From positions 135,466-199,465 of the forward strand of contig JAPPFM010000056.1 of assembly GCA_028821605.1 (NCBI GenBank): a DNA stretch of 64,000 nucleotides, read 5' to 3'. Both the position numbers and the translations under genes were made by a program. Below the pieces are notes generated by a model. The model did no database searches. It worked only from the letters and a program-made list of their open reading frames with translations, and was not told where the DNA came from. This stretch comes from Candidatus Poribacteria bacterium (GTDB lineage: Bacteria > Poribacteria > WGA-4E > WGA-3G). The number at the start of each line of letters is the position of its first letter. Positions within the stretch are counted from its first letter, which is position 1. This document shows positions 1-64,000 of this stretch, one piece after another.

Positions 1-1
1 C

Positions 2-2431
2 TCAAACGTAGAAACCCTTGTGACGGAGGAGTACATAAATAACCTCACCTTAGATGTATCGGGTGGGAAGATGTATTGGATAAACTCGAATCGGGACGCA
101 GGTACGTCTAAAATCCGTCGTGCCAACCTCGACGGTTCAAACGTAAAAATCCTTAGGGCGGAAGATCAGTACACAGCAGATCTTGTGTTGGATGTTTCGG
201 GCGGGAAGATGTACTGGATAGATTGGGACAGAGAGAACGACGAACCGTGGGGCGTTTTTCATCGTCGTCCTAAAATCCGTCGTGCCAACCTTGATGGCTC
301 AAATGTAGAAACTCTCAGGGCGGAGAAGGAGTTCGTCGTAGAGGCTCTTACCTTAGATATATCAAGCGGGAAGATGTATTGGCTCTCTGGCTATGATAGG
401 GACATCCATCGTGCGAACCTTGACGGATCAAACGTACAAACCCTTGTTGTGTCGGAAGCGGAGCCACATCAACTTGCCTTGGATGTTGCAGGCGGGAAGA
501 TGTACTGGATAGGCCGGGAGGGCCCGGGGTTATATAAAATCTTTCGTGCCAACCTCAACGGCTCAAATGTAGAAACCCTTGTGAAGCAAAGGTACACAAG
601 GGATGTCACCTTGGATGTCGCAGCTGGGAAGATGTATTGGATAGGTGTGGACGGAGGTGCCGATAAAATCCGTCGTGCGAATCTTGACGGATCAAACATT
701 GAGGACATTATCACAGCACCGGTAGAATACTTTGTCTTAATTCCCTCTCAAACACCGATGAACGCTCCATCGATGCCAGTGGTCTCGAAAAAACCTGAAG
801 TCGATACGCAACAGGTCCACGTCGATGCAGCCGATAGACCCCCGATGTATTGGATAAACACAACGGCAGGCACACTCCACCGGCTCGTCGATGCAGAAGT
901 GGAAAATCTCCTGCCAAGCGTCCGAAACGCTAATAGTCTCACCCTGGATGTCGTCAACGACAAGCTCTACTGGACAGAGAAGACCAGTAATACAACCGGC
1001 AGGGTTCGCCGCGCCGATCTGGATGGATCAAACGTTGCGTCGGTTCGGGAGTTCAACAACGTCCCCCTCGGTATTGCGGTTGATACATCAAATGGCAAGT
1101 TGTATGTGACCAACTCCCGTGGCAAAGTGCAGCGGTTAAACCTTGACGGGTCTAACTACGAGTGGAACTTCATCGTCAATTTGGATTCGCCGAAAGGGAT
1201 CGCTGTTGATGCTGCGGGGCGTAAAGTCTATTGGACAGAGCAGACAGGTGAGAATACTGGTAGGATTCGCCGCGCCGATCTGGATGGATCAAACGTTGCG
1301 TCGGTTCGGGAGTTCAACAACGTCCCCCTCGGTATTGCGGTTGATACATCAAATGGCAAGTTGTATGTGACCAACTCCCGTGGCAAAGTGCAGCGGTTAA
1401 ACCTTGACGGGTCTAACTACGAGTGGAACTTCATCGTCAATTTGGATTCGCCGAAAGGGATCGCTGTCGATGCTGCGGGGCAGAAGCTCTATCTCACAAG
1501 TTCTGACGGTAAAATCAGCCGTCGAAACTTGAGCGGTGGCGGTTCTCAAGTAGTCGTTGAAGGGTTAGTCAGCCCGGGGAATATAGTGCTGAACAACAGT
1601 ATCACAGCACCCGAGAAGTCCTCAACCTCGGAGACACCCGCCTCTAAAAATAAGTACGATGTGAATGGAGACGGCACGGTCAATGATGCAGATGCCAGCC
1701 TGGTCTCTGAAGCGATCAGCAACGGGTCAACGGATGCCAAATATGATGTCAACAACGATGGAAAAGTCAACTTTGATGACCTGAAACTCGTCTTGGACAA
1801 TCGGGATCGTGACCCTTACGATGTCAATGGAGATGGCACGGTCGATGACACGGACGCGAGTTTGGTCTCTGAAGCGATCAGCAACGGGTCAACCGATGCC
1901 ACATACGATGTCAACGACGATGGAAAAGTCAACTTCGATGACCTGAAACTCGTCTTAGACAATCGGGCAGAAGGGGCTGCGGGGGCACCGCTCATCGTTG
2001 GAAACCTGAAGTTGAATGCGGCACAGATTGCTCGCATTGAAGCACAGATCAATCTGCTGCTCGCAACAGGTGACCAGTCACCCGCAGCGATGCGGACGCT
2101 GGTTTACCTGCAGCAGCTCCTCACAACAGCACGTCCAGAGGAGACGCAGTTGCTTGCCAACTATCCGAATCCGTTCAACCCTGAAACTTGGATACCCTAT
2201 CAGTTGGCAGAGCCCGCCGAGGTCACGGTGTCGATCTATGCGATAGATGGGAAGTTAGTTCGGACGTTGGCGTTAGGGCACCAAGCGGCTGGCATCTATC
2301 AGTACCGGAATCGTGCGGCGTATTGGGATGGCAGAAATGATGTAGGTGAATCTGTAGCGAGTGGTGTGTATTTCTATACCCTAACCGCAGGCGATTTCAC
2401 TGCCACGCGAAAGATGCTAATTTGGAAATAG
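2..2431 (+). CDS. 5'-partial secreted YWTD (LDL-receptor class B type) beta-propeller repeat protein with two dockerin modules and a C-terminal Por_Secre_tail / FlgD-Ig-like sorting domain
   Basis: The ORF is open from the window edge (frame 2) to the stop at 2431, so the start lies upstream. It has at least 8 blades carrying KMYWI/KLYWT and RANLDGSNV motifs. Two dockerin type-I pairs follow (DVNGDGTVNDADASL / DVNNDGKVNFDDLKL). The C-terminus is NYPNPFNPETWIPYQL...SGVYFYTLTAGDF...KMLIWK. Confidence 0.75.
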   Translation, partial: SNVETLVTEEYINNLTLDVSGGKMYWINSNRDAGTSKIRRANLDGSNVKILRAEDQYTADLVLDVSGGKMYWIDWDRENDEPWGVFHRRPKIRRANLDGSNVETLRAEKEFVVEALTLDISSGKMYWLSGYDRDIHRANLDGSNVQTLVVSEAEPHQLALDVAGGKMYWIGREGPGLYKIFRANLNGSNVETLVKQRYTRDVTLDVAAGKMYWIGVDGGADKIRRANLDGSNIEDIITAPVEYFVLIPSQTPMNAPSMPVVSKKPEVDTQQVHVDAADRPPMYWINTTAGTLHRLVDAEVENLLPSVRNANSLTLDVVNDKLYWTEKTSNTTGRVRRADLDGSNVASVREFNNVPLGIAVDTSNGKLYVTNSRGKVQRLNLDGSNYEWNFIVNLDSPKGIAVDAAGRKVYWTEQTGENTGRIRRADLDGSNVASVREFNNVPLGIAVDTSNGKLYVTNSRGKVQRLNLDGSNYEWNFIVNLDSPKGIAVDAAGQKLYLTSSDGKISRRNLSGGGSQVVVEGLVSPGNIVLNNSITAPEKSSTSETPASKNKYDVNGDGTVNDADASLVSEAISNGSTDAKYDVNNDGKVNFDDLKLVLDNRDRDPYDVNGDGTVDDTDASLVSEAISNGSTDATYDVNDDGKVNFDDLKLVLDNRAEGAAGAPLIVGNLKLNAAQIARIEAQINLLLATGDQSPAAMRTLVYLQQLLTTARPEETQLLANYPNPFNPETWIPYQLAEPAEVTVSIYAIDGKLVRTLALGHQAAGIYQYRNRAAYWDGRNDVGESVASGVYFYTLTAGDFTATRKMLIWK
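1005..1490 (+). repeat. near-identical 2 x 261-bp tandem duplication (87 aa, two YWTD blades) inside the CDS
   Basis: The nucleotide string ttcgccgcgccgatctggatggatcaaacgttgcgtcggttcggg...gattcgccgaaagggatcgctgt occurs twice head to tail. The protein segment TGRVRRADLDGSNVASVREFNNVPLGIAVDTSNGKLYVTNSRGKVQRLNLDGSNYEWNFIVNLDSPKGIAVDAAG is repeated. Confidence 0.8.
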
Positions 2432-2594
2432 TATCAAATGACCTTAAGGTTTTATCCGCTTTATCCGAAAAGTCGCGAGTAGGAGTTTGCTCCTACAGCG
2501 CAGTGGCCTTCGGGGAGGGATGAAAATGAGTCGAGAGGCGCAGCCCCATATGAAGTTTAATAAAATATTTGGGTAATTCTATGTTCCCCCAGAC

Positions 2595-2623
2595 CCGGTA
2601 GGTGCGGTTTGTAACCGCACCGG
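2595..2623. terminator. GC-rich hairpin (ggtgcggtt-tgt-aaccgcacc) between convergent genes; possible bidirectional terminator, no U-tract
   Basis: Perfect 9-bp inverted repeat with a 3-nt loop, located between the stop at 2431 (+) and the stop at 2828 (-). Neither side has a T-run, so terminator function is uncertain. Confidence 0.3.
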
Positions 2624-2827
2624 ACTTCCACAAGAAATTACCCGATTAAATTCTTAATCTTCATTAGGGGCGGCATCTGTATAGGAATCGTTCTTTTGTG
2701 ATGTTCACTTTTTTACCCAACAGTTTTGCCCAAGGAGTTTTATCCCAGCCGAGTGTACCATTGGTTTACTTTCTCCCGAACGACCGTAAACCTCTCCAAA
2801 ACATAGATGCAAAGATTGATCGGTTGA

Positions 2828-3400
2828 TCAAAAATGTTCAAAATTTTTACGCAAACGAGAGCGATAGCCAGCACGTCTGAGCAGATCCGCGATAGTGGTT
2901 CTGTCGTGTTTTACCCCACCTTTAAGAAAAAACGCCTTGATTGCCCCGCCAACACCAACAGCCGCTGCAATACGAAATAACCAATCAACCAATGTTTTCT
3001 TATAAGTCGAAACGGCTGTCGTCCCTGCCACAGCGGCTTCAACATTTCGAAGCCGATCATCAATAGATTGCGTGTCTGATCGGACATCAGCAATCTGTGT
3101 CTTAACATCTGAAATCTGTGTCTTGACATCAGCAATCTGCGTTTGCATATCAGATTTGACATCAGCAATCTGTATTTGTATATCAGATTTGACATCAGTA
3201 ATCTGTGTTTGTATATCAGCAATCTGCGTTTGCATATCAGATTTGACATTAGCAATCTGCGTTTGCATATCAGATTTGACATTAGCAATCTGTGCCTTGA
3301 GTTCCGAAGACTGATTTTGTATATCAGAACGCAATAACTCAAACATCTCTTTAGTTGTTATCGTGTTATCGTTCACCTTTTTTTCTCCATTTGTCCACAA
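2828..3400 (-). CDS. coiled-coil tandem-repeat protein with a single C-proximal transmembrane helix (hypothetical; XhlA/DUF1640-like architecture)
   Basis: Translation shows seven or more 7-11-aa repeat units (QIA(N/D)VKSDMQT), then a hydrophobic helix LVDWLFRIAAAVGVGGAIKAFFL and a basic tail. The start is uncertain (MWTNG or the internal MFELL). Confidence 0.5.
   Translation of the reverse strand: MWTNGEKKVNDNTITTKEMFELLRSDIQNQSSELKAQIANVKSDMQTQIANVKSDMQTQIADIQTQITDVKSDIQIQIADVKSDMQTQIADVKTQISDVKTQIADVRSDTQSIDDRLRNVEAAVAGTTAVSTYKKTLVDWLFRIAAAVGVGGAIKAFFLKGGVKHDRTTIADLLRRAGYRSRLRKNFEHF
3060..3300. repeat. 33-bp (and truncated 21-bp) coding tandem repeats
   Basis: The unit atcagatttgacatcagcaatctg(t/c)gtttg(c/t)at is reiterated. 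Alternate-frame ORFs 2911..3342 and 3072..3314 are artifacts of this periodicity. Confidence 0.7.
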
Positions 3401-3463
3401 GCCGAAGGTTCGGAGTTTTAGACCTAAAGAAAATGTAGATCAAAAATTAGAGATGTCTAACTG

Positions 3464-4525
3464 TTAGACTTCGCCGTCCCAATAACTCAGACTCGGATCT
3501 TTACGGTAAATCTTTCCGACGACGTAAGGTAGTACTTTATTGGAATCAGGATATTCGCTTACGTCGTGTGGTGTAGTCGTACCGAGAATGAATAGCGTGA
3601 CTGGGGCATCGCTGCTATTCAAAAACTTATGTGCGCCAATTGTGCCCGGCGGAAAGGCGATGAAATCACCTTCCGTTACTTCCACATCGCCTCGTGGGGT
3701 CTTGAGTGTACAGGAGCCTTCCATCACATAGCACATCTCCTCGCCGAAGTTGTGGAAATGCATGGGGAAACTCATCTTATCCGGTTGGAGACGGATCACG
3801 CGGTATCCCAAATTTTTGCCACCGATGAGTGGATCAATGTCTTTGTCCTCGAAGTCGTAAGGATGAGGGGCGTTTTTATATTGCCACTCTATTTCATCAA
3901 TATGGATTCGGTTGATATAGATATCTCGACGCGCTTGCAGGCAATCAACGAGGTGTTGGCGTGCGTCTTTAAAGATAGAGTGACCGTCACCGACGAGAAT
4001 CGTATTGAAGCGGAGTGCTAAAATTTTGCGGAGTTCAAGTGCTGCTTTCGGCGGATCACTCAGTTTACTATCGGCAAGTAGTGTCAGTGCTCCCATCGGT
4101 TCACCCACTACGAGGTCTCCGAACAAGACGGTCTGTTTCTCTGGAAAATAAAGGGCGATTTCACCCGGACTTTTCCCGTGTCTGAGATGAATGGCGTGTA
4201 AGCCCGGCACAATCGCCTCACGGTCCTGAACCGTTCGAGTCGGTGTGATGTTCAACGCATCCGCATCGGCTTCATGCACAATCACATCGGCCCCTGTCCA
4301 TTCTTGAAACGCAGCAGCTTCGCGTTCATGATCGGCATTGGTCAGCACAATTGATTTTGCGCCGCCAAGTGCGGTCAGGTGCTCTCGATCATCCTCAGAG
4401 ATTGGGACCGGATCTATCAGAATATTTCCGTCCGAGCGCACCCACAAATGTCCGTTAAAATCTATCTGTCGCTCTGGACTAAAAACCCCCCAAGTGTATA
4501 TATCTTCAAAAATCGAACGTTTCAT
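3464..4525 (-). CDS. MBL-fold metallo-hydrolase domain fused to a C-terminal cupin domain
   Basis: The N-terminal 210 aa have the MBL-like pattern (LTNADHEREAAAFQEWTGADVIVHEADAD, HLRHGKSPGEIALYF...LFGDLV). The C-terminus carries cupin motifs HFHNFGEEMCYVMEG and PPGTIGAHKFLN. Its start codon overlaps the stop of the upstream lipoprotein gene. Confidence 0.7.
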   Translation of the reverse strand: MKRSIFEDIYTWGVFSPERQIDFNGHLWVRSDGNILIDPVPISEDDREHLTALGGAKSIVLTNADHEREAAAFQEWTGADVIVHEADADALNITPTRTVQDREAIVPGLHAIHLRHGKSPGEIALYFPEKQTVLFGDLVVGEPMGALTLLADSKLSDPPKAALELRKILALRFNTILVGDGHSIFKDARQHLVDCLQARRDIYINRIHIDEIEWQYKNAPHPYDFEDKDIDPLIGGKNLGYRVIRLQPDKMSFPMHFHNFGEEMCYVMEGSCTLKTPRGDVEVTEGDFIAFPPGTIGAHKFLNSSDAPVTLFILGTTTPHDVSEYPDSNKVLPYVVGKIYRKDPSLSYWDGEV

Positions 4526-5055
4526 TGTTGTTTACCCTTTGAAACAAGTCCGTAGACCTCAAGTTCATGTATGAAGGCTCTGCCTAACTTTATTTGCGGC
4601 ACAATTGCGCCACGCCTCGGATCATACCGACTGGCTTGTTTTTCATCATCGGTGGTGCCGCTGACGTAGATTCGGATTGCATCTGTCACAACACCACTGA
4701 CACGCATTTTAATGATTGGACTTTCGTTGTTCTGAATCTGCATAATTGCACGCCAACGTCCTTCGCCTTCCAATTTCTCGTATATCATGGCGTTTATAAT
4801 ATTAGTCCCGTTGATGGTAATCCGATGAATCGCCTTTTCTGTGGGTAAGTTTAGATGAATCCATCGTCCGTTGGTGTATCCTCTCGTCTTCACATTGCCA
4901 TCTATCATTTCAGGTGAGGTGCAAGTGACCCCTTCTGTAACGGCGTAATTGTAGAGCTCCTGCGGTTCTATCAGCATTTGCAGTGCCTTGGATTGGCACC
5001 CTGCAAGGAATGCTATTGCAAAAAACGTTATGAAAATAGAAAGGTAACGTCGCAT
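4522..5055 (-). CDS. lipoprotein of unknown function (signal peptide + lipobox LAGC)
   Basis: MRRYLSIFITFFAIAFLAGCQSK is a typical SPII signal. The ORF track extends to 5103, but the internal Met at 5055 gives the signal peptide. The stop overlaps the start of the MBL-cupin gene, so the two are translationally coupled. Confidence 0.55.
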   Translation of the reverse strand: MRRYLSIFITFFAIAFLAGCQSKALQMLIEPQELYNYAVTEGVTCTSPEMIDGNVKTRGYTNGRWIHLNLPTEKAIHRITINGTNIINAMIYEKLEGEGRWRAIMQIQNNESPIIKMRVSGVVTDAIRIYVSGTTDDEKQASRYDPRRGAIVPQIKLGRAFIHELEVYGLVSKGKQQ

Positions 5056-5342
5056 CTTTCCCTCCCGCTTGATGTTTTCACTTTTCAAGATATTATACCA
5101 CATTTCTCGGTTTCTTTAAAGCGGAATTTTACGAAAATCGTTGCTTTAAAACGGCACTCCACATATAATGCCTTATCTGTATTCATAAGTATAGTGACCT
5201 CTAAAAATAATGAGACACATTTTGGAAGACGGACGAGGAAACCTTGAAGAAACACCCAAGCAAAAACCCCCTACGAACCGTCTTCTGTTAAAGATAAAAT
5301 GTCTATTTAATTGTTGGTTTTACTATAAAAGGAGAAGACACA

Positions 5343-6380
5343 ATGTATAAAAGCGCGATATTGGGATGCCGCGGCCGTGCACGTGGACACGCACGCGCCT
5401 ACGAACACGTCAAGGGCGGGAAACTCGCCGCGATCTGCGACATGAAAGAAGACCTACTCAACGATTTCGGTGATGAATTTGGCATTGACGCTCGCTACAC
5501 CGATCTCGATGAGATGCTTTCAAAAGAAAAACCGGATCTGCTACACATCGTTACCGCACCGGTGCTACGCGGTAGCAATGAACGTATCCGCTATCCGCTA
5601 ATGAACCAGGCTTCTGAACACGGTGTACCTGCAGCAATCGTCGAAAAACCGATCGCCGTTGAAAGCGAAGATTGGCGGCAGATATCCGAGCTTGCCGAAC
5701 ATACTAAAACGAAGTTCGTTGTCAATACACAACTCAATTTCCATCCGCAGAACCTCGCCCTCAAGCGTGATGTCGCGGAAGGTAAAATCGGTGCGATTAA
5801 ATTTATTGAGGCAAGCGCGCGTAATCCTCCCGTTGACCAAGCACCACACGTCCTACAACTCGTGTCGTCCTATATTGACAACTCACAGCCCGTGAAGGTC
5901 CAAGGGCAAATTTCGGGGACAGGACAACTCGATTCTGCGCAACCCTCACCCGCAAACGCTACCGCTTTGGTTACTTACGCAAATGGCGTGCAAACCTCCG
6001 TTGCGTTCGGGCCGGAGATGGCACCACGCGTGCTTCCTGACACTGGAAATAACCGACATAAGCGCGTGTGTGTGTTCGGTGAACAAGGGTTTGTCCATTG
6101 GCGGTTTGAGAGTTGGGAACGGCATCTACCGGGAAGTGGATATGAAGGCGGCGACCTGAACTACGGCGCGCAGGATGTCATCGCCCAGGGTGGACTCACG
6201 GACGCGGTTTTTGAGTGGCTTGACGACGAAAGTAAAGTGCATCCGACACATCTCAAGCAATCTCTCGCCGAATTCAACCTGCTTTTGGGAATTTATTATA
6301 GCGGTCTGACAAACACCGTCGTTGAATTGCCGTTCGATCCACCAGATGGAATGATTGACATGTTCAGAGAACGGCTTTAG
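5343..6380 (+). CDS. Gfo/Idh/MocA family NAD(P)-dependent oxidoreductase
   Basis: N-terminal Rossmann motif ILGCRGRARGHARAY, plus the EKP motif (AAIVEKPIA). Strong SD aaaggag sits 9 nt upstream of the ATG. Confidence 0.8.
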   Translation: MYKSAILGCRGRARGHARAYEHVKGGKLAAICDMKEDLLNDFGDEFGIDARYTDLDEMLSKEKPDLLHIVTAPVLRGSNERIRYPLMNQASEHGVPAAIVEKPIAVESEDWRQISELAEHTKTKFVVNTQLNFHPQNLALKRDVAEGKIGAIKFIEASARNPPVDQAPHVLQLVSSYIDNSQPVKVQGQISGTGQLDSAQPSPANATALVTYANGVQTSVAFGPEMAPRVLPDTGNNRHKRVCVFGEQGFVHWRFESWERHLPGSGYEGGDLNYGAQDVIAQGGLTDAVFEWLDDESKVHPTHLKQSLAEFNLLLGIYYSGLTNTVVELPFDPPDGMIDMFRERL

Positions 6381-6549
6381 AGGTAGTAGGCGCGCCGTTC
6401 ACCGTTCCTTCACAGGCACCTTTCACGCATCCTAAAAGAATAGGACTTACGCAATTTTCTAATGAGTACCTTACCGACCGCACGCCGCTGGCGAGGTTTG
6501 AAACCTCGCCAGTAAAGAAAGCTGCATAAGTCCTGAAGAGATAACCCTC

Positions 6550-7701
6550 ATGAATAACATTATCTACATGGACAATCACGCCACAACACCGGTTGCACCC
6601 GAAGTGTTAGAGGCAATGCTGCCTTACCTTACCACGCATTTCGGTAACGCCTCCAGCACACACCCGTTTGGTCTTGCTGCAAAGAACGCAGTAGACCAGG
6701 CGCGCCATCAGGTCGCTGAATTACTCGGTTGTTCAGCAGAAGAGATTATCTTCACCAGTGGCGCGACCGAGTCGGACAATCTCGCTGTCAGAGGAATCGC
6801 CTACGCCTTTAAAGAAAAGGGTAACCACATCATTACAAGTGCCGCCGAGCATCACGCAATCCTTGATACCTGCCACGCTTTGGCAGCAGAAGGGTTCAAA
6901 ACGACATATCTTCCGGTGGACAAGTATGGGAGGGTAAGTCCTGACGATGTTGCAGCCGCGATAACCCCAAAGACCATTTTGATGAGTTTCATGTATGCGA
7001 ATAACGAAGTCGGCACGATAAATCCTATTACCGACATTGCCGCTGTTGCTGCCAAACATGACGTGCTTTTTCATTCAGACGCTGTGCAGGGAATCGGACA
7101 GCTGCCCTCGAATATGACGGCACTCGGCTTAGATCTCGCATCTCTGACGGCACATAAAATTTACGGTCCCAAGGGTATCGGCGCGCTTTACGTCCGGAGA
7201 AACTGTTCTCAACCGCGTTCGCTTTTCTATGGTGGTGGTCAGGAGGAGGGTGTTCGTCCGGGTACCTTGAATGTCCCCGGAATCGTCGGCTTAGGAGCAG
7301 CGTGTGAACTTTCTAAAAAATATATGGAGATGGGAAAAAGTCGTGTGGCAACCTTACGCGACGCACTCCATCAGAAATTAGGCATACACTTGGATGATCT
7401 TCACCTCAACGGGCATCCGGAACAGCGTCTGCCCGGCAATTTGAATCTTTGCTTTGCGGGTGTACAGAGCCATGCTTTGCTGATGGGGCTTAAAAGTGCA
7501 GCAGTATCAACTGGATCTGCATGTGATTCGGAGTCGGTGAAAGCATCACATGTCTTGGTTGCAATGGGGGTTCCGAACGAACTGGCGTTGACTGCTGTCC
7601 GTTTCGGTTTAGGACGCTACAACACTGCTGAAGAGGTTGGCATCGTTGCTGATGAAGTCATAAAAGTCGTCAATCGGTTGCGGGCATTGGCACCTGAATA
7701 G
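6550..7701 (+). CDS. cysteine desulfurase (IscS/NifS family, PLP-dependent class V aminotransferase)
   Basis: Motifs YMDNHATTPVAPEVLEAM, SAHKIYGPKGIGALYVRR (PLP lysine) and the active-site loop STGSACDSE. Length 383 aa. Confidence 0.85.
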   Translation: MNNIIYMDNHATTPVAPEVLEAMLPYLTTHFGNASSTHPFGLAAKNAVDQARHQVAELLGCSAEEIIFTSGATESDNLAVRGIAYAFKEKGNHIITSAAEHHAILDTCHALAAEGFKTTYLPVDKYGRVSPDDVAAAITPKTILMSFMYANNEVGTINPITDIAAVAAKHDVLFHSDAVQGIGQLPSNMTALGLDLASLTAHKIYGPKGIGALYVRRNCSQPRSLFYGGGQEEGVRPGTLNVPGIVGLGAACELSKKYMEMGKSRVATLRDALHQKLGIHLDDLHLNGHPEQRLPGNLNLCFAGVQSHALLMGLKSAAVSTGSACDSESVKASHVLVAMGVPNELALTAVRFGLGRYNTAEEVGIVADEVIKVVNRLRALAPE

Positions 7702-7726
7702 TAATGCTTTAAGTCCCTTGCTTCGG

Positions 7727-7945
7727 TTACGGATGATTTTTGGCGGCGTGTTCGGCAATCAATTCACGCACGGCAGGTACTAACTCTAAAGGAACCTCTA
7801 TCAGCACATTGGATTCATTCTGCAATGCCATTTCAGCTTCAGCGACGGCTTCATCCTCTGTTTGTTGGTCGTAGTATGCAATGACGCTCTGGACGCGTTC
7901 CTCATCCCAACCGGGTGGAAATTCATTTTGTTTTTTCATCGTCAA
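7727..7945 (-). CDS. small acidic hypothetical protein (antitoxin-like WDEE...VP..LVP.VRELIA family); no partner toxin seen
   Basis: 72-aa ORF whose sequence pattern PPGWDEERVQSVIAYYDQQTEDEAVAEAE...LVPAVRELIAEHA recurs in small cyanobacterial-type proteins. Function unknown. Confidence 0.4.
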   Translation of the reverse strand: MTMKKQNEFPPGWDEERVQSVIAYYDQQTEDEAVAEAEMALQNESNVLIEVPLELVPAVRELIAEHAAKNHP

Positions 7946-8130
7946 CCTTTCCTTACTATTTCATTGCTAAATCAAAATGATTATAGCGTAAATCGGATTA
8001 AGCTGCCAAGAGTATTTTTCTACAGAAACATCCTTCTGATCGTGACACTCTTACTTCTCGCTGGCAGGTCTCCTACCTCCCCTTTTCTCATGTTTACAGG
8101 TGTATAAAGTTCTGGCATTCGGTATAATCG

Positions 8131-8358
8131 TAGGTTGGGTTGAGCGGTAAACCCTCATGAACCGCACATTTTACAGAGAATGTCTATTGCAAGCAACGAG
8201 AATCGTATAGAAATAAGAATAGCGAAACCCAACACGCCAAATACGATAGCAGATATGTTGGGTTTCACTTCTGTTCTGGTGTTTTCAGGTGGTTGGTTGT
8301 ATCTGAAGATTATCGCTTCTATGAGGTCTTCAGTAAGGTCCCGTTCAACCCAACCTAC
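8131..8358 (+). ncRNA. candidate structured sRNA (rod-like, 6S-like closing stem) or MITE
   Basis: 18-nt arms gtaggttgggttgagcgg (8131-8148) and ccgttcaacccaacctac (8341-8358) are inverted repeats enclosing about 190 nt. An internal hairpin gaaacccaaca...tgttgggtttc is present. A TATAAT box lies at 8123-8128 just upstream of the 5' arm, and a U-rich run gggattttg follows the 3' arm. The overlapping ORFs 7862..8107 and 8180..8368 have no protein-like features. Confidence 0.3.
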
Positions 8359-8454
8359 GGGATTTTGACAAAATATTTATACATCCGTGCTGATGGAGTT
8401 GTTGAAATTTTCCTGATAATGTGTTACACTTTTATCACGTAGTCTAAGCATCGA

Positions 8455-9099
8455 GTGAAGGAAAAACGTATGTCATCTATTGCAGCCCGAACCTACCTAA
8501 CCCCAGAAGAATATATCGTTGCCGAACGCAAGGCGACACTCAAAAGCGAATATCTGAGCGGCGAGATCGTCGCAATGTCGGGGGCAAGTGATACACATAA
8601 TCTTATCACGATGAATACGTCAAATGCCCTTTACAATCAATTGGCAGACCGAGGATGCAGAGTCTACGCCAGCGATATGCGCGTCGGAATTAGCGCAGGA
8701 GTTTCCTACTTCTATCTGGATATTGCCGTTACTTGTGATAAACCCCGCTTCGAGGATGACGTTTTCGATACACGCATCAATCCACAGGTTATTATTGAAG
8801 TGCTTTCTGATTCAACCTTAGGCTATGATCAAGGCGAAAAATTCATACGCTATCGGCGACTGGAATCACTTCAAGAATACATCCTTATTTCACAAGATCA
8901 GGTTCAAGTCGATCACTATCTCCGTCAAGGCAAACAATGGGTGCTTACTGAATTCAGCGCACTTGAGGATGTGTTACGGCTTGTTTCAATTGGTGCAGAA
9001 CTCCCCTTGCATCAGGTTTACAGATTCATCGATCTGGAAACCGATGATGCCCTTCAAACCACCCATACCGTCTCAAAAAGGGACTCTATTTCATGCTGA
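8455..9099 (+). CDS. Uma2 family (DUF820) putative restriction-endonuclease-like protein
   Basis: Uma2 hallmarks: YLTPEEYIVAERKA...SEYLSGEIVAMSGASDTHN, CRVYASDMRV, YFYLDIAV, PQVIIEVLSDST. Confidence 0.75.
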   Translation: MKEKRMSSIAARTYLTPEEYIVAERKATLKSEYLSGEIVAMSGASDTHNLITMNTSNALYNQLADRGCRVYASDMRVGISAGVSYFYLDIAVTCDKPRFEDDVFDTRINPQVIIEVLSDSTLGYDQGEKFIRYRRLESLQEYILISQDQVQVDHYLRQGKQWVLTEFSALEDVLRLVSIGAELPLHQVYRFIDLETDDALQTTHTVSKRDSISC

Positions 9100-11141
9100 C
9101 CCTTGAGCAACTCGTCACTTGTGGATTGGAAAAAGCAGAGGCGTTGCAGATAACCGAAGCCGTCAATCGGATATTGCCAACACAGTCCCCAACAGCCTGC
9201 TGGTACGAAATTTCGCGCTACATCCTCACGCCACAACACCCGTTTGCCCTGCACCAATTGCTTTATGAAACAGTATACGCCGACTTTGATCGTACGACAC
9301 ACGGTCCTCCACCTGCATGGTTTCCTACAGATGAAGACATCACCGAAGCAAATATAACGCGTCTAATGGCGGAATTACACATCAAAACCTACCCTGAGTT
9401 TCATGCCTGGTCAATTGCCAATCGTGACACGTTTTGGCAGATGATGATCGACACATTGGGGATCAAAGCAGCAGGCGTATATCCGAAGGCACAACGAGAC
9501 GCAACGGGTATCGCAACAAAACTTGCGAAGCTCAACATCGTCGAAAGCTGCTTTAAGGCACCTAACGATGCCATCGCGATTGTTGCCCAACGCGAAAACG
9601 ACGAAAGGCTGCAAACGCTCACCTATCAGGAACTGGAATCTCTCACAAATCGGGTTGCAAACGGACTTGTTGAAATCGGTATGGAGCAAGGCGACGCTAT
9701 AGCAATTGACATGCCGATGACTGCTGAATCTGTCGCTGTCTATTTGGGGATTGTCAAAGCAGGATGTGTTGTTGTTGGTATTGCCGATAGTTTTGCACCG
9801 GATGAGATAGCTACCCGTCTCCGTATTGGCAATGCAAAAGCAATCTTCACACAGGATTATATCAACAGAGCAAGTAAACGTCTCCCGTTGTATGAAAAGG
9901 TTATCGCTGCAAATGCCCCGAAAGCGATTGTTTTTTCTTCTGAAGGCGGTGACACTGTTGCGCGACCTCAACGTGAAGACGATATGACGTGGGGCGACTT
10001 CCTTAGTGACATGGAGACCTTCACTGCTGTTCCGTGCCATCCTGATGCACATACCAATATCCTTTTCTCCTCCGGCACCACTGGCGAACCGAAGGCGATT
10101 CCGTGGACACATACCACACCGATTAAAACCGCCGTAGATGCCTACCTACACCACGACATTCACCCCGGCGATGTGCTGGCATGGTACACAAATCTCGGTT
10201 GGATGATGGGACCTTGGCTCATCTACGCCAGTTTCATCAACAAAGCCACTATCGCCTTATATGATGGCGTGCCAACTGGGCGTGGCTTCGGTGTTTTTGT
10301 CCAAAATGCGGAGGTCAGCATGCTCGGTGTCGTGCCTACCCTTGTCCGCGCATGGAAGAATACAGGGTGTATGCACGGGCTGGACTGGCGTGCGATTCGA
10401 GCGTTCAGTTCGACGGGTGAATGCTCTAATCCGGAGGAGATGCTTTTCCTCATGTCCCTCGCTGACTATAAGCCGGTGATTGAATACTGTGGTGGCACCG
10501 AAATCGGAGGCGGTTATATCACTGGCACACGCGTCCAACCCGCTGCACCTTCTATGTTCACAACGCCAGCACTCGGTGTGGATTTCCTACTCTTTGATGG
10601 GAACGGGAAACCGACAGAAAACGGCGAAGTTTTCATCATCCCACCCTCGCTCGGTCTCTCTACGAGTTTGCTCAACGCTGACCACAATGAAGTCTATTTT
10701 GCAGGAACGCCGCAACCCAATCTACGCCGCCACGGCGATGCGATTGAGCGGTTAGGCAATGGCTTTGAAACCGAACCTTGGCTTGCGGGGATTAAATATC
10801 GCGTTCACGGTCGGGTTGACGATACGATGAACCTGAGCGGTATTAAGGTAAGTTCGGCAGAGATTGAAGAGGTGCTTAACGTCGTCAGTGAGGTACAGGA
10901 GACAGCAGCGGTCGCTGTCTCACCGAAAGATGGCGGTCCGAGTCAACTCGTCATCTACGCCGTGCTGACAGTATCAGAAACAGCACCCACAAAACAAGAA
11001 CTTCACACGACGTTGCAAACCGCGCTTTCCGCCCATCTCAACCCGTTATTCAGAATTCACGAGGTCGTTATCGTAAACGCATTACCGCGAACCGCTTCTA
11101 ATAAAATTATGCGTCGTCTTTTGCGCCAGCAAGCGATGTGA
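9093..11141 (+). CDS. AMP-binding acyl-CoA synthetase (acetyl-/acetoacetyl-CoA synthetase-like)
   Basis: AMP-binding signature LFSSGTTGEPKAIPWTH, an N-terminal ACS/AACS-like region (ANITRLMAELHIKTYPEFHAWSIANRDTFWQ) and a C-terminal SNKIMRRLL. The ATG overlaps the upstream Uma2 stop by 7 bp. Confidence 0.8.
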   Translation: MLTLEQLVTCGLEKAEALQITEAVNRILPTQSPTACWYEISRYILTPQHPFALHQLLYETVYADFDRTTHGPPPAWFPTDEDITEANITRLMAELHIKTYPEFHAWSIANRDTFWQMMIDTLGIKAAGVYPKAQRDATGIATKLAKLNIVESCFKAPNDAIAIVAQRENDERLQTLTYQELESLTNRVANGLVEIGMEQGDAIAIDMPMTAESVAVYLGIVKAGCVVVGIADSFAPDEIATRLRIGNAKAIFTQDYINRASKRLPLYEKVIAANAPKAIVFSSEGGDTVARPQREDDMTWGDFLSDMETFTAVPCHPDAHTNILFSSGTTGEPKAIPWTHTTPIKTAVDAYLHHDIHPGDVLAWYTNLGWMMGPWLIYASFINKATIALYDGVPTGRGFGVFVQNAEVSMLGVVPTLVRAWKNTGCMHGLDWRAIRAFSSTGECSNPEEMLFLMSLADYKPVIEYCGGTEIGGGYITGTRVQPAAPSMFTTPALGVDFLLFDGNGKPTENGEVFIIPPSLGLSTSLLNADHNEVYFAGTPQPNLRRHGDAIERLGNGFETEPWLAGIKYRVHGRVDDTMNLSGIKVSSAEIEEVLNVVSEVQETAAVAVSPKDGGPSQLVIYAVLTVSETAPTKQELHTTLQTALSAHLNPLFRIHEVVIVNALPRTASNKIMRRLLRQQAM

Positions 11142-11248
11142 CCTTTGCAAAAAGATTGACTTATGCAATTTTTTTAGGTATACTTAACAGATACCCGAGT
11201 GACATACACTTGTTTTTTCTATCACTTTGTGGAAAAGGAGATGTTCTG

Positions 11249-11992
11249 ATGGAAACGCACCCCAATGCACGCCACATCCCTTACGCTCCCACAGAAACTG
11301 CCGACCTATACCCTGAATCGGATGGAAAACCTATGGCTGAGACGGATATGCACGCAGTGGCTATCATCGATTTACGGCAACGTTTTGACGGCTTCTTCGC
11401 GGATAACCCGGATACTTATGTATCGGGGACTCTCATGATGTATGATATAGAGGGCCCCAGCCGCACAGCCGTCTCACCCGATATCCTCGTCTCTTTCGGC
11501 ATAGGCAAGAAACTCCGCCGCACCTATAAGGTGTGGGAAGAGGGAAAGCCGCCAGACTTCGTGATGGAGTTTTCGAGCAAAGGAACGTTTCAAAATGACT
11601 TAGGGCATAAAAAGGCACATTACGCGTCAATGGGAATACCGGAGTATTTTCTCTGCGATATAGATAGACGCTATCTGCCCACGCCGCTGATGGGGTTTCG
11701 CCTCAAAGGTGAGACTTATGAGCGGATACCCGAGAACGTAGATGGTAGTATTCCTTCTGTGACGTTAGGCGTATCGTTCCATCTGTTGGATGAGGGGTTA
11801 GCCGTTTATGCGGAAGCGATGGAACACTGGCTGCAAACGCCTGCAGAGGCAGCAGAGGCAGCAGAGCAGCGTGCGGAACAAGAAGCCGCCGCACACGCGC
11901 GTGAAGCCGCCGCACGCGCCGAAGCGGAAGCGGAAGTCTCGCGCCTGCGCGAGGAGCTCGAGCATCTCAAAGCGCGCTTGTCAGATGACTAA
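11249..11992 (+). CDS. Uma2 family (DUF820) protein with C-terminal Ala/Glu-rich coiled-coil tail
   Basis: Starts METHPNARHIPYAPTETADLYPESDGKPMAETDMH with SD aaggag 7 nt upstream; the track ORF start at 11138 lacks an RBS. The C-terminal tail is AEAAEAAEQRAEQEAAAHAREAAARAEAEAEVSRLREELEHLKARL. Confidence 0.75.
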   Translation: METHPNARHIPYAPTETADLYPESDGKPMAETDMHAVAIIDLRQRFDGFFADNPDTYVSGTLMMYDIEGPSRTAVSPDILVSFGIGKKLRRTYKVWEEGKPPDFVMEFSSKGTFQNDLGHKKAHYASMGIPEYFLCDIDRRYLPTPLMGFRLKGETYERIPENVDGSIPSVTLGVSFHLLDEGLAVYAEAMEHWLQTPAEAAEAAEQRAEQEAAAHAREAAARAEAEAEVSRLREELEHLKARLSDD

Positions 11993-12060
11993 CGCTTGAT
12001 GCGCGCAGCCCCAAAATTTCGTACTATATTAGAAAATCACGCACTTGCAATGGAGACCAC

Positions 12061-13276
12061 TATGGAAAAACAGTTCAAAGTTAGAGCAGCACATTGTGAT
12101 TATCGCGCAACGGAAGAGGAAATCTATCAAACACTCCGTCGCATCACCGACCCGCTCACCCGTGCTTGGAAACCGATTGAAACCGCCAAGAAGGTGGTCA
12201 TGAAATTCAACATGATGAAGCCACCTGAGCGGATTATCTATTACGAGGGTCGGCGCCGAGAATTAGTAGATGATGCCACCTGCCGTGCCGTGCTGCGGTT
12301 GATTAAGGAGCATACGACAGCGCAGCTTATCGCGACTGACACAAACCCCTACACGCATGGACATCGGATGCCGCCTGATTTCAATTACCTGCACCATTTG
12401 AAAGAATTTGATGTGCAGTTCGTTGATTCCAACTTACCACCTTTCAAGGACTACGATGTGCCCGGCGGCGGTTCAATGTTTGACCGCTACACGTTGAGTG
12501 CGTGTTTCGACGATGCGGATGCGGTCGTCTCCGTGGCGAAGATGAAGAACCACGCCTTCATGGGGATTACCTTATGCACCAAAAACCTGTTCGGATTGCC
12601 GCCGATGCTCCTTCCAGAAGGGAGGACACGCAGTTATTACCACCATCTCATCCGCCTCTCCTATGTGCTTCCAGACCTGGCACTCATTACGAAGCCGTGT
12701 CTCAATATCATTGACGCATTGACCGGACAGTGGGGACGCGAATGGGGCGGCGAGGGCAGAATCTGTAACGCACTCATCGCGGGTGACCATCCAATCTCCA
12801 CCGATACTGTTGGGATGTACTTGATGGGACACGATCCGGCATCCGATTGGCCCACACCACCGTTCAAACGCGATCGGAACCATATCCTCATCGCTGCGCA
12901 GCGTGGATACGGCACTGTTAACCTCGATGACATCGATTGGGAGAGTGAAGTCACGGCACCCTTAGCGGAGTTTGATTCTGTCGAAACAGATACTCCTGAA
13001 ACAGTCGCGAACTGGCGACGGACAACGTGTGAGCAGGGGTTGGTCTATCAAGAAAATCAGAAAGAACTCATTGACCGGTATCGAGACAACTTCATCTATA
13101 TGCAAGGCGGTGAAGTCGTTTGGAGCGGACCGGATCCGTCGAATCTCGGCAGCCGTCGGCAGCTAAGCGGTAAAAAGAAGGACAGTGCGCTCTGGCTCAA
13201 GCTCGTTGATGCTGAGGAACATGAAGGTGAACGTTTTAACGTCTATGACGAGTGCTTGAAAGACTTTGCTGCATAA
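12061..13276 (+). CDS. DUF362-like domain protein (hypothetical)
   Basis: The K-V-V-M-K-F-N-M-M-K-P motif resembles the DUF362 N-terminal strand. The start is placed at MEKQF, which has a GGAG 7 nt upstream; 11996 and 12049 are alternative starts. Confidence 0.4.
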
Positions 13277-13386
13277 ATTCCTTTGTCTGAATCTCGGATT
13301 ATCATGGATGACGCCGATTTTAAGAGGTTTCTGACTTGAGAAAGACAGTCCACTTTGGATAGAAAAGTTAAGAAGGAGCGTTCAAA

Positions 13387-14139
13387 ATGGGTATCACCGA
13401 CGCGCAAAAGAAGCAATTGGACGAACAGGGGTGCATCGTCATTCCAGACGTGCTTTCCGACGAGGAGATTGAGGTCTATAGAGCCGATATTCTCAGGTTG
13501 GCAGAAGAGGAGAAGCAGAACGGGTTGGCGCGTCAACATACCGACGGGCGTGGACAGCATGTCCGTTGGTTGGTGAACAAGGGACAGATGTATGAGAAAC
13601 TCGTTGCCAGACCCAAAGTGATGCCCTTCTTTGAGCACCTCCTTGGTCCCGATTATACGTTGAGCACGCTTACCTCGAACATTATTGATCCGGGCGCACC
13701 AGATGGTGGCTACCACGTTGATAGCGTGTTAGGGTCTATGCCGGAGCCGCTGCCCAGTTTCCCACTGGTCGCCAACAGCCTCTGGCTGCTCGACGATTTC
13801 ACACCGGAGAACGGTGGTACACGTCACGTCCCCGGTATCCATCTTCAGCGAATTAAACCGCCCCCAGGCACGACGCACCACCCCGATGAGGTCCGACTCT
13901 CTGCCCCGAAAGGTTCCGTATTCCTGTTCAACGGTGCGATCTGGCATTCTGCGGGTGCCAACAAAACTGATCGGCAGCGCATCGCGTTGATCTGTTTCTG
14001 TTGCCGTTCTTTTATCAAACCGATGTTTGACTTCGTGCATCATCTCAACCCGGAAGTCGTCGAGCGCGCCACCCCAACCATGCGCCGAATCTACGGGTTT
14101 GATTCCCAACCTCAACCCCCAGATCAACCCACGCGGTAA
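13387..14139 (+). CDS. phytanoyl-CoA dioxygenase (PhyH) family Fe(II)/2-oxoglutarate oxygenase
   Basis: Facial-triad context GGYHVDS ... AIWHSAGAN, with an arginine in KTDRQRIAL. Confidence 0.75.
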   Translation: MGITDAQKKQLDEQGCIVIPDVLSDEEIEVYRADILRLAEEEKQNGLARQHTDGRGQHVRWLVNKGQMYEKLVARPKVMPFFEHLLGPDYTLSTLTSNIIDPGAPDGGYHVDSVLGSMPEPLPSFPLVANSLWLLDDFTPENGGTRHVPGIHLQRIKPPPGTTHHPDEVRLSAPKGSVFLFNGAIWHSAGANKTDRQRIALICFCCRSFIKPMFDFVHHLNPEVVERATPTMRRIYGFDSQPQPPDQPTR

Positions 14140-14186
14140 TTACATTTCACTGACGGGGTTTCTTAACTTCTCCTTTCATGATGGAT

Positions 14187-14212
14187 GCCCTCTTCGTTGG
14201 CGAGGGTTTTGG
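14187..14212 (+). terminator. weak intrinsic terminator (gccctc-ttcgttggc-gagggtttt)
   Basis: 5-6-bp stem, 9-nt loop, then TTTT, 48 nt after the PhyH stop. Confidence 0.35.
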
Positions 14213-14513
14213 AAGAACTCACACGCGGTTCTTCCTAACCTCGCAAATAAAACTGTACCCTTAACCGTAAATCTCACGTTATAACTTAAAGCGCATGCTT
14301 TAGCAATTTCTGACCTTTATGCAATAACCTATAAAAGGTCGTTATCTGATACCATTTTTAATTGAATACCTTTCAATGTGCATGTAGCATAAACTTTTAG
14401 TTTGTGCCACCCTATTTCCTTTCAGAAAAGTTGTTCATGCGATATTTATTTTCAGAAATGGTATGAGAACTGAATAATCGCTTCCTAAAAGGAGAACAAG
14501 AGGAGATTCTATT

Positions 14514-14939
14514 ATGACTATGATAACCGTTCAGTGGCAGAGATGTCTCAAGAACTCTCTTTGGTGTCAATTCAATGAAAAACTCTTGAGCAATGGTCGT
14601 TTTGAGACCCGTCTCGGTGACCATAGTGTCAATATTAGCGGCATCTATATCATCTGGACAGGGATTGACAACCGCACGGTACTTAAAGTCGGAAGCGGAA
14701 TTATTAAGGATAAATTGGAAGAACATCTCAGAGATCCTGAAATTCAAGCCTATAAACCTACACGATTATACGCTACGTGGGCTTCTACTCTATCTGTAAT
14801 TGGAGCAGAAGAGATCCAAAAAGGCGTAGAGAAGTTTCTTGATATTGTATTTAAACCGAAATTGGTAGAACACTTACCTGATGTTGATCTTGTAATGGTC
14901 AACCTACCTCGGTGGAATAAACCGGTGCCCCCACTGTGA
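14514..14939 (+). CDS. GIY-YIG nuclease-domain small protein (UPF0213/YhbQ-like core with 40-aa N-terminal extension)
   Basis: Motifs SGIYIIW...VLKVGSG.IKDKLEEH follow the GIY-YIG consensus. A good SD gaggag lies 9 nt upstream. The antisense ORF 14412..14747 was rejected. Confidence 0.45.
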   Translation: MTMITVQWQRCLKNSLWCQFNEKLLSNGRFETRLGDHSVNISGIYIIWTGIDNRTVLKVGSGIIKDKLEEHLRDPEIQAYKPTRLYATWASTLSVIGAEEIQKGVEKFLDIVFKPKLVEHLPDVDLVMVNLPRWNKPVPPL

Positions 14940-15178
14940 GAAGTCCAACTATAGTGGATTTCAAAATTGATGAAACACGCCACAGCGGGCGAGGGAATCT
15001 TGCCCCTACGAGAGGTGGTCTCCGCGCAACCCTGACATAGGAGATTGCCTGCTGTGTTTCTAACCTCACCTAATTCCGAAAACCGGTAATTGTCCTTTCC
15101 TCATACAAGAGCAGGCTCCAACTCGCGATCATGGAACCAACAGAAACCCGCATGGCTCTGGCTATGTCTTGTTTTTAC

Positions 15179-15208
15179 TTGCCTTCATCAGAATTGGCAT
15201 GCTATACT
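15179..15208 (+). promoter_or_regulatory. sigma70-like promoter candidate (TTGCCT-18 nt-TATACT) upstream of the RM-fusion gene
   Basis: The hexamers are read directly from the sequence, 59 nt upstream of the ATG at 15267. Confidence 0.3.
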
Positions 15209-15266
15209 GATGCCATATCCACGTCCTTTTTTAATGACCCAAGCCTAAATATTTACAGAAAATATC

Positions 15267-18224
15267 ATGCCAAACCGACGCGAAACAACAATCACAAATG
15301 AATTGGTGAACATCTTACGAAACATGCGCCACGGATGGGAGCTCGAAACGGAAGTCAACGCTTTCATCCGAGGCAATAGCGAACTTGATGCCATTGTCAT
15401 TGAACACGGTAGAGAACCCGTCGGGATTGAAGCAAAATTCGCAACCACCACCAATGCCAGAAATTTGATTGAACAGGCAGAAACAAGGCTTGTTCTGGAA
15501 CTTGAAACGGAATATCATGTCGTTGGAAAAACGCTCAATAACGTCATGGCAATCCTGTACCCTGACCGTTTTAAGACGATGCAGGGAAAGGATATCAACC
15601 CACACCTACGCGCTGCGGATGACCTACAATACAAACTCGTCAATACAGTCGGTAATACCGTAGGACACTTCCCAGAAAATGGATGGGCGGAAGGCACTGT
15701 AGGCGACATCGCAAACGCGCTCCACGTTGGCGCAATGCCGACCTCTCAACTTGAAGAGGCAGCGGAAGAGATGGAGAAAAGTATCAACAAGGCAGCTTAC
15801 CTTCTTGAAGATGCTATCGTTGATCATCCTGCCATCGCCAAGAAAATTGAGACGATTCTGCACCAAGAGGTTTCCTCTAAAACGGAAGATAACACAGAAG
15901 AAAAACCGAATGTCCAGACACTCCGCATGGCAGCATTGATTATCACCGATGCTTTTGTCTTCCAAAGTTCCCTTGCCGGTAAAGCAGAGATGGAATCTGT
16001 TCGCTCACTCCGACAACTCCTACCGATAATTGATTATGCTGATGTTATTGAGGACTGGAACACGATTCTCAAGGTTAATTATCGCCCAATCTTTGAGGAT
16101 GCCCGAAACCTCGTTGAGGCACTCGCTACGGATGACAGACTTGTCAAATATATCTTAAAACTCCTCTGTGAGGCTGCAAAAGACCTTGTTGATACCGGTA
16201 TTGCCCAGATTCACGAACTCGCGGGTATTGTGTTCCAAAAACTCATCACCGACAGGAAATACGTCAAGGCGAACTATACGCTTCCCGAAAGCGCGGTGCT
16301 GCTCTCCACCCTTGTGATGCCTGAACTGCCGAAGGGTAAACTCCCGAAAGTGGCAGACTTCGCTTGCGGAACAGGGGCACTCCTCAACGGTGTCTATCAA
16401 CGTATTCTGTCTCTGTATGAGCAATCGGGCGGCAACGGTAAAGACATCCATCAGCGAATGTTAGAGAAGCACATCGGTGGTGTAGATATTATGCCGAATG
16501 CGACACACCTCACCGCTGCTGCGCTTGCGAGTACGTATGCAGGTGTCAAAATCGGCGGCACGCAAATAGTTACTGCCCCTTACGGTGTAATCGATACTGG
16601 CGGCTACGCGATCGGCTCATTGGAATTGCTTGATGATATAAAACTATTTGACACAGAGGCAGAGCAGATAGGCGGTGAGGAAAATACCGTCGTTAAACTC
16701 CAACAGACATTCCAACACGGTGATATTGATATTGTCATACAAAATCCTCCCTTCACAAGGCCGGGATCGGATAGCAATACCGAGGTGCCAAAATCTACTT
16801 TCCAAGGCAGTGATCGACCCAAAGAAGATCAGAAGTTGATGCAGGCCACGCTGAAATCTAAAAATACAAGAGTAACTGATGGCGCTAACGGCTTCGTTTC
16901 TGCTTTCGTAGACCTTGCTGACAAAAAACTGAGGAACGGTGGTACAATGGGTTTCATTTTGCCACTGACAGTGTTGAGATCTCCGACTACGCAAGAACTG
17001 CGCGATATGTGGGCAAACGAATACCACAACGTAGTCGTGATAACCATGGCGCAGGCAAAAGCAGAAGACTGCACATTCTCTGCAGACACAACTATGGCAG
17101 AATGTATCATTGTCGCAACGAAAGGCATAGATGAAAACACTGGACGTGGGAAGTTTATCTGTCTTGCTGATAAACCACATAGTTCTCTTGAATCCGTTGA
17201 AATAGCAAATCGGGTTAATAGAAGCGACGAAGCACGAAGACTTGAAGATGCCCCTAACGGCGGTGATACTATTAACGTTGGAAACACAAATAACGGTCTA
17301 ATGTTGGATTGCCCAATCAAAGAAGGTGTTCCGTGGATCGCAACACGAGCAAGATCCGTGGCATTACTACAGATGGCAAACAAGCTGACAATTGGGAAAC
17401 TGCACTTTCCGATGTCAAGAGAGACTTTACCGATTCACATTTGCCAAGTACAAGATATTGCAAAGGTGGGTTCAGCAGATTCTTATCGGGAAAAAGATGG
17501 CCCGTTTATTATGGTTGAGGATTATGAGCCAAATAGTGATGGTTATGACGCATTGTGGAGAGTTGATGCTCCTTTACAGCGTGCTATGATTGCCGCACCG
17601 GATTCTACTGCGATACCACGTTCAAATGACAATGCTATGGTCAAGCGGATTTTAGACTGTTTCAGCAGAACTCACTATCATATTAATCTGAGATTTACCT
17701 CAAATTCGATTATTTCTTCCTTGACAGAAAAGCCCTCCATCGGTGTACGTTCAATGATTAACGTTTTACTCAATGACCAGCGTCACGAAATTGCTTGGAC
17801 GGTGTGGTGCAACTCAAGTTTAGGTTTGTTTTGTCACTGGGCACACAGCAGTAAACAACAGATGGGACGTGGCACCCTACGTCAACAAACATTAGAGACA
17901 CTGCCTACGCTGGATGTCCGTCAACTCTCCGATGAGGCGTTAGCAAACGCTGAAAAGGTGTTTGAACGGTTGAAATATAAACGTATGCTGCCTTTCAATG
18001 AGTGCGATCATGACCCCGTACGCAAAGAATTAGACTGCTGTCTACTAACAGAGGTGTTGGGAATTACGAGCGATAACGTGCTTGAATCCATGCAGACACT
18101 CCGCGAGATGCTCTGTGCTGAACCGAGTATTCACGGTGGGAAACAGTCTAAGTGCGACCTTGATACCGAGTTGGCGATGCTTAAGAAGAAGCGGATTGCT
18201 TTTCCGAGTTGGTATGTTGATTAA
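15267..18224 (+). CDS. MmeI-like single-chain restriction-modification enzyme candidate (Type IIG/IIL): N-terminal PD-ExK nuclease, gamma-class N6-adenine MTase, C-terminal TRD
   Basis: Order of motifs: D41...E55-A-K57 (ELDAIVIEHGREPVGIEAKF), then MTase motif I DFACGTGALL, motif IV NPPF, and GGTMGFILP, followed by about 380 aa of presumed target-recognition domain. The 985-aa length and domain order match MmeI-family enzymes. Confidence 0.65.
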   Translation: MPNRRETTITNELVNILRNMRHGWELETEVNAFIRGNSELDAIVIEHGREPVGIEAKFATTTNARNLIEQAETRLVLELETEYHVVGKTLNNVMAILYPDRFKTMQGKDINPHLRAADDLQYKLVNTVGNTVGHFPENGWAEGTVGDIANALHVGAMPTSQLEEAAEEMEKSINKAAYLLEDAIVDHPAIAKKIETILHQEVSSKTEDNTEEKPNVQTLRMAALIITDAFVFQSSLAGKAEMESVRSLRQLLPIIDYADVIEDWNTILKVNYRPIFEDARNLVEALATDDRLVKYILKLLCEAAKDLVDTGIAQIHELAGIVFQKLITDRKYVKANYTLPESAVLLSTLVMPELPKGKLPKVADFACGTGALLNGVYQRILSLYEQSGGNGKDIHQRMLEKHIGGVDIMPNATHLTAAALASTYAGVKIGGTQIVTAPYGVIDTGGYAIGSLELLDDIKLFDTEAEQIGGEENTVVKLQQTFQHGDIDIVIQNPPFTRPGSDSNTEVPKSTFQGSDRPKEDQKLMQATLKSKNTRVTDGANGFVSAFVDLADKKLRNGGTMGFILPLTVLRSPTTQELRDMWANEYHNVVVITMAQAKAEDCTFSADTTMAECIIVATKGIDENTGRGKFICLADKPHSSLESVEIANRVNRSDEARRLEDAPNGGDTINVGNTNNGLMLDCPIKEGVPWIATRARSVALLQMANKLTIGKLHFPMSRETLPIHICQVQDIAKVGSADSYREKDGPFIMVEDYEPNSDGYDALWRVDAPLQRAMIAAPDSTAIPRSNDNAMVKRILDCFSRTHYHINLRFTSNSIISSLTEKPSIGVRSMINVLLNDQRHEIAWTVWCNSSLGLFCHWAHSSKQQMGRGTLRQQTLETLPTLDVRQLSDEALANAEKVFERLKYKRMLPFNECDHDPVRKELDCCLLTEVLGITSDNVLESMQTLREMLCAEPSIHGGKQSKCDLDTELAMLKKKRIAFPSWYVD

Positions 18225-18260
18225 TTTAAACTACCTGCAGGAAATCCGGAGAAATAAATT

Positions 18261-19067
18261 ATGCCAAACAAACGGTATCAAGAATTACTATTCTCATCTC
18301 AGAAAAAACTGGATATTTCTGCTGAGCAGATCAGAAAATTAATCCCTACCTCAGGTGAAATAGGTACACTAATTGAAGAAATGTTCAGGTCCTATCTGGC
18401 AGAAGTATTACCTGAAAAAATAGGGATATCAAACGGATTTGTAATGGATTCGGAAGGTGGCGAATCAAGGCAAATGGATATTATCCTATATGATAAAATG
18501 AACACACCTCGCATATTTACCAGTACCGCTGCTCAAGTTTTCCCAGTTGAATCTACATTCGCTTGTGGTGAAATTAAGACTCAACTCAATGCAAGAGAAC
18601 TAAAAGATAGTTTTGAAAAATGCTTAAGTTACAAGAATCTACATCGAAAAGCTTATTTTGATCAAAATGATAGCGATATAAAGTACTTCCATAAATTGTT
18701 CGGAGAAGAAAAAGAACATTGGGAATCAATTTTTTTCACTATTTCTGTTGAGTGTATGACTGGTAGTGGTCTGTTGATGGAATACCAACGTATTATTGAG
18801 GCAGAAAGCCTACCTCTTCATAAGAGAATAGATACAATTTTTTCATTATATAGCACCGATGGGAATAACATAATAGCAAATTGTAGTGAAGAAGGACTCG
18901 ATTTTCTTCCTAATAAGAATGGTCAGTTTCGTGCTATATCAGTGGAAAAATCCTGGGCATTGTTTATCAATCTGTTATTGAGATACATGGTTAACGTACC
19001 CGCGGAACCTATTAATATGATTAAATATGCTGGGAGATCCCTTAGTGATTACGGAATTATAAATTAA
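18261..19067 (+). CDS. AT-rich orphan hypothetical protein with PD-(D/E)xK-like core (QMDIILYD ... ACGEIK)
   Basis: About 35% GC and A/T-ending codons, against about 50% for the window. The putative catalytic strands are D-hydrophobic (MDIILYD) and E-x-K (GEIKTQ). No family could be assigned by eye. Confidence 0.4.
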   Translation: MPNKRYQELLFSSQKKLDISAEQIRKLIPTSGEIGTLIEEMFRSYLAEVLPEKIGISNGFVMDSEGGESRQMDIILYDKMNTPRIFTSTAAQVFPVESTFACGEIKTQLNARELKDSFEKCLSYKNLHRKAYFDQNDSDIKYFHKLFGEEKEHWESIFFTISVECMTGSGLLMEYQRIIEAESLPLHKRIDTIFSLYSTDGNNIIANCSEEGLDFLPNKNGQFRAISVEKSWALFINLLLRYMVNVPAEPINMIKYAGRSLSDYGIIN

Positions 19068-19119
19068 GATTCTGGATCCAGTATATTCTGATCATACTTA
19101 CTATTTTGGAGAGATTGAC

Positions 19120-19518
19120 ATGCAAATTGAAGATTATTTTAACTTTTTGGCAGAAGATGATATTCGCATTAAAGGCACACGTATAGGCATAGAATCTGTC
19201 CTAGACGAGTATATTAACTACAAACAAACAGCAGAGACAATTGCTGAACGTTTTCATACGGTTACACTGGAACAGGTTTATGCTACAATCCTATATTATC
19301 TGCAAAATAAAGAAAAAGTTGGTGCGTATTTGGAGGATTATCTGGAATATTGCCGAAAAGCTCGAGAAGAGCAGGAGAAAAATCCTTCTCCTGGTGTTAT
19401 TCGCCTGCGTGAACTTATAGCAGAAAGGCGAAAAACTTCTGATAATTCACGCCCGGATATCTCGAAAAACAGTTCCGAAAGCACAACACCATCTCCATCC
19501 AAATATGAACGGGAATAA
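19120..19518 (+). CDS. DUF433 domain protein (antitoxin-like partner of DUF5615)
   Basis: IRIKGTRIGIESVLDEY...ERFHTVTLEQVYATILYY matches the DUF433 pattern (GTRI.V..VL....EEI...YP.LT.E.V.AAL.YY). Confidence 0.6.
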   Translation: MQIEDYFNFLAEDDIRIKGTRIGIESVLDEYINYKQTAETIAERFHTVTLEQVYATILYYLQNKEKVGAYLEDYLEYCRKAREEQEKNPSPGVIRLRELIAERRKTSDNSRPDISKNSSESTTPSPSKYERE

Positions 19519-19520
19519 AG

Positions 19521-19880
19521 ATGCGTCGGTATCTGTTGGACGAACATATTCCGCCAATCTACCGCACGCAATTGCTTTATCATGAATCCTCACTAACGGT
19601 CTTGGAGATTGGCGATCAAGGCGTACCTGCAAGAGGAACATCCGACCCGGAAATCCTGCGCTGGTGTGAGCAGAACGACTTCAGTTTGATAACAAACAAT
19701 CGGAAAAGTATGCCCCAACATCTCGCTGACCATCTATCAGCAGGACATCATATACCAGGCATTTTCACGATTAATCTCAATGCGTCAATAGGATTGATAA
19801 TTGAACAATTGATTCTCATTGCTGGAGCATCCGATGAAGATGAATATATTGACCAAATCGTCTTCATCCCACTTAGATGA
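19521..19880 (+). CDS. DUF5615 (Mut7-C/PIN-like) putative toxin
   Basis: LLDEHIPPI...SDPEILRWCEQNDFSLITNN matches the DUF5615 consensus. The start lies 3 nt after the DUF433 stop, so the two form a classic coupled pair. Confidence 0.6.
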   Translation: MRRYLLDEHIPPIYRTQLLYHESSLTVLEIGDQGVPARGTSDPEILRWCEQNDFSLITNNRKSMPQHLADHLSAGHHIPGIFTINLNASIGLIIEQLILIAGASDEDEYIDQIVFIPLR

Positions 19881-19904
19881 GGAAAAGGATGGAAATCTCC
19901 AAAG

Positions 19905-20693
19905 TTAGTTTCGTTCGATCATTGACTGCTTGAGTGAACCCCACGTTACCGCCAGTTTTCCAATAGGTTCAACCGCCAACGCCAGTGTATGCAATCGCCT
20001 CACGTCGGCATCACTTAACGCCCCCTCAAAAATGGCAACTTCGTCAATAGCACCGGCGTACCAGATACCGCCCAAGTGCTGTGTGTAGGCGATTGTCGGC
20101 TTGTGGGCGGCACCGTAAGCGATACTGATTGGATCGGGTGCCGGAGTCGTCTTTTTTAGTTCACCGTCCAGGTAGATACGGACAGATTTTTTGCTCTCAA
20201 CAACTCCAACAACATGATGCCACTCGCCATCGGCGGGGAACGGCACATAAGCGGAGGGCCAATGCTTTGCCGCGTTTGCTGTGTCCGCACGAATCCAGAT
20301 GCCAACACTATTGTTATCAAGCAGTTGGATGCCGTAGTTGTATTTGTCATAGATCGGATTTCGTGTGCCAAGGGTCGGCTTAATAATCGCCTCCATCGTC
20401 ACAGAAGGGAAGAAGAGGTCCTCACCCATTCGTATCAAATCAACAGCACCGTCAAAATCAAGGGCTTCACTGCGAAACCCATCTATTTGGTTGGGTTTGC
20501 CTGTAATGGTTCCGCCGTTCTTTCCGAAAACATCTTTAACGTCTTTGCCTTGAACGGTGTTTTTGTCAAGGGTCCAAAGTGCCGCAAGCCCCATTTTGAC
20601 TCTTGGATCCTCGGCTACTGCGGATTGAATCACCGTGATAGAAATCACGAAACCGACTAAAAGCAGAGCGGAGAGAGACAATTTCGTTTTCAT
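19905..20693 (-). CDS. secreted LamG/concanavalin-A-like jelly-roll domain protein
   Basis: Signal peptide MKTKLSLSALLLVGFVISITVIQSAVA. LamG-type core (ALDFDGAVDLI...; WHHVVGVVESKKSVRIYLDGEL). Paralog of the next gene. Confidence 0.65.
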   Translation of the reverse strand: MKTKLSLSALLLVGFVISITVIQSAVAEDPRVKMGLAALWTLDKNTVQGKDVKDVFGKNGGTITGKPNQIDGFRSEALDFDGAVDLIRMGEDLFFPSVTMEAIIKPTLGTRNPIYDKYNYGIQLLDNNSVGIWIRADTANAAKHWPSAYVPFPADGEWHHVVGVVESKKSVRIYLDGELKKTTPAPDPISIAYGAAHKPTIAYTQHLGGIWYAGAIDEVAIFEGALSDADVRRLHTLALAVEPIGKLAVTWGSLKQSMIERN

Positions 20694-20742
20694 TGAAACA
20701 TTCCTCCTTAGATTCTAATTTCCTTCTCTGGAATCTTCAAAG

Positions 20743-21561
20743 TTAGTTCTGTTCAGCCATTGATTGTTTTATCCTGCCCCATGTTACAGTGAGTTTACCT
20801 GACGCTTCAACTGACAATGCATCCCGAAGTTTCATCGTGATGTCTTGGATCTCATTTTCAGTCAACGCCTGACTGAAAATTGCCACATCATCAAGCACTC
20901 CTGCCCAATAATCGCCTCTTGGCGCGCCCCAGCGTCCGATTCTTATCGGTTCTGTATTGTGGTCGGGCGGAATATCGGTCGCAGTTTCGCCCTCCATCTC
21001 GCCGTCTATATACGCCCGAAGCACCTTGCCATCGTATGTCGCAGCGACGTGATGCCATTTACCGTCCGCAGCGACTGTTGTGCTAAAGGCAGTCTTCCAA
21101 TTGGCACCCGTCGTGTAGTTCACGCCCAACAATTTTGTATCACCAGCAATAAAGACACCGTAATTTCTCGGTCTCCCAGCAATAGGCTCTTTTCCGAGCA
21201 CGGTTTGCCACTTACCGTTCGGATTCGTTTTGACCCATGCTGATATCGTGTATTCCGTGAGATTGAAAATATCATCGTGTCGGATTTCCACGATATTACC
21301 GTTTCCATCGAAATCGAGGGCTCTTCCCGTCTTGCCCGGAACCCGTTTCGCGCCCATAATATCGCCATCATGCCCGTTCCCTGAAGCATCCTCTGCCGTA
21401 TCGCCTCCGTTCTCGTCAAAAAGCCATGCGGCAAGGAGCGCATCTTCCAATACATTTGCTACGGATATGCTGGTCGTACACAGTAGCCCAATCAGAGTTA
21501 TTAATATCCCTACAAGTGATTTCTGAACAGCCATCATACGCTCCTTTTCCAGCAACATCAA
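20743..21561 (-). CDS. secreted LamG/concanavalin-A-like jelly-roll domain protein (paralog)
   Basis: Signal-like TM LVGILITLIGLLCTTSISVA. Core motifs ALDFDGNGNIVEI...YTISAWVK...WHHVAATYDGKVLRAYIDGE. The ATG overlaps the upstream PhyH stop (ATGA). Confidence 0.65.
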   Translation of the reverse strand: MMLLEKERMMAVQKSLVGILITLIGLLCTTSISVANVLEDALLAAWLFDENGGDTAEDASGNGHDGDIMGAKRVPGKTGRALDFDGNGNIVEIRHDDIFNLTEYTISAWVKTNPNGKWQTVLGKEPIAGRPRNYGVFIAGDTKLLGVNYTTGANWKTAFSTTVAADGKWHHVAATYDGKVLRAYIDGEMEGETATDIPPDHNTEPIRIGRWGAPRGDYWAGVLDDVAIFSQALTENEIQDITMKLRDALSVEASGKLTVTWGRIKQSMAEQN

Positions 21562-22421
21562 TTGGACTCGGAAACAGGCAGCACATCGCGTTCGACTTCG
21601 TGGACCTTGTCTGGAAAGGTTTTACCACGAATCCATACGACGGGTTGCCTTGTCCTACTATTCGGTGCAGCAGGATGTGCCCAGTCTGCTTGGGCACTGA
21701 GGTAGTGGATAACATAACTCCGACGAAACCGTAGACTATGATTGTCCATGCTCTTATGCAGGAGATGACTATGGAACCAGATCACAGCGCCGGGTGGTAC
21801 TTCTACCGGAATACCGTCTTCATCGCGTGCACCGCGCGCCAACTTGAACTCGCGTTGTTGTGAACCCTCAAGATCGTCATGCTCAAAAATATCCCATTTA
21901 TGGCTGCCGGGGATAACATAGAGACAACCGTTTTCGCGATCTGCCGCGTCAATGGCTGTCCACGTTCCAACAGTCGTCTCGGTATTAAACCGATTGCAGA
22001 AATAGAACTTGTCCTGATGCCATGGGAAACCGAGACCAATCTTCGGTGCCTTCCAGATAAACAGATTATTGATACCGAGGATGTCTGGACCAAGAATGTC
22101 AACAAGTGGATCGGTGAGGCGAGGATCGCGGACGCGGGCAAGGAATTCTGGGCAGTAGCAGCTGGGATGATGAATCTTGTGCATCGCATAAATGCCTTGC
22201 TCCTCCGCTTTCCCATCTCTGACGAGTGCGTTTTGATTGATGTTTGTGGACGGAAATGGACGTTTCCTGTCCACAACGTCTTCAGCGACTTGACGGAGGA
22301 CATCATTCTCTTCAGCGGAAAATACGTTCAACCGAACAACGTAACCCTTCTCGTTCCAGTGTGTCAACTCCTTCGCGCTCAAACCAAAACGCCTGTCTTG
22401 TGGTGTTGCTTCTGTCGGCAT
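21558..22421 (-). CDS. phytanoyl-CoA dioxygenase (PhyH) family oxygenase
   Basis: WHQD ... WFHSHLLHKS motifs. Highly similar, at protein and nucleotide level, to the adjacent upstream paralog. Confidence 0.75.
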   Translation of the reverse strand: MPTEATPQDRRFGLSAKELTHWNEKGYVVRLNVFSAEENDVLRQVAEDVVDRKRPFPSTNINQNALVRDGKAEEQGIYAMHKIHHPSCYCPEFLARVRDPRLTDPLVDILGPDILGINNLFIWKAPKIGLGFPWHQDKFYFCNRFNTETTVGTWTAIDAADRENGCLYVIPGSHKWDIFEHDDLEGSQQREFKLARGARDEDGIPVEVPPGAVIWFHSHLLHKSMDNHSLRFRRSYVIHYLSAQADWAHPAAPNSRTRQPVVWIRGKTFPDKVHEVERDVLPVSESN

Positions 22422-22439
22422 GGCTGTCTCCTGTTAATG

Positions 22440-23294
22440 TCAAGCCGATTCTGGGATTGGTAGAACATCGCGTTCGACTTCGTGAACCTTGTCGGGAAAG
22501 GTCCTACCGCGAATCCACATGACGGCTGAACCTCCCGTAGGTTTAGGCGTTGTCCATTCTGCTTGCGCACTGAGGTAATGAGCAACGAAACTACGGCGGA
22601 ACCGTAGGCTATGATTGTCCATGCTCTTATGCAGAAGGTGGCTGTGAAACCAGATGACTGCCCCCGGTGGCACCTCTACTGGGACACCGTCTTCGTCGCG
22701 GACACCACGTGCCAATTTGAATTCACGTTGTTGTGAACCTTCAAGGTCGTCGTGCTGAAAGATGTCCCATTTATGGCTACCCGGGATAACGTAGAGACAC
22801 CCGTTCTCCCGATCTGCTGGGTCGATAGCCGTCCACGTCCCGACAGTCGTCTTTGTCCTAAACCGAGTGCGGAAATAGAATTTATCTTGATGCCATGGGA
22901 AACCGAGACCAATCTTCGGTGCTTTCCAGATAAACAACGTATTGATACCGAGAATGTCTGGACCGAGAAGGTCAACGATTGGGTCGGTTAGACGCGGATC
23001 GCGCACACGGGCGAGGAATTCTGGGTCGTAGCAGCTCGGAAAATGAATTTTGTGTATGGCGTAGATACCTTGCTGCTCTGCTTTTCCATCTCTAACGAGG
23101 GCATTCTGATCAATATGTTCAGGCGGAAATGGACGTTTCCGGTCAACAATATCTTCCGCAACTTGCCGGAACGCATCGTTTTCTTCAGCGGTGAATACGT
23201 CCAAGCGGACCAGATAACCGTTCTCATTCCAATATGCTAATTCGTCCGCGCTCAAGCCAAAACGCCGATCCTGTAGCGTTGATTCTGTGTTCAT
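22440..23294 (-). CDS. phytanoyl-CoA dioxygenase (PhyH) family oxygenase (tandem paralog)
   Basis: Same motifs as the previous gene, in the same orientation, with an 18-bp spacer. Confidence 0.75.
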   Translation of the reverse strand: MNTESTLQDRRFGLSADELAYWNENGYLVRLDVFTAEENDAFRQVAEDIVDRKRPFPPEHIDQNALVRDGKAEQQGIYAIHKIHFPSCYDPEFLARVRDPRLTDPIVDLLGPDILGINTLFIWKAPKIGLGFPWHQDKFYFRTRFRTKTTVGTWTAIDPADRENGCLYVIPGSHKWDIFQHDDLEGSQQREFKLARGVRDEDGVPVEVPPGAVIWFHSHLLHKSMDNHSLRFRRSFVAHYLSAQAEWTTPKPTGGSAVMWIRGRTFPDKVHEVERDVLPIPESA

Positions 23295-23441
23295 TACGAT
23301 CTCCTGTTTCAGAGCATACGGGACAGATGAAAGAATTTCCGAACCGCCGCAAAAATCATAGCATATTTTGGGAAAAAGTCAAGAAAAATCAGAACGGTTC
23401 AATTACCGCGAGGTGCCCTTACACAAAAGCGGATACGTGCG

Positions 23442-25586
23442 TTAAAATTTATATGTGGCTCCGAAAGTGAAATTAAACGGAAACCGCACAGGACTCTTAT
23501 ACTCCGAGGTCTCCAAGTCTATCGGAAATTCTTCGGAATCCGCTTTCTTGAATTCCTCAACAAATTTATCAGGGAAACTGAAATTTATCTCATTTTGGCT
23601 GTTATAGACATTCCAGACTTCAATGAATTCAGTTACAGGAATGCTCCATTGCGTTCTTTCCCGACTCAACCGAAGGTCTAAGCGGTGATATGCTTGAAAC
23701 GCAGTGGGTGCAATCGCGCCTGCGACATCAGAGAGAAGTGGATGCATACCGAGCGTGACGGGATCTTGGATCATTAGGAGTGTGCTTAGAGGAACTGCGG
23801 AAGTACCGCTTACATATTGCCACTTTGCGCCGATACTGACTTTGGGTCTCGGACTATAGTTAGCAACGAGACTGGCAATGTGTGTATTGTCAAAAAGAAA
23901 GGGTTTGTAGAGTGCGTCGGGGGTCTCACGCCGTTCTGCATGGGTGTAGGCGTAAGAGAGCCATCCGAAAAACCTTTCGCTCATACGGTGCCTCAGGAAA
24001 ATCTCTGCCCCGTTTACAAAGCCAGTGCCTTGATTGCGATATGCGGTTGTAATCAGTGTATCCGTGTCATCAAAGAGTGCGTCAACATTGACAGCTCGGG
24101 TGACCAATTTTTCCATGTCTTTGTAATAAAGCGCAAATTTGAGTTGTGTTTGGGGTGAGAGTTCATGCTCTAATTCGACGACATAATGTTCGGTTATGCT
24201 CGATTTCAGGTCTCTGTTCCCATCTGTTTTGAGGACTTGATACGCGAACGGGCTCTGTTCGTATCTACCATAAGCGAATCGGAGGGTAGAGGTCGTCGGG
24301 AGTGTTAAGCTAAGGCTGCCGCGTGGTTGAATTGAGAGTTCCTCCGTCAAATTGAGGTAATCAAACCGCACGCCCAGCGCGACTGATAGAAAGGATAGTG
24401 GATCGTAACGTGCCTGTAGGTATCCCTCTGCCTGCTGGAAGTCGTAATGGAATGCATCGAATTTCTCTTTCCAAACGAGTTTCTCGTCATCAGCACTGAT
24501 ATTCTGTGGGAGAAGGGTGTGTGTCGCACTCTCGGCTGGACTGAAGGCGAAGAGAAATCCTGGTTCAAGTTGAAGTTTCGGAGTGAGCTTGTAGGCGATG
24601 TCTTCGCGAAGGGTATACGTTGGCGTGTTAACTTGGACTGAGTAGATAAATTTCTCACTTGGCGATGCTTCACTTTGGCTCGGATTGCCACCGAAATTGA
24701 TATTGAGGAAGTTATAAGAATGCGTAAGTGAAAGATGGGATATGAGTCTATCGGTGAGATGCGAGCGGAGGTGGATGCCTTCTGCCTGAAACCCGTTCTT
24801 GAAATAGGCGGAAGAACGTGATGTTTCTTCTGATTCGGTGTTAGAAAAGTCGAAATGATCTGTCGCACCTATAGCGTTGACAGTGAGGTGATGTTTTTCG
24901 GTGAGTTGGTATGCAAATTTAAGTTCATAATCCGACCAAGTGGGAAATGTCCAATCAAAGAAAAGTCCGAGTATAAGATTATAGGTTGCGAAACGTCCAG
25001 CGACGGACGCATAACCCTTGTCCCCGATTTTGGTTTCAAAGAACCCATACGGCGATATAAAATTGAAGTCCACGACACCGCCCCTCTGTTTATTCAAACG
25101 TTCGCGCGTTCGGATGTCAATAACCGATTGCGCATCCAATCCGAATTCTGCACCGTAGCCAGCTGCATACACATAAATACTTTCAATACTATCCGAATGT
25201 GTCGTTGAGAAGAGTCCGCCAAAGTGAAACGGATAACTCAGCGGAGTCCTGTCAATATAGATGCGCGTATCGCCGGGTGCACTCCCGCGGATATGGAAGG
25301 CGCGGAGGAAATCGTTGGGGACACCGATTCCTGGCAGTGTCGTGATGGCTCTGAGTGCATCACTTCCTGCACTGATCTGGACGAGTTCGCTGCCTCGCAT
25401 TTCTTTACGGCTGATCGTTGGGTGAAGGCGTTGTCCTTCCACAACCACTGTTTCAAGTTGGACACCTGTTCCAACGGACTGTTCGGTGCTTTCCGGTGTA
25501 TCCTCTTGAGCAGGGTTCGTCTCGGCAAACACAGAGAACGGCATCATGATCCCAATAGATAGGAGGAAAAATAAGCAAGATTTCAT
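23442..25586 (-). CDS. TonB-dependent receptor-like outer-membrane beta-barrel protein
   Basis: Signal peptide MKSCLFFLLSIGIMMPFSVFA. Plug-like region VVVEGQRL...LPGIGVPNDFLRAFHIRGSAPGD. C-terminal aromatic terminus ...FGATYKF. The track ORF start at 25667 was trimmed to the signal-peptide Met. Confidence 0.65.
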   Translation of the reverse strand: MKSCLFFLLSIGIMMPFSVFAETNPAQEDTPESTEQSVGTGVQLETVVVEGQRLHPTISRKEMRGSELVQISAGSDALRAITTLPGIGVPNDFLRAFHIRGSAPGDTRIYIDRTPLSYPFHFGGLFSTTHSDSIESIYVYAAGYGAEFGLDAQSVIDIRTRERLNKQRGGVVDFNFISPYGFFETKIGDKGYASVAGRFATYNLILGLFFDWTFPTWSDYELKFAYQLTEKHHLTVNAIGATDHFDFSNTESEETSRSSAYFKNGFQAEGIHLRSHLTDRLISHLSLTHSYNFLNINFGGNPSQSEASPSEKFIYSVQVNTPTYTLREDIAYKLTPKLQLEPGFLFAFSPAESATHTLLPQNISADDEKLVWKEKFDAFHYDFQQAEGYLQARYDPLSFLSVALGVRFDYLNLTEELSIQPRGSLSLTLPTTSTLRFAYGRYEQSPFAYQVLKTDGNRDLKSSITEHYVVELEHELSPQTQLKFALYYKDMEKLVTRAVNVDALFDDTDTLITTAYRNQGTGFVNGAEIFLRHRMSERFFGWLSYAYTHAERRETPDALYKPFLFDNTHIASLVANYSPRPKVSIGAKWQYVSGTSAVPLSTLLMIQDPVTLGMHPLLSDVAGAIAPTAFQAYHRLDLRLSRERTQWSIPVTEFIEVWNVYNSQNEINFSFPDKFVEEFKKADSEEFPIDLETSEYKSPVRFPFNFTFGATYKF

Positions 25587-25728
25587 AGGTGAGTTTCGAC
25601 TTCCTTTAGGATAGGTTGTGAACGGTGTAAACAGAATGAGATACTTGAAAAACGTCAATCTCAGCATGCTGAATAGCGTGCTTATCGCCTATGCAGCCAC
25701 ACAAGCGTTTGCGAACAACGCTGAAACC

Positions 25729-27288
25729 TTACGGTTTCTCAAAAATCGTCTCGTCTAACGTGCTGTCAATCTCTGTTTTTGTAATGGTGTAATTGACCGT
25801 TAGCGCACCGTCCCCAATAGAGATTTCATAGGAATTGGGCAACATTACACCTTCATAATCCGTATAATCGGCGTAGTGAAGGACCGCGATAGCATTTTTG
25901 ACGTTTAGATCTGTATAGGTAGTCTTCGCCCCGACGAGTAGGTTAGAAGCTTTATCGATATAGAATACATCTTCCGTGTCAATAACTCGAATCACGGAGC
26001 ATTCCTTACCTCGGAACAGTTCATCTTCAATTTGTTGAAATACACTGCTACCAAGTTCTTCGTAGATTGCCTGCAATGGATCTATATAGGTTGTGCTTTT
26101 GGCACGCCCATATTCTGTTTCTGGCAGGATAGTTGGACTATTTCCCATAACGGATTTCCAACCGCCTTCATCATTCCAGACACTGGTTTCACTGAAGAGT
26201 TCACCGAAGTCCTGCTGGTTATACGATTTTTTTCCAACGACTGCTGCTATTTCAACGCGACCTGATTCGTTTACAGGTTGCCCATTCCACTGCGTTAATT
26301 GTGCGTCGCCGGAACGTCGGACATTCCGAATTTCTGAGAGCCGCGCGAGACCGCCAATAGCATTAAAGTGTGATTCAAGTATATCGTTGAGTTTCATGCC
26401 TGTACTACTCCTTTTATTACTGCTGTCAATATTTCCAAACTGATTTCGGACATCAGGCTTTGATGTGAGATCAAGAACAATGGGAACGTCAATAAGCTCG
26501 ACAGTCATCTCGGATGTAGCATCAAAACTGTAAGGCCGCTGGAAACGCGCCAAGTATTGGTTGCTGATGCCGAGCATCATCACAACCAGAATAAGAGTTG
26601 AAGTCGCAATTGCCCACGGCACTACTGGTGGGTTTCCGCCAGTAGGAGATAAGGGTTTGATCCGCGGAATTTCTCGCATGATGTTTTCGGTTAAATTGGG
26701 AGACAGTTGGAAACTGCTCAGTGCCTCGCGAATCATCGGTTCGTGCTTTTTTAAGCGTTGCAGGGCGCGGCGGACACGCATCCGAACTGTATCGGCGGAC
26801 ATCCCTAAAAACGCGCCTATCTCCTCATAAGTCATTTCGCCGAAGTAGTAGAGCGTGACGACAGTGCGATCGCTTTCCTTCAACTTCGCCAATAAGTTTT
26901 TGACCAATTCGCGTTTGGTTTCCGCTGCACTTTCCGCTTGCTTTGTAGCTACGTAACTGGAGTAAGAAGTTCCGTCTGCTATTGCCATATCTATTTCCTC
27001 CACGGATTGCGTTTGGATCCGTTTCTTGCGAAGCCACGCGAGGCAGCAACGGTTCGTAATAACGTAAAGCCATCCCGGAAACTGACTTGGATTTTTCAGC
27101 GTTGCCAATTTTCGATAGACCTGTAGGAATGTTTCCTGCGTAATATCTTCAGCGATATGGAAATCCCCTATTTTTCGCCATGCAAGCGCGTGAACCCGCT
27201 TCTGGTACTTTCTAACCAAACACGCAAAAGCAGCATCGTCACCTTCAAGGATACGTTGAATTAGTTCAATATTGTCATTTCTCATCAA
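25729..27288 (-). CDS. ECF sigma-70 factor fused to a transmembrane anti-sigma-like C-terminal extracytoplasmic domain (LolA/DUF4367-like)
   Basis: Sigma region 2 (HIAEDITQETFLQVYRKL) and region 4 (YEEIGAFLGMSADTVRMRVRRALQRL), then a TM helix VVPWAIATSTLILVVMMLGI and about 280 aa of extracytoplasmic domain. Confidence 0.7.
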   Translation of the reverse strand: MMRNDNIELIQRILEGDDAAFACLVRKYQKRVHALAWRKIGDFHIAEDITQETFLQVYRKLATLKNPSQFPGWLYVITNRCCLAWLRKKRIQTQSVEEIDMAIADGTSYSSYVATKQAESAAETKRELVKNLLAKLKESDRTVVTLYYFGEMTYEEIGAFLGMSADTVRMRVRRALQRLKKHEPMIREALSSFQLSPNLTENIMREIPRIKPLSPTGGNPPVVPWAIATSTLILVVMMLGISNQYLARFQRPYSFDATSEMTVELIDVPIVLDLTSKPDVRNQFGNIDSSNKRSSTGMKLNDILESHFNAIGGLARLSEIRNVRRSGDAQLTQWNGQPVNESGRVEIAAVVGKKSYNQQDFGELFSETSVWNDEGGWKSVMGNSPTILPETEYGRAKSTTYIDPLQAIYEELGSSVFQQIEDELFRGKECSVIRVIDTEDVFYIDKASNLLVGAKTTYTDLNVKNAIAVLHYADYTDYEGVMLPNSYEISIGDGALTVNYTITKTEIDSTLDETIFEKP

Positions 27289-27480
27289 ACACCTCTAACG
27301 GAAAATGCTTTATCTACCTTTATCTACTATATAGTGACGCGACTTGAGGGGAAAAGCGTACACAATTCCGCGAAAAAGTGGAAAACTTTACACACCTACC
27401 TCAAAGTTTGCGTAAATATTCTAAAGTATGCTAAAATAGCGTACTGGTTCAAAATCACTGTCTGACACGGAGGAACGACA

Positions 27481-28659
27481 ATGAGCACGAATGAATCACA
27501 AGCGAAGGAAACTTACCGCGCGACTGCATTCGCGGATTTCGAACCTGAACTTTCGGCTCCGGGTGCCACACCTGAAAGATTGGCATACTTAAAGGAGCAC
27601 GGCTTTGTCATCATCAACGATTTTGTTGATAACCCGTGGATTCCTATTCTTCGAGAAGCCGGACGGCGTGTTACCGAGGCATGCGCCCCGGAACACGTCT
27701 ACGACAAAATCGACTGTTCAAAGGGTTACGTACATCGTGCAGCGGAAGATGAACCGTGGGCAATCCGGGGACTCATCCATCCTGCTTTCGATGAGCCAAG
27801 TTTCGCCGAATTCCACGGCTCTTCGGATTTCTTGGATTTCATTACCTCATGGTGTCACGGGGTTCAACCTGAGGACCTGACATTTAGTGGCATGCTGCTA
27901 TGGGCGAACCCCCGACGGAACGAGAATGGTCCAAGTTGGCACAGAGACGTGACATGGTGGGGTGATGGAGCAGGCTACTTCTCACAGCGGGAGATCCGTG
28001 GAGATACCCCTGAAGATTATTCAGAAGAGGTGGAGCGGATCCGTTGGAAAGAGATTCAAGAAGGCAACGAGAAGCGAATCACCGAACGGAACGGCGTAAG
28101 CATGTTTTTGGCACTCACAGACGACGAATGCCATGAACTCATCCCTGGTAGCCACCACCGGTGGCGCACTCCGTTTGAACACGATGTCCTACTCCCACAA
28201 TCGATGAAGGATCAAGGTGTTCCGTATACACCGAGCTGGAATAAGAAAGACCCGTTACCTGGTCAGGTCGCCATTCGGCTCAAGCCGGGTGAGGCACTCA
28301 TCCGAAATGGCAACAACATCCATACCGGACACACTGTGCCTGAACGGGAGCGCAACACACTGTCAATTGGTTGGTCGAAATGGTCGGGTGAATTCACTGG
28401 CGAGCCGTCAGTCGCGGACGCACGGAACGCGTGGCAATTGGATCCTGCTGTCCGAGAGGCTTTACCGCACACGTGGATGCAGACGGCGTGGGACCGCTGG
28501 GCGGAAACGCAGAAACTCGGTGAAACACTTGAAGACCGGTATGCTGGTTATGACATCCGGCAGATCAAATCCGGAAAAGTCGTTGGCTGGCGCACTGAAT
28601 TGGAACGTCAAGCCGCTGCAGCCGGTGACGCGTGGGAATCTTTCCAAACCGTTGGCTAA
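27481..28659 (+). CDS. PhyH-like Fe(II)/2OG dioxygenase family protein with C-terminal extension
   Basis: GPSWHRDVTWWGDG and NIHTGHT motifs. 392 aa. Confidence 0.55.
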   Translation: MSTNESQAKETYRATAFADFEPELSAPGATPERLAYLKEHGFVIINDFVDNPWIPILREAGRRVTEACAPEHVYDKIDCSKGYVHRAAEDEPWAIRGLIHPAFDEPSFAEFHGSSDFLDFITSWCHGVQPEDLTFSGMLLWANPRRNENGPSWHRDVTWWGDGAGYFSQREIRGDTPEDYSEEVERIRWKEIQEGNEKRITERNGVSMFLALTDDECHELIPGSHHRWRTPFEHDVLLPQSMKDQGVPYTPSWNKKDPLPGQVAIRLKPGEALIRNGNNIHTGHTVPERERNTLSIGWSKWSGEFTGEPSVADARNAWQLDPAVREALPHTWMQTAWDRWAETQKLGETLEDRYAGYDIRQIKSGKVVGWRTELERQAAAAGDAWESFQTVG

Positions 28660-28735
28660 TCCCCAACTATAGTGAATTCTCAAAATAGGTAGACTTTTAC
28701 CTATAGGTACTCCATTAGCGAACTTTCTAAATTCA

Positions 28736-28777
28736 CCTATCCCCTGTCCCCCTGATAAGGGGGATTTAGGGGATAGG
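28736..28777. other. C-rich imperfect palindrome (cctatcccctgtccccc tgataa gggggatttaggggatagg)
   Basis: 17-nt arms with one 3-nt bulge, 77 nt after the PhyH-like stop, in a 600-bp AT-rich non-coding gap. Confidence 0.4.
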
Positions 28778-29272
28778 TGCCGATTGGTTACGTCTCGGTC
28801 GTGGGTGTTGTTCACACATTCCCTTTCCCTTTCTATCTCTTTCTTTCCCTTCTTACCGCCCAAATCGCTGAATATAGCAATTTTTTGCGTTTTATCCTAA
28901 ATAGGACTTACGCAGTCTGCTCATTTGTAGCACAAACTTTCCAGTTTGTGTCAGAAAAATGTGTGTTTTTAGGAAAGTTCCGATCTCACAGGACGTGCTA
29001 TGACTACAATCGCGTAAGTTCTGCTAAATTTACACTTACTCACAGTAAAGGGACTTGCAGAGAGTTCTCCGTTTTCTAAAGCCCATGCCGTAAACTCTTA
29101 AATCAAGTTCACGTTAATATTAGCACTTGAGAAAGTAAAGCAAAATAAAACATACTATAGTTGGTTTTCGTTGTCTGATGAAAAATATCAAATAGAAAGC
29201 CAGAAATTAGCAAAACTGAGATGCCTACCGAAAATACGGTCAGAAGTGGGGCTAAAATGGGGGATTCTTAAA

Positions 29273-30466
29273 ATGAAGAACCTAAGCACAATCCTTTGTG
29301 GATTAATCCTGTTCGGGTTACTTGTTTTCATACTAAAAGTTAGTACGCCTGATGTACCAAAACGGATGGTATTCATTCCAGCGGGCGATGGCATGGACGC
29401 GTTCTACATGGATGTCTATGAAGTCACGAACGCAGACTATAAAAAATTCATTGATGCCAATCCTCAGTGGCAAAAAGACAAAGCCTTAATCTCAATTGTA
29501 GGGAATAAATACCTATCCGTTTGGGATAACAATATGTATCCAAAGGGTAAAGCAAATCATCCAGTAGTGAACGTTAGTTGGTTTGCAGCGAAGGCTTATG
29601 CGGAATGGGTTGGCAAAGACTTGCCGACAGACGCACAGTGGGAAAGAGCGGCGCGCGGCACACCGGTAGGGAAGAGATACAACTCCGTTGCATCTATCAC
29701 GTTCGGTTTTCCCGCGGCGCGTGCCACCTTGATAGAGAGGAAATATCCTTGGGGCGATGCTGAACCCCAGAGTAGAGCGAACTATAACCGTTACACACCT
29801 ACGACGGACTTCAGCGATCCGCCTACAAAAGAGGTTGGTAGTTATTTCCCAAACGAATACGGACTCTACGACATGGTAGGTAACGTTGCGGAATGGTGCT
29901 TAGACGGGTTAAATTTTGACGATATCCGTGGTAGGTATCATAGAGTCCGCGGCGGTTCTTGGTTTGACGGTGCCGAGGGTATCCGAATCACGAGGAAAAG
30001 TCAATACCCCGTAGATGGTGCTGTAGCGACGCTGGGTTTTCGTTGCGCGTCGTCAACAGCGGAGACGAATCCAACGACAAAGGTGGCAACTGAGATGGCT
30101 TCTTTTCTCTATGATGAGATGCGTAACCAGTTTGATAACGTATGCTATAGCGTGTCAAAAGGTTATGCTGCACATACTGACCTTAATCTCAAGTTCGCTG
30201 AAATTGTGACCTCCAATACCGGCTATCCTCGTACATTTGGAAAGGAGCTCATCCGTATTTTCCGAGAGGTCAATGCTGAACAGATGGAACCGGACAGCTT
30301 TTCTGAGCGGCTTGCTATCAACCACGATCTGATGCTTAGACTGTGGAGGCTCTATCTTGAGATTCACTTCGAGCACAGTGAGAAGAGTGCTTATGAGAAG
30401 TTACGTCTGTTCAAGGAGAACCTTACGGAAAATATGAACGACATTATTGTGCCAGATAGAAGCTAA
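29273..30466 (+). CDS. formylglycine-generating enzyme (FGE/SUMF1) family protein with N-terminal TM anchor and 130-aa C-terminal extension
   Basis: MVFIPAGDG, FYMDVYEVTNADYKKFI, HPVVNVSWFAAKAYAEWVGKDLPTDAQWERAARG, GLYDMVGNVAEWCLD, RVRGGSWFD, GFRCA. Start placed at MKNLSTILCGLILFGLLVFIL. Confidence 0.7.
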   Translation: MKNLSTILCGLILFGLLVFILKVSTPDVPKRMVFIPAGDGMDAFYMDVYEVTNADYKKFIDANPQWQKDKALISIVGNKYLSVWDNNMYPKGKANHPVVNVSWFAAKAYAEWVGKDLPTDAQWERAARGTPVGKRYNSVASITFGFPAARATLIERKYPWGDAEPQSRANYNRYTPTTDFSDPPTKEVGSYFPNEYGLYDMVGNVAEWCLDGLNFDDIRGRYHRVRGGSWFDGAEGIRITRKSQYPVDGAVATLGFRCASSTAETNPTTKVATEMASFLYDEMRNQFDNVCYSVSKGYAAHTDLNLKFAEIVTSNTGYPRTFGKELIRIFREVNAEQMEPDSFSERLAINHDLMLRLWRLYLEIHFEHSEKSAYEKLRLFKENLTENMNDIIVPDRS

Positions 30467-30481
30467 AAGCACACCATCCGA

Positions 30482-30545
30482 ATAGGCACGGGGTGGAAGT
30501 TACACCCCGCGCCTATCCCATCACTACTCCCTTTCTTTGTTTTAT
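30482..30545 (+). terminator. intrinsic terminator (ataggcacggggtg...caccccgcgcctat followed by T-rich tract)
   Basis: 14-bp stem with one mismatch, then cccatcactactccctttctttgtttt. Confidence 0.5.
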
Positions 30546-30731
30546 CCTCAAAAACCGAAGCGGTCTCCAAATTTTTGCTTGACTTTGCCTTCTGGGTATG
30601 GCATCATAAATTTGGATATGCTCTCTTGCTCACAATACAAATCAACCGGTGCATTATAATTAAACAACAGCCAACTGCATTGCCTAAAAAATTGGCAGGG
30701 GAGGCGCACGAGGTAGGGGAGGCGAATTGTA

Positions 30732-32186
30732 ATGACAGGATTTGAGGAATACAACACTGATGGATTTTATGACGAGATGTTCGCGCCAGATGGGAGTGCC
30801 CGTCCTGCTGCCCAGATGTTGGCAGAGCGGATTGAGAGTTTTCCTGAAGGCGAACTCACGCGTCGCCAAATTGCCGCTGAATATGCGTTGCTCCGAATGG
30901 GCATCACGTTCAACGTCTACGCGGACGAGCAGGGTGTCGAAAAAATCTTTCCGTTCGATCTCATTCCACGAATTATTGATGCCAGTGAATGGGAATGGAT
31001 AGAACGTGGACTCAAACAGCGCATCCAAGCGCTGAACCTATTCATTGACGACGTTTACCACGACCAAAAAATTCTTAAAGACGGTATCGTCCCGGCAGAT
31101 GTGGTGCTTTCATCGGAAAGATACCTACAACCCTGCATCGGTTTAGACCCGCCGCGCGGGATCTGGTGCCATATCACTGGCACAGATTTAGTTCGCGATG
31201 GCGATGGACAAGTTTATGTATTGGAAGATAATCTCGGTTGTCCATCTGGTGTCTCTTATGTCGTGGAAAACCGGCAGTTAATGAAGCGCACCTTTCCGCA
31301 ACTCTTTGGGATGTCGCAAATTCAACCGGTCGAAGATTATCCGAGTCAACTGCTGAATACGCTCCGGTACCTCGTAACCGACAAAATCTTATCTCCTGAA
31401 GTTGCGGTACTAACCCCTGGCGTTTATAACTCCGCATACTTTGAGCACTCCTTTCTGGCGCAGCAGATGGGGGTTGAATTGGTTGAGGGGCGCGATCTCG
31501 TCGTAATGGACGGGTTTGTGCACGCGCGAACGACGAAGGGTTTTGAGCGGGTTGATGTTATCTACCGCCGCATTAACGACGATTTCCTTGACCCGAAAGC
31601 GTTCAAACCGGAATCAATGCTCGGCGTTCCGGGATTGATGGAGGTTTACAAAGCCGGACGTGTCGCTTTGGTTAATGCCCCTGGCACCTGTGTCGCTGAC
31701 GACAAAGTCGTCTGTGCTTTCGTCCCTGAGATCATCAAGTATTATCTCGGTGAAGACATTATCGTCCCAAACGTTCCGACCTATATGTGTTGGAAAGATA
31801 GCGATCAGAAATATGTGCTGGAGCATCTCGACGAACTCGTTGTGAAAGAAGCCAACCAGTCTGGCGGCTATGGAATGCTGATCGGTCCCCACGCAACTAA
31901 AGCAGAACACGAGGAGTTTGCCCGCCGAATCAAAGATAATCCGCGTAATTACATCGCGCAACCGACACTCTCGCTTTCACGTGTGCCGGTGCTTATTGAC
32001 GATCATTTTGAGGGACGGCACGTTGATTTGCGTCCGTTTATCCTTTACGGTGAAGAGATTTACGTCCTCCCAGGTGGATTGACACGGGTCGCACTCAAAA
32101 AGGGTTCGCTTGTCGTCAACTCGTCACAGGGTGGGGGTAGCAAGGATACGTGGGTCTTATCGGGGCCGTCAGGAAAAGGCGCGTAG
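30732..32186 (+). CDS. circularly permuted type-2 ATP-grasp protein (CP_ATPgrasp_2)
   Basis: The N-terminus FEEYNTDGFYDEMFAPDGSARP...GITFNVY and the overall pattern are typical of this family. SD ggggagg upstream. Confidence 0.8.
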   Translation: MTGFEEYNTDGFYDEMFAPDGSARPAAQMLAERIESFPEGELTRRQIAAEYALLRMGITFNVYADEQGVEKIFPFDLIPRIIDASEWEWIERGLKQRIQALNLFIDDVYHDQKILKDGIVPADVVLSSERYLQPCIGLDPPRGIWCHITGTDLVRDGDGQVYVLEDNLGCPSGVSYVVENRQLMKRTFPQLFGMSQIQPVEDYPSQLLNTLRYLVTDKILSPEVAVLTPGVYNSAYFEHSFLAQQMGVELVEGRDLVVMDGFVHARTTKGFERVDVIYRRINDDFLDPKAFKPESMLGVPGLMEVYKAGRVALVNAPGTCVADDKVVCAFVPEIIKYYLGEDIIVPNVPTYMCWKDSDQKYVLEHLDELVVKEANQSGGYGMLIGPHATKAEHEEFARRIKDNPRNYIAQPTLSLSRVPVLIDDHFEGRHVDLRPFILYGEEIYVLPGGLTRVALKKGSLVVNSSQGGGSKDTWVLSGPSGKGA

Positions 32187-32282
32187 AGGCGAGATTCCTT
32201 CGCCTCTACACAAAAGCGCGAAAAGCCAAACAACGTGCGGCTTGGATTCTCTAACGGATCGGTGTTCATAAAATCTATCTGA

Positions 32283-32306
32283 CTGACCGCAAGGAAAATT
32301 AAAAAT
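32283..32306 (+). promoter_or_regulatory. copy 1 of conserved leader motif (C)TGACCGCAAGGAAAATTAAAAAT immediately 5' of the alpha-E gene
   Basis: Shares about 22-27 nt with the leaders at 33418-33450 and about 40683-40711. Confidence 0.45.
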
Positions 32307-33293
32307 ATGCTGAGTCGCGTTGCTGAATCAATTTATTGGATGAGTCGCTACATTGAACGTGCCGAGAATGTCGCCCGTTTTGTCGATGTCAACCTGCGTT
32401 TAATCCTTGATGCACCCGTCGGTATGCAGGCACAGTGGGAGCCTCTTGTTGCGACCACAGGCGATGATGAAGTGTTTGCTGAGCGTTACGGAGAGGCATC
32501 ACGTGAAGCCGTCATCCGATTTTTAGCGTTTGACACTGAAAATCCAAATTCAATTGTCTCTTGCTTGCGGGCTGGTCGAGAAAACGCGCGGTCGATACGC
32601 GAAAATATATCGTCAGAGATGTGGGAGCAGCTGAACGATGCCTACTTACTGGTAGCAAACACTTCCGAACAGTGGGCGATGGCAGAACCGCATGAATTCT
32701 TTACAGAGATCAAACTCGCATCACACCTCTTCATGGGACTCACAGATAATATCATGTCCCATAGCGAAGGGTGGCACTTCTGTCAGTTGGGACGTTTGAT
32801 TGAACGCGCGGACAAAACCTCGAGAATCGTTGATGTTAAATATTTTATTCTCCTTCCGTCTATCTGGGATGTGGACACACCTTTTGACGACATTCAATGG
32901 GGGGCACTTTTACACTCTGCCAGCGGTTTTGAAATGTATCGACGTACCTATGGACTCATCTCTCCGGACGATGTCGTCGCTTTTTTGCTGTTAGATCGTG
33001 AATTTCCACGGTCGGTTCTCTACTGTCTCTCCAAGGCGGAGGAGTCACTGCACGCGATATCCGGTACCCCGTTGGAAACCTTCTCCAATCCAGCAGAGCA
33101 GCGTTTGGGGCAGCTCCGTTCCGAATTTGCGTATGCCCAAGTCAAACAGGTACTCACGTCGGGTTTGCATGAATTCCTTGATGCTTTCCAAACCAAGCTG
33201 AACTTAGTCGGTGATGATATTTACAAGACATTTTTTGCCTTGCGACCTGTCAATGGAGAACCCGCTGCGGAACAGGAACAGTCTCAGTTGTGA
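32307..33293 (+). CDS. alpha-E domain protein (partner of CP ATP-grasp)
   Basis: The N-terminus LSRVAESIYWMSRYIERAENVARFVDVN is the alpha-E signature. Confidence 0.8.
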   Translation: MLSRVAESIYWMSRYIERAENVARFVDVNLRLILDAPVGMQAQWEPLVATTGDDEVFAERYGEASREAVIRFLAFDTENPNSIVSCLRAGRENARSIRENISSEMWEQLNDAYLLVANTSEQWAMAEPHEFFTEIKLASHLFMGLTDNIMSHSEGWHFCQLGRLIERADKTSRIVDVKYFILLPSIWDVDTPFDDIQWGALLHSASGFEMYRRTYGLISPDDVVAFLLLDREFPRSVLYCLSKAEESLHAISGTPLETFSNPAEQRLGQLRSEFAYAQVKQVLTSGLHEFLDAFQTKLNLVGDDIYKTFFALRPVNGEPAAEQEQSQL

Positions 33294-33417
33294 GTTATTT
33301 AAAGAGAAGGGGCGGGAAACCTGTCCCCTACGGAGCATCTAATTCTCCTCTTAAACGGAAAGCAAAGCATCGCGCCGGGACGGATATACGGAGTGGGATC
33401 TTATCAGTAAAATTCCG

Positions 33418-33450
33418 CTAACCGAACCGCAAGGAAATATTAAAAAAACA
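33418..33450 (+). promoter_or_regulatory. copy 2 of conserved leader motif CTAACCGAACCGCAAGGAAATATTAAAAAAA
   Basis: Immediately 5' of the long transglutaminase gene. Confidence 0.45.
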
Positions 33451-33453
33451 GAT

Positions 33454-36400
33454 ATGTCAATTCGTGTAGGAATCAACCACAAATCTCTATATCGCTATGA
33501 CCGGCTCGTCGGCTTATCGCCACATATTTTTCGGTTGAGACCCGCGGTCCACTGTCGCACACCGATTGAGGCGTATTCGCTCAAAATTGAACCCGAAGAA
33601 CACTTCATTAATTGGCAGCAAGATCCGTTTGGCAATTATCAAGCCCGTGTCGTTTTTCTACAACCCACATACGCCTTGTCGGTTGAGGTCGATCTTATTG
33701 CGGATATGACCGTCATCAATCCCTTCGATTTTTTCCTTGAAGCGAGTGCTGAACATTACCCATTTTTCTATGAGGCGCAGCTCAAACAAGAACTCACACC
33801 GTTCCTTGAAGTCAAAGAAAACGGACCCTTGTTGACAGCGTGGTTGGCAGATATTCCTCGGACGAAGAAGAAATTCAATGACTTCCTTGTTGACATCAAC
33901 AGATCTTTGCGGGAACATATAAAATACACGATTCGGATGGAACCAGGGGTCCAGTCCTGCGAAGAGACTTTAGGAAAGCAAATCGGTTCATGCCGGGACA
34001 CAGGGTGGCTGCTTGTCCAGATTTTGCGACATCTCGGTTTGGCTGCCCGTTTTGTTTCTGGTTACCTTGTACAACTTGTCGCTGATCAAAAACCTGTGAC
34101 AGGTCCCGCCGGTCCTCCGCAGGACTTCACCGATTTGCACGCTTGGTGCGAGGTTTACGCACCCGGAGCAGGGTGGATAGGATTAGATCCGACATCCGGC
34201 TTACTTGCAGGAGAAGGACATATTCCATTGGCGTGTGTGCCAGACCCGGTGAGTGCCGCGCCTGTCACTGGCTACACAGATCCATGCCAAACAGAATTTA
34301 CCTATAGCAACACTGTCCAACGTATCTACGAAGACCCGCGCGTGACGAAACCCTACACGGAAACACAGTGGGCTGATATTAATGCGCTCGGTCAACAGGT
34401 TGATGAGGATATAATTCAGAATGATATCCGATTGACAATGGGCGGTGAACCTACTTTCGTGTCAGTGGATGACACAGAGGGTGCGGAATGGGATACGGAA
34501 GCGGATAGCCCGAGGAAAAGAGAATTAGGTGCCGGACTCTTACAACGTTTACGCGATAGTTTCGGACCCAGCGGTGCACTCTACTACGGACAAGGGAAAT
34601 GGTATCCGGGTGAACCTTTACCGCGATGGAAATTCGGGTGTTTTTGGCGCAAGGACGGGGTGCCCGTGTGGCGGAACGATAAACTTCTCGCTGAACCTCA
34701 CAAGGATTATGGCTTCGGTTCCCGAGACGCAGAGCGATTTACACATCGCCTCGCCGAATGCTTGAAACTCTCACCAGACCAGATAGTTCCAGCTTATGAA
34801 GATGCACTCTTTTTCCTTTGGACAGAAGACAGGCTTCCGGTTAACATTAATCCGCTTGAATTTGACTTCAAGGAGGCTTCCGAACGACATCGTCTCGCGC
34901 AACTTCTGCAAACAGAGACACTCGGTGAACCCGTTGGCTACGCCCTACCGTTACGCTGGGATCTTGTGGACGATACTTGGGAGAGTTGTGTATGGAATTT
35001 CCGGGGTGGACAGATGTTCTTAACGCCCGGTGATTCACCCATCGGGTTGCGTCTGCCACTGGAGTCTATACAATGGGTGCCACCGAAACAGCGGGAGATG
35101 GTTTATGAGCGCGACCCGCTTGAACCGCGTGAGGAGAGTTTAGATACAGATAGTGAAGACAGACTCCCAACAGAGAACAGAGAGGCGGAAGCAATTTTTC
35201 ACACTGCCTTATGTATTGAACCGCGCGAGGGACGATTGCACATTTTTATTCCACCCTTGACGCACTTAGAGCACTATCTGCGACTCCTTGAAGCAATTGA
35301 AGCGACCGCTGAAGCCTTGGGTATGCCGGTAATTCTTGAAGGATATGAGGTCCCATACGATTCCCGAATTGAATCTCTGAATGTGACACCCGACCCAGGG
35401 GTCATTGAGGTAAACATTCATCCAGCGAAAAATTGGGATGAGGTGGTACATAACACCACAACGCTCTATGCACAAGCAAGGTTAGCTGGACTTAGTGCTG
35501 AAAAATTCATGTTGGATGGTCGGCATACTGGCACGGGAGGCGGCAATCATATTGTGATTGGTGGAGCCGCCCCGGCGGATAGCCCGTTTTTGCGAAAGCC
35601 TCACTTACTGCGAAGCCTTATCACCTATTGGCAGCATCATCCCGCTTTGTCTTATCTCTTTTCCGGTACATTCATCGGACCGACGAGTCAAGCTCCTCGC
35701 GTGGATGAGGGGCGCGATGAACAACTCTATGAACTTGAGGTCGCTTTTGAGCAGATGCCTGATGAAATGGGTGATGAGGAAGATGTTCCACCTTGGCTGG
35801 TAGACCGGCTGCTGAGACACCTCATGGTAGATCTCACCGGTAATACGCATCGTGCGGAGTTCTGTATTGATAAACTTTATTCACCCAATGCAGCGAGTAG
35901 AAGACTCGGATTGCTTGAACTACGGGCTTTTGAGATGCCGCCGCACGCCCAGATGAGTGTCGTGCAGATGCTGTTGGTGCGCGCATTAATCGCCAAATTC
36001 TGGAAGACACCCTACAAAGGCAAACTGGTACGCTGGGGGACAGAATTACACGATCGCTTCATGCTCCACCACTACGTCCACGCCGATATACAGGAGGTCA
36101 TTACTGAACTCCAAGCAGCAGGCTATTCGTTTGAAATGGCGTGGCTTGAACCGTTTTTTGAATTCCGTTTTCCGAAGTTGGGCACTACAAATATACAAGA
36201 TATTGAATTGGAACTAAGGATGGCAATTGAACCGTGGCATGTACTCGGTGAGGAGGTAACCCGGACGGGGACCTCGCGTTTCGTTGATTCTTCTGTTGAG
36301 CGGCTCCAAGTGAAGGTCAGTGGATTGACAGATTCCCGCTACATCGTCACATGCAATGGACGACGCTTGATACTTCACAACACTGGCACACATGGAGAAT

Positions 36401-36777
36401 ATGTCGGTGGGGTGCGCTATCGTGCGTGGCAACCGCCATCAGCGTTGCATCCTACAATCGGTGTCCACTCACCGCTCGTGTTTGACATCATCGACACATG
36501 GAACGGGCGCGCAATTGGTGGCTGTACCTATCACGTTTCCCATCCGGGTGGGCGACACTATGACACCTTCCCAGTCAACGCCTACGAGGCGGAAGCCCGA
36601 CGTGTAAGTCGGTTCGGGGCTGATGGACATACACCAGGCGTTATTCAACCGCGCCCGTCAGCACCTGCAGCTGGACATTTTCTGGCTGAGGGGAATCCGC
36701 CTGGTCCGATAGATGTCCCACCAGAAGAGACAAATGCTGAATATCCTTACACTTTAGATCTCCGCCGAATTCTTTAG
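33454..36777 (+). CDS. long transglutaminase-family protein (Bact_transglu_N + transglutaminase core + DUF2126-like C-terminal region; Rv2566-like)
   Basis: N-terminus MSIRVGINHKSLYRYDRLVGLSPHIFRLRPA. Cys-containing core GSCRDTGWLLVQILRHLGLAARFVSGYL. 1107 aa. Confidence 0.8.
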   Translation: MSIRVGINHKSLYRYDRLVGLSPHIFRLRPAVHCRTPIEAYSLKIEPEEHFINWQQDPFGNYQARVVFLQPTYALSVEVDLIADMTVINPFDFFLEASAEHYPFFYEAQLKQELTPFLEVKENGPLLTAWLADIPRTKKKFNDFLVDINRSLREHIKYTIRMEPGVQSCEETLGKQIGSCRDTGWLLVQILRHLGLAARFVSGYLVQLVADQKPVTGPAGPPQDFTDLHAWCEVYAPGAGWIGLDPTSGLLAGEGHIPLACVPDPVSAAPVTGYTDPCQTEFTYSNTVQRIYEDPRVTKPYTETQWADINALGQQVDEDIIQNDIRLTMGGEPTFVSVDDTEGAEWDTEADSPRKRELGAGLLQRLRDSFGPSGALYYGQGKWYPGEPLPRWKFGCFWRKDGVPVWRNDKLLAEPHKDYGFGSRDAERFTHRLAECLKLSPDQIVPAYEDALFFLWTEDRLPVNINPLEFDFKEASERHRLAQLLQTETLGEPVGYALPLRWDLVDDTWESCVWNFRGGQMFLTPGDSPIGLRLPLESIQWVPPKQREMVYERDPLEPREESLDTDSEDRLPTENREAEAIFHTALCIEPREGRLHIFIPPLTHLEHYLRLLEAIEATAEALGMPVILEGYEVPYDSRIESLNVTPDPGVIEVNIHPAKNWDEVVHNTTTLYAQARLAGLSAEKFMLDGRHTGTGGGNHIVIGGAAPADSPFLRKPHLLRSLITYWQHHPALSYLFSGTFIGPTSQAPRVDEGRDEQLYELEVAFEQMPDEMGDEEDVPPWLVDRLLRHLMVDLTGNTHRAEFCIDKLYSPNAASRRLGLLELRAFEMPPHAQMSVVQMLLVRALIAKFWKTPYKGKLVRWGTELHDRFMLHHYVHADIQEVITELQAAGYSFEMAWLEPFFEFRFPKLGTTNIQDIELELRMAIEPWHVLGEEVTRTGTSRFVDSSVERLQVKVSGLTDSRYIVTCNGRRLILHNTGTHGEYVGGVRYRAWQPPSALHPTIGVHSPLVFDIIDTWNGRAIGGCTYHVSHPGGRHYDTFPVNAYEAEARRVSRFGADGHTPGVIQPRPSAPAAGHFLAEGNPPGPIDVPPEETNAEYPYTLDLRRIL

Positions 36778-36778
36778 G

Positions 36779-36843
36779 GGTTATCGGTCATCGGTTAAAG
36801 AGGTAGTTGATTTTACAAAACCACCTCTTAACTGACAACTAAT
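36779..36843. repeat. short member of MITE-like palindromic element family (arms GTTATCGGTCATCGGTTAAAGAGGT / ACCTCTTAACTGACAACTAAT)
   Basis: Inverted arms around an 18-nt centre, between the transglutaminase stop and the next ATG. Confidence 0.55.
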
Positions 36844-36860
36844 TGGATAAAGACAAAGAA

Positions 36861-39587
36861 ATGCAACGCGCAGATGTAAAAGATTGGACGGTAATCGGTG
36901 ATAGTTATAACACCATCGAATCGTCCCGTGGACGTACAGGCAATGTTCCCGGTAAGCAGATCGATGAGATGTTGGGTGCGGATAGACAAATAAATCCGCA
37001 CTGGCACGCCTTCATGCAGGCACTCGACACGTTAGGACTCGCGGAGATGGAATCTCGCGACAAAGAGGTGCAACGTCTGCTTCGAGAGAACGGTGTCACC
37101 TACGTCTTACACGGGGAACAGCAGGGACATCGCCCGTGGGAATTAGATCCCATTCCACTAATTATCTCAAAAATAGATTGGGAAACGATCTCTGACGGAC
37201 TTACACAACGAGCGGAGCTGCTAAACCTAATTTTGGCGGATCTCTATGGTGAGCGAACCTTAATCAAAGATGGGTTGATACCACCAGAAGTGATTTATGC
37301 GCATGCTGGATTTTTGCGAGCGTGTGTCGGGCTTGTTCCGTTTGGATTCCCTTTCCTCTTGAGTTATGCCGCCGATTTGGCGCGCGGACCGGACGGCGAA
37401 ATGTGGATACTCGGTGATCGGGCACAGGCACCATCAGGTGCAGGCTACGCGCTCGAAAATCGCACCGCCCTCGCGCGCGCACTACCGAACCTCTTTGGTG
37501 AAGTCGGCGTTCATCGACTCTCTTTTTTCTTCCGCGCACTACAAAACAGCGTCGTGGACCTACAACACCAACTTGAAACTGCTTCCCGTATTGCGCCGCA
37601 TCAAACAGACAACCCACAGGTCGTTGTACTGACCCCTGGTCCCCTCAACGAAACTTATTTTGAACACGCGTATCTCGCAAACTACCTCGGTTACACCTTA
37701 GTCCAAGGTGATGACTTGACGGTGTGGGATGGGCGCGTTTGGTTGAAGTCGCTTGATGGCTTGCGCCCTGTCGATATTATTTTGCGCCGAGTGGATGATG
37801 TTTTTTGTGATCCGTTGGAACTCCGACAGGATTCAAGACTTGGGGTCGCAGGTTTGCTGGAAGCGATTCGACAGGGAAACGTGGTTGTGATAAATCCGCC
37901 GGGCAGCGGTGTTTTAGAAAATCCGGGCTTGATGCCGTTCCTGCCGAACATCGCAAAACGGTTGTTGGGTGAAGACCTACGTCTCCCCTCTGTCGCAACA
38001 TGGTGGTGTGGGCAACCGAAGCAGCGCGACTATGTGTTGGCAAACCTTAAAAAGTTAGTCGTCAAACCTATTCACCGTCAACCGGGCGGACGACCCCTGT
38101 TTGGAAGTGAACTCGATAGTAGTCAACTTGATGCACTTCGCGCTCGGATTAATGCCAAACCGCATCTCTATGTCGGGCAGGAGCATGTTCACTTCTCCAC
38201 AACACCCTCGCTGATTGAAGGGAAACTTGAACCCCGCCGTGCGATTCTTCGTAGTTTTTTGTTCGCAGAGAGAGATGGCTACACCGTGATGCCAGGTGGG
38301 CTTACCCGTTGTGCAGGCGAGAAGGGTGAACTGACAATCTCAATCCAAGATGGTGGAGTTAGTAAAGACACCTGGGTACTTGCCTCTGAACCTGAACCGC
38401 ATGTCAGTTTATGGCAGCGACGTATCACCGAGGTGATGGGTCCTGCTTCTACGAGTCCGGCTGGATTGTCGAGTCGTGCAGCTGAGAATCTGTTCTGGGT
38501 AGGTCGCTATGCGGAACGGGCAGAGGGACAAGCGCGGCTCCTGCGGATTATGTTGAATAAGGTCAAGATGGGTAGGATGGGCTTGGAGACTTCCCACTTA
38601 GCACAAGGACTACCTTCCGCGCTCTTTACGGAGACCTTCGGTGACGATGAAAGGGAAGTATCGGAACTCGCGTATCTCCACAGCATGCTCCGCTCCCTGA
38701 CCGGTTTAACTTCATCGCACCCGGGTTTCGTCAGAAAAGACGAACAGTCGTTAGAAGATGAGCTTCTTTCCATCATGCTGGACGTGGAAAACACCGGCAG
38801 CTTGGTGTCTACGCTTCAGGCACTTCTCACCGCGGCTTACGCAGTCAGAGACCGCTGGTCTACCGACACATGGCGTGTGATGAACGGCATTGAAGATCTA
38901 TGTGCTGCCCTTGAAAAAAGCGTTCCCGGAGATGGAGATGCAAGTCCACAGATATTGACGGACCTCGTGCTGCAAGAAGCGGAATTAGCCTCACTGGATC
39001 AACTCATGATCTTTCTTTCAGCACTGAGTGGGCTTAATGCCGAAAACATGACGCAAACGATCGGTTGGATTAGTTTGGATATGGGACGGCGTATTGAACG
39101 CGCACTGCTTCTCATGGTGCTTTGCCGTTCGAGTCTTGTCGCCGTTCAGGACGACTGGGTTGAATATATGTTACTTGAATCTGTCCTTGCTGCCGCCGAG
39201 AGCCTGATCACTTACCGCAGCCGCTATCGTACAACACTCCACTTTCCAACTGTCTTAGAGTTGCTACTTCTTGACGAGAACAACCCGCGCTCGCTCTTAT
39301 ATCAGTTGAAACGGCTTGAGGAACAGATACGTATCCTCCCAAGGGAAAAACTCGGTTACCGGCTTAGCGAGGAGGAACAACTCATTCTGGAGGCTTTAAC
39401 GCAGTTGCAGCTTTCTAATACAATTGACCTCGCCGAGCGTTCGGAGCACACAACACAACGTAAGGGGTTAGAAAAACTCCTTGTCCGCCTTGCACAGATA
39501 CTGGTTGACATTTCCGATGTCCTCACGCAGACCTATTTTAGCCACGTCCAAAGACCGCAGCAGTTGATTACAACCGATAACCTTTAG
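36861..39587 (+). CDS. CP type-2 ATP-grasp fused to alpha-E domain (Rv2567-like)
   Basis: The N-terminal half parallels ORF 30732 (IDEMLGADRQINPHW...). The C-terminal half carries AENLFWVGRYAERAEGQARLLRIML (alpha-E). 36843 is an alternative start. Confidence 0.75.
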   Translation: MQRADVKDWTVIGDSYNTIESSRGRTGNVPGKQIDEMLGADRQINPHWHAFMQALDTLGLAEMESRDKEVQRLLRENGVTYVLHGEQQGHRPWELDPIPLIISKIDWETISDGLTQRAELLNLILADLYGERTLIKDGLIPPEVIYAHAGFLRACVGLVPFGFPFLLSYAADLARGPDGEMWILGDRAQAPSGAGYALENRTALARALPNLFGEVGVHRLSFFFRALQNSVVDLQHQLETASRIAPHQTDNPQVVVLTPGPLNETYFEHAYLANYLGYTLVQGDDLTVWDGRVWLKSLDGLRPVDIILRRVDDVFCDPLELRQDSRLGVAGLLEAIRQGNVVVINPPGSGVLENPGLMPFLPNIAKRLLGEDLRLPSVATWWCGQPKQRDYVLANLKKLVVKPIHRQPGGRPLFGSELDSSQLDALRARINAKPHLYVGQEHVHFSTTPSLIEGKLEPRRAILRSFLFAERDGYTVMPGGLTRCAGEKGELTISIQDGGVSKDTWVLASEPEPHVSLWQRRITEVMGPASTSPAGLSSRAAENLFWVGRYAERAEGQARLLRIMLNKVKMGRMGLETSHLAQGLPSALFTETFGDDEREVSELAYLHSMLRSLTGLTSSHPGFVRKDEQSLEDELLSIMLDVENTGSLVSTLQALLTAAYAVRDRWSTDTWRVMNGIEDLCAALEKSVPGDGDASPQILTDLVLQEAELASLDQLMIFLSALSGLNAENMTQTIGWISLDMGRRIERALLLMVLCRSSLVAVQDDWVEYMLLESVLAAAESLITYRSRYRTTLHFPTVLELLLLDENNPRSLLYQLKRLEEQIRILPREKLGYRLSEEEQLILEALTQLQLSNTIDLAERSEHTTQRKGLEKLLVRLAQILVDISDVLTQTYFSHVQRPQQLITTDNL

Positions 39588-39626
39588 TCCCGGGGAGCAC
39601 CTCACAGTCTCCATAGGATTACTGCG

Positions 39627-40508
39627 ATGAATTACAAGATCGTCCATAAAACTGAATACAGCTATACCCATCCCGTGAACCTCTGCTATAACGAGGCGCG
39701 TTTGAGTCCCCGGAGTTTTGCTCATCAGGATTGTAGCGAGAGTCAGTTCGTTGTGGACCCCGAACCTAAAGAGTGCCGAGAACGTCAGGATTTCTTTGGA
39801 AACACCGTTTACTATTTCACAATCCAGCAGCCTCATAATCAACTCACCGTTAGGGTTACGAGTCGTGTGAACGTCAAAGACAGAGAGATGCAACTGAATT
39901 TCGCCAAGCACCTCACTTGGGAGGAGGTGCGACAGCAGTTGCAAACGGATCAGAATTCGGGAATTCTGGAGATGCGGCAATATGTTCTTGACTCTCCAAT
40001 GGTTCCGATGATGCCCGAACTCCACGCTTATGCTGAAAAGTCGTTTACCAAAAGAAAACCGCTGCTCGAAGCTGTTAACGATTTGACCACTCGTCTCTAC
40101 ACCGATTTTACCTACGATCCGGGCTTCACGACAATCGCAACACCGTTGGCTGATGTCATAGAGCATCGTCGGGGTGTTTGTCAAGATTTTGCGCACCTCG
40201 GTATCGGGTGTCTACGTGCGTTGGGGCTTGCTGCGCGTTACGTCAGCGGCTATATTGAGACTGTCCCGCCACCGGATCAGGAGCCGTTAGCGGGTGCCGA
40301 TGCCTCCCATGCGTGGTTTTCTGTTTATCTCCCGCAGCTTGGCTGGGTAGATTTCGATCCGACAAATAACCAGATACCAGCAGATCAGCACATCACAATC
40401 GCATGGGGAAGAGACTATGCGGACGTAACGCCGCTGAAGGGTGTTGTCTTTGGGAGTGGCACACATGAATTATCTGTCTCGGTGGATTGTAAACGGGAAA
40501 ATTTTTAA
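39627..40508 (+). CDS. transglutaminase-family protein (Bact_transglu_N + core; Rv2569c-like)
   Basis: MNYKIVHKTEYSYTHPVNLCYNEARLSPRS, RGVCQDFAHLGIGCLRALGLAARYVSGY, HAW...DPTN. Confidence 0.8.
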   Translation: MNYKIVHKTEYSYTHPVNLCYNEARLSPRSFAHQDCSESQFVVDPEPKECRERQDFFGNTVYYFTIQQPHNQLTVRVTSRVNVKDREMQLNFAKHLTWEEVRQQLQTDQNSGILEMRQYVLDSPMVPMMPELHAYAEKSFTKRKPLLEAVNDLTTRLYTDFTYDPGFTTIATPLADVIEHRRGVCQDFAHLGIGCLRALGLAARYVSGYIETVPPPDQEPLAGADASHAWFSVYLPQLGWVDFDPTNNQIPADQHITIAWGRDYADVTPLKGVVFGSGTHELSVSVDCKRENF

Positions 40509-40521
40509 CCAGTCGCATGCT

Positions 40522-40640
40522 GGTTATCAGTTTTCAGTTCGGTTTTTCTGCGAAAAACCTTTCAGTTTTCAGAAAGAGACTTTGGAATTATCCAAAACCT
40601 CTTGTAACTGACGACTGACAGCTGATAACTGAAAACTATT
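40522..40640. repeat. MITE-like palindromic element copy (TIR GGTTATCAGTTTTCAGTTCGG ... CTGACGACTGACAGCTGATAACTGAAAACTATT)
   Basis: Inverted terminal arms. The right end is identical over about 30 nt to the copy at 44430-44459. Confidence 0.6.
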
Positions 40641-40682
40641 AAAGCGGATCTACGGAGAGGAACGCGAAAATCACCAAGACCC

Positions 40683-40711
40683 CTAACCGAACCGCAAGGA
40701 AAATTAAAATA
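40683..40711 (+). promoter_or_regulatory. copy 3 of conserved leader motif CTAACCGAACCGCAAGGAAAATTAAAATA
   Basis: Immediately 5' of the MazG-like gene. Confidence 0.45.
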
Positions 40712-40996
40712 ATGACAATTGAAGCGTTTCAGAAGCAAATTGAAGCTATCTATTACACGCGCGATGCTGAGCGCGGCGTACCACTAACCTTTACATGGTT
40801 CGTTGAAGAGGTCGGCGAATTGGCGAAGGAAATCCGCAAACAGCCGCAGGACATAGAACGGCTGCGAGAGGAATTCGCCGATGTTTTTGCATGGCTCGCC
40901 ACGTTAGCGAGCCTGCTCGGTATTTCCTTAGAAGATGCCGCGCAAATCTACGCAGCGGGCTGCCCGAAATGCAAAGATACGCCCTGCGACTGTTAA
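40712..40996 (+). CDS. MazG-like nucleotide pyrophosphohydrolase domain small protein with C-terminal CPKC...C.C motif
   Basis: EEVGELAKE ... EEFADVFAWL matches the MazG NTP-PPase helical core. 94 aa. Confidence 0.55.
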   Translation: MTIEAFQKQIEAIYYTRDAERGVPLTFTWFVEEVGELAKEIRKQPQDIERLREEFADVFAWLATLASLLGISLEDAAQIYAAGCPKCKDTPCDC

Positions 40997-41010
40997 CTCG
41001 CGTGGTGGAC

Positions 41011-42282
41011 TTAATTTCCATTCAAAAACCGATCGAAGTTACCGCCGAACAGGTTGTTGACATCCCGCTCAATCTCTGCCGAAGTCGGTGCCCACCCGAC
41101 ATCGAGAAGCGTTTGATATTTCTCTACCAAAACGTCCGCGATAATCTGACGCGAGTGTTTCCACTTATAGACAAGCTGATCCAAAATTCGTGCATCGGAA
41201 TGCTGTGGGATAACACTCAAACCGAGCAGTTCAATCCGTTCTCGTGTAATCTCCTCAATGACGCTCGGATTGTTCATAAACCACCAACATCCGAATATCA
41301 TCAAATTCTTGAATTTCCGCCCAATCACACACAATTCATGCTGGTTCTCGCGAGACAGCAGGGTAACGAGAAACTTATTGTCAGGATTTTCACGGAGTAG
41401 CGTTTCCAGACTCGTCAGATCCGCTTTCCCACTTCCGTCACCTGCCATCTGAAGTTGTGGGTTAACGGCGCGTTTCACGCCAATCATCAGCGCGAACGGA
41501 ACGTTAAATTCACGCGAAATCGGTAGTATGCAGTTGTCAAAGAGCCTTCCAAGGACACCATCCTCAGGGTATTGGAAATCCGGTGGGAGGGAGACCGCCA
41601 TATATTTCGGGTTCATTCGTTGAATCCATGTTTCCAAAAATCTGCGGACTTCCTTGTAAGTCTTCTCTGTTGATAGATCAGGATCAACATCATAGCCGAG
41701 ACCGAGAAGGTGATCATAACCGACTTCTTGGTAAGTGTTGATGAGGACATCCATCCGAAGTGCCGCTTCAAAGCGCGTGTCACCCGTGTCACCAGATTGC
41801 CAGACCGGTGCTTCTGCCGAATCAAAAGGATCGTTCGTCATCACCACTTTAGAGACTTTTGCGCGTTCAAAAACAGTGTCAATAAATGCCTCAACGGTGG
41901 TATCCGCAAAGTAGTCGCGGTAGTCCTGTAGATTGCGAGAACCGACATCTAACCCCAATTCATTTAAAGCCGTCACAACCCCTCGGCACGCCTCACTCAC
42001 CGGTGAGTTCTCAATAAAAAGCGTCTGCCAGATGAGATCTGCTTGTTCCGTCTTTGTCATCGCCCAGAACTGCTGATATGAGATATCCGATTTGCGGAAG
42101 ACTTCAGCGATAAGGTAGTGATAGGTAAGCAATTCATCTATACCCCATAACAACAAGTCACCGAAGGGCGGACTAAAGAGGTGTGTGTGAATATCTGTGA
42201 TGTTTTGCGTGTCAACAGCGTCAAAAACAGCGGTTTTCAACTGTTCTGTGGTAGCAAGTGTCTGTGTTTGATTCATGTTCAT
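41011..42282 (-). CDS. uxaC: glucuronate (uronate) isomerase family protein
   Basis: ITDIHTHLFSPPF aligns with UxaC PIFDYHCHLPP. The C-terminal FGCWWFMNN...DARILDQLVYKW...NLFGGNFDRF aligns with E. coli UxaC FGSGWWFND...DSRSFLSYTRHEYFRR...NICFNNARDYF. Confidence 0.6.
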   Translation of the reverse strand: MNMNQTQTLATTEQLKTAVFDAVDTQNITDIHTHLFSPPFGDLLLWGIDELLTYHYLIAEVFRKSDISYQQFWAMTKTEQADLIWQTLFIENSPVSEACRGVVTALNELGLDVGSRNLQDYRDYFADTTVEAFIDTVFERAKVSKVVMTNDPFDSAEAPVWQSGDTGDTRFEAALRMDVLINTYQEVGYDHLLGLGYDVDPDLSTEKTYKEVRRFLETWIQRMNPKYMAVSLPPDFQYPEDGVLGRLFDNCILPISREFNVPFALMIGVKRAVNPQLQMAGDGSGKADLTSLETLLRENPDNKFLVTLLSRENQHELCVIGRKFKNLMIFGCWWFMNNPSVIEEITRERIELLGLSVIPQHSDARILDQLVYKWKHSRQIIADVLVEKYQTLLDVGWAPTSAEIERDVNNLFGGNFDRFLNGN

Positions 42283-42385
42283 TTAACCCTCCAGATTCTG
42301 AAAAAAATAATTAAAAAAAACGGACGTTGACACCTTCCAACTCCCTTTGAACGAACTCGCCGCAGTCCTTCATTGAAACGTTGGA

Positions 42386-43387
42386 TCATAAAATAGAGTC
42401 AAACGGCGGATACTCCAATCCCCACTGTTCCCTAACAGTATCCATGGTCTTCATGATGGATAGAGACTCATCCAGCGGCATCACACGGCTTTCGAGTCTC
42501 CGTTCTCGGAGGCAGTTTATAACCTCAATCACTTGGTTTTCAAAGCCATTTGCGATGAACGGTATCTTGATGTGTACGGGATCTTTTCCAGTCCGAATGA
42601 GCGTCGCAGAAGTCGCTTGCCAGAATTCGGGAATATGTATTGATCCTTCGGTTCCGATGATGCGTGCTTCCTTTGAGGTTTCGGTTCTGATAGCACAGAA
42701 TAAATTGGCTATCTGTCCAGCGTCATAGCCTAACAGGATAGACGCTTGTTCGTCCACGTTGGTTGCTCCGATGTGTGCCAGACTGGTGATCTTAGATGGT
42801 GCACCGAATACCATATAGGCAAGCGCGACCGTATAAACGCCAACGTCCAAAAGCCCACTGCCCCCTAACTTTGGATTGAACAATCTACCTTCAAGGACTT
42901 CGGTACTCAGCGTTTTTCGAGATCCGTGATCCGCTGTCAGCAAACGCGGTTCGCCTATGGCACCCTCAGCCAACCATTCCCGAACTTTAACGATTATGGG
43001 AAGAAAGCGGGTCCACATGGCTTCCATCAGAAATTGCTGGCTTTCTCGAGCGCATGCTATCAGTTCCTCTGCCTGCCCTGCGTCCACAGTGAGAGGCTTT
43101 TCACATAAAACCGCTTTCCCTGCTTCCAGACACAGCATCGCACACTCCTTGTGAAAAGGGTGCGGCGTTGCCACATAGATAACGTCCACTTCAGGATCGT
43201 TCGCCAATTCGATGTAACTGCCGTGTCTATATGGAATGTCAAACGTGTCTGCAAATGTGTTGGCTCTCTGGGGATCGCGTGAACCGACAGCGACAATCTC
43301 AGTGTCAGGAACCGCTTTCAGTCCAGTGGCGAATTTATGTGCAATACCACCGGGACCGAGTATACCCCACCTGATCTTCTTCGGCAT
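42386..43387 (-). CDS. Gfo/Idh/MocA family oxidoreductase
   Basis: IRWGILGPGGIAHKF Rossmann motif; LCEKPL. Confidence 0.8.
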   Translation of the reverse strand: MPKKIRWGILGPGGIAHKFATGLKAVPDTEIVAVGSRDPQRANTFADTFDIPYRHGSYIELANDPEVDVIYVATPHPFHKECAMLCLEAGKAVLCEKPLTVDAGQAEELIACARESQQFLMEAMWTRFLPIIVKVREWLAEGAIGEPRLLTADHGSRKTLSTEVLEGRLFNPKLGGSGLLDVGVYTVALAYMVFGAPSKITSLAHIGATNVDEQASILLGYDAGQIANLFCAIRTETSKEARIIGTEGSIHIPEFWQATSATLIRTGKDPVHIKIPFIANGFENQVIEVINCLRERRLESRVMPLDESLSIMKTMDTVREQWGLEYPPFDSIL

Positions 43388-43402
43388 TCGGATCTCCTAT
43401 TT

Positions 43403-43834
43403 TTAAGGAGTAGGTTCTGATTCAATTTTGCTGGTAATAAAATTAATGATCTCTTCGGGGGAGTGTTTGCCGAATCGGATGTAAACACCGCGGAAGTTTT
43501 CGAGGCGTGTTGGGTGGGCGAACGGACTGAGCAGCACCCCGTTCGCGTCGGTGTAGAAACTGCGAAATGTTTCCCAAGGTCGTTCCAACTTGTAGAAACA
43601 ACAACTTGTAATGATAAGCTTATCCACTTCAAACTGGTGGTGAAACGGCAGAAAATATTTATAGAGCGACCCGATCAAAAAAATAGCCGACAGGACAGCG
43701 ACATAAATTAATTGGAAACCCAGATAGATGATAAGCAAGAGGAGTAGAAGAAAAAGCCCTAACAATACAGATTTGCGCCAATTCTCAACGAGTGGATGCA
43801 CTGTCCATGAAAGCGTTGTAGGCGCGTGCGACAT
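43403..43834 (-). CDS. hypothetical membrane protein (2 TM)
   Basis: Hydrophobic LLGLFLLLLLLIIYLGFQLIYVAVLSAIFLIGSLY. No recognisable family. Confidence 0.4.
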   Translation of the reverse strand: MSHAPTTLSWTVHPLVENWRKSVLLGLFLLLLLLIIYLGFQLIYVAVLSAIFLIGSLYKYFLPFHHQFEVDKLIITSCCFYKLERPWETFRSFYTDANGVLLSPFAHPTRLENFRGVYIRFGKHSPEEIINFITSKIESEPTP

Positions 43835-43876
43835 ATCGGAACTCTTTTTTATACGTGTTTGTGGACGCGAACGAGG

Positions 43877-44296
43877 CTATTCTGTGGTATCTGTGGCACC
43901 GCCATCAATCTCTGTCTTTGAGTCATCTTGGGTATCACTCCCACTGCCTTCATCTGTTGGGGTTTCGATAGTCTCTCCACCTGTAGTATCAGCAGGCTCG
44001 GTTGTGGCTTCCTGTGTCGTTTTCTGCTCAATCGGCGTGAGTTCACTGCCGGTATCTTCACCGTAGAAACGCATGAGGAACAGTGAAATAACCATAAACC
44101 CGATAGCGAGCCATGTCGTCAACTTACCCAGAAATGTCGCTGCACCGCGCCCTCCGAGGACAGACTGCATTTCCGCACCACCGAACGCGCTCGATGAAAG
44201 CCCTTCGCCTTTGCTGTCCTGCAAAAGAATAATCAGTGTCAGAACAACACAGATTGGCACGAAGAGAAACACTATAAAACCCATGATAATTTCCAT
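43877..44296 (-). CDS. secG: preprotein translocase subunit SecG with acidic Thr/Glu-rich C-terminal extension
   Basis: LLQDSKGEGLSSSAFGG...GGRGAATFLGKLTTWLAIGFMVISLFL matches SecG. Strong SD aggagga 8 nt upstream of the ATG. Lies downstream of tpiA, as is typical. Confidence 0.7.
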   Translation of the reverse strand: MEIIMGFIVFLFVPICVVLTLIILLQDSKGEGLSSSAFGGAEMQSVLGGRGAATFLGKLTTWLAIGFMVISLFLMRFYGEDTGSELTPIEQKTTQEATTEPADTTGGETIETPTDEGSGSDTQDDSKTEIDGGATDTTE

Positions 44297-44318
44297 CTGA
44301 TCATTTCCTCCTATGAAT

Positions 44319-44459
44319 GGTTATCAGTTACCAGTTATCGGTTGTCGGTTAAGAGGGTGTTTGGTAACAATTCCCCAACTTCGGGTACTCCAGAAGGAGG
44401 TAAATCGTTACAAATTCCCTCTTTAACTGATAACTGACGACTGACAACTGAAAACTATT
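44319..44459. repeat. MITE-like palindromic element copy (GGTTATCAGTTACCAGTTATCGGTTGTCGGTTAAGAGGG ... CCCTCTTTAACTGATAACTGACGACTGACAACTGAAAACTATT)
   Basis: Long inverted terminal repeats, inserted between tpiA and secG. The right arm overlaps the last 12 codons and the stop of tpiA. Confidence 0.65.
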
Positions 44460-45193
44460 TTCGCAAACGATTCCGCTTCAAGACTTGCACCGCCGACAAG
44501 GGCACCGTCCACATCAGGCTGCGCTATGAGTTCCGCCGCATTTTCCGGTTTAACACTACCACCGTATTGAATACATATCTGTGACGCGACTTCTGCTGAG
44601 TAAGCGTCTACCAGTAGCCCTCGAATGAAATTATGCACTTCCTGTGCTTGGTCGGGTGTCGCCGTTTTTCCAGTGCCGATTGCCCAAACCGGTTCGTAAG
44701 CAATGACACAAGACAACAGGTCGGCGGCGGATAAACCCGCAATACCTCCTGTGACGTGACTCTCAATCACTGCTTTCGTTTGATTGGCTTCTCGTTCTTC
44801 AAGCTGCTCTCCGACACAGATAATCGGCTTTAAGTCGTGTGCTAAGGCTGCTTTCGTCTTCTGATTAACGCTATCATTTGTCTCGCCGAAGTATTGCCGC
44901 CGCTCCGAGTGCCCGATAATGACGTAGTCACATCCGACATCTTTTAACAGTGGTGCTGAGACTTCACCGGTAAATGCACCGCTGTCTTCTGAATAAACAT
45001 CTTGGGCAGCGAGGCGAATGTTACTGTCGGCTATAGTGTCGCTAACCGCGGCAAGGGCGGTGAACGGGGGTGCTACGATGATTTCAACATCGGTGTCATC
45101 TGCAACTAACGCCTTTAACGCCGTTGTGAGCGCGACCGCCTCTGAGATCGTTTTGTTCAGTTTCCAATTCCCTGCAATGATCGGTATTCTCAT
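44423..45193 (-). CDS. tpiA: triose-phosphate isomerase
   Basis: IIAGNWKLN, IIGHSERR, AYEPVWAIGTG. Start placed at MRIPIIAGNWK with SD ggaaagga; the track ORF starts 4 codons earlier and overlaps the gap stop. The C-terminal 10 aa (FSCQSSVIS) are encoded by the MITE-like element. Confidence 0.9.
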   Translation of the reverse strand: MRIPIIAGNWKLNKTISEAVALTTALKALVADDTDVEIIVAPPFTALAAVSDTIADSNIRLAAQDVYSEDSGAFTGEVSAPLLKDVGCDYVIIGHSERRQYFGETNDSVNQKTKAALAHDLKPIICVGEQLEEREANQTKAVIESHVTGGIAGLSAADLLSCVIAYEPVWAIGTGKTATPDQAQEVHNFIRGLLVDAYSAEVASQICIQYGGSVKPENAAELIAQPDVDGALVGGASLEAESFAKIVFSCQSSVIS

Positions 45194-45204
45194 AGTCCTT
45201 TCCA

Positions 45205-46323
<1,119 letters not shown>

Positions 46324-46473
46324 TCAGAATACAGGCTTGCAAGCGATACTCCTTGATTTGCTATGATACAAGTCTTACGATTTACATCTTTTTTAATTAT
46401 ACTCTAAACTGCAGTAAATTGCAAACGCGTTGTTAACGGATTTGACCGCTCTGAGGCAATTTGACTTGACAAT

Positions 46474-47322
46474 TTGAATAATTTCAGATACCCTATTGGC
46501 ATGTCCACAGACACCAATAAAAAATCGTATCAACCTACCGAGAGTTTCCGTGCTATCCCTGTCGCAGTGCCCGAGAATCTCGGTAACATTCGAGTTATCC
46601 TCTTTGAACCACGTGAACCCGGAAATATTGGCTCTGTCGCCAGAGTCGTGAAAGGTATGGGGCTATCACAGCTCTATCTGGTAAATCCTGTTCCGTTCCA
46701 AGATGTCGATGCAGCGTGGTATATGGCACACGGTGCGAAGGATATTCTCGAAAATTGCCACGTCGTTCCTGAACTGAAAGACGCACTTGACGGCATCCAA
46801 TATCTGGTGGGGACGACACACCGTCGCCGTGATGTACGTCTACCGCAGCCTGTACCTGCCCGCGAGGCGGCGCAAACGATCGCTACAATTTCGCAGGATA
46901 AATCGGTCGCACTGCTTTTTGGACGCGAAGACTTTGGCTTGTCTACCGATCAAATGAGTCTCTGCCAGTTGACCGCAAGCGTACCAATGGCGACGAAAAA
47001 CCCATCTCTGAACTTAGCACAGGCAGTCCAAATCTTTGCCTATGAGGTCTTCGTCGCGAGTCTGGATGAGTATCCACCCTCCGAAATCGACCACGCCGAA
47101 GTGAACGCCTTGGAAGAGTTCTACGAGCGTGTGACTCGCCTGTTGGATAAGGTAGGCGTGACTCCATATAACCAAGACTGGGAGACGTATTTAAAGTCAT
47201 TGCGGCGCGTCTTCTCTCGTACCCCGTTGGAGGCAAGAGACATCGCTACACTGGACATAATTTTCTCTACGACCTATCGGCACATTGAACGTCTTGAGAA
47301 AAAATTAGCAGAGGATAAATAG
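46474..47322 (+). CDS. SpoU/TrmH-class RNA 2'-O-methyltransferase (TrmJ-like)
   Basis: IRVILFEPREPGNIGSVARVVKGMGLSQLYLVNP matches TrmJ motif 1. The start may be the internal Met at about 46501. Confidence 0.65.
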   Translation: MNNFRYPIGMSTDTNKKSYQPTESFRAIPVAVPENLGNIRVILFEPREPGNIGSVARVVKGMGLSQLYLVNPVPFQDVDAAWYMAHGAKDILENCHVVPELKDALDGIQYLVGTTHRRRDVRLPQPVPAREAAQTIATISQDKSVALLFGREDFGLSTDQMSLCQLTASVPMATKNPSLNLAQAVQIFAYEVFVASLDEYPPSEIDHAEVNALEEFYERVTRLLDKVGVTPYNQDWETYLKSLRRVFSRTPLEARDIATLDIIFSTTYRHIERLEKKLAEDK

Positions 47323-47378
47323 TTTTCGTCGCATCTGTTGTCGAAATGGATACGCCCAAAATCTTACGGTAAGAAGTC

Positions 47379-48974
47379 ATGAAAACATTTGGCACTTATG
47401 GACCCGTGAATCCTGAAGAGAATTACGTCGTCTCACGCGCTGAGGAGCTCGCTGATTTCATCAAGCGCGTCAAACTCGGGCGATATATCGTTATCTTCGC
47501 GCCACGACAAACAGGTAAGACCACGTTTTTCCAATGGGCTTTGGAAGCACTCGCAGCTGATACCACAGAAACCTATTTCCCGATTGAACTCAATTTTGAA
47601 GTGTATGAAGACTATACGGCACCTGATTTCTACGCATCGCTCTACAAAAGAATTTACAAAGAGATTAAGCGCGTTTTCCAGAAGCGCGGCATCGTGCCAT
47701 CTGAAGCTTTAATCCAATTCTTGGAGAACACACAGTTAACCAATCACGTTGCAATGCTCGAATTCTTTCAAGAGTTCGCAACTTTTCTTGAAGATGAGAA
47801 ACTCGTCTTCATCATTGACGAGTTTGATGGTATCCCGCGCGATGCTGTGAGCGGTTTCCTTCGTTCACTCCGTAATATCTATGTTCACAGTTCTATGAGT
47901 CAATGTCCCTACAGTGTTGGCATTGTAGGCGTTAAGAATATCGCGCAGCGCAATTTAGACCGCTCTATCTCGCCCTTCAATATCCAAGACGAGTTCACCT
48001 TGCCTAACTTCACAGTTGAACAGGTCAACGAACTCCTTGCACAGTATACGCATGAAGTTGGTCAAGCCTTCGCACCCGAGGTTGTTGAGAATATTCACAG
48101 ACAGACTGCTGGACAGCCGTTCCTCGTCAATCGGTTCGCGCAAATCCTTACCGAGGAGATGAACGTTCTGAAGACCGAGACGATTACAATGACGCACTTT
48201 TCAAAAGCACACGCAGAAATTCTTGAAGAGAATAACACCAACCTTACACATCTGGTGACGAATATTCGCAGGGACCCGCGCTTTAAAAACATTCTAATGG
48301 AAATCGTTTCTTACGAGAGGGGAGTCCGTTTTAGTTTACGCCAAGAAATCATCAGCGAACTCGCCACTTACGGCGTAATCGCGAGAGGGGCTGACGATCG
48401 CTGTGAAATCATCAACCCGATTTATCACTACTGCATCCTACAAACATTCAGACCTATAGTGAACGGGTTAGAAAAAGATTACTTCCCTGAAGATACCGAT
48501 TTTCCCGACTATCTCACACCCATGGAGCAGATTAATATGGAGCCGCTCCTTGATAACTTCCGAGATTTCATCACACGTGTCGGATTTCGGATACTCCAAG
48601 TCCCAGAAACACCGAAAGAATTTGCCGGTCAAGACCTTCTCTATGCCTACCTCGACCAGTTCGTTAGTTTAATCCGCGGGGTAATGTACCTTGAAGTTCA
48701 AACAGGACGCGGCAGAATGGACCTTGTCATCTTCCAAAATGGACAGAAATACATCGTCGAAACAAAGATTTGGGAAGGTCAGCGTCGCTATGAGGCAGCT
48801 AAGAAACAACTCGCAGCATATCTCAAACTGGAGGGAGTGAGCGAAGGATATTACGTCGTCTTCGACCATCGTGCCGAGCCAGAACCCCGCGTAGAAACAG
48901 AGACAATAGACAATTTGACAATCCGGAGTTACGTTATCCCTGTCGTCCAAGAAGCCCCTTCACAACAGAGATAA
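47379..48974 (+). CDS. AAA-ATPase-like (PF09820-type) protein with C-terminal PD-(D/E)xK (PDDEXK_9-like) domain
   Basis: Walker A IFAPRQTGKTTF, Walker B FIIDEFDGIP. C-terminus MDLVIFQNGQKYIVETKIWEG (D...E-T-K). Confidence 0.6.
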   Translation: MKTFGTYGPVNPEENYVVSRAEELADFIKRVKLGRYIVIFAPRQTGKTTFFQWALEALAADTTETYFPIELNFEVYEDYTAPDFYASLYKRIYKEIKRVFQKRGIVPSEALIQFLENTQLTNHVAMLEFFQEFATFLEDEKLVFIIDEFDGIPRDAVSGFLRSLRNIYVHSSMSQCPYSVGIVGVKNIAQRNLDRSISPFNIQDEFTLPNFTVEQVNELLAQYTHEVGQAFAPEVVENIHRQTAGQPFLVNRFAQILTEEMNVLKTETITMTHFSKAHAEILEENNTNLTHLVTNIRRDPRFKNILMEIVSYERGVRFSLRQEIISELATYGVIARGADDRCEIINPIYHYCILQTFRPIVNGLEKDYFPEDTDFPDYLTPMEQINMEPLLDNFRDFITRVGFRILQVPETPKEFAGQDLLYAYLDQFVSLIRGVMYLEVQTGRGRMDLVIFQNGQKYIVETKIWEGQRRYEAAKKQLAAYLKLEGVSEGYYVVFDHRAEPEPRVETETIDNLTIRSYVIPVVQEAPSQQR

Positions 48975-48990
48975 TGCTGAGGAAAAATCT

Positions 48991-49215
48991 GTGAAAGATA
49001 AGATACTTGAGAAATTTGAGGCAATCGCAAAAGCAGAAGGGATATGCCCTATTGAAGATGTGATGCGTCGTGGTATGGATGCCCTCGAAAAAGAACTTGA
49101 TCCAATTGAACTCAGTCGCTTTATTGTCGAATTACGACGGATGAAATCAGGCGTATCCGAAATCCAAGACCGGATTCCACTTGATAAATCTGCGAAACGG
49201 ATCCGCAATGATTGA
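48991..49215 (+). CDS. small hypothetical protein (GTG start)
   Basis: 74-aa ORF with an aggaaa SD-like sequence 7 nt upstream. No recognisable motifs. Confidence 0.3.
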   Translation: MKDKILEKFEAIAKAEGICPIEDVMRRGMDALEKELDPIELSRFIVELRRMKSGVSEIQDRIPLDKSAKRIRND

Positions 49216-49333
49216 ACACACTAAAAAGAAGTTAGAAAATTCAACTTGAAATTCTGGGGTGTACTAACGTATCATATATGTATAGGAACGGAATAGTCTT
49301 GCAAGTGTGGAACGTTTATAAAATAGACGAAAA

Positions 49334-52300
49334 ATGCGATATATCAAACCCATCGTTTGGCTCATCTTTATCCTCTCTGGTGCCAGTGGACTCATTTATG
49401 AAGTCATCTGGATGCGGCAGCTCACGCTCATCTTCGGCAGCACCGTCTTCGCAACGAGTACCGTCCTGACCGCATTTATGGCAGGACTCGCACTCGGCAG
49501 CTACTACTTCGGTAGGAAGATCGACGAAAGCACACAGTCACCACTACGGATTTACGCGCTTTTGGAAGCGGGTATCGGTGCGTTCTGCCTTGTCTGGCCC
49601 CTCATTTTAGGGGCATTAAGTGCCATTTATGTTTTGGTTCATCGCAATATCACATCAGAGTTCTACACCCTCTCGCTCATCCGGTTCGTGCTAACGTTCG
49701 GGGTTCTGTTAATTCCCTCCACACTGATGGGTGGCACTCTACCGGTGCTAACCCGCTTTTTTGTGAAAAGGTTGGAGCAGCTCGGCACCAATATTGGGAT
49801 TCTGTATGCGTTGAACACATTCGGTGCCGTTATCGGAACTGTGGCAGCAGGATTTTTCCTAATTGAAGCGTTAGGTGTTCGATGGACGCTCGGTGTCGGT
49901 ATCGCTATTAATTTCGGCGTAGCAGCGGTTGCATTAGCGTTATCACAGAAGGTATCGGAAACAGAAGAGGTCAGCAGTCAGCAAAGCGATTTTCTTGCTG
50001 ATAGCCGACAGCCGACGGTTTCCGATAGCCATCCCTCCGACAACCGACAACCGACAACCGACAACTCTAAATTGGTATTATGGGCAATAGGCATCTCCGG
50101 GTTCTGTGCGTTGGCTTATGAAGTGTTGTGGACACGCATCATGGTCTTCTTCCTTGGGAGTACAACCTATGCGTTCGCGACGATGCTTGCTGCGTTCCTA
50201 TTCGGTATCGCGCTGGGGAGTATGGTATTTGCACGTTGGGTTGACCGGGTTAAACAACCTGTAGTAGTTTTCGGTATTATTCAACTCGGTATCGGACTTT
50301 TCGCGCTTCTCCTGATGCCCGCGTTTGAGGAGTTGTACGGCATGAGCCGTGCGTTCCAGTCCACCTTTGGCGGAAGTAGGTTCTGGGCATTTTTCTCCTG
50401 TTTCCTTGTGATGTGCCTTCCAACGTTTCTGATGGGCACGAGTTTTCCACTTGTGACGAAAATCTATACCGGCAGCGCACGTCAACTCGGTAGGAGCATT
50501 GGGAACGTCTATGCAGTCAACACAGTCGGGAGCATTTTAGGGGCGTTTTTTGCAGGATTCATCCTGATCCCACTTCTGGGCATCCGACCGAGCATCGTGC
50601 TAATGGTGGCTTTGAACACAGGCATCGGGTGCCTGCTTGTTTTAAGAGGTGAATGGCGGGCTGAAACCGGGAAATCGCTCCTACAAGGGGTAAGCATCGG
50701 GATGCCGATCCTCAACGCTGGATTGGCTGTTATCATGTTGCTCACCGTGAATCAACCGCTCTTTCTGAAAAGTGCCATTTTCAAAACGCAACGCCCCGGC
50801 GATACACTCGTTGATTACAACGAGGAGGTGGACGCGACCGTAACAACGTTAAAAGATGATGAAGGGGTCTATCGTCTCTATGTAGACACAAATCAGGCAG
50901 CGGATGCCTCGCGCTGGGATTCACCGTCGCATCGCGTCATCGCACATCTACCGTTGCTACTGCATCCACGTCCAAAACGTGCCCTCGTCGTCGGGTTCGG
51001 TATGGGGCTTACTTCGTATTCCATAACACAGCACGGTGTGCAAGTTGACGCAGTGGAACTGTCGAGCGGCGTGATTTCCGCTGCACAGAAGTATTTCACG
51101 CACGTCAACGGGAATGTGTTTGAAAACCCTCAATTTAACTATAGACTCAACGATGGGCGAAACCATATCCTGATGACGAAGACGAAATACGATATGATCT
51201 CGACGGGGATCATTCATCCGCTCGTCAGTGCGGGGAGTTCCAACATTTACACCGCCGATTTCTACCGTTTGTGTCGTCGGATTTTGAGCGAAGATGGGAT
51301 CATGTGCCAGTGGGTGCCATTGCATCGCTTACCAGAGGCGCACTATAAGATGATTGTGCGCACCTTCATTGAGGTGTTCCCGCACACAACGCTCTGGTAT
51401 AAGTACACACCGGATTTTGTGATTCTTATCGGCACACGTGAACCGCTGCGGATTGACTACAAAAACTTCATCGAACGCTCACAGATAGCGAGTATTCGAG
51501 AAGGGCTTGCTGCCGATGATCTGGATGGGATGTCGCTGCTCGATTCATTCATGATGGGACCTGAGAATGTACGTAAGTACGCAGACATTGGACCTATCCA
51601 CACAGACAACCGACCTCGATTGGAATTTTTCCGTGGGGCAGATTTGGTGGGTACAACAACACAGAACGTTAAAGGGATGGCAGAATACCGGGAACGGGTG
51701 CTGCCTTACCTCACCAACTACGGCACGACACTCGCAGAGAAACGGGACGCACGAGAGAAACTTGACACCTATTTTAGAGCCACACAGAGATTGATTCGTG
51801 GACAAATTGCTTATGCAAGCGCGCAGTATCAAAATGCCGCGGCACTCATGAACGAAGCGGTGGAACTCAATCCCGTTGACGAGACGATTCGCTATAACTT
51901 TGGGGTCGTCGCAGGTTTAATTCGCGAAGGTGAACAGGAAGAACTCCAACAGATTGAACGGCAGGTACAGCAGACGATGGCACAAAACCCTGATGACCTT
52001 CAGGGACACCTCCATTTGGCAACGTTGTATGAGATGCAAGGTGAACTCGGAAAGGCAGCAACGGAGTTAGAGGAATTACTCAGACGCGATCCGAAGAGAT
52101 TTGAGGTCTATCTGCTCTTAGGTCCGCTGTATGAACGTCAGGAACGCTACAAAGACGCGCTTCGCACCTATGAACGGCTTGAACGACTGGAGACAACTTT
52201 GCAATTGCCAGCACCCATTTTTGCAGCAATGGCGGGCCTCCATCTGCAATTGGAAAACATAACTGAAGCCGAAAAATATGGAAAGAAGGGCATCGCCGCG

Positions 52301-52495
52301 GATGTCAATTCGTGGCGGTCCTATTACGTTCTCGGAAACGTTTACGCCGCCATGAATCAGCTGGAGAAACAGATAGATGCCTACAACAACGCTTTGAAAG
52401 CGATTGATGAGGTCATTCGTGTCACCGCTGATTCGAGCGATCTATTGAGTGCCAGAGAACAGATCCAGAACGAACTTGAACAACTTAAAAGATAA
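49334..52495 (+). CDS. fused polytopic-membrane / spermidine-synthase-like (polyamine aminopropyltransferase fold) protein with C-terminal TPR repeats
   Basis: About 12 TM helices in two halves. Then ALVVGFGMGLTSYSITQHG...VDAVELSSGVI...NYRLNDGRNHI (SpeE-like). Then TPR-like repeats (YNFGVVAGL..., LATLYEMQGELGKA, YLLLGPLYERQERYKDA). Confidence 0.7.
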   Translation: MRYIKPIVWLIFILSGASGLIYEVIWMRQLTLIFGSTVFATSTVLTAFMAGLALGSYYFGRKIDESTQSPLRIYALLEAGIGAFCLVWPLILGALSAIYVLVHRNITSEFYTLSLIRFVLTFGVLLIPSTLMGGTLPVLTRFFVKRLEQLGTNIGILYALNTFGAVIGTVAAGFFLIEALGVRWTLGVGIAINFGVAAVALALSQKVSETEEVSSQQSDFLADSRQPTVSDSHPSDNRQPTTDNSKLVLWAIGISGFCALAYEVLWTRIMVFFLGSTTYAFATMLAAFLFGIALGSMVFARWVDRVKQPVVVFGIIQLGIGLFALLLMPAFEELYGMSRAFQSTFGGSRFWAFFSCFLVMCLPTFLMGTSFPLVTKIYTGSARQLGRSIGNVYAVNTVGSILGAFFAGFILIPLLGIRPSIVLMVALNTGIGCLLVLRGEWRAETGKSLLQGVSIGMPILNAGLAVIMLLTVNQPLFLKSAIFKTQRPGDTLVDYNEEVDATVTTLKDDEGVYRLYVDTNQAADASRWDSPSHRVIAHLPLLLHPRPKRALVVGFGMGLTSYSITQHGVQVDAVELSSGVISAAQKYFTHVNGNVFENPQFNYRLNDGRNHILMTKTKYDMISTGIIHPLVSAGSSNIYTADFYRLCRRILSEDGIMCQWVPLHRLPEAHYKMIVRTFIEVFPHTTLWYKYTPDFVILIGTREPLRIDYKNFIERSQIASIREGLAADDLDGMSLLDSFMMGPENVRKYADIGPIHTDNRPRLEFFRGADLVGTTTQNVKGMAEYRERVLPYLTNYGTTLAEKRDAREKLDTYFRATQRLIRGQIAYASAQYQNAAALMNEAVELNPVDETIRYNFGVVAGLIREGEQEELQQIERQVQQTMAQNPDDLQGHLHLATLYEMQGELGKAATELEELLRRDPKRFEVYLLLGPLYERQERYKDALRTYERLERLETTLQLPAPIFAAMAGLHLQLENITEAEKYGKKGIAADVNSWRSYYVLGNVYAAMNQLEKQIDAYNNALKAIDEVIRVTADSSDLLSAREQIQNELEQLKR

Positions 52496-52701
52496 TATTT
52501 TTTAATTGACATTCATCCATCGTTTCTGATGTTGTCAAGGCTAACTGTCTGAGTGTCTTGCTTATTGAGCAGGCGCGGTTTTGATATGAATTTCGGAAAC
52601 GATTCGGTGTTTAATGATGTAAAATGCCTACCGTAAATGGTGGGAATTTCTGAATAGGAGGAACCCTTGCATCTGGTAAACAAGCAAGGGAATATCTAAC
52701 A

Positions 52702-54729
52702 ATGTCTCAAGAAACCCAAGAAGCCACATCGCCTTGTTTAAAAAGAACCCATTATTGTGGGGACCTACGCTTAACCGATGCGGGAACGACCGCACAACTC
52801 AACGGTTGGGTCAAACGTCGCCGCGACCACGGTGGGGTCATCTTCGTCGATTTACGCGACAGGACAGGCATCACACAAGTCGTCTTTGACCCGCAGATTG
52901 ACGAAAAAGCACATGTTCTCGCCGATGCTGTTAGAGGTGAATTCGTGCTGAACGTCAGCGGCACCGTCCGTGAACGCGATCCGGGCGAATTGCTCTTCCA
53001 CGCAGATGCAGCGTATCAGGCAGAACTCGCCGATGGCACCCTTTCCCCCGCGTTCCGAGCCTTGTTTTCGGATGTTGACGCTAAATACACCCTCTCTGAA
53101 GAAATTGAAGTCGCAATCCGAGTCGCTGGCACGCGTTGGCTGCTCACCGATGTCGAAAATAATCGGACATATCATATTGAGAACGGGGAAAACGGACTCG
53201 ACATCTTTCAAGGCACAGTCAATCCAGAACTTGATACGGGTGAGATTGAAGTCGCTGTGGATTCTCTGCAGATTCTAAATACTGCCAAAACACCGCCGTT
53301 CCCTGTTGAAGATGATATTGACGTGGCGGAAGACATTCGGATGCGCTATCGGTTCATTGATCTGCGTCGTCCTGAGATGCAAAAAACTTTGGCAATGCGG
53401 CATCAGGCGGCACTCGCAGCACGTAACTACATGAACGAGCAGGGTTTCCTTGAAATTGAGACACCTATTTTGATGAACAGCACGCCCGAAGGGGCACGCG
53501 ATGTCCTTGTGCCGAGTCGTCATTATCCGGGTAGATTCTATGCGCTCCCGCAATCACCGCAGCAGTTTAAGCAGATTCTCATGATGAGCGGTGTTGATCG
53601 GTACTTCCAAATCGCGCGATGCTTCCGCGATGAAGACACCCGTTCCGACAGGCAGCTGGAGTTCACGCAGCTTGATATTGAGATGTCATTCGCAGGGGTG
53701 GACGATGTACTTGAGGTGACCGAAGGGTTGATGAAACGAATATTTGAGGAGGCAGGTGGTATTCCTGTCCAAACACCTTTCCTACGTCTACCCTATCATG
53801 AATCAATGGCACGTTTCGGAAACGACAAACCCGATACGCGATTCGGCATGGAACTCACCGAGCTCTCTGATGTTATGGCGGATTGTGATTTCCAAGTGTT
53901 CACACGCACCTTGGAAAGCGGTGGAGAAGTCAAAGCTATCGCTGCACCGGGTGGAGCGGACTTTTCACGCAAAGATATTGACGATCTGACCGAGTTTGTT
54001 GCCACTTACCGAGCAAAAGGCTTGGCGTGGGTCAAGGTCACAACAGATGGCTTCTCGTCCGGTATCGTTAAGTTCTTCACAACAGAGCAACTTGAAACGG
54101 CACAAGAACGAACAGGGGCGCAGCCGGGGGACATCATGTTCTTTGTTGCTGACAGACCGAAAGTCGTTGCCGATGCACTTGGCAATCTCCGTCTCCATCT
54201 CGGACGAAAACTCAACCTTATTGACGAAACCCGATACAATTTCTTGTGGATTGTCGATTATCCGCTGTTTGAATGGAACGAGGATGAAAATCGGTACGAA
54301 CCTTTCCACCATCTGTTCACAGGCGCGACGGGAGAGACTTTACCGCTGTTAGAAACAGATCCGGGGAAGGTCCAGAGCCAACACTACGATCTCGTATGTA
54401 ATGGGTATGAAATCTGTAGCGGAAGCGTCAGGATTCACCAATGGGATATCCAACAGAAGATCTTCAACATTCTGGACATCACCCCGGAAGAGGTCGAAAG
54501 TCGGTTTGGCTATTTCATAGAGGCATTGGCGTATGGCACACCCCCGCATGCCGGCATCGCACCCGGACTTGACCGGATGGTGATGTTGATGAGAAACGAG
54601 GAAAACATCCGTGAAGTCATCGCATTCCCGAAATCGCAACAGGGGCTTTGCCCGCTCACGCATGCCCCGTCCGTTGTAACGGATGCACAGTTAGAAGAAC
54701 TCTCCATCCACGTTGATGTAGACGGCTAA
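52702..54729 (+). CDS. aspS: aspartate--tRNA ligase with about 78-aa insertion in the N-terminal anticodon-binding domain
   Basis: Class II motifs FRDEDTRSDRQLEFTQLDIEMSF and GSVRIHQWDIQQKIF...YGTPPHAGIAPGLDRMVMLM. 675 aa against about 590 typical. Confidence 0.9.
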   Translation: MSQETQEATSPCLKRTHYCGDLRLTDAGTTAQLNGWVKRRRDHGGVIFVDLRDRTGITQVVFDPQIDEKAHVLADAVRGEFVLNVSGTVRERDPGELLFHADAAYQAELADGTLSPAFRALFSDVDAKYTLSEEIEVAIRVAGTRWLLTDVENNRTYHIENGENGLDIFQGTVNPELDTGEIEVAVDSLQILNTAKTPPFPVEDDIDVAEDIRMRYRFIDLRRPEMQKTLAMRHQAALAARNYMNEQGFLEIETPILMNSTPEGARDVLVPSRHYPGRFYALPQSPQQFKQILMMSGVDRYFQIARCFRDEDTRSDRQLEFTQLDIEMSFAGVDDVLEVTEGLMKRIFEEAGGIPVQTPFLRLPYHESMARFGNDKPDTRFGMELTELSDVMADCDFQVFTRTLESGGEVKAIAAPGGADFSRKDIDDLTEFVATYRAKGLAWVKVTTDGFSSGIVKFFTTEQLETAQERTGAQPGDIMFFVADRPKVVADALGNLRLHLGRKLNLIDETRYNFLWIVDYPLFEWNEDENRYEPFHHLFTGATGETLPLLETDPGKVQSQHYDLVCNGYEICSGSVRIHQWDIQQKIFNILDITPEEVESRFGYFIEALAYGTPPHAGIAPGLDRMVMLMRNEENIREVIAFPKSQQGLCPLTHAPSVVTDAQLEELSIHVDVDG

Positions 54730-54738
54730 GGTAGAAAG

Positions 54739-54860
54739 AGTTATCGGTTTGCCTCGCAGTGAGAGTTATCAGTTTTCAGTCCGAGACGCTTTGTGGCAGT
54801 AACACAATTTGTACCTGCCACAAGAAGTTAACTGACAACCGATAACTGATGACTGATAAC
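54739..54860. repeat. MITE-like palindromic element copy with internal TTGTGGCAG...CTGCCACAA hairpin
   Basis: Arms GAGTTATCGGTTTGCC...GAGAGTTATCAGTTTTCAGTC and GTTAACTGACAACCGATAACTGATGACTGATAAC, between aspS and the Uma2 gene. Confidence 0.6.
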
Positions 54861-54883
54861 CAAAAAATAAAGGAGATAGCACG

Positions 54884-55591
54884 ATGAAAAGAAAAATAGG
54901 CACTGCCCCGACATTCGTCTATCCCGAATCAGACGGAGAACCGATGGCAGAAACTCCGAAACATCAGCAGGTGATGATAGATTGCATGGATATCCTACGA
55001 AACCATTTCCATGGGATCCGAGATGTGTATATCGGTGGGAACATGCTACTGTATTATGAAGAGGGGAATCCTCGGAAGAGCGTCTCCCCGGATGTCTTCA
55101 TGGTTCGTGGGCTGTCGAAAAAAGAACTCCGAACATATAAAACCTGGGAACAACCCGCCACCCTTGATTTTGTGTTAGAAGTTGCCAGCCCGAGTACGTA
55201 TACGAGAGACTTCAACGAGAAGATGGAGATATATGCCAAGATTCTGCGTGTCAAAGAGTATTATATCTATGACCCCTATCATGAAATTGAGCCCTATTTC
55301 GTTGGGTTCCGGCTTGTGGGTGAAACTTATGAGGAGATAGCATTCGTGAACGCACGACTCCCGTCTTCAGTGTTAGGTTTGGAGTTGGGTGAGCATGAGG
55401 GTTTGCTGCGTTTATATGACCCTGTTAAGTCTGCGTGGTTACTTACTTCTCAAGAACGCGTAGGAGAGGCGGAAACCCGCGTAGCACAAGAATCCCTGGC
55501 ACGACAGGAGGCGGAAACCCGTGTGCAACACGCCGAAGCCGAACTTGAAAAACTGCGTGCAGCACTCCAACGTTTAGAAACAACCAAATAG
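54884..55591 (+). CDS. Uma2 family (DUF820) protein with C-terminal coiled-coil tail
   Basis: TFVYPESDGEPMAETPKHQQ..., PDVFMV, coiled-coil EAETRVAQESLARQEAETRVQHAEAELEKLRAALQRL. This is the third Uma2 paralog in the window. Confidence 0.75.
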   Translation: MKRKIGTAPTFVYPESDGEPMAETPKHQQVMIDCMDILRNHFHGIRDVYIGGNMLLYYEEGNPRKSVSPDVFMVRGLSKKELRTYKTWEQPATLDFVLEVASPSTYTRDFNEKMEIYAKILRVKEYYIYDPYHEIEPYFVGFRLVGETYEEIAFVNARLPSSVLGLELGEHEGLLRLYDPVKSAWLLTSQERVGEAETRVAQESLARQEAETRVQHAEAELEKLRAALQRLETTK

Positions 55592-55595
55592 GAAA

Positions 55596-58500
55596 TTGAT
55601 GGTGAAAATCGGCAAATACCTCCCTATAGTGATCCTAATATGCGTCGGATTAGCGTTTGCAACAGCAGATGCCCAAGAAAACCTTGCACAACAGGTGTCC
55701 GCTATTTTTCAGCAAAACTGCTTGAATTGTCATGGACCCTCCGGTTCCTTTAAGGAAGCACTCCTGCTTGACCGCACCGCGCTTATTGATACGCAGGTCA
55801 TCATCCCAGGAAACCCAGAAAACTCAGAATTCTATAAACGACTCCTTGGACCGACTGAGAAGGGTCCGCAAATGCCGCTCAATCTACCACCGCTCTCACC
55901 AGAAGCCATTGAAACGATTGCCCGTTGGATTACCGCAGGCGCGCCAGATTGGGATGTGCAGCACGACATCAATTTCATAACCACAGATACAATACTCAAT
56001 ACCATCCGAAACCATCTAAAGTCGCTGGATCCGTTTGATCGTCCCTCCGCACGCTATTTTACAATGACGCATCTCTATAATGCCGGTGAAAGCCCTGAAA
56101 CTCTCAGCGACTATCGGATCGCGCTCTCTAAACTGATAAATAGCCTCTCGTGGAAGTTTGAGATCACGAATCCAACACCTATTGATGAAGCACAAACAAT
56201 CTTCCATATTGACCTACGGCGTTACGAATGGAATAATATCAGAACCGATGTGTGGACACAAATTGAGCAAGTATATCCGTACAACATTGTGTTTGATCCA
56301 GAAACACAAGCCGGTCTCCTTGAAAAACTGACACACCTGCAGACTGAAATGGGCAGCACAGTGCCGTTTGTCCATGTCGATTGGTTTCTTACGACCGCGT
56401 CGTTGCCACCACTCTATCACGACATTTTAGGTCTTCCACAAACAGACCGTGTGTTAGAGGCACAACTGGAGGTAAATGTTGCGAGCAATATCAGGAACGC
56501 CCCGGGGATAAATGTCTGGCGTGCGGGTTTCAACGATTCGGGTGTCTCCTCAAACAACCGCGTTGTGGAACGCCATACGTCTCGGTATGGTGCGTATTGG
56601 AAAAGTTACGACTTTGCTGGGAGCGTAGGTTCACAGAATATCTTTACGCACCCACTTGATTTCACACACGATGGTGGCGAAATTATCTTCAATCTCCCCA
56701 ACGGATTGCAGGCGTACTTGCTGGTTGACGTTAATGGTAACCGGCTGAACGACGCACCAATTGACATCGTTAGGAACCTTGCTGCGAGCAATCCGACAGT
56801 CCGGAACGGTCTCTCGTGTATTGGGTGCCATACGCAAGGCATGAAGAAGTTTGAAGATAGTGTGCGAGTGGCGATTGAACAAGATGACAACCCGCCGTAT
56901 AACAAAGAACAGGCACTACGCCTCTACGCTAAACAGTCAGTGCTTGATAATCTGGTTGCAAAAGATACACTAAGGTTTCAGCAGGCATTGGAAAAGATTG
57001 GCGGTCCGTTTGCGGATGATGCATCCAGACAACGCTTCTTCAAGCAACATGAAAATGAACCCATCCAACGGTTTCATGAATCGTTTCAATCACCCCTAAA
57101 TGCCTCGGACGCTGCTGCCGCTGTTGGATTGGAAACAGAAGCATTCCTCACACAGATCCGTGAGAAACAGAGTTTAAAAAACTTAGGACTACAAACGCTC
57201 ATAGATGTGAAGGGCACCGTGAAACGGGATGCATGGACATCTAACTTTGACGATGTAATTTCTGCGTTGAATACCCCTGATAGCATCCTTCCGCCAGTCG
57301 TGCAGCGTCCAGAACGCATTCCGGGTGCTGGTGTATACATTCCCGACCCGAACCTCCGCGCGGCAATTGCCGAAGCACTCGGCAAAGCACCTGGTGATCC
57401 GATTACGGTAGAAGATATGGCGATGTTGGCTGATCTGGACGCAAGGAATTATGATGAGCCGCGCAAGGAAAATATTAACAATTTAACGGGACTTGAGTTC
57501 GCAGTGAATCTCAAATTTCTACATATTGGTGGTAATTCAGTATCAGATTTATCGCCCCTTGCGGGGCTAATAAAACTAGATTTCTTAGATGTCCAGGATA
57601 ACTTAATATCAGATATATTGCCGCTTAAAGGATTGACTCGTCTAAAAGATTTAGTTCTTACTGATAACGTGATATCTGATTTTTCTCCCCTTATGGAGTT
57701 AACAACATTAAAAGAGGTATGGATTTCTGACAGCCCGGCATTTGACCTGTCACTACTTGGAAGATTGATTAACCTTGAGGGTGTGCATGCTTGGGATGTC
57801 CCCATAAAAGATCTATCCCCTCTTGCAGGATTGACAAAATTGAGATGGTTAGACTTTGGTCGTATTCCAATATCAGATCTTGCACCGTTAGCGAACCTAA
57901 CAAACCTGAGAAAACTGATATTTTACGATTGCGGCATAGAAGATATCTCGTCTCTGGCAGGATTGAAAGAGTTGAGATCTCTTATAATTCCTCACAACGC
58001 GATCTCAGATCTCTCGCCGTTGGCGGGGTTAACTCGTTTAGAAACTTTACATATCGTCAATAACCAAATATCAGATGTATCGCCCTTGGCAGGGTTAACC
58101 AACTTAGGCGAACTAAACCTCCGCAACAACTCAATAACAGATTTCTCACCTTTAGAGGCACTTTCCCAAAATACAAATATACTTACTGGTGAAGTGGCTA
58201 TACCCGATCTAAACCTCCGCGATGCAATTGCAGAGGCACTCGGTAAAGGTGATACTACAGTTGTTTCAATTACCGCTGAGGAAATGGCTACATTGACAAG
58301 TCTTGTTGTCAATGACAGAGGTATTCAAGATTTGATAGGACTTGAGTTTGCTATAAATTTGGAAAACCTATGGTTTGAACACAATCAGGTATCTGACCTA
58401 TCTTCTATCGCTAAATTAACCAAACTGCGCGAGTTACGGTTTGTAAGCAATCAGGTATCTGACCTATCCTCTATTGCTAAATTAACCAAACTGCGCGAGT

Positions 58501-61487
58501 TAAGGATTGATCACAATCCTATATCCGACTTATCGCCTATTGCAGGTTTCACGCAATTAGAAGTACTATCAATAAACGAGTTCCCACTATCTGACATATC
58601 ACCACTTTCAGGATTAATTAACTTGAAAACCTTTCACTCTTGGGGCAGCCCGATCGTTGACATGTCACCGCTCGTCAACTTATCGAAACTGGAAACACTT
58701 GATCTCTGCGGTGCCAAATTAGCAAATATACCATCTTTAGATAACTTAAAAAGTTTGAAAACACTGTATCTTGTTGATTGCAATATTTCGGATGTATCGT
58801 CCTTGTCAAGTTTAAGAGGTTTAGAACATTTTACAAAACTGAATCTCCATAGAAACAACATTATCTCAGACATATCGCCTTTAGCAGTGCTAACTAACCT
58901 GAAATGGCTAAATCTTTCATGGAATAATATCTCGGATGTATCTGCTTTAACAGACCTAACCAATCTGAAATGGCTAAGCCTTGAATTAAACAATGTTTCT
59001 GACGTATCTCCTTTAGCAAAGTTAACTAACTTGGAATGGCTAAATCTTACCAAGAATCCAATACCAGATTTCTCCGCTTTAGCGGTTCTTTCACAAAGTG
59101 CAAATATTCTTACTGGCGAGGTTGTTATCCACGATCCGAACCTCCGCGATGCAATTGCAGAGACACTCGGTAAAGGTGATACTACAGTTGTTTCAATTAC
59201 CGCTGAGGAAATGGCTACATTGACAAGTCTTGTTGCCAATAACAGAGGCATTGAAGATTTGACGGGGCTTGAGTTTGCAACAAATATAAACAGTCTGGAC
59301 CTCAATGGCAATCAGATTAGTGACATTTCACCCTTATCAGAATTGGTTAACTTGTCTCATTTAGAGCTTCGCCGTAACCAGATTAGCGATATCTCAGCCC
59401 TCACAGGATTAACCAACATAGTTTCTTTAAATATACGAGTCAATCCACTATCTGACATCTCATCCCTCGCGAATCTAATGAAAATGGACTTTTTAGAGGT
59501 TACTGATACCAACGTTTCTGACCTGTCACCGCTAGCAGAATTGGATAATCTGCGCGAATTTAAATCTTGGCACAGTCCTATATCTGACCTCTCTCCATTG
59601 GCACATCTAACCGTTATAGATGTATGTGGTGCCCCCATATCGGATCTCTCGGCACTGACAAACTCAACAAATTTGAGAGAGTTGTATCTTGTCAGAAACA
59701 ATATCTCAGATGTTTCATCCTTAGCGGGGTTAACAGGTTTAATACGTCTGAGTCTCGAGGGGAACAAAATATCGGATATATCGCCGCTTGTGGGTTTAAC
59801 GAACTTGAAATCACTAGCACTTCAGCACAACTCAATATCCGATTTTTCGCCTTTGGAACGATTAACTAAGACAACAGCTATATCTCGAGCCTTCAATCCT
59901 GGTTCACCCACAGGGGGTGCGAAGATAGAGGGACCTTGGCTATGGGTGACGGTCCCGGGAGATCACCTTGACAGCAGCACGGATTTACTCGCAGAAGCTA
60001 GTGGAGGTGACGTAACAGAACAGAACATTGCCATCAATGGTGTATCAGAAGGAATGTCTGTGGGACGCAATGTCTGGACAACTGGCAAGATTGCGCCTGA
60101 AGGACGCGCTAACATCACCGAAATGCTCAATTCTATCGGCATGGGAAACTATAGAGATAGTGGCAACCGTATCGTCTATGGTTCTGTAACCTTGGATTCA
60201 CCGCGTGAACAGAAGACAACAATGTTCGTGGGAAGCGATGACGGAATAAAGGTCTGGCTCAACGGTGAATTGGTTCACCAAGCACTTTTTTGGCATAGAG
60301 CTGAAGATTACCAGTATTTTTTCCCTGTCACCTTGAAACGTGGAAAAAATGTCTTGTTGGTCGCAGTTGACGGCAGGGGTTGGAACTCGAACAACGGTTT
60401 TTTTGGATTTGAAGTGGGTACAGAATACACTCTGCCAAACCCGCGTGTCAGATATATCTTCTCTGAGCCTTCAATCCATTCAGGTGATACCTTCACCCTC
60501 CAAATTGAAGCAGAAGATGTTTACGATTTAGCGGGATGGCAATTTAATATTGCGTTCGATTCTACCCCACTCGAAGCCGTTGAAGTCAACGAAGGCGATT
60601 TCCTCAAGACAGATGGTGGAACGACCTTCTTTCAGCAGGGTACAATTGATAACACTATAGGCAAAATTACCAAACTCAGTTCAGCAAGACTCAGCGAAGA
60701 CGGGGTCAGCGGTAAAGGTACGCTTCTGTCGGTGACATTTACAGCAAAAACAGCTGGACAAACGCAGTTGAAACTCGAAAATTTTCAACTCGCTGCTATC
60801 ACCGGTGTATCTATCCCTGCGGGTCCACATGAGGTTGTTATCACTGTAGAAGGGCAACTCGCTACTGGAGATGTGAATCGAGATGGACAGGTAAATATCC
60901 TGGATATGGTGCTTGTCGCTCGACACTTCGGGAAAACCGTGTCTGCCAACTCGGAAATTGACATGAATGGTGATGGTGTTGTCAATATCCAGGACCTTAT
61001 CATCGTGGCGCAACATCTCGGTGAATCAACCACCGCTGCATCACCTTCCGTCACTGCAGCAATAGACAACGGCGAACTAACGCCTGCGATGATACAAGCC
61101 TGGATCACGCAAGCGCAAATTGAAAACGACGGTTCCATCGCCTTCCAACAGGGCATCGCCAATCTTGAACGACTTTTGGCACTATTTATCCCAGAAGAAA
61201 CCGCCTTACTTCACAACTATCCAAACCCGTTCAACCCAGAGACGTGGATACCCTATCAACTGTCCGAACCGGCTGAGGTTACCTTGCGTATCTATGCTGT
61301 GAATGGCAGTTTGATCCGAACATTAGCATTAGGACAAATGCCCGCCGGCATCTACCAAACCCGCACCCGTGCCGCATATTGGGACGGCAAAAATAAGGTA
61401 GGCGAATCGGTCGCGAGTGGTGTCTATTTTTACACACTAACTGCAGGCGACTTTAACGCCACGAAAAAAATGTTGATAAGGAAATAG
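55596..61487 (+). CDS. giant (1963-aa) secreted multidomain protein: planctomycete-type cytochrome-c (PSCyt1-like, CxxCH) module, three leucine-rich-repeat blocks, beta-sandwich domain, cohesin-like domain, dockerin, Por_Secre_tail-like C-terminus
   Basis: Signal peptide. CLNCHGPSG...IIPGNPENSEFYKRLLGP...QMP (PSCyt1 pattern) and a second CIGCHT. About 37 22-aa LRRs (L.L..N.ISD.SPLA.LT.L). TFTLQIEAEDVYDLAGWQFNIAFDS...EGDFL (cohesin-like). DVNRDGQVNILDMVLVARHFG / DMNGDGVVNIQDLIIVAQHLG (dockerin). C-terminus NYPNPFNPETWIPYQL...SGVYFYTLTAGDFNATKKMLIRK. Confidence 0.8.
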   Translation: MMVKIGKYLPIVILICVGLAFATADAQENLAQQVSAIFQQNCLNCHGPSGSFKEALLLDRTALIDTQVIIPGNPENSEFYKRLLGPTEKGPQMPLNLPPLSPEAIETIARWITAGAPDWDVQHDINFITTDTILNTIRNHLKSLDPFDRPSARYFTMTHLYNAGESPETLSDYRIALSKLINSLSWKFEITNPTPIDEAQTIFHIDLRRYEWNNIRTDVWTQIEQVYPYNIVFDPETQAGLLEKLTHLQTEMGSTVPFVHVDWFLTTASLPPLYHDILGLPQTDRVLEAQLEVNVASNIRNAPGINVWRAGFNDSGVSSNNRVVERHTSRYGAYWKSYDFAGSVGSQNIFTHPLDFTHDGGEIIFNLPNGLQAYLLVDVNGNRLNDAPIDIVRNLAASNPTVRNGLSCIGCHTQGMKKFEDSVRVAIEQDDNPPYNKEQALRLYAKQSVLDNLVAKDTLRFQQALEKIGGPFADDASRQRFFKQHENEPIQRFHESFQSPLNASDAAAAVGLETEAFLTQIREKQSLKNLGLQTLIDVKGTVKRDAWTSNFDDVISALNTPDSILPPVVQRPERIPGAGVYIPDPNLRAAIAEALGKAPGDPITVEDMAMLADLDARNYDEPRKENINNLTGLEFAVNLKFLHIGGNSVSDLSPLAGLIKLDFLDVQDNLISDILPLKGLTRLKDLVLTDNVISDFSPLMELTTLKEVWISDSPAFDLSLLGRLINLEGVHAWDVPIKDLSPLAGLTKLRWLDFGRIPISDLAPLANLTNLRKLIFYDCGIEDISSLAGLKELRSLIIPHNAISDLSPLAGLTRLETLHIVNNQISDVSPLAGLTNLGELNLRNNSITDFSPLEALSQNTNILTGEVAIPDLNLRDAIAEALGKGDTTVVSITAEEMATLTSLVVNDRGIQDLIGLEFAINLENLWFEHNQVSDLSSIAKLTKLRELRFVSNQVSDLSSIAKLTKLRELRIDHNPISDLSPIAGFTQLEVLSINEFPLSDISPLSGLINLKTFHSWGSPIVDMSPLVNLSKLETLDLCGAKLANIPSLDNLKSLKTLYLVDCNISDVSSLSSLRGLEHFTKLNLHRNNIISDISPLAVLTNLKWLNLSWNNISDVSALTDLTNLKWLSLELNNVSDVSPLAKLTNLEWLNLTKNPIPDFSALAVLSQSANILTGEVVIHDPNLRDAIAETLGKGDTTVVSITAEEMATLTSLVANNRGIEDLTGLEFATNINSLDLNGNQISDISPLSELVNLSHLELRRNQISDISALTGLTNIVSLNIRVNPLSDISSLANLMKMDFLEVTDTNVSDLSPLAELDNLREFKSWHSPISDLSPLAHLTVIDVCGAPISDLSALTNSTNLRELYLVRNNISDVSSLAGLTGLIRLSLEGNKISDISPLVGLTNLKSLALQHNSISDFSPLERLTKTTAISRAFNPGSPTGGAKIEGPWLWVTVPGDHLDSSTDLLAEASGGDVTEQNIAINGVSEGMSVGRNVWTTGKIAPEGRANITEMLNSIGMGNYRDSGNRIVYGSVTLDSPREQKTTMFVGSDDGIKVWLNGELVHQALFWHRAEDYQYFFPVTLKRGKNVLLVAVDGRGWNSNNGFFGFEVGTEYTLPNPRVRYIFSEPSIHSGDTFTLQIEAEDVYDLAGWQFNIAFDSTPLEAVEVNEGDFLKTDGGTTFFQQGTIDNTIGKITKLSSARLSEDGVSGKGTLLSVTFTAKTAGQTQLKLENFQLAAITGVSIPAGPHEVVITVEGQLATGDVNRDGQVNILDMVLVARHFGKTVSANSEIDMNGDGVVNIQDLIIVAQHLGESTTAASPSVTAAIDNGELTPAMIQAWITQAQIENDGSIAFQQGIANLERLLALFIPEETALLHNYPNPFNPETWIPYQLSEPAEVTLRIYAVNGSLIRTLALGQMPAGIYQTRTRAAYWDGKNKVGESVASGVYFYTLTAGDFNATKKMLIRK

Positions 61488-61488
61488 T

Positions 61489-61580
61489 TCTCGGTTATCA
61501 GTTGTCAGTTAAGCCTTGTGGCAGTTGTACGTTACATGACTTCCACAACCCTCACTTTAACCTAAAACTGATAACTGAAA
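61489..61580. repeat. MITE-like palindromic element copy (CGGTTATCAGTTGTCAGTTAAG ... CTGATAACTGAAAG) with TTGTGGCAG...CCACAA core
   Basis: Lies between the stop of the giant gene and the transporter gene. Its arms match the family consensus. Confidence 0.6.
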
Positions 61581-61626
61581 GCCTGTATAGCAGGCGTGCC
61601 GACAACGAATAAAAGGGAGTCAAACT

Positions 61627-63222
61627 ATGAATGAAAACGAAAATGGAAGTAAGCCAAAGGTCAGTCTCGGTCTACTTTACGGAATTATCATTGCCATTGT
61701 TGCTGGTGCACTTATTGGAGGTTATGCCCCAGACTATGCAATCCACACAACAATCCTCGGTGAGATATTCTTAAACCTATTGAAGATGATAGTGGTACCG
61801 CTTGTCGTCTTGTCTATGATAGTCGGGATAACGAATTTAGGCGACATCCGTAACATCGGTTCCATCGGCGGACGGACTGTGCTGTACTACATGGCGACAA
61901 CCGCGCTCTCCGTTCTCGTTGGGATAATTCTCGTGAACATCATCTCACCGGGGAAGGGGTTATCACAAGGCGAAGAGCGTGCCGATCTGAGTTACACACT
62001 CTCTGGTGCTGAGATGCTCACGCTTGAAATGAGTGGCGAATTCAATCGGACCTATAACAATAAATATGTGATTACCCTCACGGACCAGGACATCCGTGGT
62101 GAAGTCGAATCCATTGACGGAACAACAGTCACAGTAAAATCGTGGCAACCCTTCAGGGATGCCCGTTACGTCACCACAGACGATGGGGAACGCTTGTTAT
62201 TCTCTGACGGTCAGCTCGTCCGGATAGAACCCGAAAGTACCGGTGAAGGCATTGACATCAGTTTGCCGATCGCCACAAGAATGTCCGACAAAACCGAGCG
62301 GACGATGGGTAATACCATCAAAGAGGTGTTCCTCGGCAACGAGAAGACCGGCAAAGAGGGGATGATCCCCTCAAACGTCTTCAAAGCGATGGTGCACACC
62401 GACATTCTGCCCTTAATCTTCTTCTCGCTCCTTATCGGTGCGGCTTTATCCATGCTTGGTGATGTTGGGAAACCCGTCATCTCTGTGATTTCGGGGTTAA
62501 ATGAGGCGGTGATGAAACTCGTCCATTGGATAATGTATGTCGCGCCTGTAGGTATCTTCGGTTTAATCGCAGGTAGGATCGGCGAGGCAAAAGGGTTCGC
62601 AGGTTTCTGGCCCGAACTTATCGCAGTTGGTAAGTATAGTGCGACAGTTATTTTAGGGCTTGGCGTACACGCTGTTATCATTTTACCGATACTCTTACTG
62701 TTCCTCGGACGTAGAAATCCGCTTAACTATTTCAAAGGTATGGCAACCGCTTTACTCAACGCCTTTTCGACAGCGAGTTCAAGTGCGACTTTGCCCCTAA
62801 CGATGGAGGGCGTTGAAAACCAGAACGGTGTCTCCAGACGCACCTCCAGTTTCGTGCTTCCGTTGGGCGCAACCATCAACATGGATGGCACCGCACTCTA
62901 TGAGGCAGTCGCTGTCATGTTCATCGCGCAGGTCTATGCAATTTCCATGGATCCAGCACAACAAATAGTTGTCGTGTTGACCGCGACTTTGGCAGCTATC
63001 GGCGCAGCGGGGATACCGGAAGCAGGGCTTGTTACAATGGTTATCGTACTCAGAGCCGTCGATCTCCCGGTTGAGGGGATAACGCTCATTCTTTCCATTG
63101 ATTGGCTACTCGACCGATTCCGTACCGCAGTTAACGTCTGGGGCGACAGCATTGGCGCAGGCGTGATTGAGACGTATGAATCCAGAGACAGCGATACAAC
63201 CGAAGCCCCAGCTACCACATAG
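61627..63222 (+). CDS. dicarboxylate/amino-acid:cation symporter (DAACS/GltP family) with about 130-aa insertion in the TM3-TM4 loop
   Basis: FLNLLKMIVVPLVVLSMIVGI, SSSATLPLT and NMDGTALYEAVAVMFIAQ are DAACS hallmarks. 531 aa against about 420-440 typical. Confidence 0.75.
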   Translation: MNENENGSKPKVSLGLLYGIIIAIVAGALIGGYAPDYAIHTTILGEIFLNLLKMIVVPLVVLSMIVGITNLGDIRNIGSIGGRTVLYYMATTALSVLVGIILVNIISPGKGLSQGEERADLSYTLSGAEMLTLEMSGEFNRTYNNKYVITLTDQDIRGEVESIDGTTVTVKSWQPFRDARYVTTDDGERLLFSDGQLVRIEPESTGEGIDISLPIATRMSDKTERTMGNTIKEVFLGNEKTGKEGMIPSNVFKAMVHTDILPLIFFSLLIGAALSMLGDVGKPVISVISGLNEAVMKLVHWIMYVAPVGIFGLIAGRIGEAKGFAGFWPELIAVGKYSATVILGLGVHAVIILPILLLFLGRRNPLNYFKGMATALLNAFSTASSSATLPLTMEGVENQNGVSRRTSSFVLPLGATINMDGTALYEAVAVMFIAQVYAISMDPAQQIVVVLTATLAAIGAAGIPEAGLVTMVIVLRAVDLPVEGITLILSIDWLLDRFRTAVNVWGDSIGAGVIETYESRDSDTTEAPATT

Positions 63223-63239
63223 CAACCTCTGATATGTTT

Positions 63240-63335
63240 AATCTGGAAGCATGGAAGTCTCAGCCTTCCATCCCTTCCGTTGAAAAATCGAAAACTGGAA
63301 GTATGGAAGGTTGGAAAAATCTCCTTCCATCCTTC
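63240..63335. terminator. two GGAAG-based hairpins (atggaag-tctcagc-cttccat; atggaaggttggaaaaatctccttccat) downstream of the transporter gene
   Basis: Inverted repeats read directly from the sequence. The ORF 63234..63437 over them is not protein-like. Confidence 0.35.
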
Positions 63336-63364
63336 CTTATACCGTTAATCTGTTTCTGTAAACA

Positions 63365-64000
63365 TAATGAGCACTCGAACCGAACCGAACCCACAGCAAC
63401 CAGCACTCAACGGTGCAGCAATCCTCGCAATTATTAGTGTCGTGCTCGCCGCGGGGTGGATAGCATTCGCCTACTACAAAGGATCTTCCGCAGAGAGTAG
63501 CCGGATCCTGCTCTTACACCCGATAGTGCCGATACTGTTGATTGTGTTGCTTATCCGCGTTTACCGCTGGATCGACATCAGAAGTATCGTCATTCTGGAA
63601 ATACTGATGATTGCTCTGTGGATTTTTATACGTTTGTTAGGTGTGCTAACGCCTTTCATTTTGGGGTTCGGATTTGCTTATATCTTCAGGTTTCTCTGGA
63701 ATTCTTTTCCCTTCAAAGCGCGCTACCAACGCGGCATCGCAACTGTACTGATTGTGCTCCTCTGTGGCGGGCTGCTTTTCTACACAGGAAAACAGGTTAG
63801 CAAGCAAGCGAGCCAAATGGGAAGTGGATTGCTGAAGTTTTATCATGAAACTATGCTTCCGTATGCCATAGGTGAAACCTTTGAGGCAGTTGCTATCAGT
63901 AGAGGTGAGGTTACCTCACCCCTACATGAGGACGAGATTACAGAAAGAAACGAACAAGCGACAGAAACGTTCTATCTCGGGACGAATCATGGGGTTTATG
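63365..64000 (+). CDS. 3'-partial polytopic membrane protein (AI-2E/UPF0118-like transporter N-terminus)
   Basis: Frame-2 ORF open to the window end and absent from the ORF track: MSTRTEPNPQQPALNGAAILAIISVVLAAGWIAF...LLGVLTPFILGFGFAYIF... Confidence 0.4.

Follow-up and report, generated by a model that had tools for sequence, protein, structure and literature searches.

Gene content and limits of the islet

The DNA analysed here, a stretch of 64,000 nucleotides from a sponge symbiont, Candidatus Poribacteria bacterium, that we call the window, holds a compact islet of five genes, A to E, all on the + strand between positions 14514 and 19880. The features on which the text relies are the following:

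13387 to 14139, + strand: left flank, PhyH-family dioxygenase (Pfam PhyH), conserved housekeeping neighbour, frame 1
14140 to 14513: non-coding gap upstream of A, 374 nt, GC 37%
14514 to 14939, + strand: gene A, 141 aa, GIY-YIG-fold protein according to structure prediction, independent module
14940 to 15266: gap between A and B, 327 nt
15179 to 15208, in the A-B gap: candidate promoter-like site from a consensus scan, TTGCCT-18-TATACT, with TG
15267 to 18224, + strand: gene B, 985 aa, type IIG-like nuclease, N6-adenine methylase and target-recognition half
15267 to 15671, + strand: PD-(D/E)xK nuclease domain of B, residues 1-135
16617 to 18116, + strand: allelic target-recognition region of B, residues ~451-950
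18108 to 18224, + strand: "R", the last ~117 nt of B, codons CAEPSIHGGK... to stop, recurring between stacked cassettes elsewhere
18225 to 18260, + strand: B-C spacer, 36 nt, with GGAG ahead of the start codon of C
18261 to 19067, + strand: gene C, 268 aa, endonuclease of the DUF6602/NucC superfamily, the slot cargo in this strain
19120 to 19518, + strand: gene D, 132 aa, DUF433 (COG2442) antitoxin-type DNA-binding protein
19521 to 19880, + strand: gene E, 119 aa, DUF5615, Mut7-C-like PIN toxin candidate
19881 to 19904: spacer, 24 nt, GGAAAAGGATGGAAATCTCCAAAG, conserved right edge of the slot, frame 1
19905 to 20693, - strand: right flank, secreted LamG-type protein (Pfam Laminin_G_3), convergent conserved neighbour

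The five + strand ORFs are found in the window at exactly the coordinates that a preliminary description of this DNA had listed, and all are real genes, with numerous full-length homologues for each. The PhyH gene on the left has 92-98% identity across some 25 syntenic loci; on the right, the LamG-type gene is syntenic across frame-1 loci and its end lies 24 nt past E, so that the islet does stop at a convergent gene, as had been said. Two non-coding gaps had been taken to bracket the set: both are real, but the one at 14940-15266 lies between A and B. The gap at 14140-14513 belongs with A to the insertion that separates PhyH from B (where A is missing, the start of B is only 15 nt past the PhyH stop), and the gap at 14940-15266 is kept upstream of B in A-containing loci, as seen in the alignment with L005 and L060.

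A GC profile bore out the low GC content already reported for C: 34.8%, with a GC3 of 28.3%, against 48.0% for the whole window. Among 632 windows of 807 nt (mean GC 0.480, sd 0.035), the lowest value, 0.344, lies within C, and the only five below 0.36 are all located there; C is foreign in its base composition, and D (38% GC) and A (42% GC) are likewise low. Promoter and terminator counts are no different from those of shuffled sequences, so that operon structure is not established and co-transcription is something we infer; the promoter-like site at 15179-15208 is a candidate only, as shuffled sequences give at least as many hits. A direct and inverted repeat search over 13900-20100 gave short chance-level matches and no terminal repeats bracketing either the islet or gene C, and the window holds no tRNA genes or Rfam families, which excludes a tRNA-type att site.

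Gene A has no match in Pfam, PADLOC, NCBIfam, PHROGs or PDB sequences, and the Pfam GIY-YIG model PF01541 fails to detect it. It had been called a GIY-YIG gene nonetheless, and structure prediction agrees, the modelled protein having the GIY-YIG alpha/beta fold. Compared with GIY-YIG nucleases such as R.Eco29kI, the UvrC N-terminal domain, T4 EndoII and I-TevI, A carries an extra N-terminal W-x2-C...W-C segment and has Lys in place of both the second Tyr and the Arg; among 33 family members, Y45 is invariant, these two positions are K58 and K65, and the putative metal-binding E106 is replaced by Val in four. Whether A co-varies with the RM gene had been raised as a question, and a comparison of neighbourhoods answers it: A is patchy, lying upstream of B in some loci only, and in L072 it is present at the same chromosomal site with B absent, so A does not co-vary with B or C. 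Membership of A in a B/C module is ruled out on the same grounds, most B copies being without A.

Genes D and E are separated by 2 nt. The HMM search recovered the DUF433/DUF5615 pair recognised earlier (D, PF04255, E = 1.5e-6; E, PF18480, E = 6e-7), with both matches above their gathering scores, and the two domains recur jointly in about 20 loci. For COG2442, a role as antitoxin to PIN toxins has been predicted (PMC2701414); pairs of DUF433 with PIN_10/COG4634 have been described, VapBC45 for example, and their ties to RM loci were noted earlier (PMC5499597). D/E has the same domain pair, antitoxin first, as DUF433 with the Mut7-C-like PIN (COG4634/PIN_10) of M. tuberculosis VapBC45. In sister loci, unlike in such pairs, DUF433 forms the fused C-terminal domain of PIN-TPR-GreABC proteins, which are 530-1440 aa long and precede the same DUF5615 gene. 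By its domains, D/E is a predicted type II toxin-antitoxin pair; it would stabilise the island or add an abortive-infection layer. The islet as a whole had been said to match no single named system, and it is indeed made of four independent modules (A, B, C and D/E) rather than one system.

Gene B as the anchor of a variable slot

The AF2 model of B has a pLDDT of 90.3 and a pTM of 0.92. Residues 1-135 have an alpha-beta-beta-beta-alpha-beta topology, in which helix 1 carries E6, strand 3 carries E55 and K57, and D41 lies where strand 2 starts; these four residues are invariant in 50 Poribacteria copies, and position 57 is Glu, not Lys, in 52 of 67 sequences of the wider family. The methylase is of the Eco57I type (PF07669, E = 1e-8), and its DFACGTG (364-370) and NPPF (493-496) are also invariant in the 50 copies. 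As in the type IIG enzyme BpuSI and the type IIL enzymes MmeI and DrdV, motif I comes before NPPF/Y.

In a Foldseek search, B is matched best, and along its full length, by BpuSI (3s1s; E = 3e-18); other matches include PglX (TMq 0.48), CamA and DrdV, the last ranking 35th with a TM of 0.35. Those with BpuSI, CamA and PglX run on through the target-recognition region. B shares with the type IIG enzyme BpuSI (PDB 3s1s) the order of its parts, that is, an N-terminal PD-(D/E)xK domain, a helical linker, a gamma-class N6-adenine methylase and C-terminal recognition. It differs from type IIG enzymes in that its sequence resembles theirs in the methylase motifs only (E = 2e-7 over 60 residues for the top PADLOC IIG match) and in having a conserved C-terminal EPS(I/V)HGGK motif with a Poribacteria-specific tail. 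The PADLOC REase_MTase_IIG models reach B with E = 2e-7 to 0.02 over 60-270 methylase residues only, and a PDB profile search likewise returned the methylase region only, with no full-length sequence match. The preliminary description had seen in B an MmeI-like fusion: the nuclease-methylase fusion stands, with the type IIG architecture of full-length BpuSI, but membership of the MmeI family is undetectable by sequence.

BREX is the other known system that B brings to mind, PglX/BrxX being its best PDB sequence match (E~1e-5 at motif I) and aligning with it over the whole length (TMq 0.42-0.48). However, brxA/B/C, pglZ and brxL are absent from the window islet and from the annotated cargo; B, unlike PglX, has an intact nuclease motif; and the NCBIfam BREX models score 23 bits against a cut-off of 500. 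The family to which B belongs is large and unnamed, with 688 clusters at E<1e-30, full-length and single-gene elsewhere, every member being labelled "hypothetical" at NCBI; distant relatives are located in conjugative-plasmid regions, and a scan of viral contigs for B and for C returned no relatives. A JGI metagenome scan for C gave only five loci, all distant, and was uninformative. Our literature searches found no earlier description of the B family or of the hot-spot presented below.

We compared 59 Poribacteria loci, with 50 full-length B copies, by synteny and gene clustering. Nucleotide identity between copies is 85-97% over the first 1350 nt, 51-70% in the target-recognition region, which falls into at least 15 allele classes among the 50 copies, and 81-93% over the last 150-300 nt. 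The tandem copies of L033 are 99-100% identical outside that region. B thus carries its recognition half in many allelic forms, which are swapped while the 5' half and the 3' end stay conserved; swapping of recognition-domain alleles is already documented for type IIG genes (PMC2853133). The recognition half would read a DNA motif, and B would methylate host adenines and cut unmethylated incoming DNA.

B occupies at least six chromosomal sites, where it invariably adjoins the left flank, and is found in at least two copies per genome, and the genes flanking it upstream are metabolic and unrelated between sites; its inheritance is, therefore, not simply vertical. Among the 50 copies, the stretch from B to DUF433/DUF5615, or to the right flank, consists of 0-6 kb of differing defence genes. 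C occupies this slot in only five genome-scan loci; elsewhere, the cargo includes a CBASS cyclase (1e-124), a pAgo (7e-258), a PD-Lambda-4_A-like protein (2e-25), AriA/PtuA-like ATPases, LmuA-like, PIN-TPR-GreABC with DUF433, IrrE with HTH, and ParE-like proteins. The commonest neighbour of B, c11, has no match in Pfam, PADLOC, NCBIfam or the PDB profile search. The slot is empty in L005, L013, L030, L039 and L053, and the motif of the 24-nt right-edge spacer adjoins the stop codon of B in L005 and that of E in L001 and L003. A tblastn search of the 64-kb window gave no homologues of CD-NTase, Cas10, pAgo or other cargo, the DUF433 domain excepted.

The mosaic defence hot-spot proposed earlier, with an RM gene and a TA pair separated by the insertion of C, agrees with this variable cargo behind B. 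The window probably contains an example of a defence hot-spot that is specific to Poribacteria and has the type IIG-like gene B as its anchor, with C, D and E in the slot. Defence islands and type IIG domain shuffling are each of a known kind, and the locus combines them in a new variant. Defence islands are usually defined by neighbouring core genes or an integrase; here, the constant element is a defence gene, B, which carries the variable slot to several chromosomal sites.

Gene C, its relation to NucC and its relation to B

C had been presented as an orphan, uncharacterised PD-(D/E)xK gene, which has to be revised: it belongs to the DUF6602/NucC superfamily, with matches to DUF6602 (PF20247, E = 7e-23), PADLOC PD_DExK (2e-35) and the PADLOC NucC effector (1e-26). 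Its family profile matches Serratia NucC over residues 12-132 (E = 4e-22). The catalytic triad D73/E104/K106 is intact and invariant in 39 family members, M72-D73 ... E104-I-K106 having the same numbering as the IDx30EAK of NucC. To our knowledge, a NucC-type nuclease core is known only as a cA3-gated effector, and C is a test case for such a core without the adenine-stacking residue and without a cyclase partner.

C resembles NucC, as found in CBASS and type III CRISPR, in its nuclease core, which aligns residue for residue over positions 2-131, both proteins being DUF6602. It differs in having Asn81 and Lys53, a gate loop and a C-terminal half that do not align, and no adjacent cyclase or Cas10; its relatives are solitary or lie behind B. 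In NucC, the adenine-stacking Tyr81 is essential, and the cA3-binding residues are Arg53, Tyr81 and Thr226/Val227 (bioRxiv 10.1101/694703). Across the C family, Tyr81 is replaced by Asn and Arg53 by Lys. Alignments with NucC profiles, in the PDB profile search and by hhalign with a canonical 241-aa NucC-type protein all end near residue 131, beyond which the gate-loop latch (His136/Tyr141) of NucC is not alignable in C.

C would add to B a further layer of defence that works on its own, as a DNA endonuclease with little specificity that its clade-specific regulatory half would keep inactive until triggered, by something other than cA3 from an adjacent cyclase. It is a real possibility, though a tentative one, that the trigger is a small molecule or signal produced in another part of the cell. 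That C is a self-sufficient restriction nuclease, type IV or type II-like, is possible but rather unlikely. A true NucC-type effector, a trimer that assembles into a hexamer on binding a cyclic oligonucleotide supplied in trans by a CBASS cyclase or a type III CRISPR complex and then shreds DNA in abortive infection, is unlikely. The core alignment, with its IDx30EAK, would fit it, as would Lys53, a conservative swap for the phosphate-binding Arg53, and CBASS cyclases do circulate in the same hot-spot in other strains; however, the stacking Tyr81 is Asn throughout the family, the latch does not align, and no cyclase or Cas10 is found in the 64-kb window or beside the relatives examined (a cyclase beside 0 of 14). 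The Thr226 region can be read either way: a co-linear but non-significant tail alignment puts a family-consensus Thr opposite it, and the window protein has Ala there.

A different possibility is that B and C form one system, either with the sites of C protected by B methylation or with C held latent on B until a phage brings anti-restriction; we consider this very doubtful. The PrrC anticodon nuclease, held by the EcoprrI type I enzyme, is the model for the latent version. The linkage is close: for the part of the C clade with at least 68% identity, C lies behind B with a 36-39-nt junction in 9 of 9 loci examined, in at least three chromosomal frames, and the spacer is kept wherever C follows B (L082-L085 have the same spacing). 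Four of the five genome-scan C loci share one TRD allele class, found in 11 of 50 B copies. Moreover, the inhibitor Ocr is known to act on BREX PglX (8q56, 8zek), which is structurally related to B, and the nearest structural relatives of NucC are type II restriction enzymes (bioRxiv 10.1101/694703). However, about 45 of the 50 B copies are without C, seven of the same TRD class among them, so that B does not need C; L009 pairs a C that is no more divergent with a different TRD allele; and physical linkage alone would yield the TRD association. More distant relatives of C (46-57% identity), furthermore, are solitary, surrounded by housekeeping genes and without a methylase in the vicinity.

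C as an obligate restriction partner of B is, on these grounds, not supported. C has a ribosome-binding site of its own, no terminator-like site was found between B and C, and C would be read through from the promoter of B.

That B is instead an orphan, vertically inherited adenine methylase, a CamA-like epigenetic regulator beside an ordinary variable region, is highly improbable: it would suit the N-terminal half, 85-97% identical across species, the orphan methylase CamA as closest compact structural match (TMt 0.65), the "hypothetical" label of the whole family, the Glu at position 57 in most of its wider membership and the distant relatives on conjugative plasmids, where self-methylation is useful, but E6/D41/E55/K57 are invariant in the 50 copies, the full-length structural match is a type IIG nuclease-methylase, the 15 or more TRD alleles, with paralogues in one genome differing in TRD, follow the pattern of a specificity arms race, and the same variable cargo lies behind B at every site.

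Copies of the B 3' end and a proposed exchange of cassettes

Returning to B as the type IIG-like anchor of the hot-spot, we searched for copies of its 3' end by blastn, alignment and nhmmer. In 8 of about 55 loci, stacked cassettes have between them duplicates of the terminal 62-176 nt of B, nine extra copies in total; all nine are + oriented and each ends at the stop codon. The window has no extra copy. The same cassette left-ends sit behind the intact B end in some loci and behind a copy in others. Folded as DNA, 18070-18265 shows no unusual secondary structure (z = 0.02 against shuffles) and so no attC-like hairpin, and no recombinase domain was found in the scanned cargo and flanking gene clusters.

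Cassettes would swap by recombination, for which B, and above all the conserved 3' end of the gene, would serve on the left as a site of homology or docking. A more specific proposal, which we regard as improbable but worth stating, is that the B 3' end is a dedicated docking site: promoter-less defence cassettes would be captured after the stop codon, each leaving a copy of about 120 nt, would stack in order of arrival and would be expressed from the B promoter, on a platform spread to at least six sites. Such a system would be integron-like, without integron integrase or attC, and might depend on B itself or on some recombinase.

Two known processes come close. RM genes can insert with a long target duplication, leaving direct target repeats of tens to more than 100 bp (Nobusato/Furuta/Kobayashi; PMC2853133). 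The present loci share with these insertions cassettes that lack a recombinase of their own and are flanked by direct target repeats, but the repeated target is here the coding 3' end of a multi-copy defence gene. With integron cassette arrays they share cassettes stacked beside a fixed anchor, mostly in one orientation, with a common site between them; in contrast to integrons, neither an integrase nor an attC-like hairpin was found here, and the repeats occur in 8 of about 55 loci, the window not among them.

If the B 3' end were a true capture site, it would provide a straightforward way to look for novel defence genes in uncultivated sponge symbionts, several frequent slot occupants, namely c11, c13 and a 1269-aa PD-Lambda-4-like protein, being without an assigned function. 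It would also represent a possible new, integrase-free route of cassette exchange and offer a natural series of TRD alleles for a nuclease-methylase family of about 700 clusters.

The five-gene locus and its composition

All five same-strand genes proposed in the preliminary description are reproduced in our ORF list, with the following coordinates and domain content:

14514-14939, + strand: gene A, GIY-YIG-fold protein, 141 aa
15267-18224, + strand: gene B, type IIG-like nuclease-methylase, 985 aa
18261-19067, + strand: gene C, DUF6602/NucC-superfamily nuclease, 268 aa
19120-19518, + strand: gene D, DUF433 protein, 132 aa
19521-19880, + strand: gene E, DUF5615 protein, 119 aa

Two non-coding gaps, 14140-14513 and 14940-15266, had been described as bracketing this set; both exist, but the second does not bracket it because it sits between A and B. 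The set does end at a convergent neighbour, whose gene end is at 19905. GC profiling quantitatively confirmed the low GC content attributed to the 268-aa gene, with 34.8% for C (GC3 28.3%) vs. 48.0% for the window; the minimum 807-nt window of the whole 64 kb (0.344) is inside C, and the only such windows below 0.36 (5 of 632) are all at the C locus. Gene C is foreign in composition, and spacing is tight from B to C as well as from D to E. Neither tRNA genes nor Rfam families were found in the window, whose source is a metagenome-assembled genome of Candidatus Poribacteria, a sponge symbiont.

The starts of B (15259-15280) and C (18253-18274) are 77% identical over 22 nt spanning the ribosome-binding region and start codon, and both proteins begin with MPN(R/K)R, a likeness due perhaps to chance, perhaps to a junction scar. 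The sole other extended stretch below 40% GC is the repeat region (58100-59600) of a 1963-aa secreted protein (55596-61487, + strand) with more than 12 leucine-rich repeats and cohesin, dockerin and type IX secretion-tail domains, which resembles the usual eukaryote-like proteins of sponge symbionts and not a defence gene; a single isolated 807-nt window near 28801 is likewise below 40%. Upstream of the islet, inside a conserved syntenic block (~8400-11900; 3189-6726 in the numbering of locus L001), an AMP-dependent ligase gene lies between two Uma2-family (PD-(D/E)xK) genes.

Gene B and the variable slot at its 3' end

Pfam recognizes in B only an Eco57I-type N6-adenine methylase (residues 402-594, E=1e-8), and the weak matches from defence-specific libraries (PglX, type IIG, MAD2) are restricted to the methylase motifs. 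Judged by an exhaustive sequence search, B is a member of a large unnamed family (2770 cluster representatives at E<=1e-3, 688 at E<=1e-30), mostly aligned end to end over about 950-1000 aa at 30-35% identity and annotated as “hypothetical” throughout. A confident AlphaFold model (pLDDT 90.3, pTM 0.92), built with an alignment of 67 B-family sequences, was compared with the PDB in Foldseek. BpuSI, a type IIG enzyme, ranks first and matches over the full length (E=3e-18); next come CamA, which combines methylase and recognition parts (TMt 0.65), the BREX protein PglX (TMq up to 0.48) and DrdV of type IIL. Residues 1-135 are modelled with the alpha-beta-beta-beta-alpha-beta topology of PD-(D/E)xK nucleases, in which helix 1 carries E6, strand 2 opens with D41, and E55-x-K57 falls on strand 3. 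None of these four residues varies among the 50 Poribacteria copies, nor do motif I DFACGTG (364-370) and motif IV NPPF (493-496); in the wider family, 52 of 67 sequences have Glu at position 57. Given this topology and these invariant motifs, the label “nuclease-methylase fusion” was right, while “MmeI-like” holds for the architecture but not as a demonstrated family membership.

Along B, pairwise nucleotide identity is 85-97% over the first ~1350 nt, falls to 51-70% over ~nt 1350-2850 (residues ~450-950) and returns to 81-93% in the last 150-300 nt. The recognition half is allelic, with at least 15 classes (80% threshold) in 50 copies, and paralogues of one genome differ in class. At L033 (3557-14430; Poribacteria chromosome OZ242325.1), two tandem copies share 99-100% identity over ~1050 nt, drop to 51-71% across the variable part and climb back to 95% at the end; upstream lies a 134-176-nt B-end remnant, and a minus-strand YhgA/Rpn-like (Transposase_31) gene follows the remnant and each copy. 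Target-recognition-domain substitution with the same identity signature is known in type IIG genes (PMC2853133). This mosaic pattern argues for diversifying selection on specificity, which fits defence better than a housekeeping methylase; B would methylate host DNA and cleave unmodified invaders.

Close B homologues (74-100% identity, ~985 aa) are numerous and nearly all from Poribacteria. We scanned species-representative genomes with B, mapped the window genes onto the resulting 59 loci and clustered all ORFs. B occupies at least six distinct chromosomal sites, or frames, 15-200 nt after a metabolic left neighbour (PhyH, alcohol dehydrogenase/ATP-sulfurylase, amidohydrolase, O-methyltransferase or radical-SAM), and several genomes hold two copies in different frames. 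The slot 3' of B is variable, from 0 to 6 kb, and is empty in five loci.

Representative cargo 3' of B
CBASS oligonucleotide cyclase, PADLOC E=1e-124, with a 207-aa partner
Long prokaryotic Argonaute, E=7e-258, with a 78-aa partner
PD-Lambda-4_A-like protein, 1269 aa, E=2e-25
AriA/PtuA-like AAA_21 ATPases
LmuA-like protein
PIN-TPR-GreABC with C-terminal DUF433 fusion, then DUF5615
IrrE-peptidase and HTH pairs
ParE-like pairs
TnpB/Cas12f-like gene, one locus (L036:10637-11872), PADLOC Cas12f E=5e-62, a possible transposon passenger
YhgA/Rpn-like gene
c11 (ORF cluster), ~277 aa, L020:10032-10865, L035:6208-7005, L041:10022-10861, L051:10079-10855, L058:10048-10920

The commonest gene immediately 3' of B is c11, which has a hydrophobic Gly/Ala-rich N-terminal segment and no match in Pfam, PADLOC, NCBIfam or a PDB profile search. 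In frame 1 (PhyH left, LamG right), which is the window's site, a 24-nt motif that immediately precedes the stop codon of LamG adjoins the B stop in L005, an empty locus, and the E stop in the window, so that C-D-E fill exactly the interval from B stop to motif. This neighbourhood comparison is the one called for by the refutation test of the preliminary description, and its outcome supports the hot-spot reading.

Further copies of the B 3' end, nine in total and 62-176 nt long, turned up in eight loci by blastn and an nhmmer profile; seven of the nine copies measure 104-134 nt. All share the orientation of B and end at the stop-codon position, most start with the codons of CAEPSIHGG, a motif shared by the whole family, and they lie distal to cassettes. 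At L055, they split the array into three blocks (IrrE-HTH-ATPase, c11-c11 and PIN-DUF433). The 300 nt following each copy cluster by cassette, and the same cassette left end can stand behind either an intact B or a remnant, depending on the locus. Cassettes therefore move or build up as units of a B end plus its cargo, newer ones nearest B. Among described phenomena, the closest is “insertion with long target duplication”, by which restriction genes insert without mobility genes (PMC2853133). We consider integron-like capture at the B 3' end unlikely. No recombinase was found in the scanned cargo and flank clusters, and the B-end segment has no unusual secondary structure (z=0.02). As the window holds no remnant, these copies bear on the hot-spot generally and not on the arrival of its C-D-E.

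None of the kinds involved is new, be it defence islands, the shuffling of type IIG domains, NucC-like nucleases or DUF433-PIN pairs; new is the combination of a widespread uncharacterised nuclease-methylase family, whose Poribacteria branch is a portable defence-slot anchor at several chromosomal sites and has copies of its own 3' end at cassette boundaries, with a NucC-core nuclease clade lacking the adenine-stacking residue and a cyclase partner.

In other bacteria, B-family genes at ~30% identity stand alone amid housekeeping genes, as a self-sufficient enzyme would be expected to, and more distant ones are on conjugative plasmids; a viral-contig scan found relatives of neither B nor C. 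The plasmid genes (23-34% identity) are L069:6980-9895 (Sulfuricystis pSTJ1), L070:6854-9697 (Aminobacter pUSP4) and L068:8001-10934 (Nitrosospira). These plasmids have conjugative-transfer or mobilisation genes, the neighbours are type IV secretion, PRTRC or zincin-like (ArdC-type) genes, and the B-like proteins might be self-protective methylases.

Gene C, a predicted NucC-core nuclease

Gene C belongs to DUF6602 (Pfam, E=7e-23) and matches the PADLOC models PD_DExK (2e-35) and NucC effector (1e-26). In a search of solved structures, a profile built from 39 sequences of the C family matches Serratia, Vibrio, Pseudomonas and E. coli NucC (E=4e-22 to 8e-15) over residues ~2-132 only. The alignment is gap-free, so the numberings coincide: NucC IDx30EAK corresponds to D73, E104 and K106, all invariant in the C family. 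Activation of NucC requires Arg53 and Thr226 (phosphate binding), Tyr81 (adenine stacking) and the gate-loop latch His136/Tyr141 (bioRxiv 10.1101/694703), whereas C and its family have Lys at 53 and Asn at 81. Beyond residue ~131, C does not align even profile-profile with a canonical 241-aa cyclase-linked homologue. Matches to plasmid-borne DUF6602 proteins, where the domain is accompanied by a nucleotidyltransferase or Abi protein, end by residue ~148 (184 in one case). The invariant triad and unalignable second half thus point to a NucC-superfamily nuclease, catalytically competent by its residues, that has a regulatory half of its own. No homologue of CD-NTase or Cas10 is present in the 64-kb window, and C may be a gated DNA nuclease with a trigger other than cA3 from a neighbouring cyclase.

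C follows B immediately in five of the 59 loci, across three frames, and every placed member of its clade at >=68% identity (L001, L009, L010, L025, L056, L082-L085) lies 3' of B with the same 36-39-nt spacer. This constant spacer would favour a functional partnership, which we nevertheless hold to be quite improbable: about 45 of the 50 B copies have no C, seven of them bearing the window's recognition allele; at L009, C stands beside a different allele; and C relatives at 46-57% identity are single genes amid housekeeping genes, with neither methylase nor cyclase nearby. Since B is mostly without C and the L009 allele differs, we regard C as a cassette in its own right that was joined to a B 3' end on one occasion and has spread with it since. 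C might be expressed by read-through from a B promoter, with a candidate site at 15179-15208; a promoter consensus scan including this site did no better than shuffles.

Genes A, D and E

Gene A, with 117 conserved homologues, has no match in any HMM library or PDB sequences. Its GIY-YIG reading stands at fold level, with an atypical catalytic set: Y45 is kept, the second Tyr is K58, the Arg is K65, and Glu106 is Val in four family members. Co-variation of A with the RM gene was not borne out, A being between PhyH and B in only seven scanned loci and present without B at L072, where a 62%-identical homologue stands after PhyH and before LamG on a contig lacking B and cargo. Two loci keep A while B is cut down to a 44-68-codon stump, and at L071 a 47%-identical relative is beside a T5orf172 gene in a phage-like region. 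A is separate from B and would be a GIY-YIG-fold gene unrelated to the others. L072 (5219-7535, frame 1) comes closest to an unoccupied site for the entire B island. At L075 (5709-6704), from another bacterium of a sponge metagenome, a divergent GIY-YIG and DUF4268 gene upstream of a 33%-identical B-family gene echoes the A-B adjacency, which may be coincidence.

The DUF433/DUF5615 assignments of D and E both exceed Pfam thresholds, confirming the pair, whose genes are 2 nt apart. DUF433/COG2442 is a predicted antitoxin of PIN-family toxins (PMC2701414), with partners including Mut7-C-like PIN groups COG4634/PIN_10, e.g., VapBC45 (PMC5499597). The pair recurs in about 20 loci at varying distance from B and would act as an addiction or abortive-infection module. 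At L024:10121-14449, L029:10405-12003 and sister loci, DUF433 is fused C-terminally to large TPR and PIN (PIN-TPR-GreABC) proteins followed by the window's DUF5615 gene type, which suggests that D/E is a minimal form of a larger conflict system.

Follow-up and report, generated by a model that had tools for sequence, protein, structure and literature searches.

A candidate single-chain restriction-modification enzyme of Candidatus Poribacteria with alternative target recognition domains on a near-constant scaffold

A 985-aa ORF of Candidatus Poribacteria, an uncultured sponge symbiont, likely encodes a self-contained, single-polypeptide restriction-modification enzyme from an uncharacterised family, with a Type IIG architecture and probably a Type IIL-like mode of host protection. 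What is new here is that, as judged from their sequences, homologs near-identical over residues 1-335 bear one of three types of target recognition domain (TRD). To our knowledge, single-chain restriction-modification enzymes are the only restriction enzymes that have been rationally re-engineered in their specificity, all of this work having been done on the MmeI family. The toolbox would be widened by another family of this plan that is unrelated to MmeI in sequence.

Domain architecture and family of the 985-aa protein

The window (the whole 64,000-nucleotide stretch of DNA that was analyzed) contains a 985-aa ORF, as the first-pass annotation had reported; this ORF lies on the + strand with an ATG start, and its product is 100% identical to Candidatus Poribacteria OYL97_21020, annotated as “hypothetical protein.” An AlphaFold (AF2) model of this protein, built from an alignment with 50 diverse relatives, is confident (pLDDT 89.5, pTM 0.91; close homologs only gave a pLDDT of 38.6) and displays five domains, in the order nuclease core, helical spacer, gamma-class N6-adenine methyltransferase, TRD and C-terminal helical bundle. 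The corresponding features are the following:

15267..18224, + strand: ORF of the candidate single-chain restriction-modification enzyme (ATG start, stop codon included, 985 aa)
15267..15701, + strand: predicted N-terminal PD-(D/E)xK nuclease domain (about aa 1-145; from AF2 topology and family alignments)
15282-15284, 15387-15389, 15429-15431 and 15435-15437, + strand: predicted catalytic codons of E6, D41, E55 and K57, respectively (from conservation and AF2 placement)
15702..16271, + strand: all-helical spacer/connector domain (about aa 146-335; AF2 helices 145 to 326)
16272..17171, + strand: methyltransferase segment, with motif X at 16275-16286, motif I (DFACGTG) at 16356-16376 and motif IV (NPPF) at 16743-16754
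17184..17771, + strand: TRD (about aa 640-835), the most variable part of the protein
17778..18221, + strand: C-terminal helical bundle (about aa 838-985; AF2 helices 838-974)

All of the motifs listed in the first-pass annotation are present in the translation (D41, E55-A-K57, D364-FACGTG-370, N493-PPF-496 and G558-GTMGFILP-566). The same annotation described a TRD of about 380 aa, which does lie at the C terminus, but this stretch comprises the TRD proper (about 640-835) plus the helical bundle (838-985), in which W847, G853, W858, R868, R919, D923 and E952 are invariant in the family alignment.

The methyltransferase is recognized by the Pfam Eco57I model (PF07669), which passes its cutoff over residues 402-594 (35.7 bits vs. 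25.3) and also matches 39 of the 50 relatives. Motif X (Y337-T-x-P340) precedes motif I and the TRD is C-terminal, which gives the gamma-class order of motifs, and motifs I and IV are invariant across the family alignment. Type IIG enzymes carry nuclease and DNA methyltransferase domains on one chain, which is the arrangement found in the AF2 model, with the catalytic motifs of both domains conserved.

The family is large (E<=1e-30; about 690 clusters when grouped at 50% identity), and its members, including the plasmid homologs, are labeled in databases only as “hypothetical protein” or “N-6 DNA methylase.” The region had no Megablast match among plasmids and E. coli genomes, a search of a viral fold library with the model returned generic Eco57I-like methylases only, and our literature searches found no paper on the family or on Poribacteria methylomes. 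At the sequence level, this family appears distinct from MmeI, BpuSI and Eco57I, and it is uncharacterised. More tentatively, we suggest that the window protein is the first member to be examined of a large, as yet unnamed group of solitary enzymes with a nuclease-spacer-methylase-TRD layout, sequence-unrelated to these three, in which a cassette running from motif IV through the TRD is swapped, and most members of which have PD...ExE in place of PD...ExK.

A predicted nuclease core with conserved acidic residues

In the AF2 model, the nuclease core has an alpha-beta-beta-beta-alpha-beta topology (helix 2-18; strands 25-30, 40-45 and 52-58; helix 64-74; strand 92-98), where beta2 (strand 40-45) starts at D41 and beta3 (strand 52-58) ends at E55/K57, and family alignments show the pattern E...PD-x13-IExE/K. 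Conservation was assessed on 116 aligned sequences, i.e., the window protein and 115 relatives with 29-61% identity, among which E6 is found in 107/116, D41 in 113/116 and E55 in 113/116. The first-pass annotation had named best homologs devoid of the N-terminal catalytic D/E/K as a finding that would speak against its reading; instead, E6, D41 and E55 are kept in 92-97% of the 115 relatives, while position 57 is mostly Glu (91/116, or 78% of the family), with Lys in 21/116, including the clade of the window protein. As the whole nuclease domain averages only 26% identity, the persistence of E6, D41 and E55 down to about 30% identity among relatives points to selection on catalysis. The presence of Glu at position 57 in most of the family suggests that the chemistry may differ across its members.

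Sequence searches with the N-terminal domain gave no significant match to Pfam families or PDB chains; a Pfam scan of 28 N-terminal domains (E<=5) returned scattered noise only, and PDB sequence and profile searches, using either the whole protein or the N-terminal domain, retrieved no nuclease relatives. An hhalign comparison with the FokI cleavage domain aligned the catalytic register at a non-significant score (probability 0.2%, E=0.32). The nuclease fold of this domain is predicted from its modeled topology together with residue conservation.

Comparison with BpuSI, MmeI and other methyltransferases

The best Foldseek match in the PDB is the Type IIG enzyme BpuSI (3s1s), with an end-to-end alignment (E=1.9e-18). 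RM.BpuSI (Type IIG/IIS; PDB 3S1S) displays the same order of PD-(D/E)xK nuclease, helical connector, gamma-class N6-adenine methyltransferase and TRD, and its residues E21/D60/E76/K78 match E6/D41/E55/K57 of the window protein, with E on helix 1, D on beta2 and ExK on beta3 (PMC3185434). The helical spacer of the window protein is paralleled by the BpuSI connector (175-289; PMC3185434) and by the MmeI spacer (156-300; PMC4833311), and the bundle at 838-985 is equivalent to the MmeI C-terminal bundle at 826-919 (PMC4833311).

An MmeI-family architecture had been proposed for the protein in the first-pass annotation. The domain and motif layout does match: as in MmeI, a helical spacer, a gamma-class N6-adenine methyltransferase, a TRD and a helical bundle follow one another, D is placed where beta2 starts and ExK where beta3 ends, and the gene has no second methyltransferase and no consistent partner gene. 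However, the likeness to the MmeI family and DrdV (Type IIL; PDB 5HR4, 7LO5) is architectural only, and membership of the MmeI family does not hold at the sequence level: no Pfam MmeI model matches the window protein at E<=1, MmeI_Mtase gave one weak match among 50 family members (E=0.005), and MmeI (5HR4) was not retrieved by PDB sequence or profile searches. Moreover, D and ExK are separated by x13 in the window protein, compared with x9 in MmeI (D70-x9-E80-x-K82), and most of the window family, unlike MmeI, harbors ExE instead of ExK. The M.TaqI-like methyltransferase-TRD modules (CamA, 7LNI; M.BseCI, 7QW5; M.TaqI, 1AQI) and the Pfam Eco57I domain represent methyltransferases only, without the N-terminal nuclease, helical spacer and C-terminal bundle of the window protein. 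The broader proposal of a candidate Type IIG/IIL single-chain enzyme is supported by the AF2 topology, the BpuSI match, the conserved acidic residues and the solitary gene.

Apparent TRD exchange among alleles

Three TRD types, mutually only 44-52% identical, are found in homologs whose residues 1-335 are up to 100% identical. Per-block identity profiles delimit the exchanged block as follows:

16707..17906, + strand: block exchanged between alleles (about aa 481-880), which begins shortly ahead of motif IV and takes in the TRD

At 13 of the 23 intact genome loci, identity to the window gene product is 80-95% over residues 1-335 but only 43-48% in the TRD, and the TRD is the fastest-diverging region of the protein. 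Two loci with an alternative TRD type, L020 and L023, occupy the same syntenic chromosomal site as the window gene. That alternative TRD types occur on near-identical scaffolds, with two such copies at the site of the window gene, points to recombinational exchange of the recognition module among alleles, a pattern that would be expected of a specificity module under diversifying selection. Specificity appears to change by whole-module exchange and not solely by point substitutions of the kind known from MmeI enzymes. Used by itself as a database query, the TRD yielded only fragments of the same Poribacteria family and no characterised enzyme, which gave no basis for predicting the specificity. 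Complete Poribacteria chromosomes with the gene include OZ244821, OX639973, OZ220722, OZ244563 and OZ242381. In addition, degraded copies of the gene are present at 3 of the 27 Poribacteria loci, among them L025 (JAJDXV010000087) and L026 (OZ253447); such copies are common for restriction genes.

These results bear on an alternative in which the protein is an orphan or domesticated N6-adenine DNA methyltransferase, whose nuclease-like domain is inactive or serves in DNA binding or regulation. The protein is highly conserved (identity of at least 67%) and syntenic across many Poribacteria genomes, a pattern that a domesticated non-defence role could also produce; a solitary gene without partner fits an orphan methylase as well, and the plasmid homologs bear no label more specific than those given above. 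Some MmeI homologs (YeeA-type) likewise methylate or bind DNA without cutting. In the MmeI study, homologs devoid of the nuclease motif showed no cleavage (PMC2731913). On the other hand, TRD exchange and decayed copies are typical of restriction systems rather than of housekeeping methylases, and E6, D41 and E55 stand out against the low mean identity of the nuclease domain. We thus consider an orphan methylase unlikely, although it is the best placed of the alternatives to a single-chain restriction-modification enzyme.

Proposed mechanism

For the single-chain enzyme, we infer methylation, cleavage, protection on one strand, a cut distance and a recognition sequence, in the following manner. 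A short DNA site, probably asymmetric, would be recognized jointly by the C-terminal TRD and the latter half of the methyltransferase domain. The gamma-class methyltransferase would flip an adenine out of this site and methylate its N6 using S-adenosylmethionine, marking host DNA as self, while the N-terminal PD-(D/E)xK domain (E6/D41/E55/K57, Mg2+-dependent) would cut unmethylated foreign DNA at a fixed distance from the site, set by the helical spacer. As there is one catalytic site per chain, two molecules would probably need to cooperate for a double-strand break. In the Type IIL MmeI family, the host is protected by methylation of one strand and cleavage occurs about 20/18 nt from the site; host protection is probably achieved here in the Type IIL manner. 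New specificities would arise via recombinational exchange of the recognition half (about aa 481-880) between near-identical alleles.

Should the TRD types each have a one-strand m6A motif of their own, the family would provide a second independent scaffold for engineered specificities beside MmeI, and likewise a marker of strain-level diversification of phage defence in sponge symbionts. The three TRD types would represent ready-made natural variants on a constant nuclease-spacer scaffold, the motifs of which could be read from long-read methylomes of the sponge-symbiont genomes in which they occur. With regard to the biology of sponge microbiomes, Poribacteria retain a putative defence gene whose recognition half diversifies and which adjoins a slot where other defence genes accumulate.

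Gene neighborhood and upstream region

The family gene is solitary in eight distant genomic contexts, where it lies among housekeeping genes, and its downstream neighbor varies among 27 Poribacteria loci. A Pfam scan of window ORFs (the flanking genes and the largest ORFs elsewhere) revealed no further methyltransferase or specificity gene, in agreement with the first-pass annotation, which had nonetheless missed a separate PD-DExK nuclease gene 36 bp downstream. The features around the gene are the following:

18261..19067, + strand: DUF6602 / PD-DExK (NucC-like) nuclease gene, 268 aa (Pfam DUF6602, 6.6e-23; PADLOC PD_DExK, 2e-35, and NucC)
19120..19880, + strand: DUF433 / DUF5615 gene pair (Pfam matches), which looks like a toxin-antitoxin module
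15179..15208, + strand: sigma-70-like hexamers TTGCCT-18-TATACT with a TG-extended -10, a tentative promoter that is not a conserved feature of the gene

The position of the DUF6602 gene raises the possibility of a two-gene system, in which the 985-aa protein would supply the methylase and specificity component and the DUF6602 PD-DExK protein (18261-19067) would be the endonuclease. Both genes are on the same strand, separated by only the 36-bp gap, the DUF6602 protein strongly matches PD_DExK and NucC nuclease models (2e-35), and the gene pair recurs in L008, L009 and L014. However, these three loci and the window are the only ones with DUF6602 downstream, and it is absent from about 20 of the 24 intact Poribacteria loci and from 8/8 distant contexts. 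In L004 the next syntenic gene directly follows the methylase gene, and elsewhere the slot is filled by unrelated genes, namely a 258-279-aa unknown protein, a TPR-PIN system or pAgo. Moreover, “Damona,” a defence gene described as acting on its own, encodes a DUF6602 protein (bioRxiv 10.1101/2024.07.02.601686), and the 985-aa protein itself contains a conserved nuclease motif. A two-gene system is therefore improbable, and we rejected DUF6602 as the cognate endonuclease on gene-context grounds; the gene is probably independent cargo rather than an obligate partner.

A role as methyltransferase subunit within a multi-gene defence system (BREX PglX, MADS MAD2 or Type I HsdM) is very improbable and was rejected on gene context: neither the window ORFs scanned nor any of the 35 related loci examined yielded BREX, MADS, HsdS or HsdR genes, and no mad genes were found nearby. 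Scores are also far below cutoff for MADS MAD2 (NCBIfam NF047738; 29.5 bits vs. 720) and BREX-1 PglX (NCBIfam; 23.4 bits vs. 500, a match confined to residues 361-420), and PglX (PglX/BrxX; 8C45, 8Q56, 9EWZ) has no PD-(D/E)xK nuclease motif. The window protein has a fused TRD, unlike HsdM, and carries an N-terminal nuclease motif. The possibility, raised in the first-pass annotation, that the best homologs would be BREX PglX or Type I HsdM proteins is thus not borne out.

Upstream of the ORF, the sigma-70-like hexamers claimed in the first-pass annotation are indeed present at 15179-15208, but such matches occur at chance level in the region (12 found vs. 12.5 expected from shuffled sequence). 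The site is conserved only in L004, and the upstream similarity among orthologs stops about 15 nt before the ATG.

No convincing island boundaries emerged when repeats were sought around 13900-20100. DUF433 matches are found 0.1-8 kb downstream of the methylase gene in 12 of the 27 loci, several of them non-syntenic. The surrounding regions carry defence genes, including the NucC-like nuclease, pAgo and the TPR-PIN system.

The gene and its predicted architecture

The candidate gene is an uninterrupted ORF with an ATG start, and every motif that the first-pass annotation had quoted from it was found in place: D41, E55-A-K57, D364-FACGTG (motif I), N493-PPF (motif IV) and GGTMGFILP (558-566). 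Motif X (Y337-T-x-P340) precedes motif I, and the variable part lies at the C-terminus, which is the order of a gamma-class N6-adenine methyltransferase. In Pfam, the protein passes the threshold for a single model, the Eco57I methylase domain (PF07669; 35.7 bits vs. 25.3).

15267-18224, forward strand: ORF of 985 aa
15179-15208, forward strand: TTGCCT-18-TATACT, sigma-70-like hexamers

The hexamers read earlier as a sigma70-like promoter are present, but promoter-like matches around the gene are at chance level (12 vs. 12.5 expected from shuffled sequence), and this one is conserved in only one Poribacteria locus, L004. Upstream similarity among orthologs ends ~15 nt 5′ of the ATG. A 1.1-kb gap (14140-15266) separates the gene from the preceding PhyH gene; this stretch, common to the window and L004 only, contains a 141-aa ORF (14514-14939) without a Pfam or PADLOC match. 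The same spacing is ~15 nt in L001, L002, L008 and L014.

When its alignment was limited to close homologs, AlphaFold2 produced a model too poor for use (pLDDT 38.6); with 50 diverse relatives, the pLDDT was 89.5 and the pTM 0.91. The five modeled domains nearly match the boundaries published for MmeI (PMC4833311).

Modeled domains, by residue, with MmeI boundaries in parentheses
1 to ~145: nuclease-type domain (1-155)
~146-335: all-helical spacer (156-300)
~336-635: methyltransferase (301-620)
~640-835: alpha/beta target recognition domain, TRD (621-825)
838-985: helical bundle (826-919)

In the model, the first domain comprises helix 2-18, strands 25-30, 40-45 and 52-58, helix 64-74, strand 92-98 and further elements, a predicted alpha-beta-beta-beta-alpha-beta core of PD-(D/E)xK nucleases in which D41 begins beta2 and E55/K57 close beta3. 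The MmeI-like architecture proposed earlier thus holds, in domain order and boundaries, but does not extend to the sequence family: no Pfam MmeI model matched the protein at E ≤ 1, MmeI_Mtase matched weakly in only 1 of 50 relatives, and MmeI was absent from PDB sequence and profile search results. The likeness therefore lies in architecture and probably in a shared mechanism, rather than in family membership.

The best-supported reading, which we consider probable, is that the gene encodes a solitary bifunctional restriction-modification enzyme, for which we infer methylation, cleavage, strandedness of protection, cut offset and recognition sequence alike. Recognition of the DNA site would fall to the TRD together with the methyltransferase's second half; N6-methylation of an adenine within that site by the methyltransferase would protect the host. 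Unmethylated DNA would be cut at a distance by the N-terminal nuclease, which the helical spacer keeps clear of the site; with one catalytic site per chain, two molecules would probably cooperate to cut both strands.

The predicted nuclease site is conserved

Nuclease-site residues were counted in an alignment of 116 sequences, the window protein and 115 full-length relatives. Of these, 107 retain E6 and 113 each D41 and E55, with a D-to-E spacer of 13 residues in 94, so that the homologs largely keep the acidic part of the N-terminal D/E/K, which the first-pass annotation had allowed they might lack. E6/D41/E55/K57 have their counterpart in E21/D60/E76/K78, the metal-binding and catalytic set of BpuSI (PMC3185434). 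Position 29, where beta1 ends (E29 in the window protein), carries Glu or Gln in 106/116; MmeI has a conserved Glu at the equivalent place (PMC2731913). The family consensus is E-x(~34)-PD-x13-(I/V)ExE/K. Position 57 (window 15435-15437) is Glu in 91/116 and Lys in 21/116, the window's clade being among the Lys group; most of the family thus has a PD...ExE site. BamHI likewise has an ExE-type site.

By sequence, the N-terminal domain has no significant match in Pfam or the PDB, and hhalign against the FokI cleavage domain aligned the catalytic register with a nonsignificant score. The protein could instead be an orphan or domesticated methylase with a noncatalytic N-terminal domain. We consider this unlikely, since the nuclease-site residues are kept although mean identity across the domain is only 26% among the aligned relatives, which argues for an active nuclease.

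Probable swapping of the recognition module

Among Poribacteria homologs, residues 1-425 are conserved at 90-100%, and residues 500-850 at only 61-80%. This divergence is not gradual: in 23 of 117 close homologs, residues 1-335 are 89-99% identical to the window protein, beside 42-48% in the TRD and 45-60% in residues 481-560. Clustering of the TRDs gave three types (95, 13 and 10 members) that are 44-52% identical to each other, while N-terminal halves are up to 100% identical across types. The exchanged block extends from just before motif IV to ~residue 880. A TRD type other than the window's occurs in 13 of 23 intact genome loci, two of which (L020 and L023) share the syntenic position of the window gene. 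Such a pattern is consistent with replacement of the DNA-recognition half by recombination, as expected for a restriction specificity module under diversifying selection. This recognition-module exchange is the new finding here; the cassette-like exchange and the ExE variant of most relatives are the most notable features of the family.

Copies are degraded in 3 of the 27 Poribacteria genome loci that bear the gene, and gene decay is typical of restriction genes.

L022, 6001-8953: frameshift near aa 162-198
L025, 6001-8069: aa 663-844 deleted, TRD lost
L026, 6001-7287: truncation after aa 429, in a complete chromosome

Many short C-terminal fragments came up as well when the TRD alone was used as the query.

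A variable slot downstream of the gene

As first noted, no separate methylase or specificity gene accompanies the ORF: the window ORFs scanned against Pfam include no other. Eight distant homologs are likewise solitary, amid housekeeping genes. In many Poribacteria genomes the gene occupies a shared site flanked by a PhyH gene and a LamG/PhyH block; in others it lies elsewhere. The gene directly downstream differs among these loci.

Window 18261-19067, forward strand: DUF6602 PD-DExK/NucC-like nuclease, 268 aa, starting 36 bp downstream of the methylase gene
L020 9022-9861 and L027 9079-9855: unrelated, unannotated protein of 258-279 aa, present as two split ORFs in L002
L001 10316-14638, L015 9121-13449 and L021 9115-13413: 1440-aa TPR-GreAB-C-PIN protein with a C-terminal DUF433 domain
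L013 9393-11552: Piwi-domain pAgo
L004: empty slot
Window 19120-19518 and 19521-19880, forward strand: DUF433/DUF5615 gene pair, beyond the slot, where such a pair is frequent

The DUF6602 protein matches PADLOC PD_DExK (2e-35) and also NucC nuclease models, and could in principle be the endonuclease of a two-gene system. This is improbable, because apart from the window only L008, L009 and L014 have its gene in the slot (68-74% identical), and such variability marks it as probable optional cargo rather than an obligate partner of the solitary enzyme. Published work reports a DUF6602 protein that constitutes a one-gene defence system (bioRxiv 10.1101/2024.07.02.601686), and the DUF6602 gene of the window may be a stand-alone "Damona"-like defence gene. 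The slot, which is bounded by the methylase gene and the DUF433/DUF5615 pair, resembles an integration hot spot for defence genes. In 12/27 Poribacteria loci (e.g., L005 9059, L011 9056 and L012 9060), the methylase gene is followed at 0.1-8 kb by this pair, which itself looks like a toxin-antitoxin module. Some of these loci have unrelated flanks, so the pair may move with the methylase gene as one small island.

Elsewhere in the window, two Uma2-family ("putative restriction endonuclease") genes (8455-9099 and 11138-11992, forward strand) flank an AMP-binding enzyme gene, and Uma2 pairs also adjoin the distant homolog in L040. The window further encodes, on the forward strand, an 803-aa protein (20-2431) that combines LDL-receptor class B and NHL repeats with a dockerin domain, and a 1963-aa protein (55596-61487) that has leucine-rich repeats alongside cohesin and dockerin domains. 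Both are large proteins with eukaryote-like repeats, a type typical of sponge symbionts.

Family and distribution

A sponge symbiont, represented by a Candidatus Poribacteria metagenome-assembled genome (MAG), encodes a "hypothetical protein" with 100% identity to the window protein, to which more than 120 clusters (90% identity) of ~985 aa have at least 74% identity. Searched exhaustively with HMMER, 1.84 billion representatives yielded 2770 relatives at E ≤ 1e-3 and 688 at E ≤ 1e-30. The top 150 mostly measure 930-1030 aa, with 29-61% identity and an alignment that spans ~residue 5 to 960, pointing to a large family with a single fixed architecture. All recovered source names are "hypothetical protein" or "N-6 DNA methylase." Single-chain restriction-modification is already a well-known kind of system; this family is unstudied and, judged by sequence comparison, unrelated to the characterized Type IIG/IIL families.

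That the protein is a subunit of a BREX, MADS or Type I system is scarcely credible, as matches to BREX PglX, MADS MAD2 and HsdM are limited to the SAM-binding region and far under curated cutoffs, and the scanned window ORFs and the 35 related loci inspected contain none of the partner genes; the PglX or HsdM membership that the first reading had held up against its own proposal is thus not borne out.

The copy in L016 (6001-8958, CBDCJZ010000003.1) has 73% identity to the window protein and lies on a 2.25-Mb contig labeled Owenweeksia sp. (Bacteroidota), reflecting either horizontal transfer or a mislabeled or misbinned genome. A sponge-derived Chloroflexota MAG encodes a 33%-identical relative (P0364). 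Relatives of 23-25% identity occur on two mobilizable plasmids, Sulfuricystis pSTJ1 (L036) and Aminobacter pUSP4 (L037); one adjoins PRTRC-system genes and the other an ArdC-like zincin metallopeptidase gene, which we take to suggest a plasmid leading-region or anti-restriction context.

Follow-up and report, generated by a model that had tools for sequence, protein, structure and literature searches.

A predicted stand-alone nuclease of the NucC family from a variable genomic island of Candidatus Poribacteria

Within a 64,000-nucleotide stretch of a Candidatus Poribacteria genome (hereafter the window, to which all positions refer) a small gene of low GC content lies between genes of the restriction-modification and toxin-antitoxin types, raising the question of what its product does and how it came to be there. 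The original prediction, made by reading the sequence, was of a horizontally acquired AT-rich orphan with a PD-(D/E)xK-like core, possibly a novel nuclease or defence effector. The reading we favour, with a probability of roughly 0.55, is that of a horizontally mobile, stand-alone defence nuclease of the NucC family, as suggested by sequence comparison and a predicted structure. What is new here is a clade of that family with no linked cyclase and with an altered signal pocket, and not a new kind of system.

A gene within an accessory block

The gene spans positions 18261-19067 of the forward strand and encodes 268 amino acids, predicted to form a NucC-fold PD-(D/E)xK endonuclease (Pfam DUF6602). 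A GGAG Shine-Dalgarno site (18248-18251, same strand) is found 9 nt upstream of its ATG, and the chance of 268 stop-free codons at its base composition is around 4e-10. Since dN/dS against orthologues is 0.10-0.21, a sign of purifying selection, this open reading frame is a real gene under selection. Its GC content is 0.348 (GC3, 0.283), compared to 0.480 in the whole window, 0.465 in the methyltransferase gene upstream and 0.552 in a PhyH gene, and its commonest codons are GAA, AAA, GAT, ATT, ATA and AAT, so that the 35% GC and the AAA/ATT-rich codon usage initially described are borne out.

The gene is part of a 1.66-kb accessory block. When the window was compared by blastn with a syntenic locus of around 90% nucleotide identity (L042), homology covered positions 15027-18223 and resumed at 19881; the intervening 1657 bp (18224-19880, forward strand) are therefore an indel, and the gene had rightly been called inserted. 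The block sits in a variable island of this genome. No convincing direct or inverted repeats were found at its flanks, no tRNA genes in the window and no Rfam matches within 13000-21000. Besides the nuclease gene it carries, on the same strand, genes for an antitoxin-like DUF433 protein of 132 amino acids (19120-19518; Pfam DUF433, 1.5e-6) and, as its last gene, a toxin-like DUF5615 partner of 119 amino acids (19521-19880; Pfam DUF5615, 5.9e-7). Upstream lies a forward-strand gene for a 985-residue Eco57I/PglX-like N6-adenine DNA methyltransferase with an NPPF motif (15267-18224; Pfam Eco57I, 1.2e-8), which agrees with the predicted placement between restriction-modification and toxin-antitoxin genes. 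A DUF433 gene also follows the nuclease gene in L016/L055, L019 and L054, a 47-residue DUF5615 remnant is present in L004, and in L043 the DUF433 gene comes directly after the methyltransferase gene, the nuclease being absent. A second candidate methyltransferase island in the window, proposed from a PADLOC 'mad2' match, was discarded, the protein in question (49334-52495) being an MFS/spermidine-synthase/TPR fusion.

Family, fold and active site

The gene had been considered an orphan to which no family could be assigned, and neither statement holds. The product matches Pfam DUF6602 (PF20247) over profile positions 7-104 of 104 with 81 bits, well over the gathering threshold of 27 (E = 6.6e-23), and the PADLOC profiles for PD_DExK nucleases (2e-35) and the NucC effector (1e-26). 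Solved NucC structures are matched by sequence with an E value of 2e-14, the best value among the four of them in combined phmmer and profile searches being 1.5e-22. At least 173 homologues lie above the search cut-off, within a superfamily of 6037 cluster representatives at E<=1e-3. None of the NCBIfam restriction-enzyme models matched the protein.

The AlphaFold2 monomer model (pLDDT 90.4) has the alpha/beta core of restriction endonucleases, as had been anticipated, and Foldseek aligns it with NucC over around 255 columns (E = 1e-14, TM 0.65-0.81). In this single-chain prediction the full architecture of the NucC monomer is present, including the non-core elements that in NucC build the trimer and the ligand pocket, among them an alpha-0 helix at the N-terminus and a hairpin where NucC has its gate loop. 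With respect to the NucC structures (PDB 6P7O, 6P7P, 6Q1H, 6UXF and 7ZGV), the protein shares the Pfam family but is 25-30 residues longer, overall identity is only 18-22%, and the relationship of its C-terminal half is undetectable by sequence. Type IIP/IIF restriction enzymes of the NgoMIV, Cfr10I, Bse634I, SgrAI and Kpn2I group are more distant, with 9-18% identity, and the NgoMIV/Cfr10I group lacks the NucC-specific embellishments that the nuclease model contains.

Alignment with Escherichia coli NucC is ungapped between residues 12 and 130 and places the predicted catalytic residues in register. Asp73 (codon at 18477-18479, forward strand), the predicted metal-binding residue, corresponds to NucC D73, the mutation of which to Asn inactivates NucC (NucC paper), and Glu104-Ile105-Lys106 (18570-18578, forward strand), identified by alignment and conservation as the ExK part of the site, to E104-A-K106. 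The spacing M72-D73-x30-E104-I105-K106 is thus identical to the IDx30EAK of NucC. These residues lie in the two strands singled out by eye, MDIILYD (residues 72-78) and ACGEIK (residues 101-106), so the proposed PD-(D/E)xK core is well founded. D73 is invariant in all 60 members of the clade and in 87 of 88 representatives of the wider family; for D73, E104 and K106 taken together the figures are 60/60 and 85-87 of 88, and the predicted active site (D73, E97, E104 and K106) is intact in the nuclease and invariant. The best explanation for these data is that the product would be a NucC-family (DUF6602) DNA endonuclease that requires Mg2+ and is endowed with the extra elements specific to NucC.

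The signal pocket and the possible trigger

NucC is the textbook example of a nuclease of the restriction type that a cyclic-oligonucleotide alarm signal activates. Its homotrimers form a hexamer on ligand binding; Arg53, Tyr81 and Thr226 bind cAAA, each of them being required for activation, and the latch residues of the gate loop are His136 and Tyr141 (NucC paper). In the nuclease these three contacts are replaced. To judge by the alignment, Lys53 (codon at 18417-18419, forward strand) occupies the position of the phosphate-binding Arg53, and it could still bind phosphate; Lys is found there in 95% of the clade, Arg in all four solved NucCs, and the position is variable across the wider family. 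Asn81 (18501-18503, forward strand) takes the place of the adenine-stacking Tyr81. This position is Asn in 95% of the clade, Tyr in all solved NucCs and in the CBASS-type NucC of Agrobacterium, and Lys, Arg or Asn in the wider family. The Agrobacterium protein, a canonical NucC encoded on a plasmid by a gene overlapping that of a SMODS nucleotidyltransferase, keeps R53, Y81 and GTVP. The counterpart of Thr226 is A248, in a column aligned with low confidence (the HMMER and MAFFT placements are one residue apart) where 60% of the clade have Thr. Neither position 53 nor position 81 is constant in the wider DUF6602 family, so the cAAA pocket seems to be a specialisation of NucC itself.

Other parts of the presumptive regulatory region differ in their conservation. 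Within the clade, conservation is 88-98% in the segment N81-T82-P83-R84, which lines the pocket; segment 134-145, where NucC has its gate-loop latch, is highly variable, and the model places the hairpin that corresponds in position to the gate loop at residues 144-151. As for a source of signal, NucC genes belong to CBASS operons with a CD-NTase or lie at or close to type III CRISPR loci, but no CD-NTase, HORMA/TRIP13 or Cas10 gene adjoins the nuclease gene: PADLOC detected neither a CD-NTase nor Cas10 in the 64-kb window, and no cyclase or Cas10 was found among the neighbours of around 29 homologous loci (4-10 kb examined on each side), the sole CRISPR-type neighbour being an isolated cas6 gene 5 kb from the homologue in L015.

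These data bear on whether the protein could be an ordinary NucC, activated by cyclic oligoadenylates and serving in trans a CBASS or type III CRISPR system whose genes lie in another part of the genome. The full-length NucC fold, with its trimer- and pocket-forming elements, the positive charge retained at position 53, the Thr that is the clade majority at 248 and the conservation of N81-T82-P83-R84, as expected of a functional ligand site, are all in line with this idea. Besides, NucC homologues are known as accessory nucleases of type III CRISPR systems (NucC paper), and an enrichment of CRISPR systems has been reported for sponge symbionts (PMC8163846). The replacement by Asn, in almost the entire clade, of the Tyr essential for activation of NucC by cAAA, the variation of positions 53 and 81 in the family at large, the unconserved latch region and the lack of a cyclase or Cas10 in the window or beside the roughly 29 homologous loci make it, however, an improbable explanation.

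For the stand-alone nuclease that we favour, the trigger is probably not canonical cyclic tri-AMP from an adjacent cyclase, because none of the loci examined has a cyclase nearby and the cAAA-contact residues are replaced by others conserved in the clade. The conserved changes of Arg53 to Lys and Tyr81 to Asn, along with the missing cyclase, point instead to a different ligand or regulator in place of cAAA. As in NucC, the oligomer would probably be held inactive until an allosteric event pairs the active sites, and the enzyme would then degrade DNA as a stand-alone effector, be it that of the phage or, as abortive infection, that of the host.

Spread, neighbours and role

Homologues of the nuclease were found in metagenome-assembled genomes (MAGs) of at least 10 higher taxa, a set typical of marine-sponge microbiomes, the clade being present in Poribacteria, Dadabacteria, Nitrospirales, Binatia, Dehalococcoidia, Longimicrobiales, Spirochaetia and Proteobacteria; its hosts are uncultured and probably sponge-associated. 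Among the homologues listed (n = 120) most are full-length, with 45-100% identity. The gene tree is incongruent with taxonomy and the GC content of the gene is below that of its flanks in 28 of 30 loci, which together with the indel sustain the predicted horizontal acquisition and support mobility of the gene among phyla. Matches outside these MAGs are remote: in plasmid records of cultured organisms they reach around 30% identity and are limited to the N-terminal half, GenBank phages gave two weak N-terminal matches, and neither a pattern scan of IMG/VR for close relatives nor a search of BFVD for related folds returned a viral counterpart (no significant match in the latter).

The genomic context of the homologues gives a mixed picture. 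Around 6 of 29 loci are beside large methyltransferases of the restriction-modification type (two unrelated enzymes), toxin-antitoxin genes are frequent neighbours and transposases occur at some loci, but many homologues are single genes amid housekeeping genes. Because of this mixture the defence role originally proposed, which the first set of neighbours favours, is plausible and is not proven by context; helicases or ATPases had been suggested as neighbours to look for, and none of the approximately 29 loci has a helicase beside the gene, nor a cyclase. The same context led us to consider a non-immune function, either as a selfish or addictive toxin-like nuclease carried along with the DUF433/DUF5615 pair, or as a nuclease of DNA repair or recombination. 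That the gene shares a single indel block with a toxin-antitoxin-like pair, that small HTH or antitoxin-like genes often adjoin the homologues (HicB-like genes in L032-L034, a WYL gene in L031, an HTH gene in L018) and that many homologues are alone among housekeeping genes would fit such a function. Clustering of the neighbours and Pfam scans of small open reading frames at the flanks, however, revealed no immunity or antitoxin-like partner common to the loci, which argues against a dedicated antitoxin; a repair-gene neighbourhood is not recurrent either, no phage or viral copies were found, and the relatives that have been characterised (Damona, and the NucCs of CBASS and type III CRISPR) all serve as anti-phage effectors. 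We thus regard a non-immune role as very unlikely.

Damona, a single-gene DUF6602 protein conferring phage resistance (bioRxiv 10.1101/2024.07.02.601686), is a precedent for a stand-alone defence nuclease. Going by the description of Damona, both are stand-alone DUF6602 proteins devoid of a cyclase partner, and profiles of the PADLOC/DefenseFinder type for Cas PD_DExK and CBASS small endonucleases match both. They differ in their setting: Damona is a cassette of the chromosomal integron of Vibrio cholerae, also reported in Acinetobacter prophages, whereas the clade described here is found only in uncultured MAGs, with no phage record.

Alternatively, the upstream methyltransferase and the nuclease could form a restriction-modification system in which the nuclease does the cutting, either as a classical type II enzyme with its own specificity, or as a non-specific module recruited by the methyltransferase, the target-recognition domain of which would provide the specificity, in the manner of a split type IIG or type III-like enzyme. 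Both genes are on the same strand, 36 nt apart (37 nt from stop codon to ATG), and a consensus scan of the gap revealed no promoter-like or terminator-like site. Nuclease genes of the closest clade (68-100% identity) begin, almost without exception, 34-37 nt after the gene for the same methyltransferase, an arrangement kept in three different neighbourhoods (L016/L055, L017, L018/L054 and L019). Loci with this methyltransferase but no nuclease are common (L042, L043 and L044), while L004 is the only locus of that clade with no methyltransferase beside the nuclease, an asymmetry expected of a restriction subunit that is lost from such a pair. In L021, a second, unrelated N6_Mtase/Eco57I protein of 1015 residues is encoded upstream of a 53%-identical homologue, and the nearest relatives of the fold outside NucC are type II restriction enzymes. 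On the other hand, 22 of 28 loci, L004 included, have no adjacent methyltransferase, and members of the methyltransferase family greatly outnumber those of the nuclease clade. The pair may also stem from one insertion followed by co-inheritance, the synonymous divergence of both genes being comparable, and the failure to match any NCBIfam restriction-enzyme model adds to these objections.

Further points concern the methyltransferases themselves. The 985-residue enzyme gives weak PADLOC matches to type IIG/PglX proteins and a PDB match to PglX/BrxX (1.5e-5). A possible nuclease motif, D41...E55-x-K57, was read by eye at its N-terminus and is invariant in 40 orthologues; a Pfam scan of the isolated N-terminus gave no match, and AlphaFold2 modelling of residues 1-330 relied on a shallow alignment (mean pLDDT 43.9). 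The 1015-residue protein of L021 has its own N-terminal D...ExK motif and a sub-threshold HSDR_N_2 match; both may be complete type IIG enzymes. In L002 the nuclease is 100% identical to that of the window, but its methyltransferase is only 44-68% identical across residues 500-850, with a 470-nt stretch of the gene that cannot be aligned at the DNA level. An unchanged nuclease beside a methyltransferase that has diverged disfavours a classical type II system of matched specificity, as far as sequences rather than specificities can tell, and fits the recruited-module version, the divergence falling in the probable recognition region. Taken as a whole, a joint restriction-modification system seems unlikely, and the methyltransferase would be a gene that often accompanies the nuclease in islands of the closest clade and no required partner.

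Some of these features might together denote a new regulatory class of the NucC fold, either a 'public' single-gene immune effector, passed horizontally across the sponge microbiome and gated by something other than cAAA through the altered but clade-conserved K53/N81/T82/P83/R84 pocket, or a detachable cleavage subunit, in Poribacteria, of a type IIG-like methyltransferase. We know of no described restriction-modification type with a detachable non-specific nuclease and a swappable recognition domain in the methyltransferase, and we consider a new class of either sort a doubtful proposition.

With a stand-alone NucC-family nuclease as the preferred reading, this work places NucC inside a much larger DUF6602 family in which the active site is invariant and the cAAA pocket is not conserved. 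How a potentially lethal nuclease is silenced and triggered without a cyclase is a question common to this clade and Damona. Sponge symbionts are known to share defence genes laterally (PMC8163846), and the distribution of the nuclease across phyla of the sponge type fits such sharing, the clade offering a clear example of a small, putative defence gene passed between unrelated organisms of a single host-associated community.

The gene and its family

The open reading frame at 18261-19067 (+), which starts with ATG and encodes 268 aa, lies exactly where the original prediction had placed it, with a GGAG 9 nt before the start codon. Its GC content is 0.348 (GC3 0.283), compared with 0.480 in the whole window, 0.465 in the upstream methyltransferase gene and 0.552 in the PhyH gene, and its top codons are GAA, AAA, GAT, ATT, ATA and AAT, in agreement with the reported drop to about 35% GC and abundance of AAA and ATT codons. 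At this base composition an open frame of 268 codons has a chance probability of ~4e-10, and dN/dS against six orthologues was 0.10-0.21. This is a real gene under purifying selection.

The view of the gene as an orphan, possibly a novel nuclease, had to be abandoned, since the product belongs to the known DUF6602/NucC family. It passed the Pfam threshold for DUF6602 (PF20247; 81 bits, threshold 27, E 6.6e-23) and matched the PADLOC profiles 'PD_DExK, CRISPR-associated' (2e-35) and 'NucC endonuclease effector' (1e-26). Sequence searches retrieved the solved NucC structures of Serratia, Vibrio, E. coli and P. aeruginosa with E-values of 2.4e-14 (single sequence) and 1.5e-22 (family profile), in matches spanning residues 7-135 only. 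At least 173 homologues were found in a large protein collection; the 120 listed showed 45-100% identity, were mostly full-length (~266-278 aa) and all carried PF20247. When 1.84 billion cluster representatives were searched with a profile, 6037 relatives passed E<=1e-3, and 96 of them passed E<=1e-30.

An AlphaFold2 model was built from 60 homologues (mean pLDDT 90.4, pTM 0.89) and compared with the PDB using Foldseek. Places 1-14 were all NucC entries (E ~1e-14, TM 0.65-0.81, ~255 columns), which upholds the proposed PD-(D/E)xK fold class, and the fold relatives other than NucC, type II restriction enzymes, are those reported for NucC itself (bioRxiv 10.1101/694703). No sequence similarity to NucC could be detected in the C-terminal half, which in the model nonetheless shows NucC architecture, including parts beyond the common restriction-enzyme core; in NucC, the parts outside that core build the trimer. 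The active site motif of NucC is IDx30EAK (residues 72-106), with Asp73 and Glu104 as Mg2+ ligands, and the D73N variant is inactive (bioRxiv 10.1101/694703). Given that the alignment with E. coli NucC is ungapped over residues 12-130, the same numbering applies (M72-D73 ... E104-I105-K106), and the strands originally singled out as catalytic, MDIILYD (residues 72-78) and ACGEIK (residues 101-106), do carry D73 and E104/K106. These three residues are invariant in the 60-sequence alignment of close homologues (the clade) and are found in 87, 85 and 86, respectively, of 88 representatives of the wider DUF6602 family, among which E97, G35, P51, G59, P95 and Y256 are equally conserved.

A present/absent block and the distribution of the gene

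The nuclease gene follows the 985-aa methyltransferase gene (15267-18224, +; Eco57I-type domain, NPPF motif) and precedes a DUF433 gene (19120-19518, +) and a DUF5615 gene (19521-19880, +), with a PhyH gene (13387-14139, +) upstream and the gene of a LamG-domain protein (19905-20693, -) downstream. At L042, a syntenic Poribacteria locus with ~90% nucleotide identity to the window and a 96% identical methyltransferase, homology runs through the methyltransferase stop codon to 18223 and resumes from 19881, two points only ~9 nt apart in L042. The 1657-bp block of nuclease, DUF433 and DUF5615 genes is therefore an indel, and to call the gene inserted was appropriate, the block being present in the window and absent from L042. 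Among other syntenic loci, L044 has the methyltransferase alone, L043 the methyltransferase and DUF433, and L004 the nuclease without methyltransferase and with a DUF5615 remnant. Searches for flanking repeats, tRNA genes and Rfam elements found nothing that marks the block. At L043, where the nuclease is absent, the 125-nt spacer after the methyltransferase gene (L043:6998-7122) contains a near-consensus DUF433 promoter (TTGACG, 17 nt, TATAAT); no similar promoter precedes DUF433 in the window, so that this gene and the nuclease gene probably share a transcript there.

Immediately before the methyltransferase gene, a stretch of low GC (0.42) holds an ORF of 141 aa (14514-14939, +) that is conserved in the equivalent position in L042 and L044. 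This ORF gave no Pfam or PADLOC match; it contains 'SGIYIIWTG...KVGSG', by eye GIY-YIG nuclease-like, and may be part of the methyltransferase island. Elsewhere in the window there are three Uma2-family genes (PF05685, putative restriction-endonuclease-like; 8455-9099, 11138-11992 and 54884-55591, +), two of which flank an AMP-binding enzyme gene. The 1963-aa product of 55596-61487 (+) combines many leucine-rich repeats with cohesin, dockerin and FlgD-Ig domains; eukaryote-like repeat proteins such as this one have been reported to be enriched in sponge symbionts.

Taking one genome per species, the clade was found at 26 loci in metagenome-assembled genomes (MAGs) of Candidatus Poribacteria (several), 'Candidatus Porisulfidus', Spirochaetia, Dadabacteria, Alpha- and Gammaproteobacteria, Arenicellales, Oxydemutatoraceae, Nitrospirales, Binatia, Dehalococcoidia and Longimicrobiales. 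The exact nuclease protein of the window is encoded on a contig labelled ROBB21-1, a label that we take to refer to the sponge MAGs of Robbins et al. Most of these phyla, though not Binatia, are also listed in their study, which reports that defence genes are enriched and laterally transferred in sponge symbionts (PMC8163846). For most of these MAGs we infer that they are probably sponge-associated. At 28 of 30 loci the GC content of the nuclease gene falls 5 to 23 points short of that of the flanking DNA, and in a neighbour-joining tree (without bootstrap) Poribacteria appear in at least three places, among Spirochaetia, Dadabacteria and others; together with the present/absent block, this bears out the suspected horizontal acquisition. 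No copies of the clade were found in IMG/VR (pattern scan) or in a viral structure library, and plasmids of cultured organisms gave only ~30%-identity matches limited to the N-terminal half. Two copies, in a Nitrospirales MAG (L030:10001-10783, no intact ORF called over the match) and a Longimicrobiales MAG (L041:10001-10339, only residues 25-137 matching), appear disrupted or truncated, which suggests occasional decay.

Relation to the methyltransferase

Nuclease genes of the closest clade (68-100% identity) begin 34-37 nt after the gene of the same methyltransferase (985-990 aa) and are usually followed by a DUF433 gene, an arrangement that recurs in three different neighbourhoods (the window and loci L016/L055, L017, L018/L054 and L019). 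A 53%-identical nuclease homologue at L021 follows a different, 1015-aa N6_Mtase/Eco57I protein, which has only the catalytic core in common with the window methyltransferase. Several observations speak against an obligatory partnership. A methyltransferase neighbour is missing at 22 of 28 loci; methyltransferases of this family (1212 matches at E<=1e-10) far outnumber the nuclease clade; the three methyltransferase loci sampled, L042-L044, which all occupy the syntenic PhyH-LamG site, lack the nuclease; and at L002 a 100%-identical nuclease adjoins a methyltransferase only 44-68% identical over residues 500-850, with 470 nt that cannot be aligned as DNA, which is the signature of a swapped recognition region. 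A classical type II pair with matched specificities is therefore unlikely. The main rival explanation, in which the methyltransferase supplies specificity and recruits the nuclease as its restriction subunit, is less likely than the stand-alone reading but keeps an appreciable probability. The L002 gene is a mosaic (L002:1-2144 versus window 16081-18224), its protein 100% identical over aa 250-400 and the sequence regaining near-identity at the 3' end and across the nuclease gene, and looks like the result of recombination between strains that exchanged the target-recognition region.

The window methyltransferase gave weak matches to type IIG, PglX/BrxX and MAD2 models. Each of the two large methyltransferases has the motif hD-x(9-13)-E-x-K near its N-terminus ('ELDAIVIEHGREPVGIEAKF' and 'RLDILITDEKSDVFAMIECK'; aa 1-58 of the 985-aa protein, window 15267-15440, and L021:107-3154). 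D41, E55 and K57 of the window protein are invariant in 40 orthologues, its N-terminus was modelled by AlphaFold2 with low confidence (pLDDT 44), and the L021 protein has a sub-threshold match to HSDR_N_2 (Pfam). Judging from these motifs, both may be complete type IIG-like fused restriction-modification enzymes. A further PADLOC 'mad2' match (4e-10), at 49334-52495 (+), was discarded as spurious: the 1053-aa protein is a fusion of an MFS transporter, a spermidine-synthase-like methyltransferase domain and TPR repeats, and the model cross-reacts with non-DNA methyltransferases.

Besides the methyltransferase, the only recurrent neighbour of the nuclease is a 145-aa HicB-like protein (three loci); others include toxin-antitoxin genes, transposases, an AAA_14/DUF4143 ATPase and housekeeping genes. 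A non-immune role for the nuclease, as a toxin or in repair, seems the least probable of the readings considered.

The signal pocket and the control of the nuclease

NucC is activated when one cyclic tri-AMP (cAAA) binds the pocket on its three-fold axis: Arg53 and Thr226 contact the phosphates, Tyr81 stacks on each adenine, and a gate loop shuts over the ligand, latched by His136 and Tyr141; mutation of any of these residues abolishes activation (bioRxiv 10.1101/694703). In the protein studied here Arg53 is replaced by Lys and Tyr81 by Asn, as in 95% of the clade in each case. The neighbouring T82-P83-R84 are 88-98% conserved. In the Thr226 column, where the alignment is weak, the window protein has Ala and 60% of the clade have Thr, and the segment corresponding to the latch (134-145) is highly variable. 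R53 and Y81 are present in all four solved NucCs and in a 241-aa NucC from an Agrobacterium plasmid, whose gene overlaps that of a SMODS-type nucleotidyltransferase; the GTVP motif carrying Thr226 is seen in this full-length protein and, among the solved NucCs, is visible only in Vibrio. Because positions 53 (S/R/N/K) and 81 (K/R/N) vary across the wider DUF6602 family, the cAAA pocket looks, on alignment grounds, like a speciality of NucC. None of the five island proteins or 37 further ORFs of the window was identified by PADLOC as a CD-NTase, Cas10 or other cyclase. Mainly on the basis of the Tyr81 replacement and the genomic context, cAAA is probably not the trigger of the nuclease. Its action as a cyclic-oligoadenylate effector in trans appears improbable.

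The gene is conserved, selected and mobile between genomes, and encodes a NucC-fold nuclease with an intact active site. We favour a stand-alone defence nuclease, with a probability of roughly 0.55. By analogy with NucC and type II enzymes, it would cut DNA through a Mg2+-dependent site of two acids and one lysine. Such a nuclease would be lethal if left unregulated; it is therefore likely to be kept inactive and then switched on allosterically, as NucC is by trimer-to-hexamer assembly, and a linked cyclase that makes cyclic tri-AMP is an unlikely source of the signal. Among DUF6602 proteins without a cyclase, the functional precedent that comes closest is Damona, an integron cassette of one gene that gives phage resistance (bioRxiv 10.1101/2024.07.02.601686). 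The small, mobilizable Acinetobacter baumannii plasmid pA2503 likewise has a DUF6602 gene (281 aa) without a cyclase, which lies between genes for an 'Abi family protein' and a SEC-C-domain protein (L046:2214-4327).

What has spread over this probably sponge-associated consortium is thus a NucC-family nuclease that lacks the signalling apparatus of NucC, and it sharpens the question of how stand-alone NucC-like nucleases are controlled.
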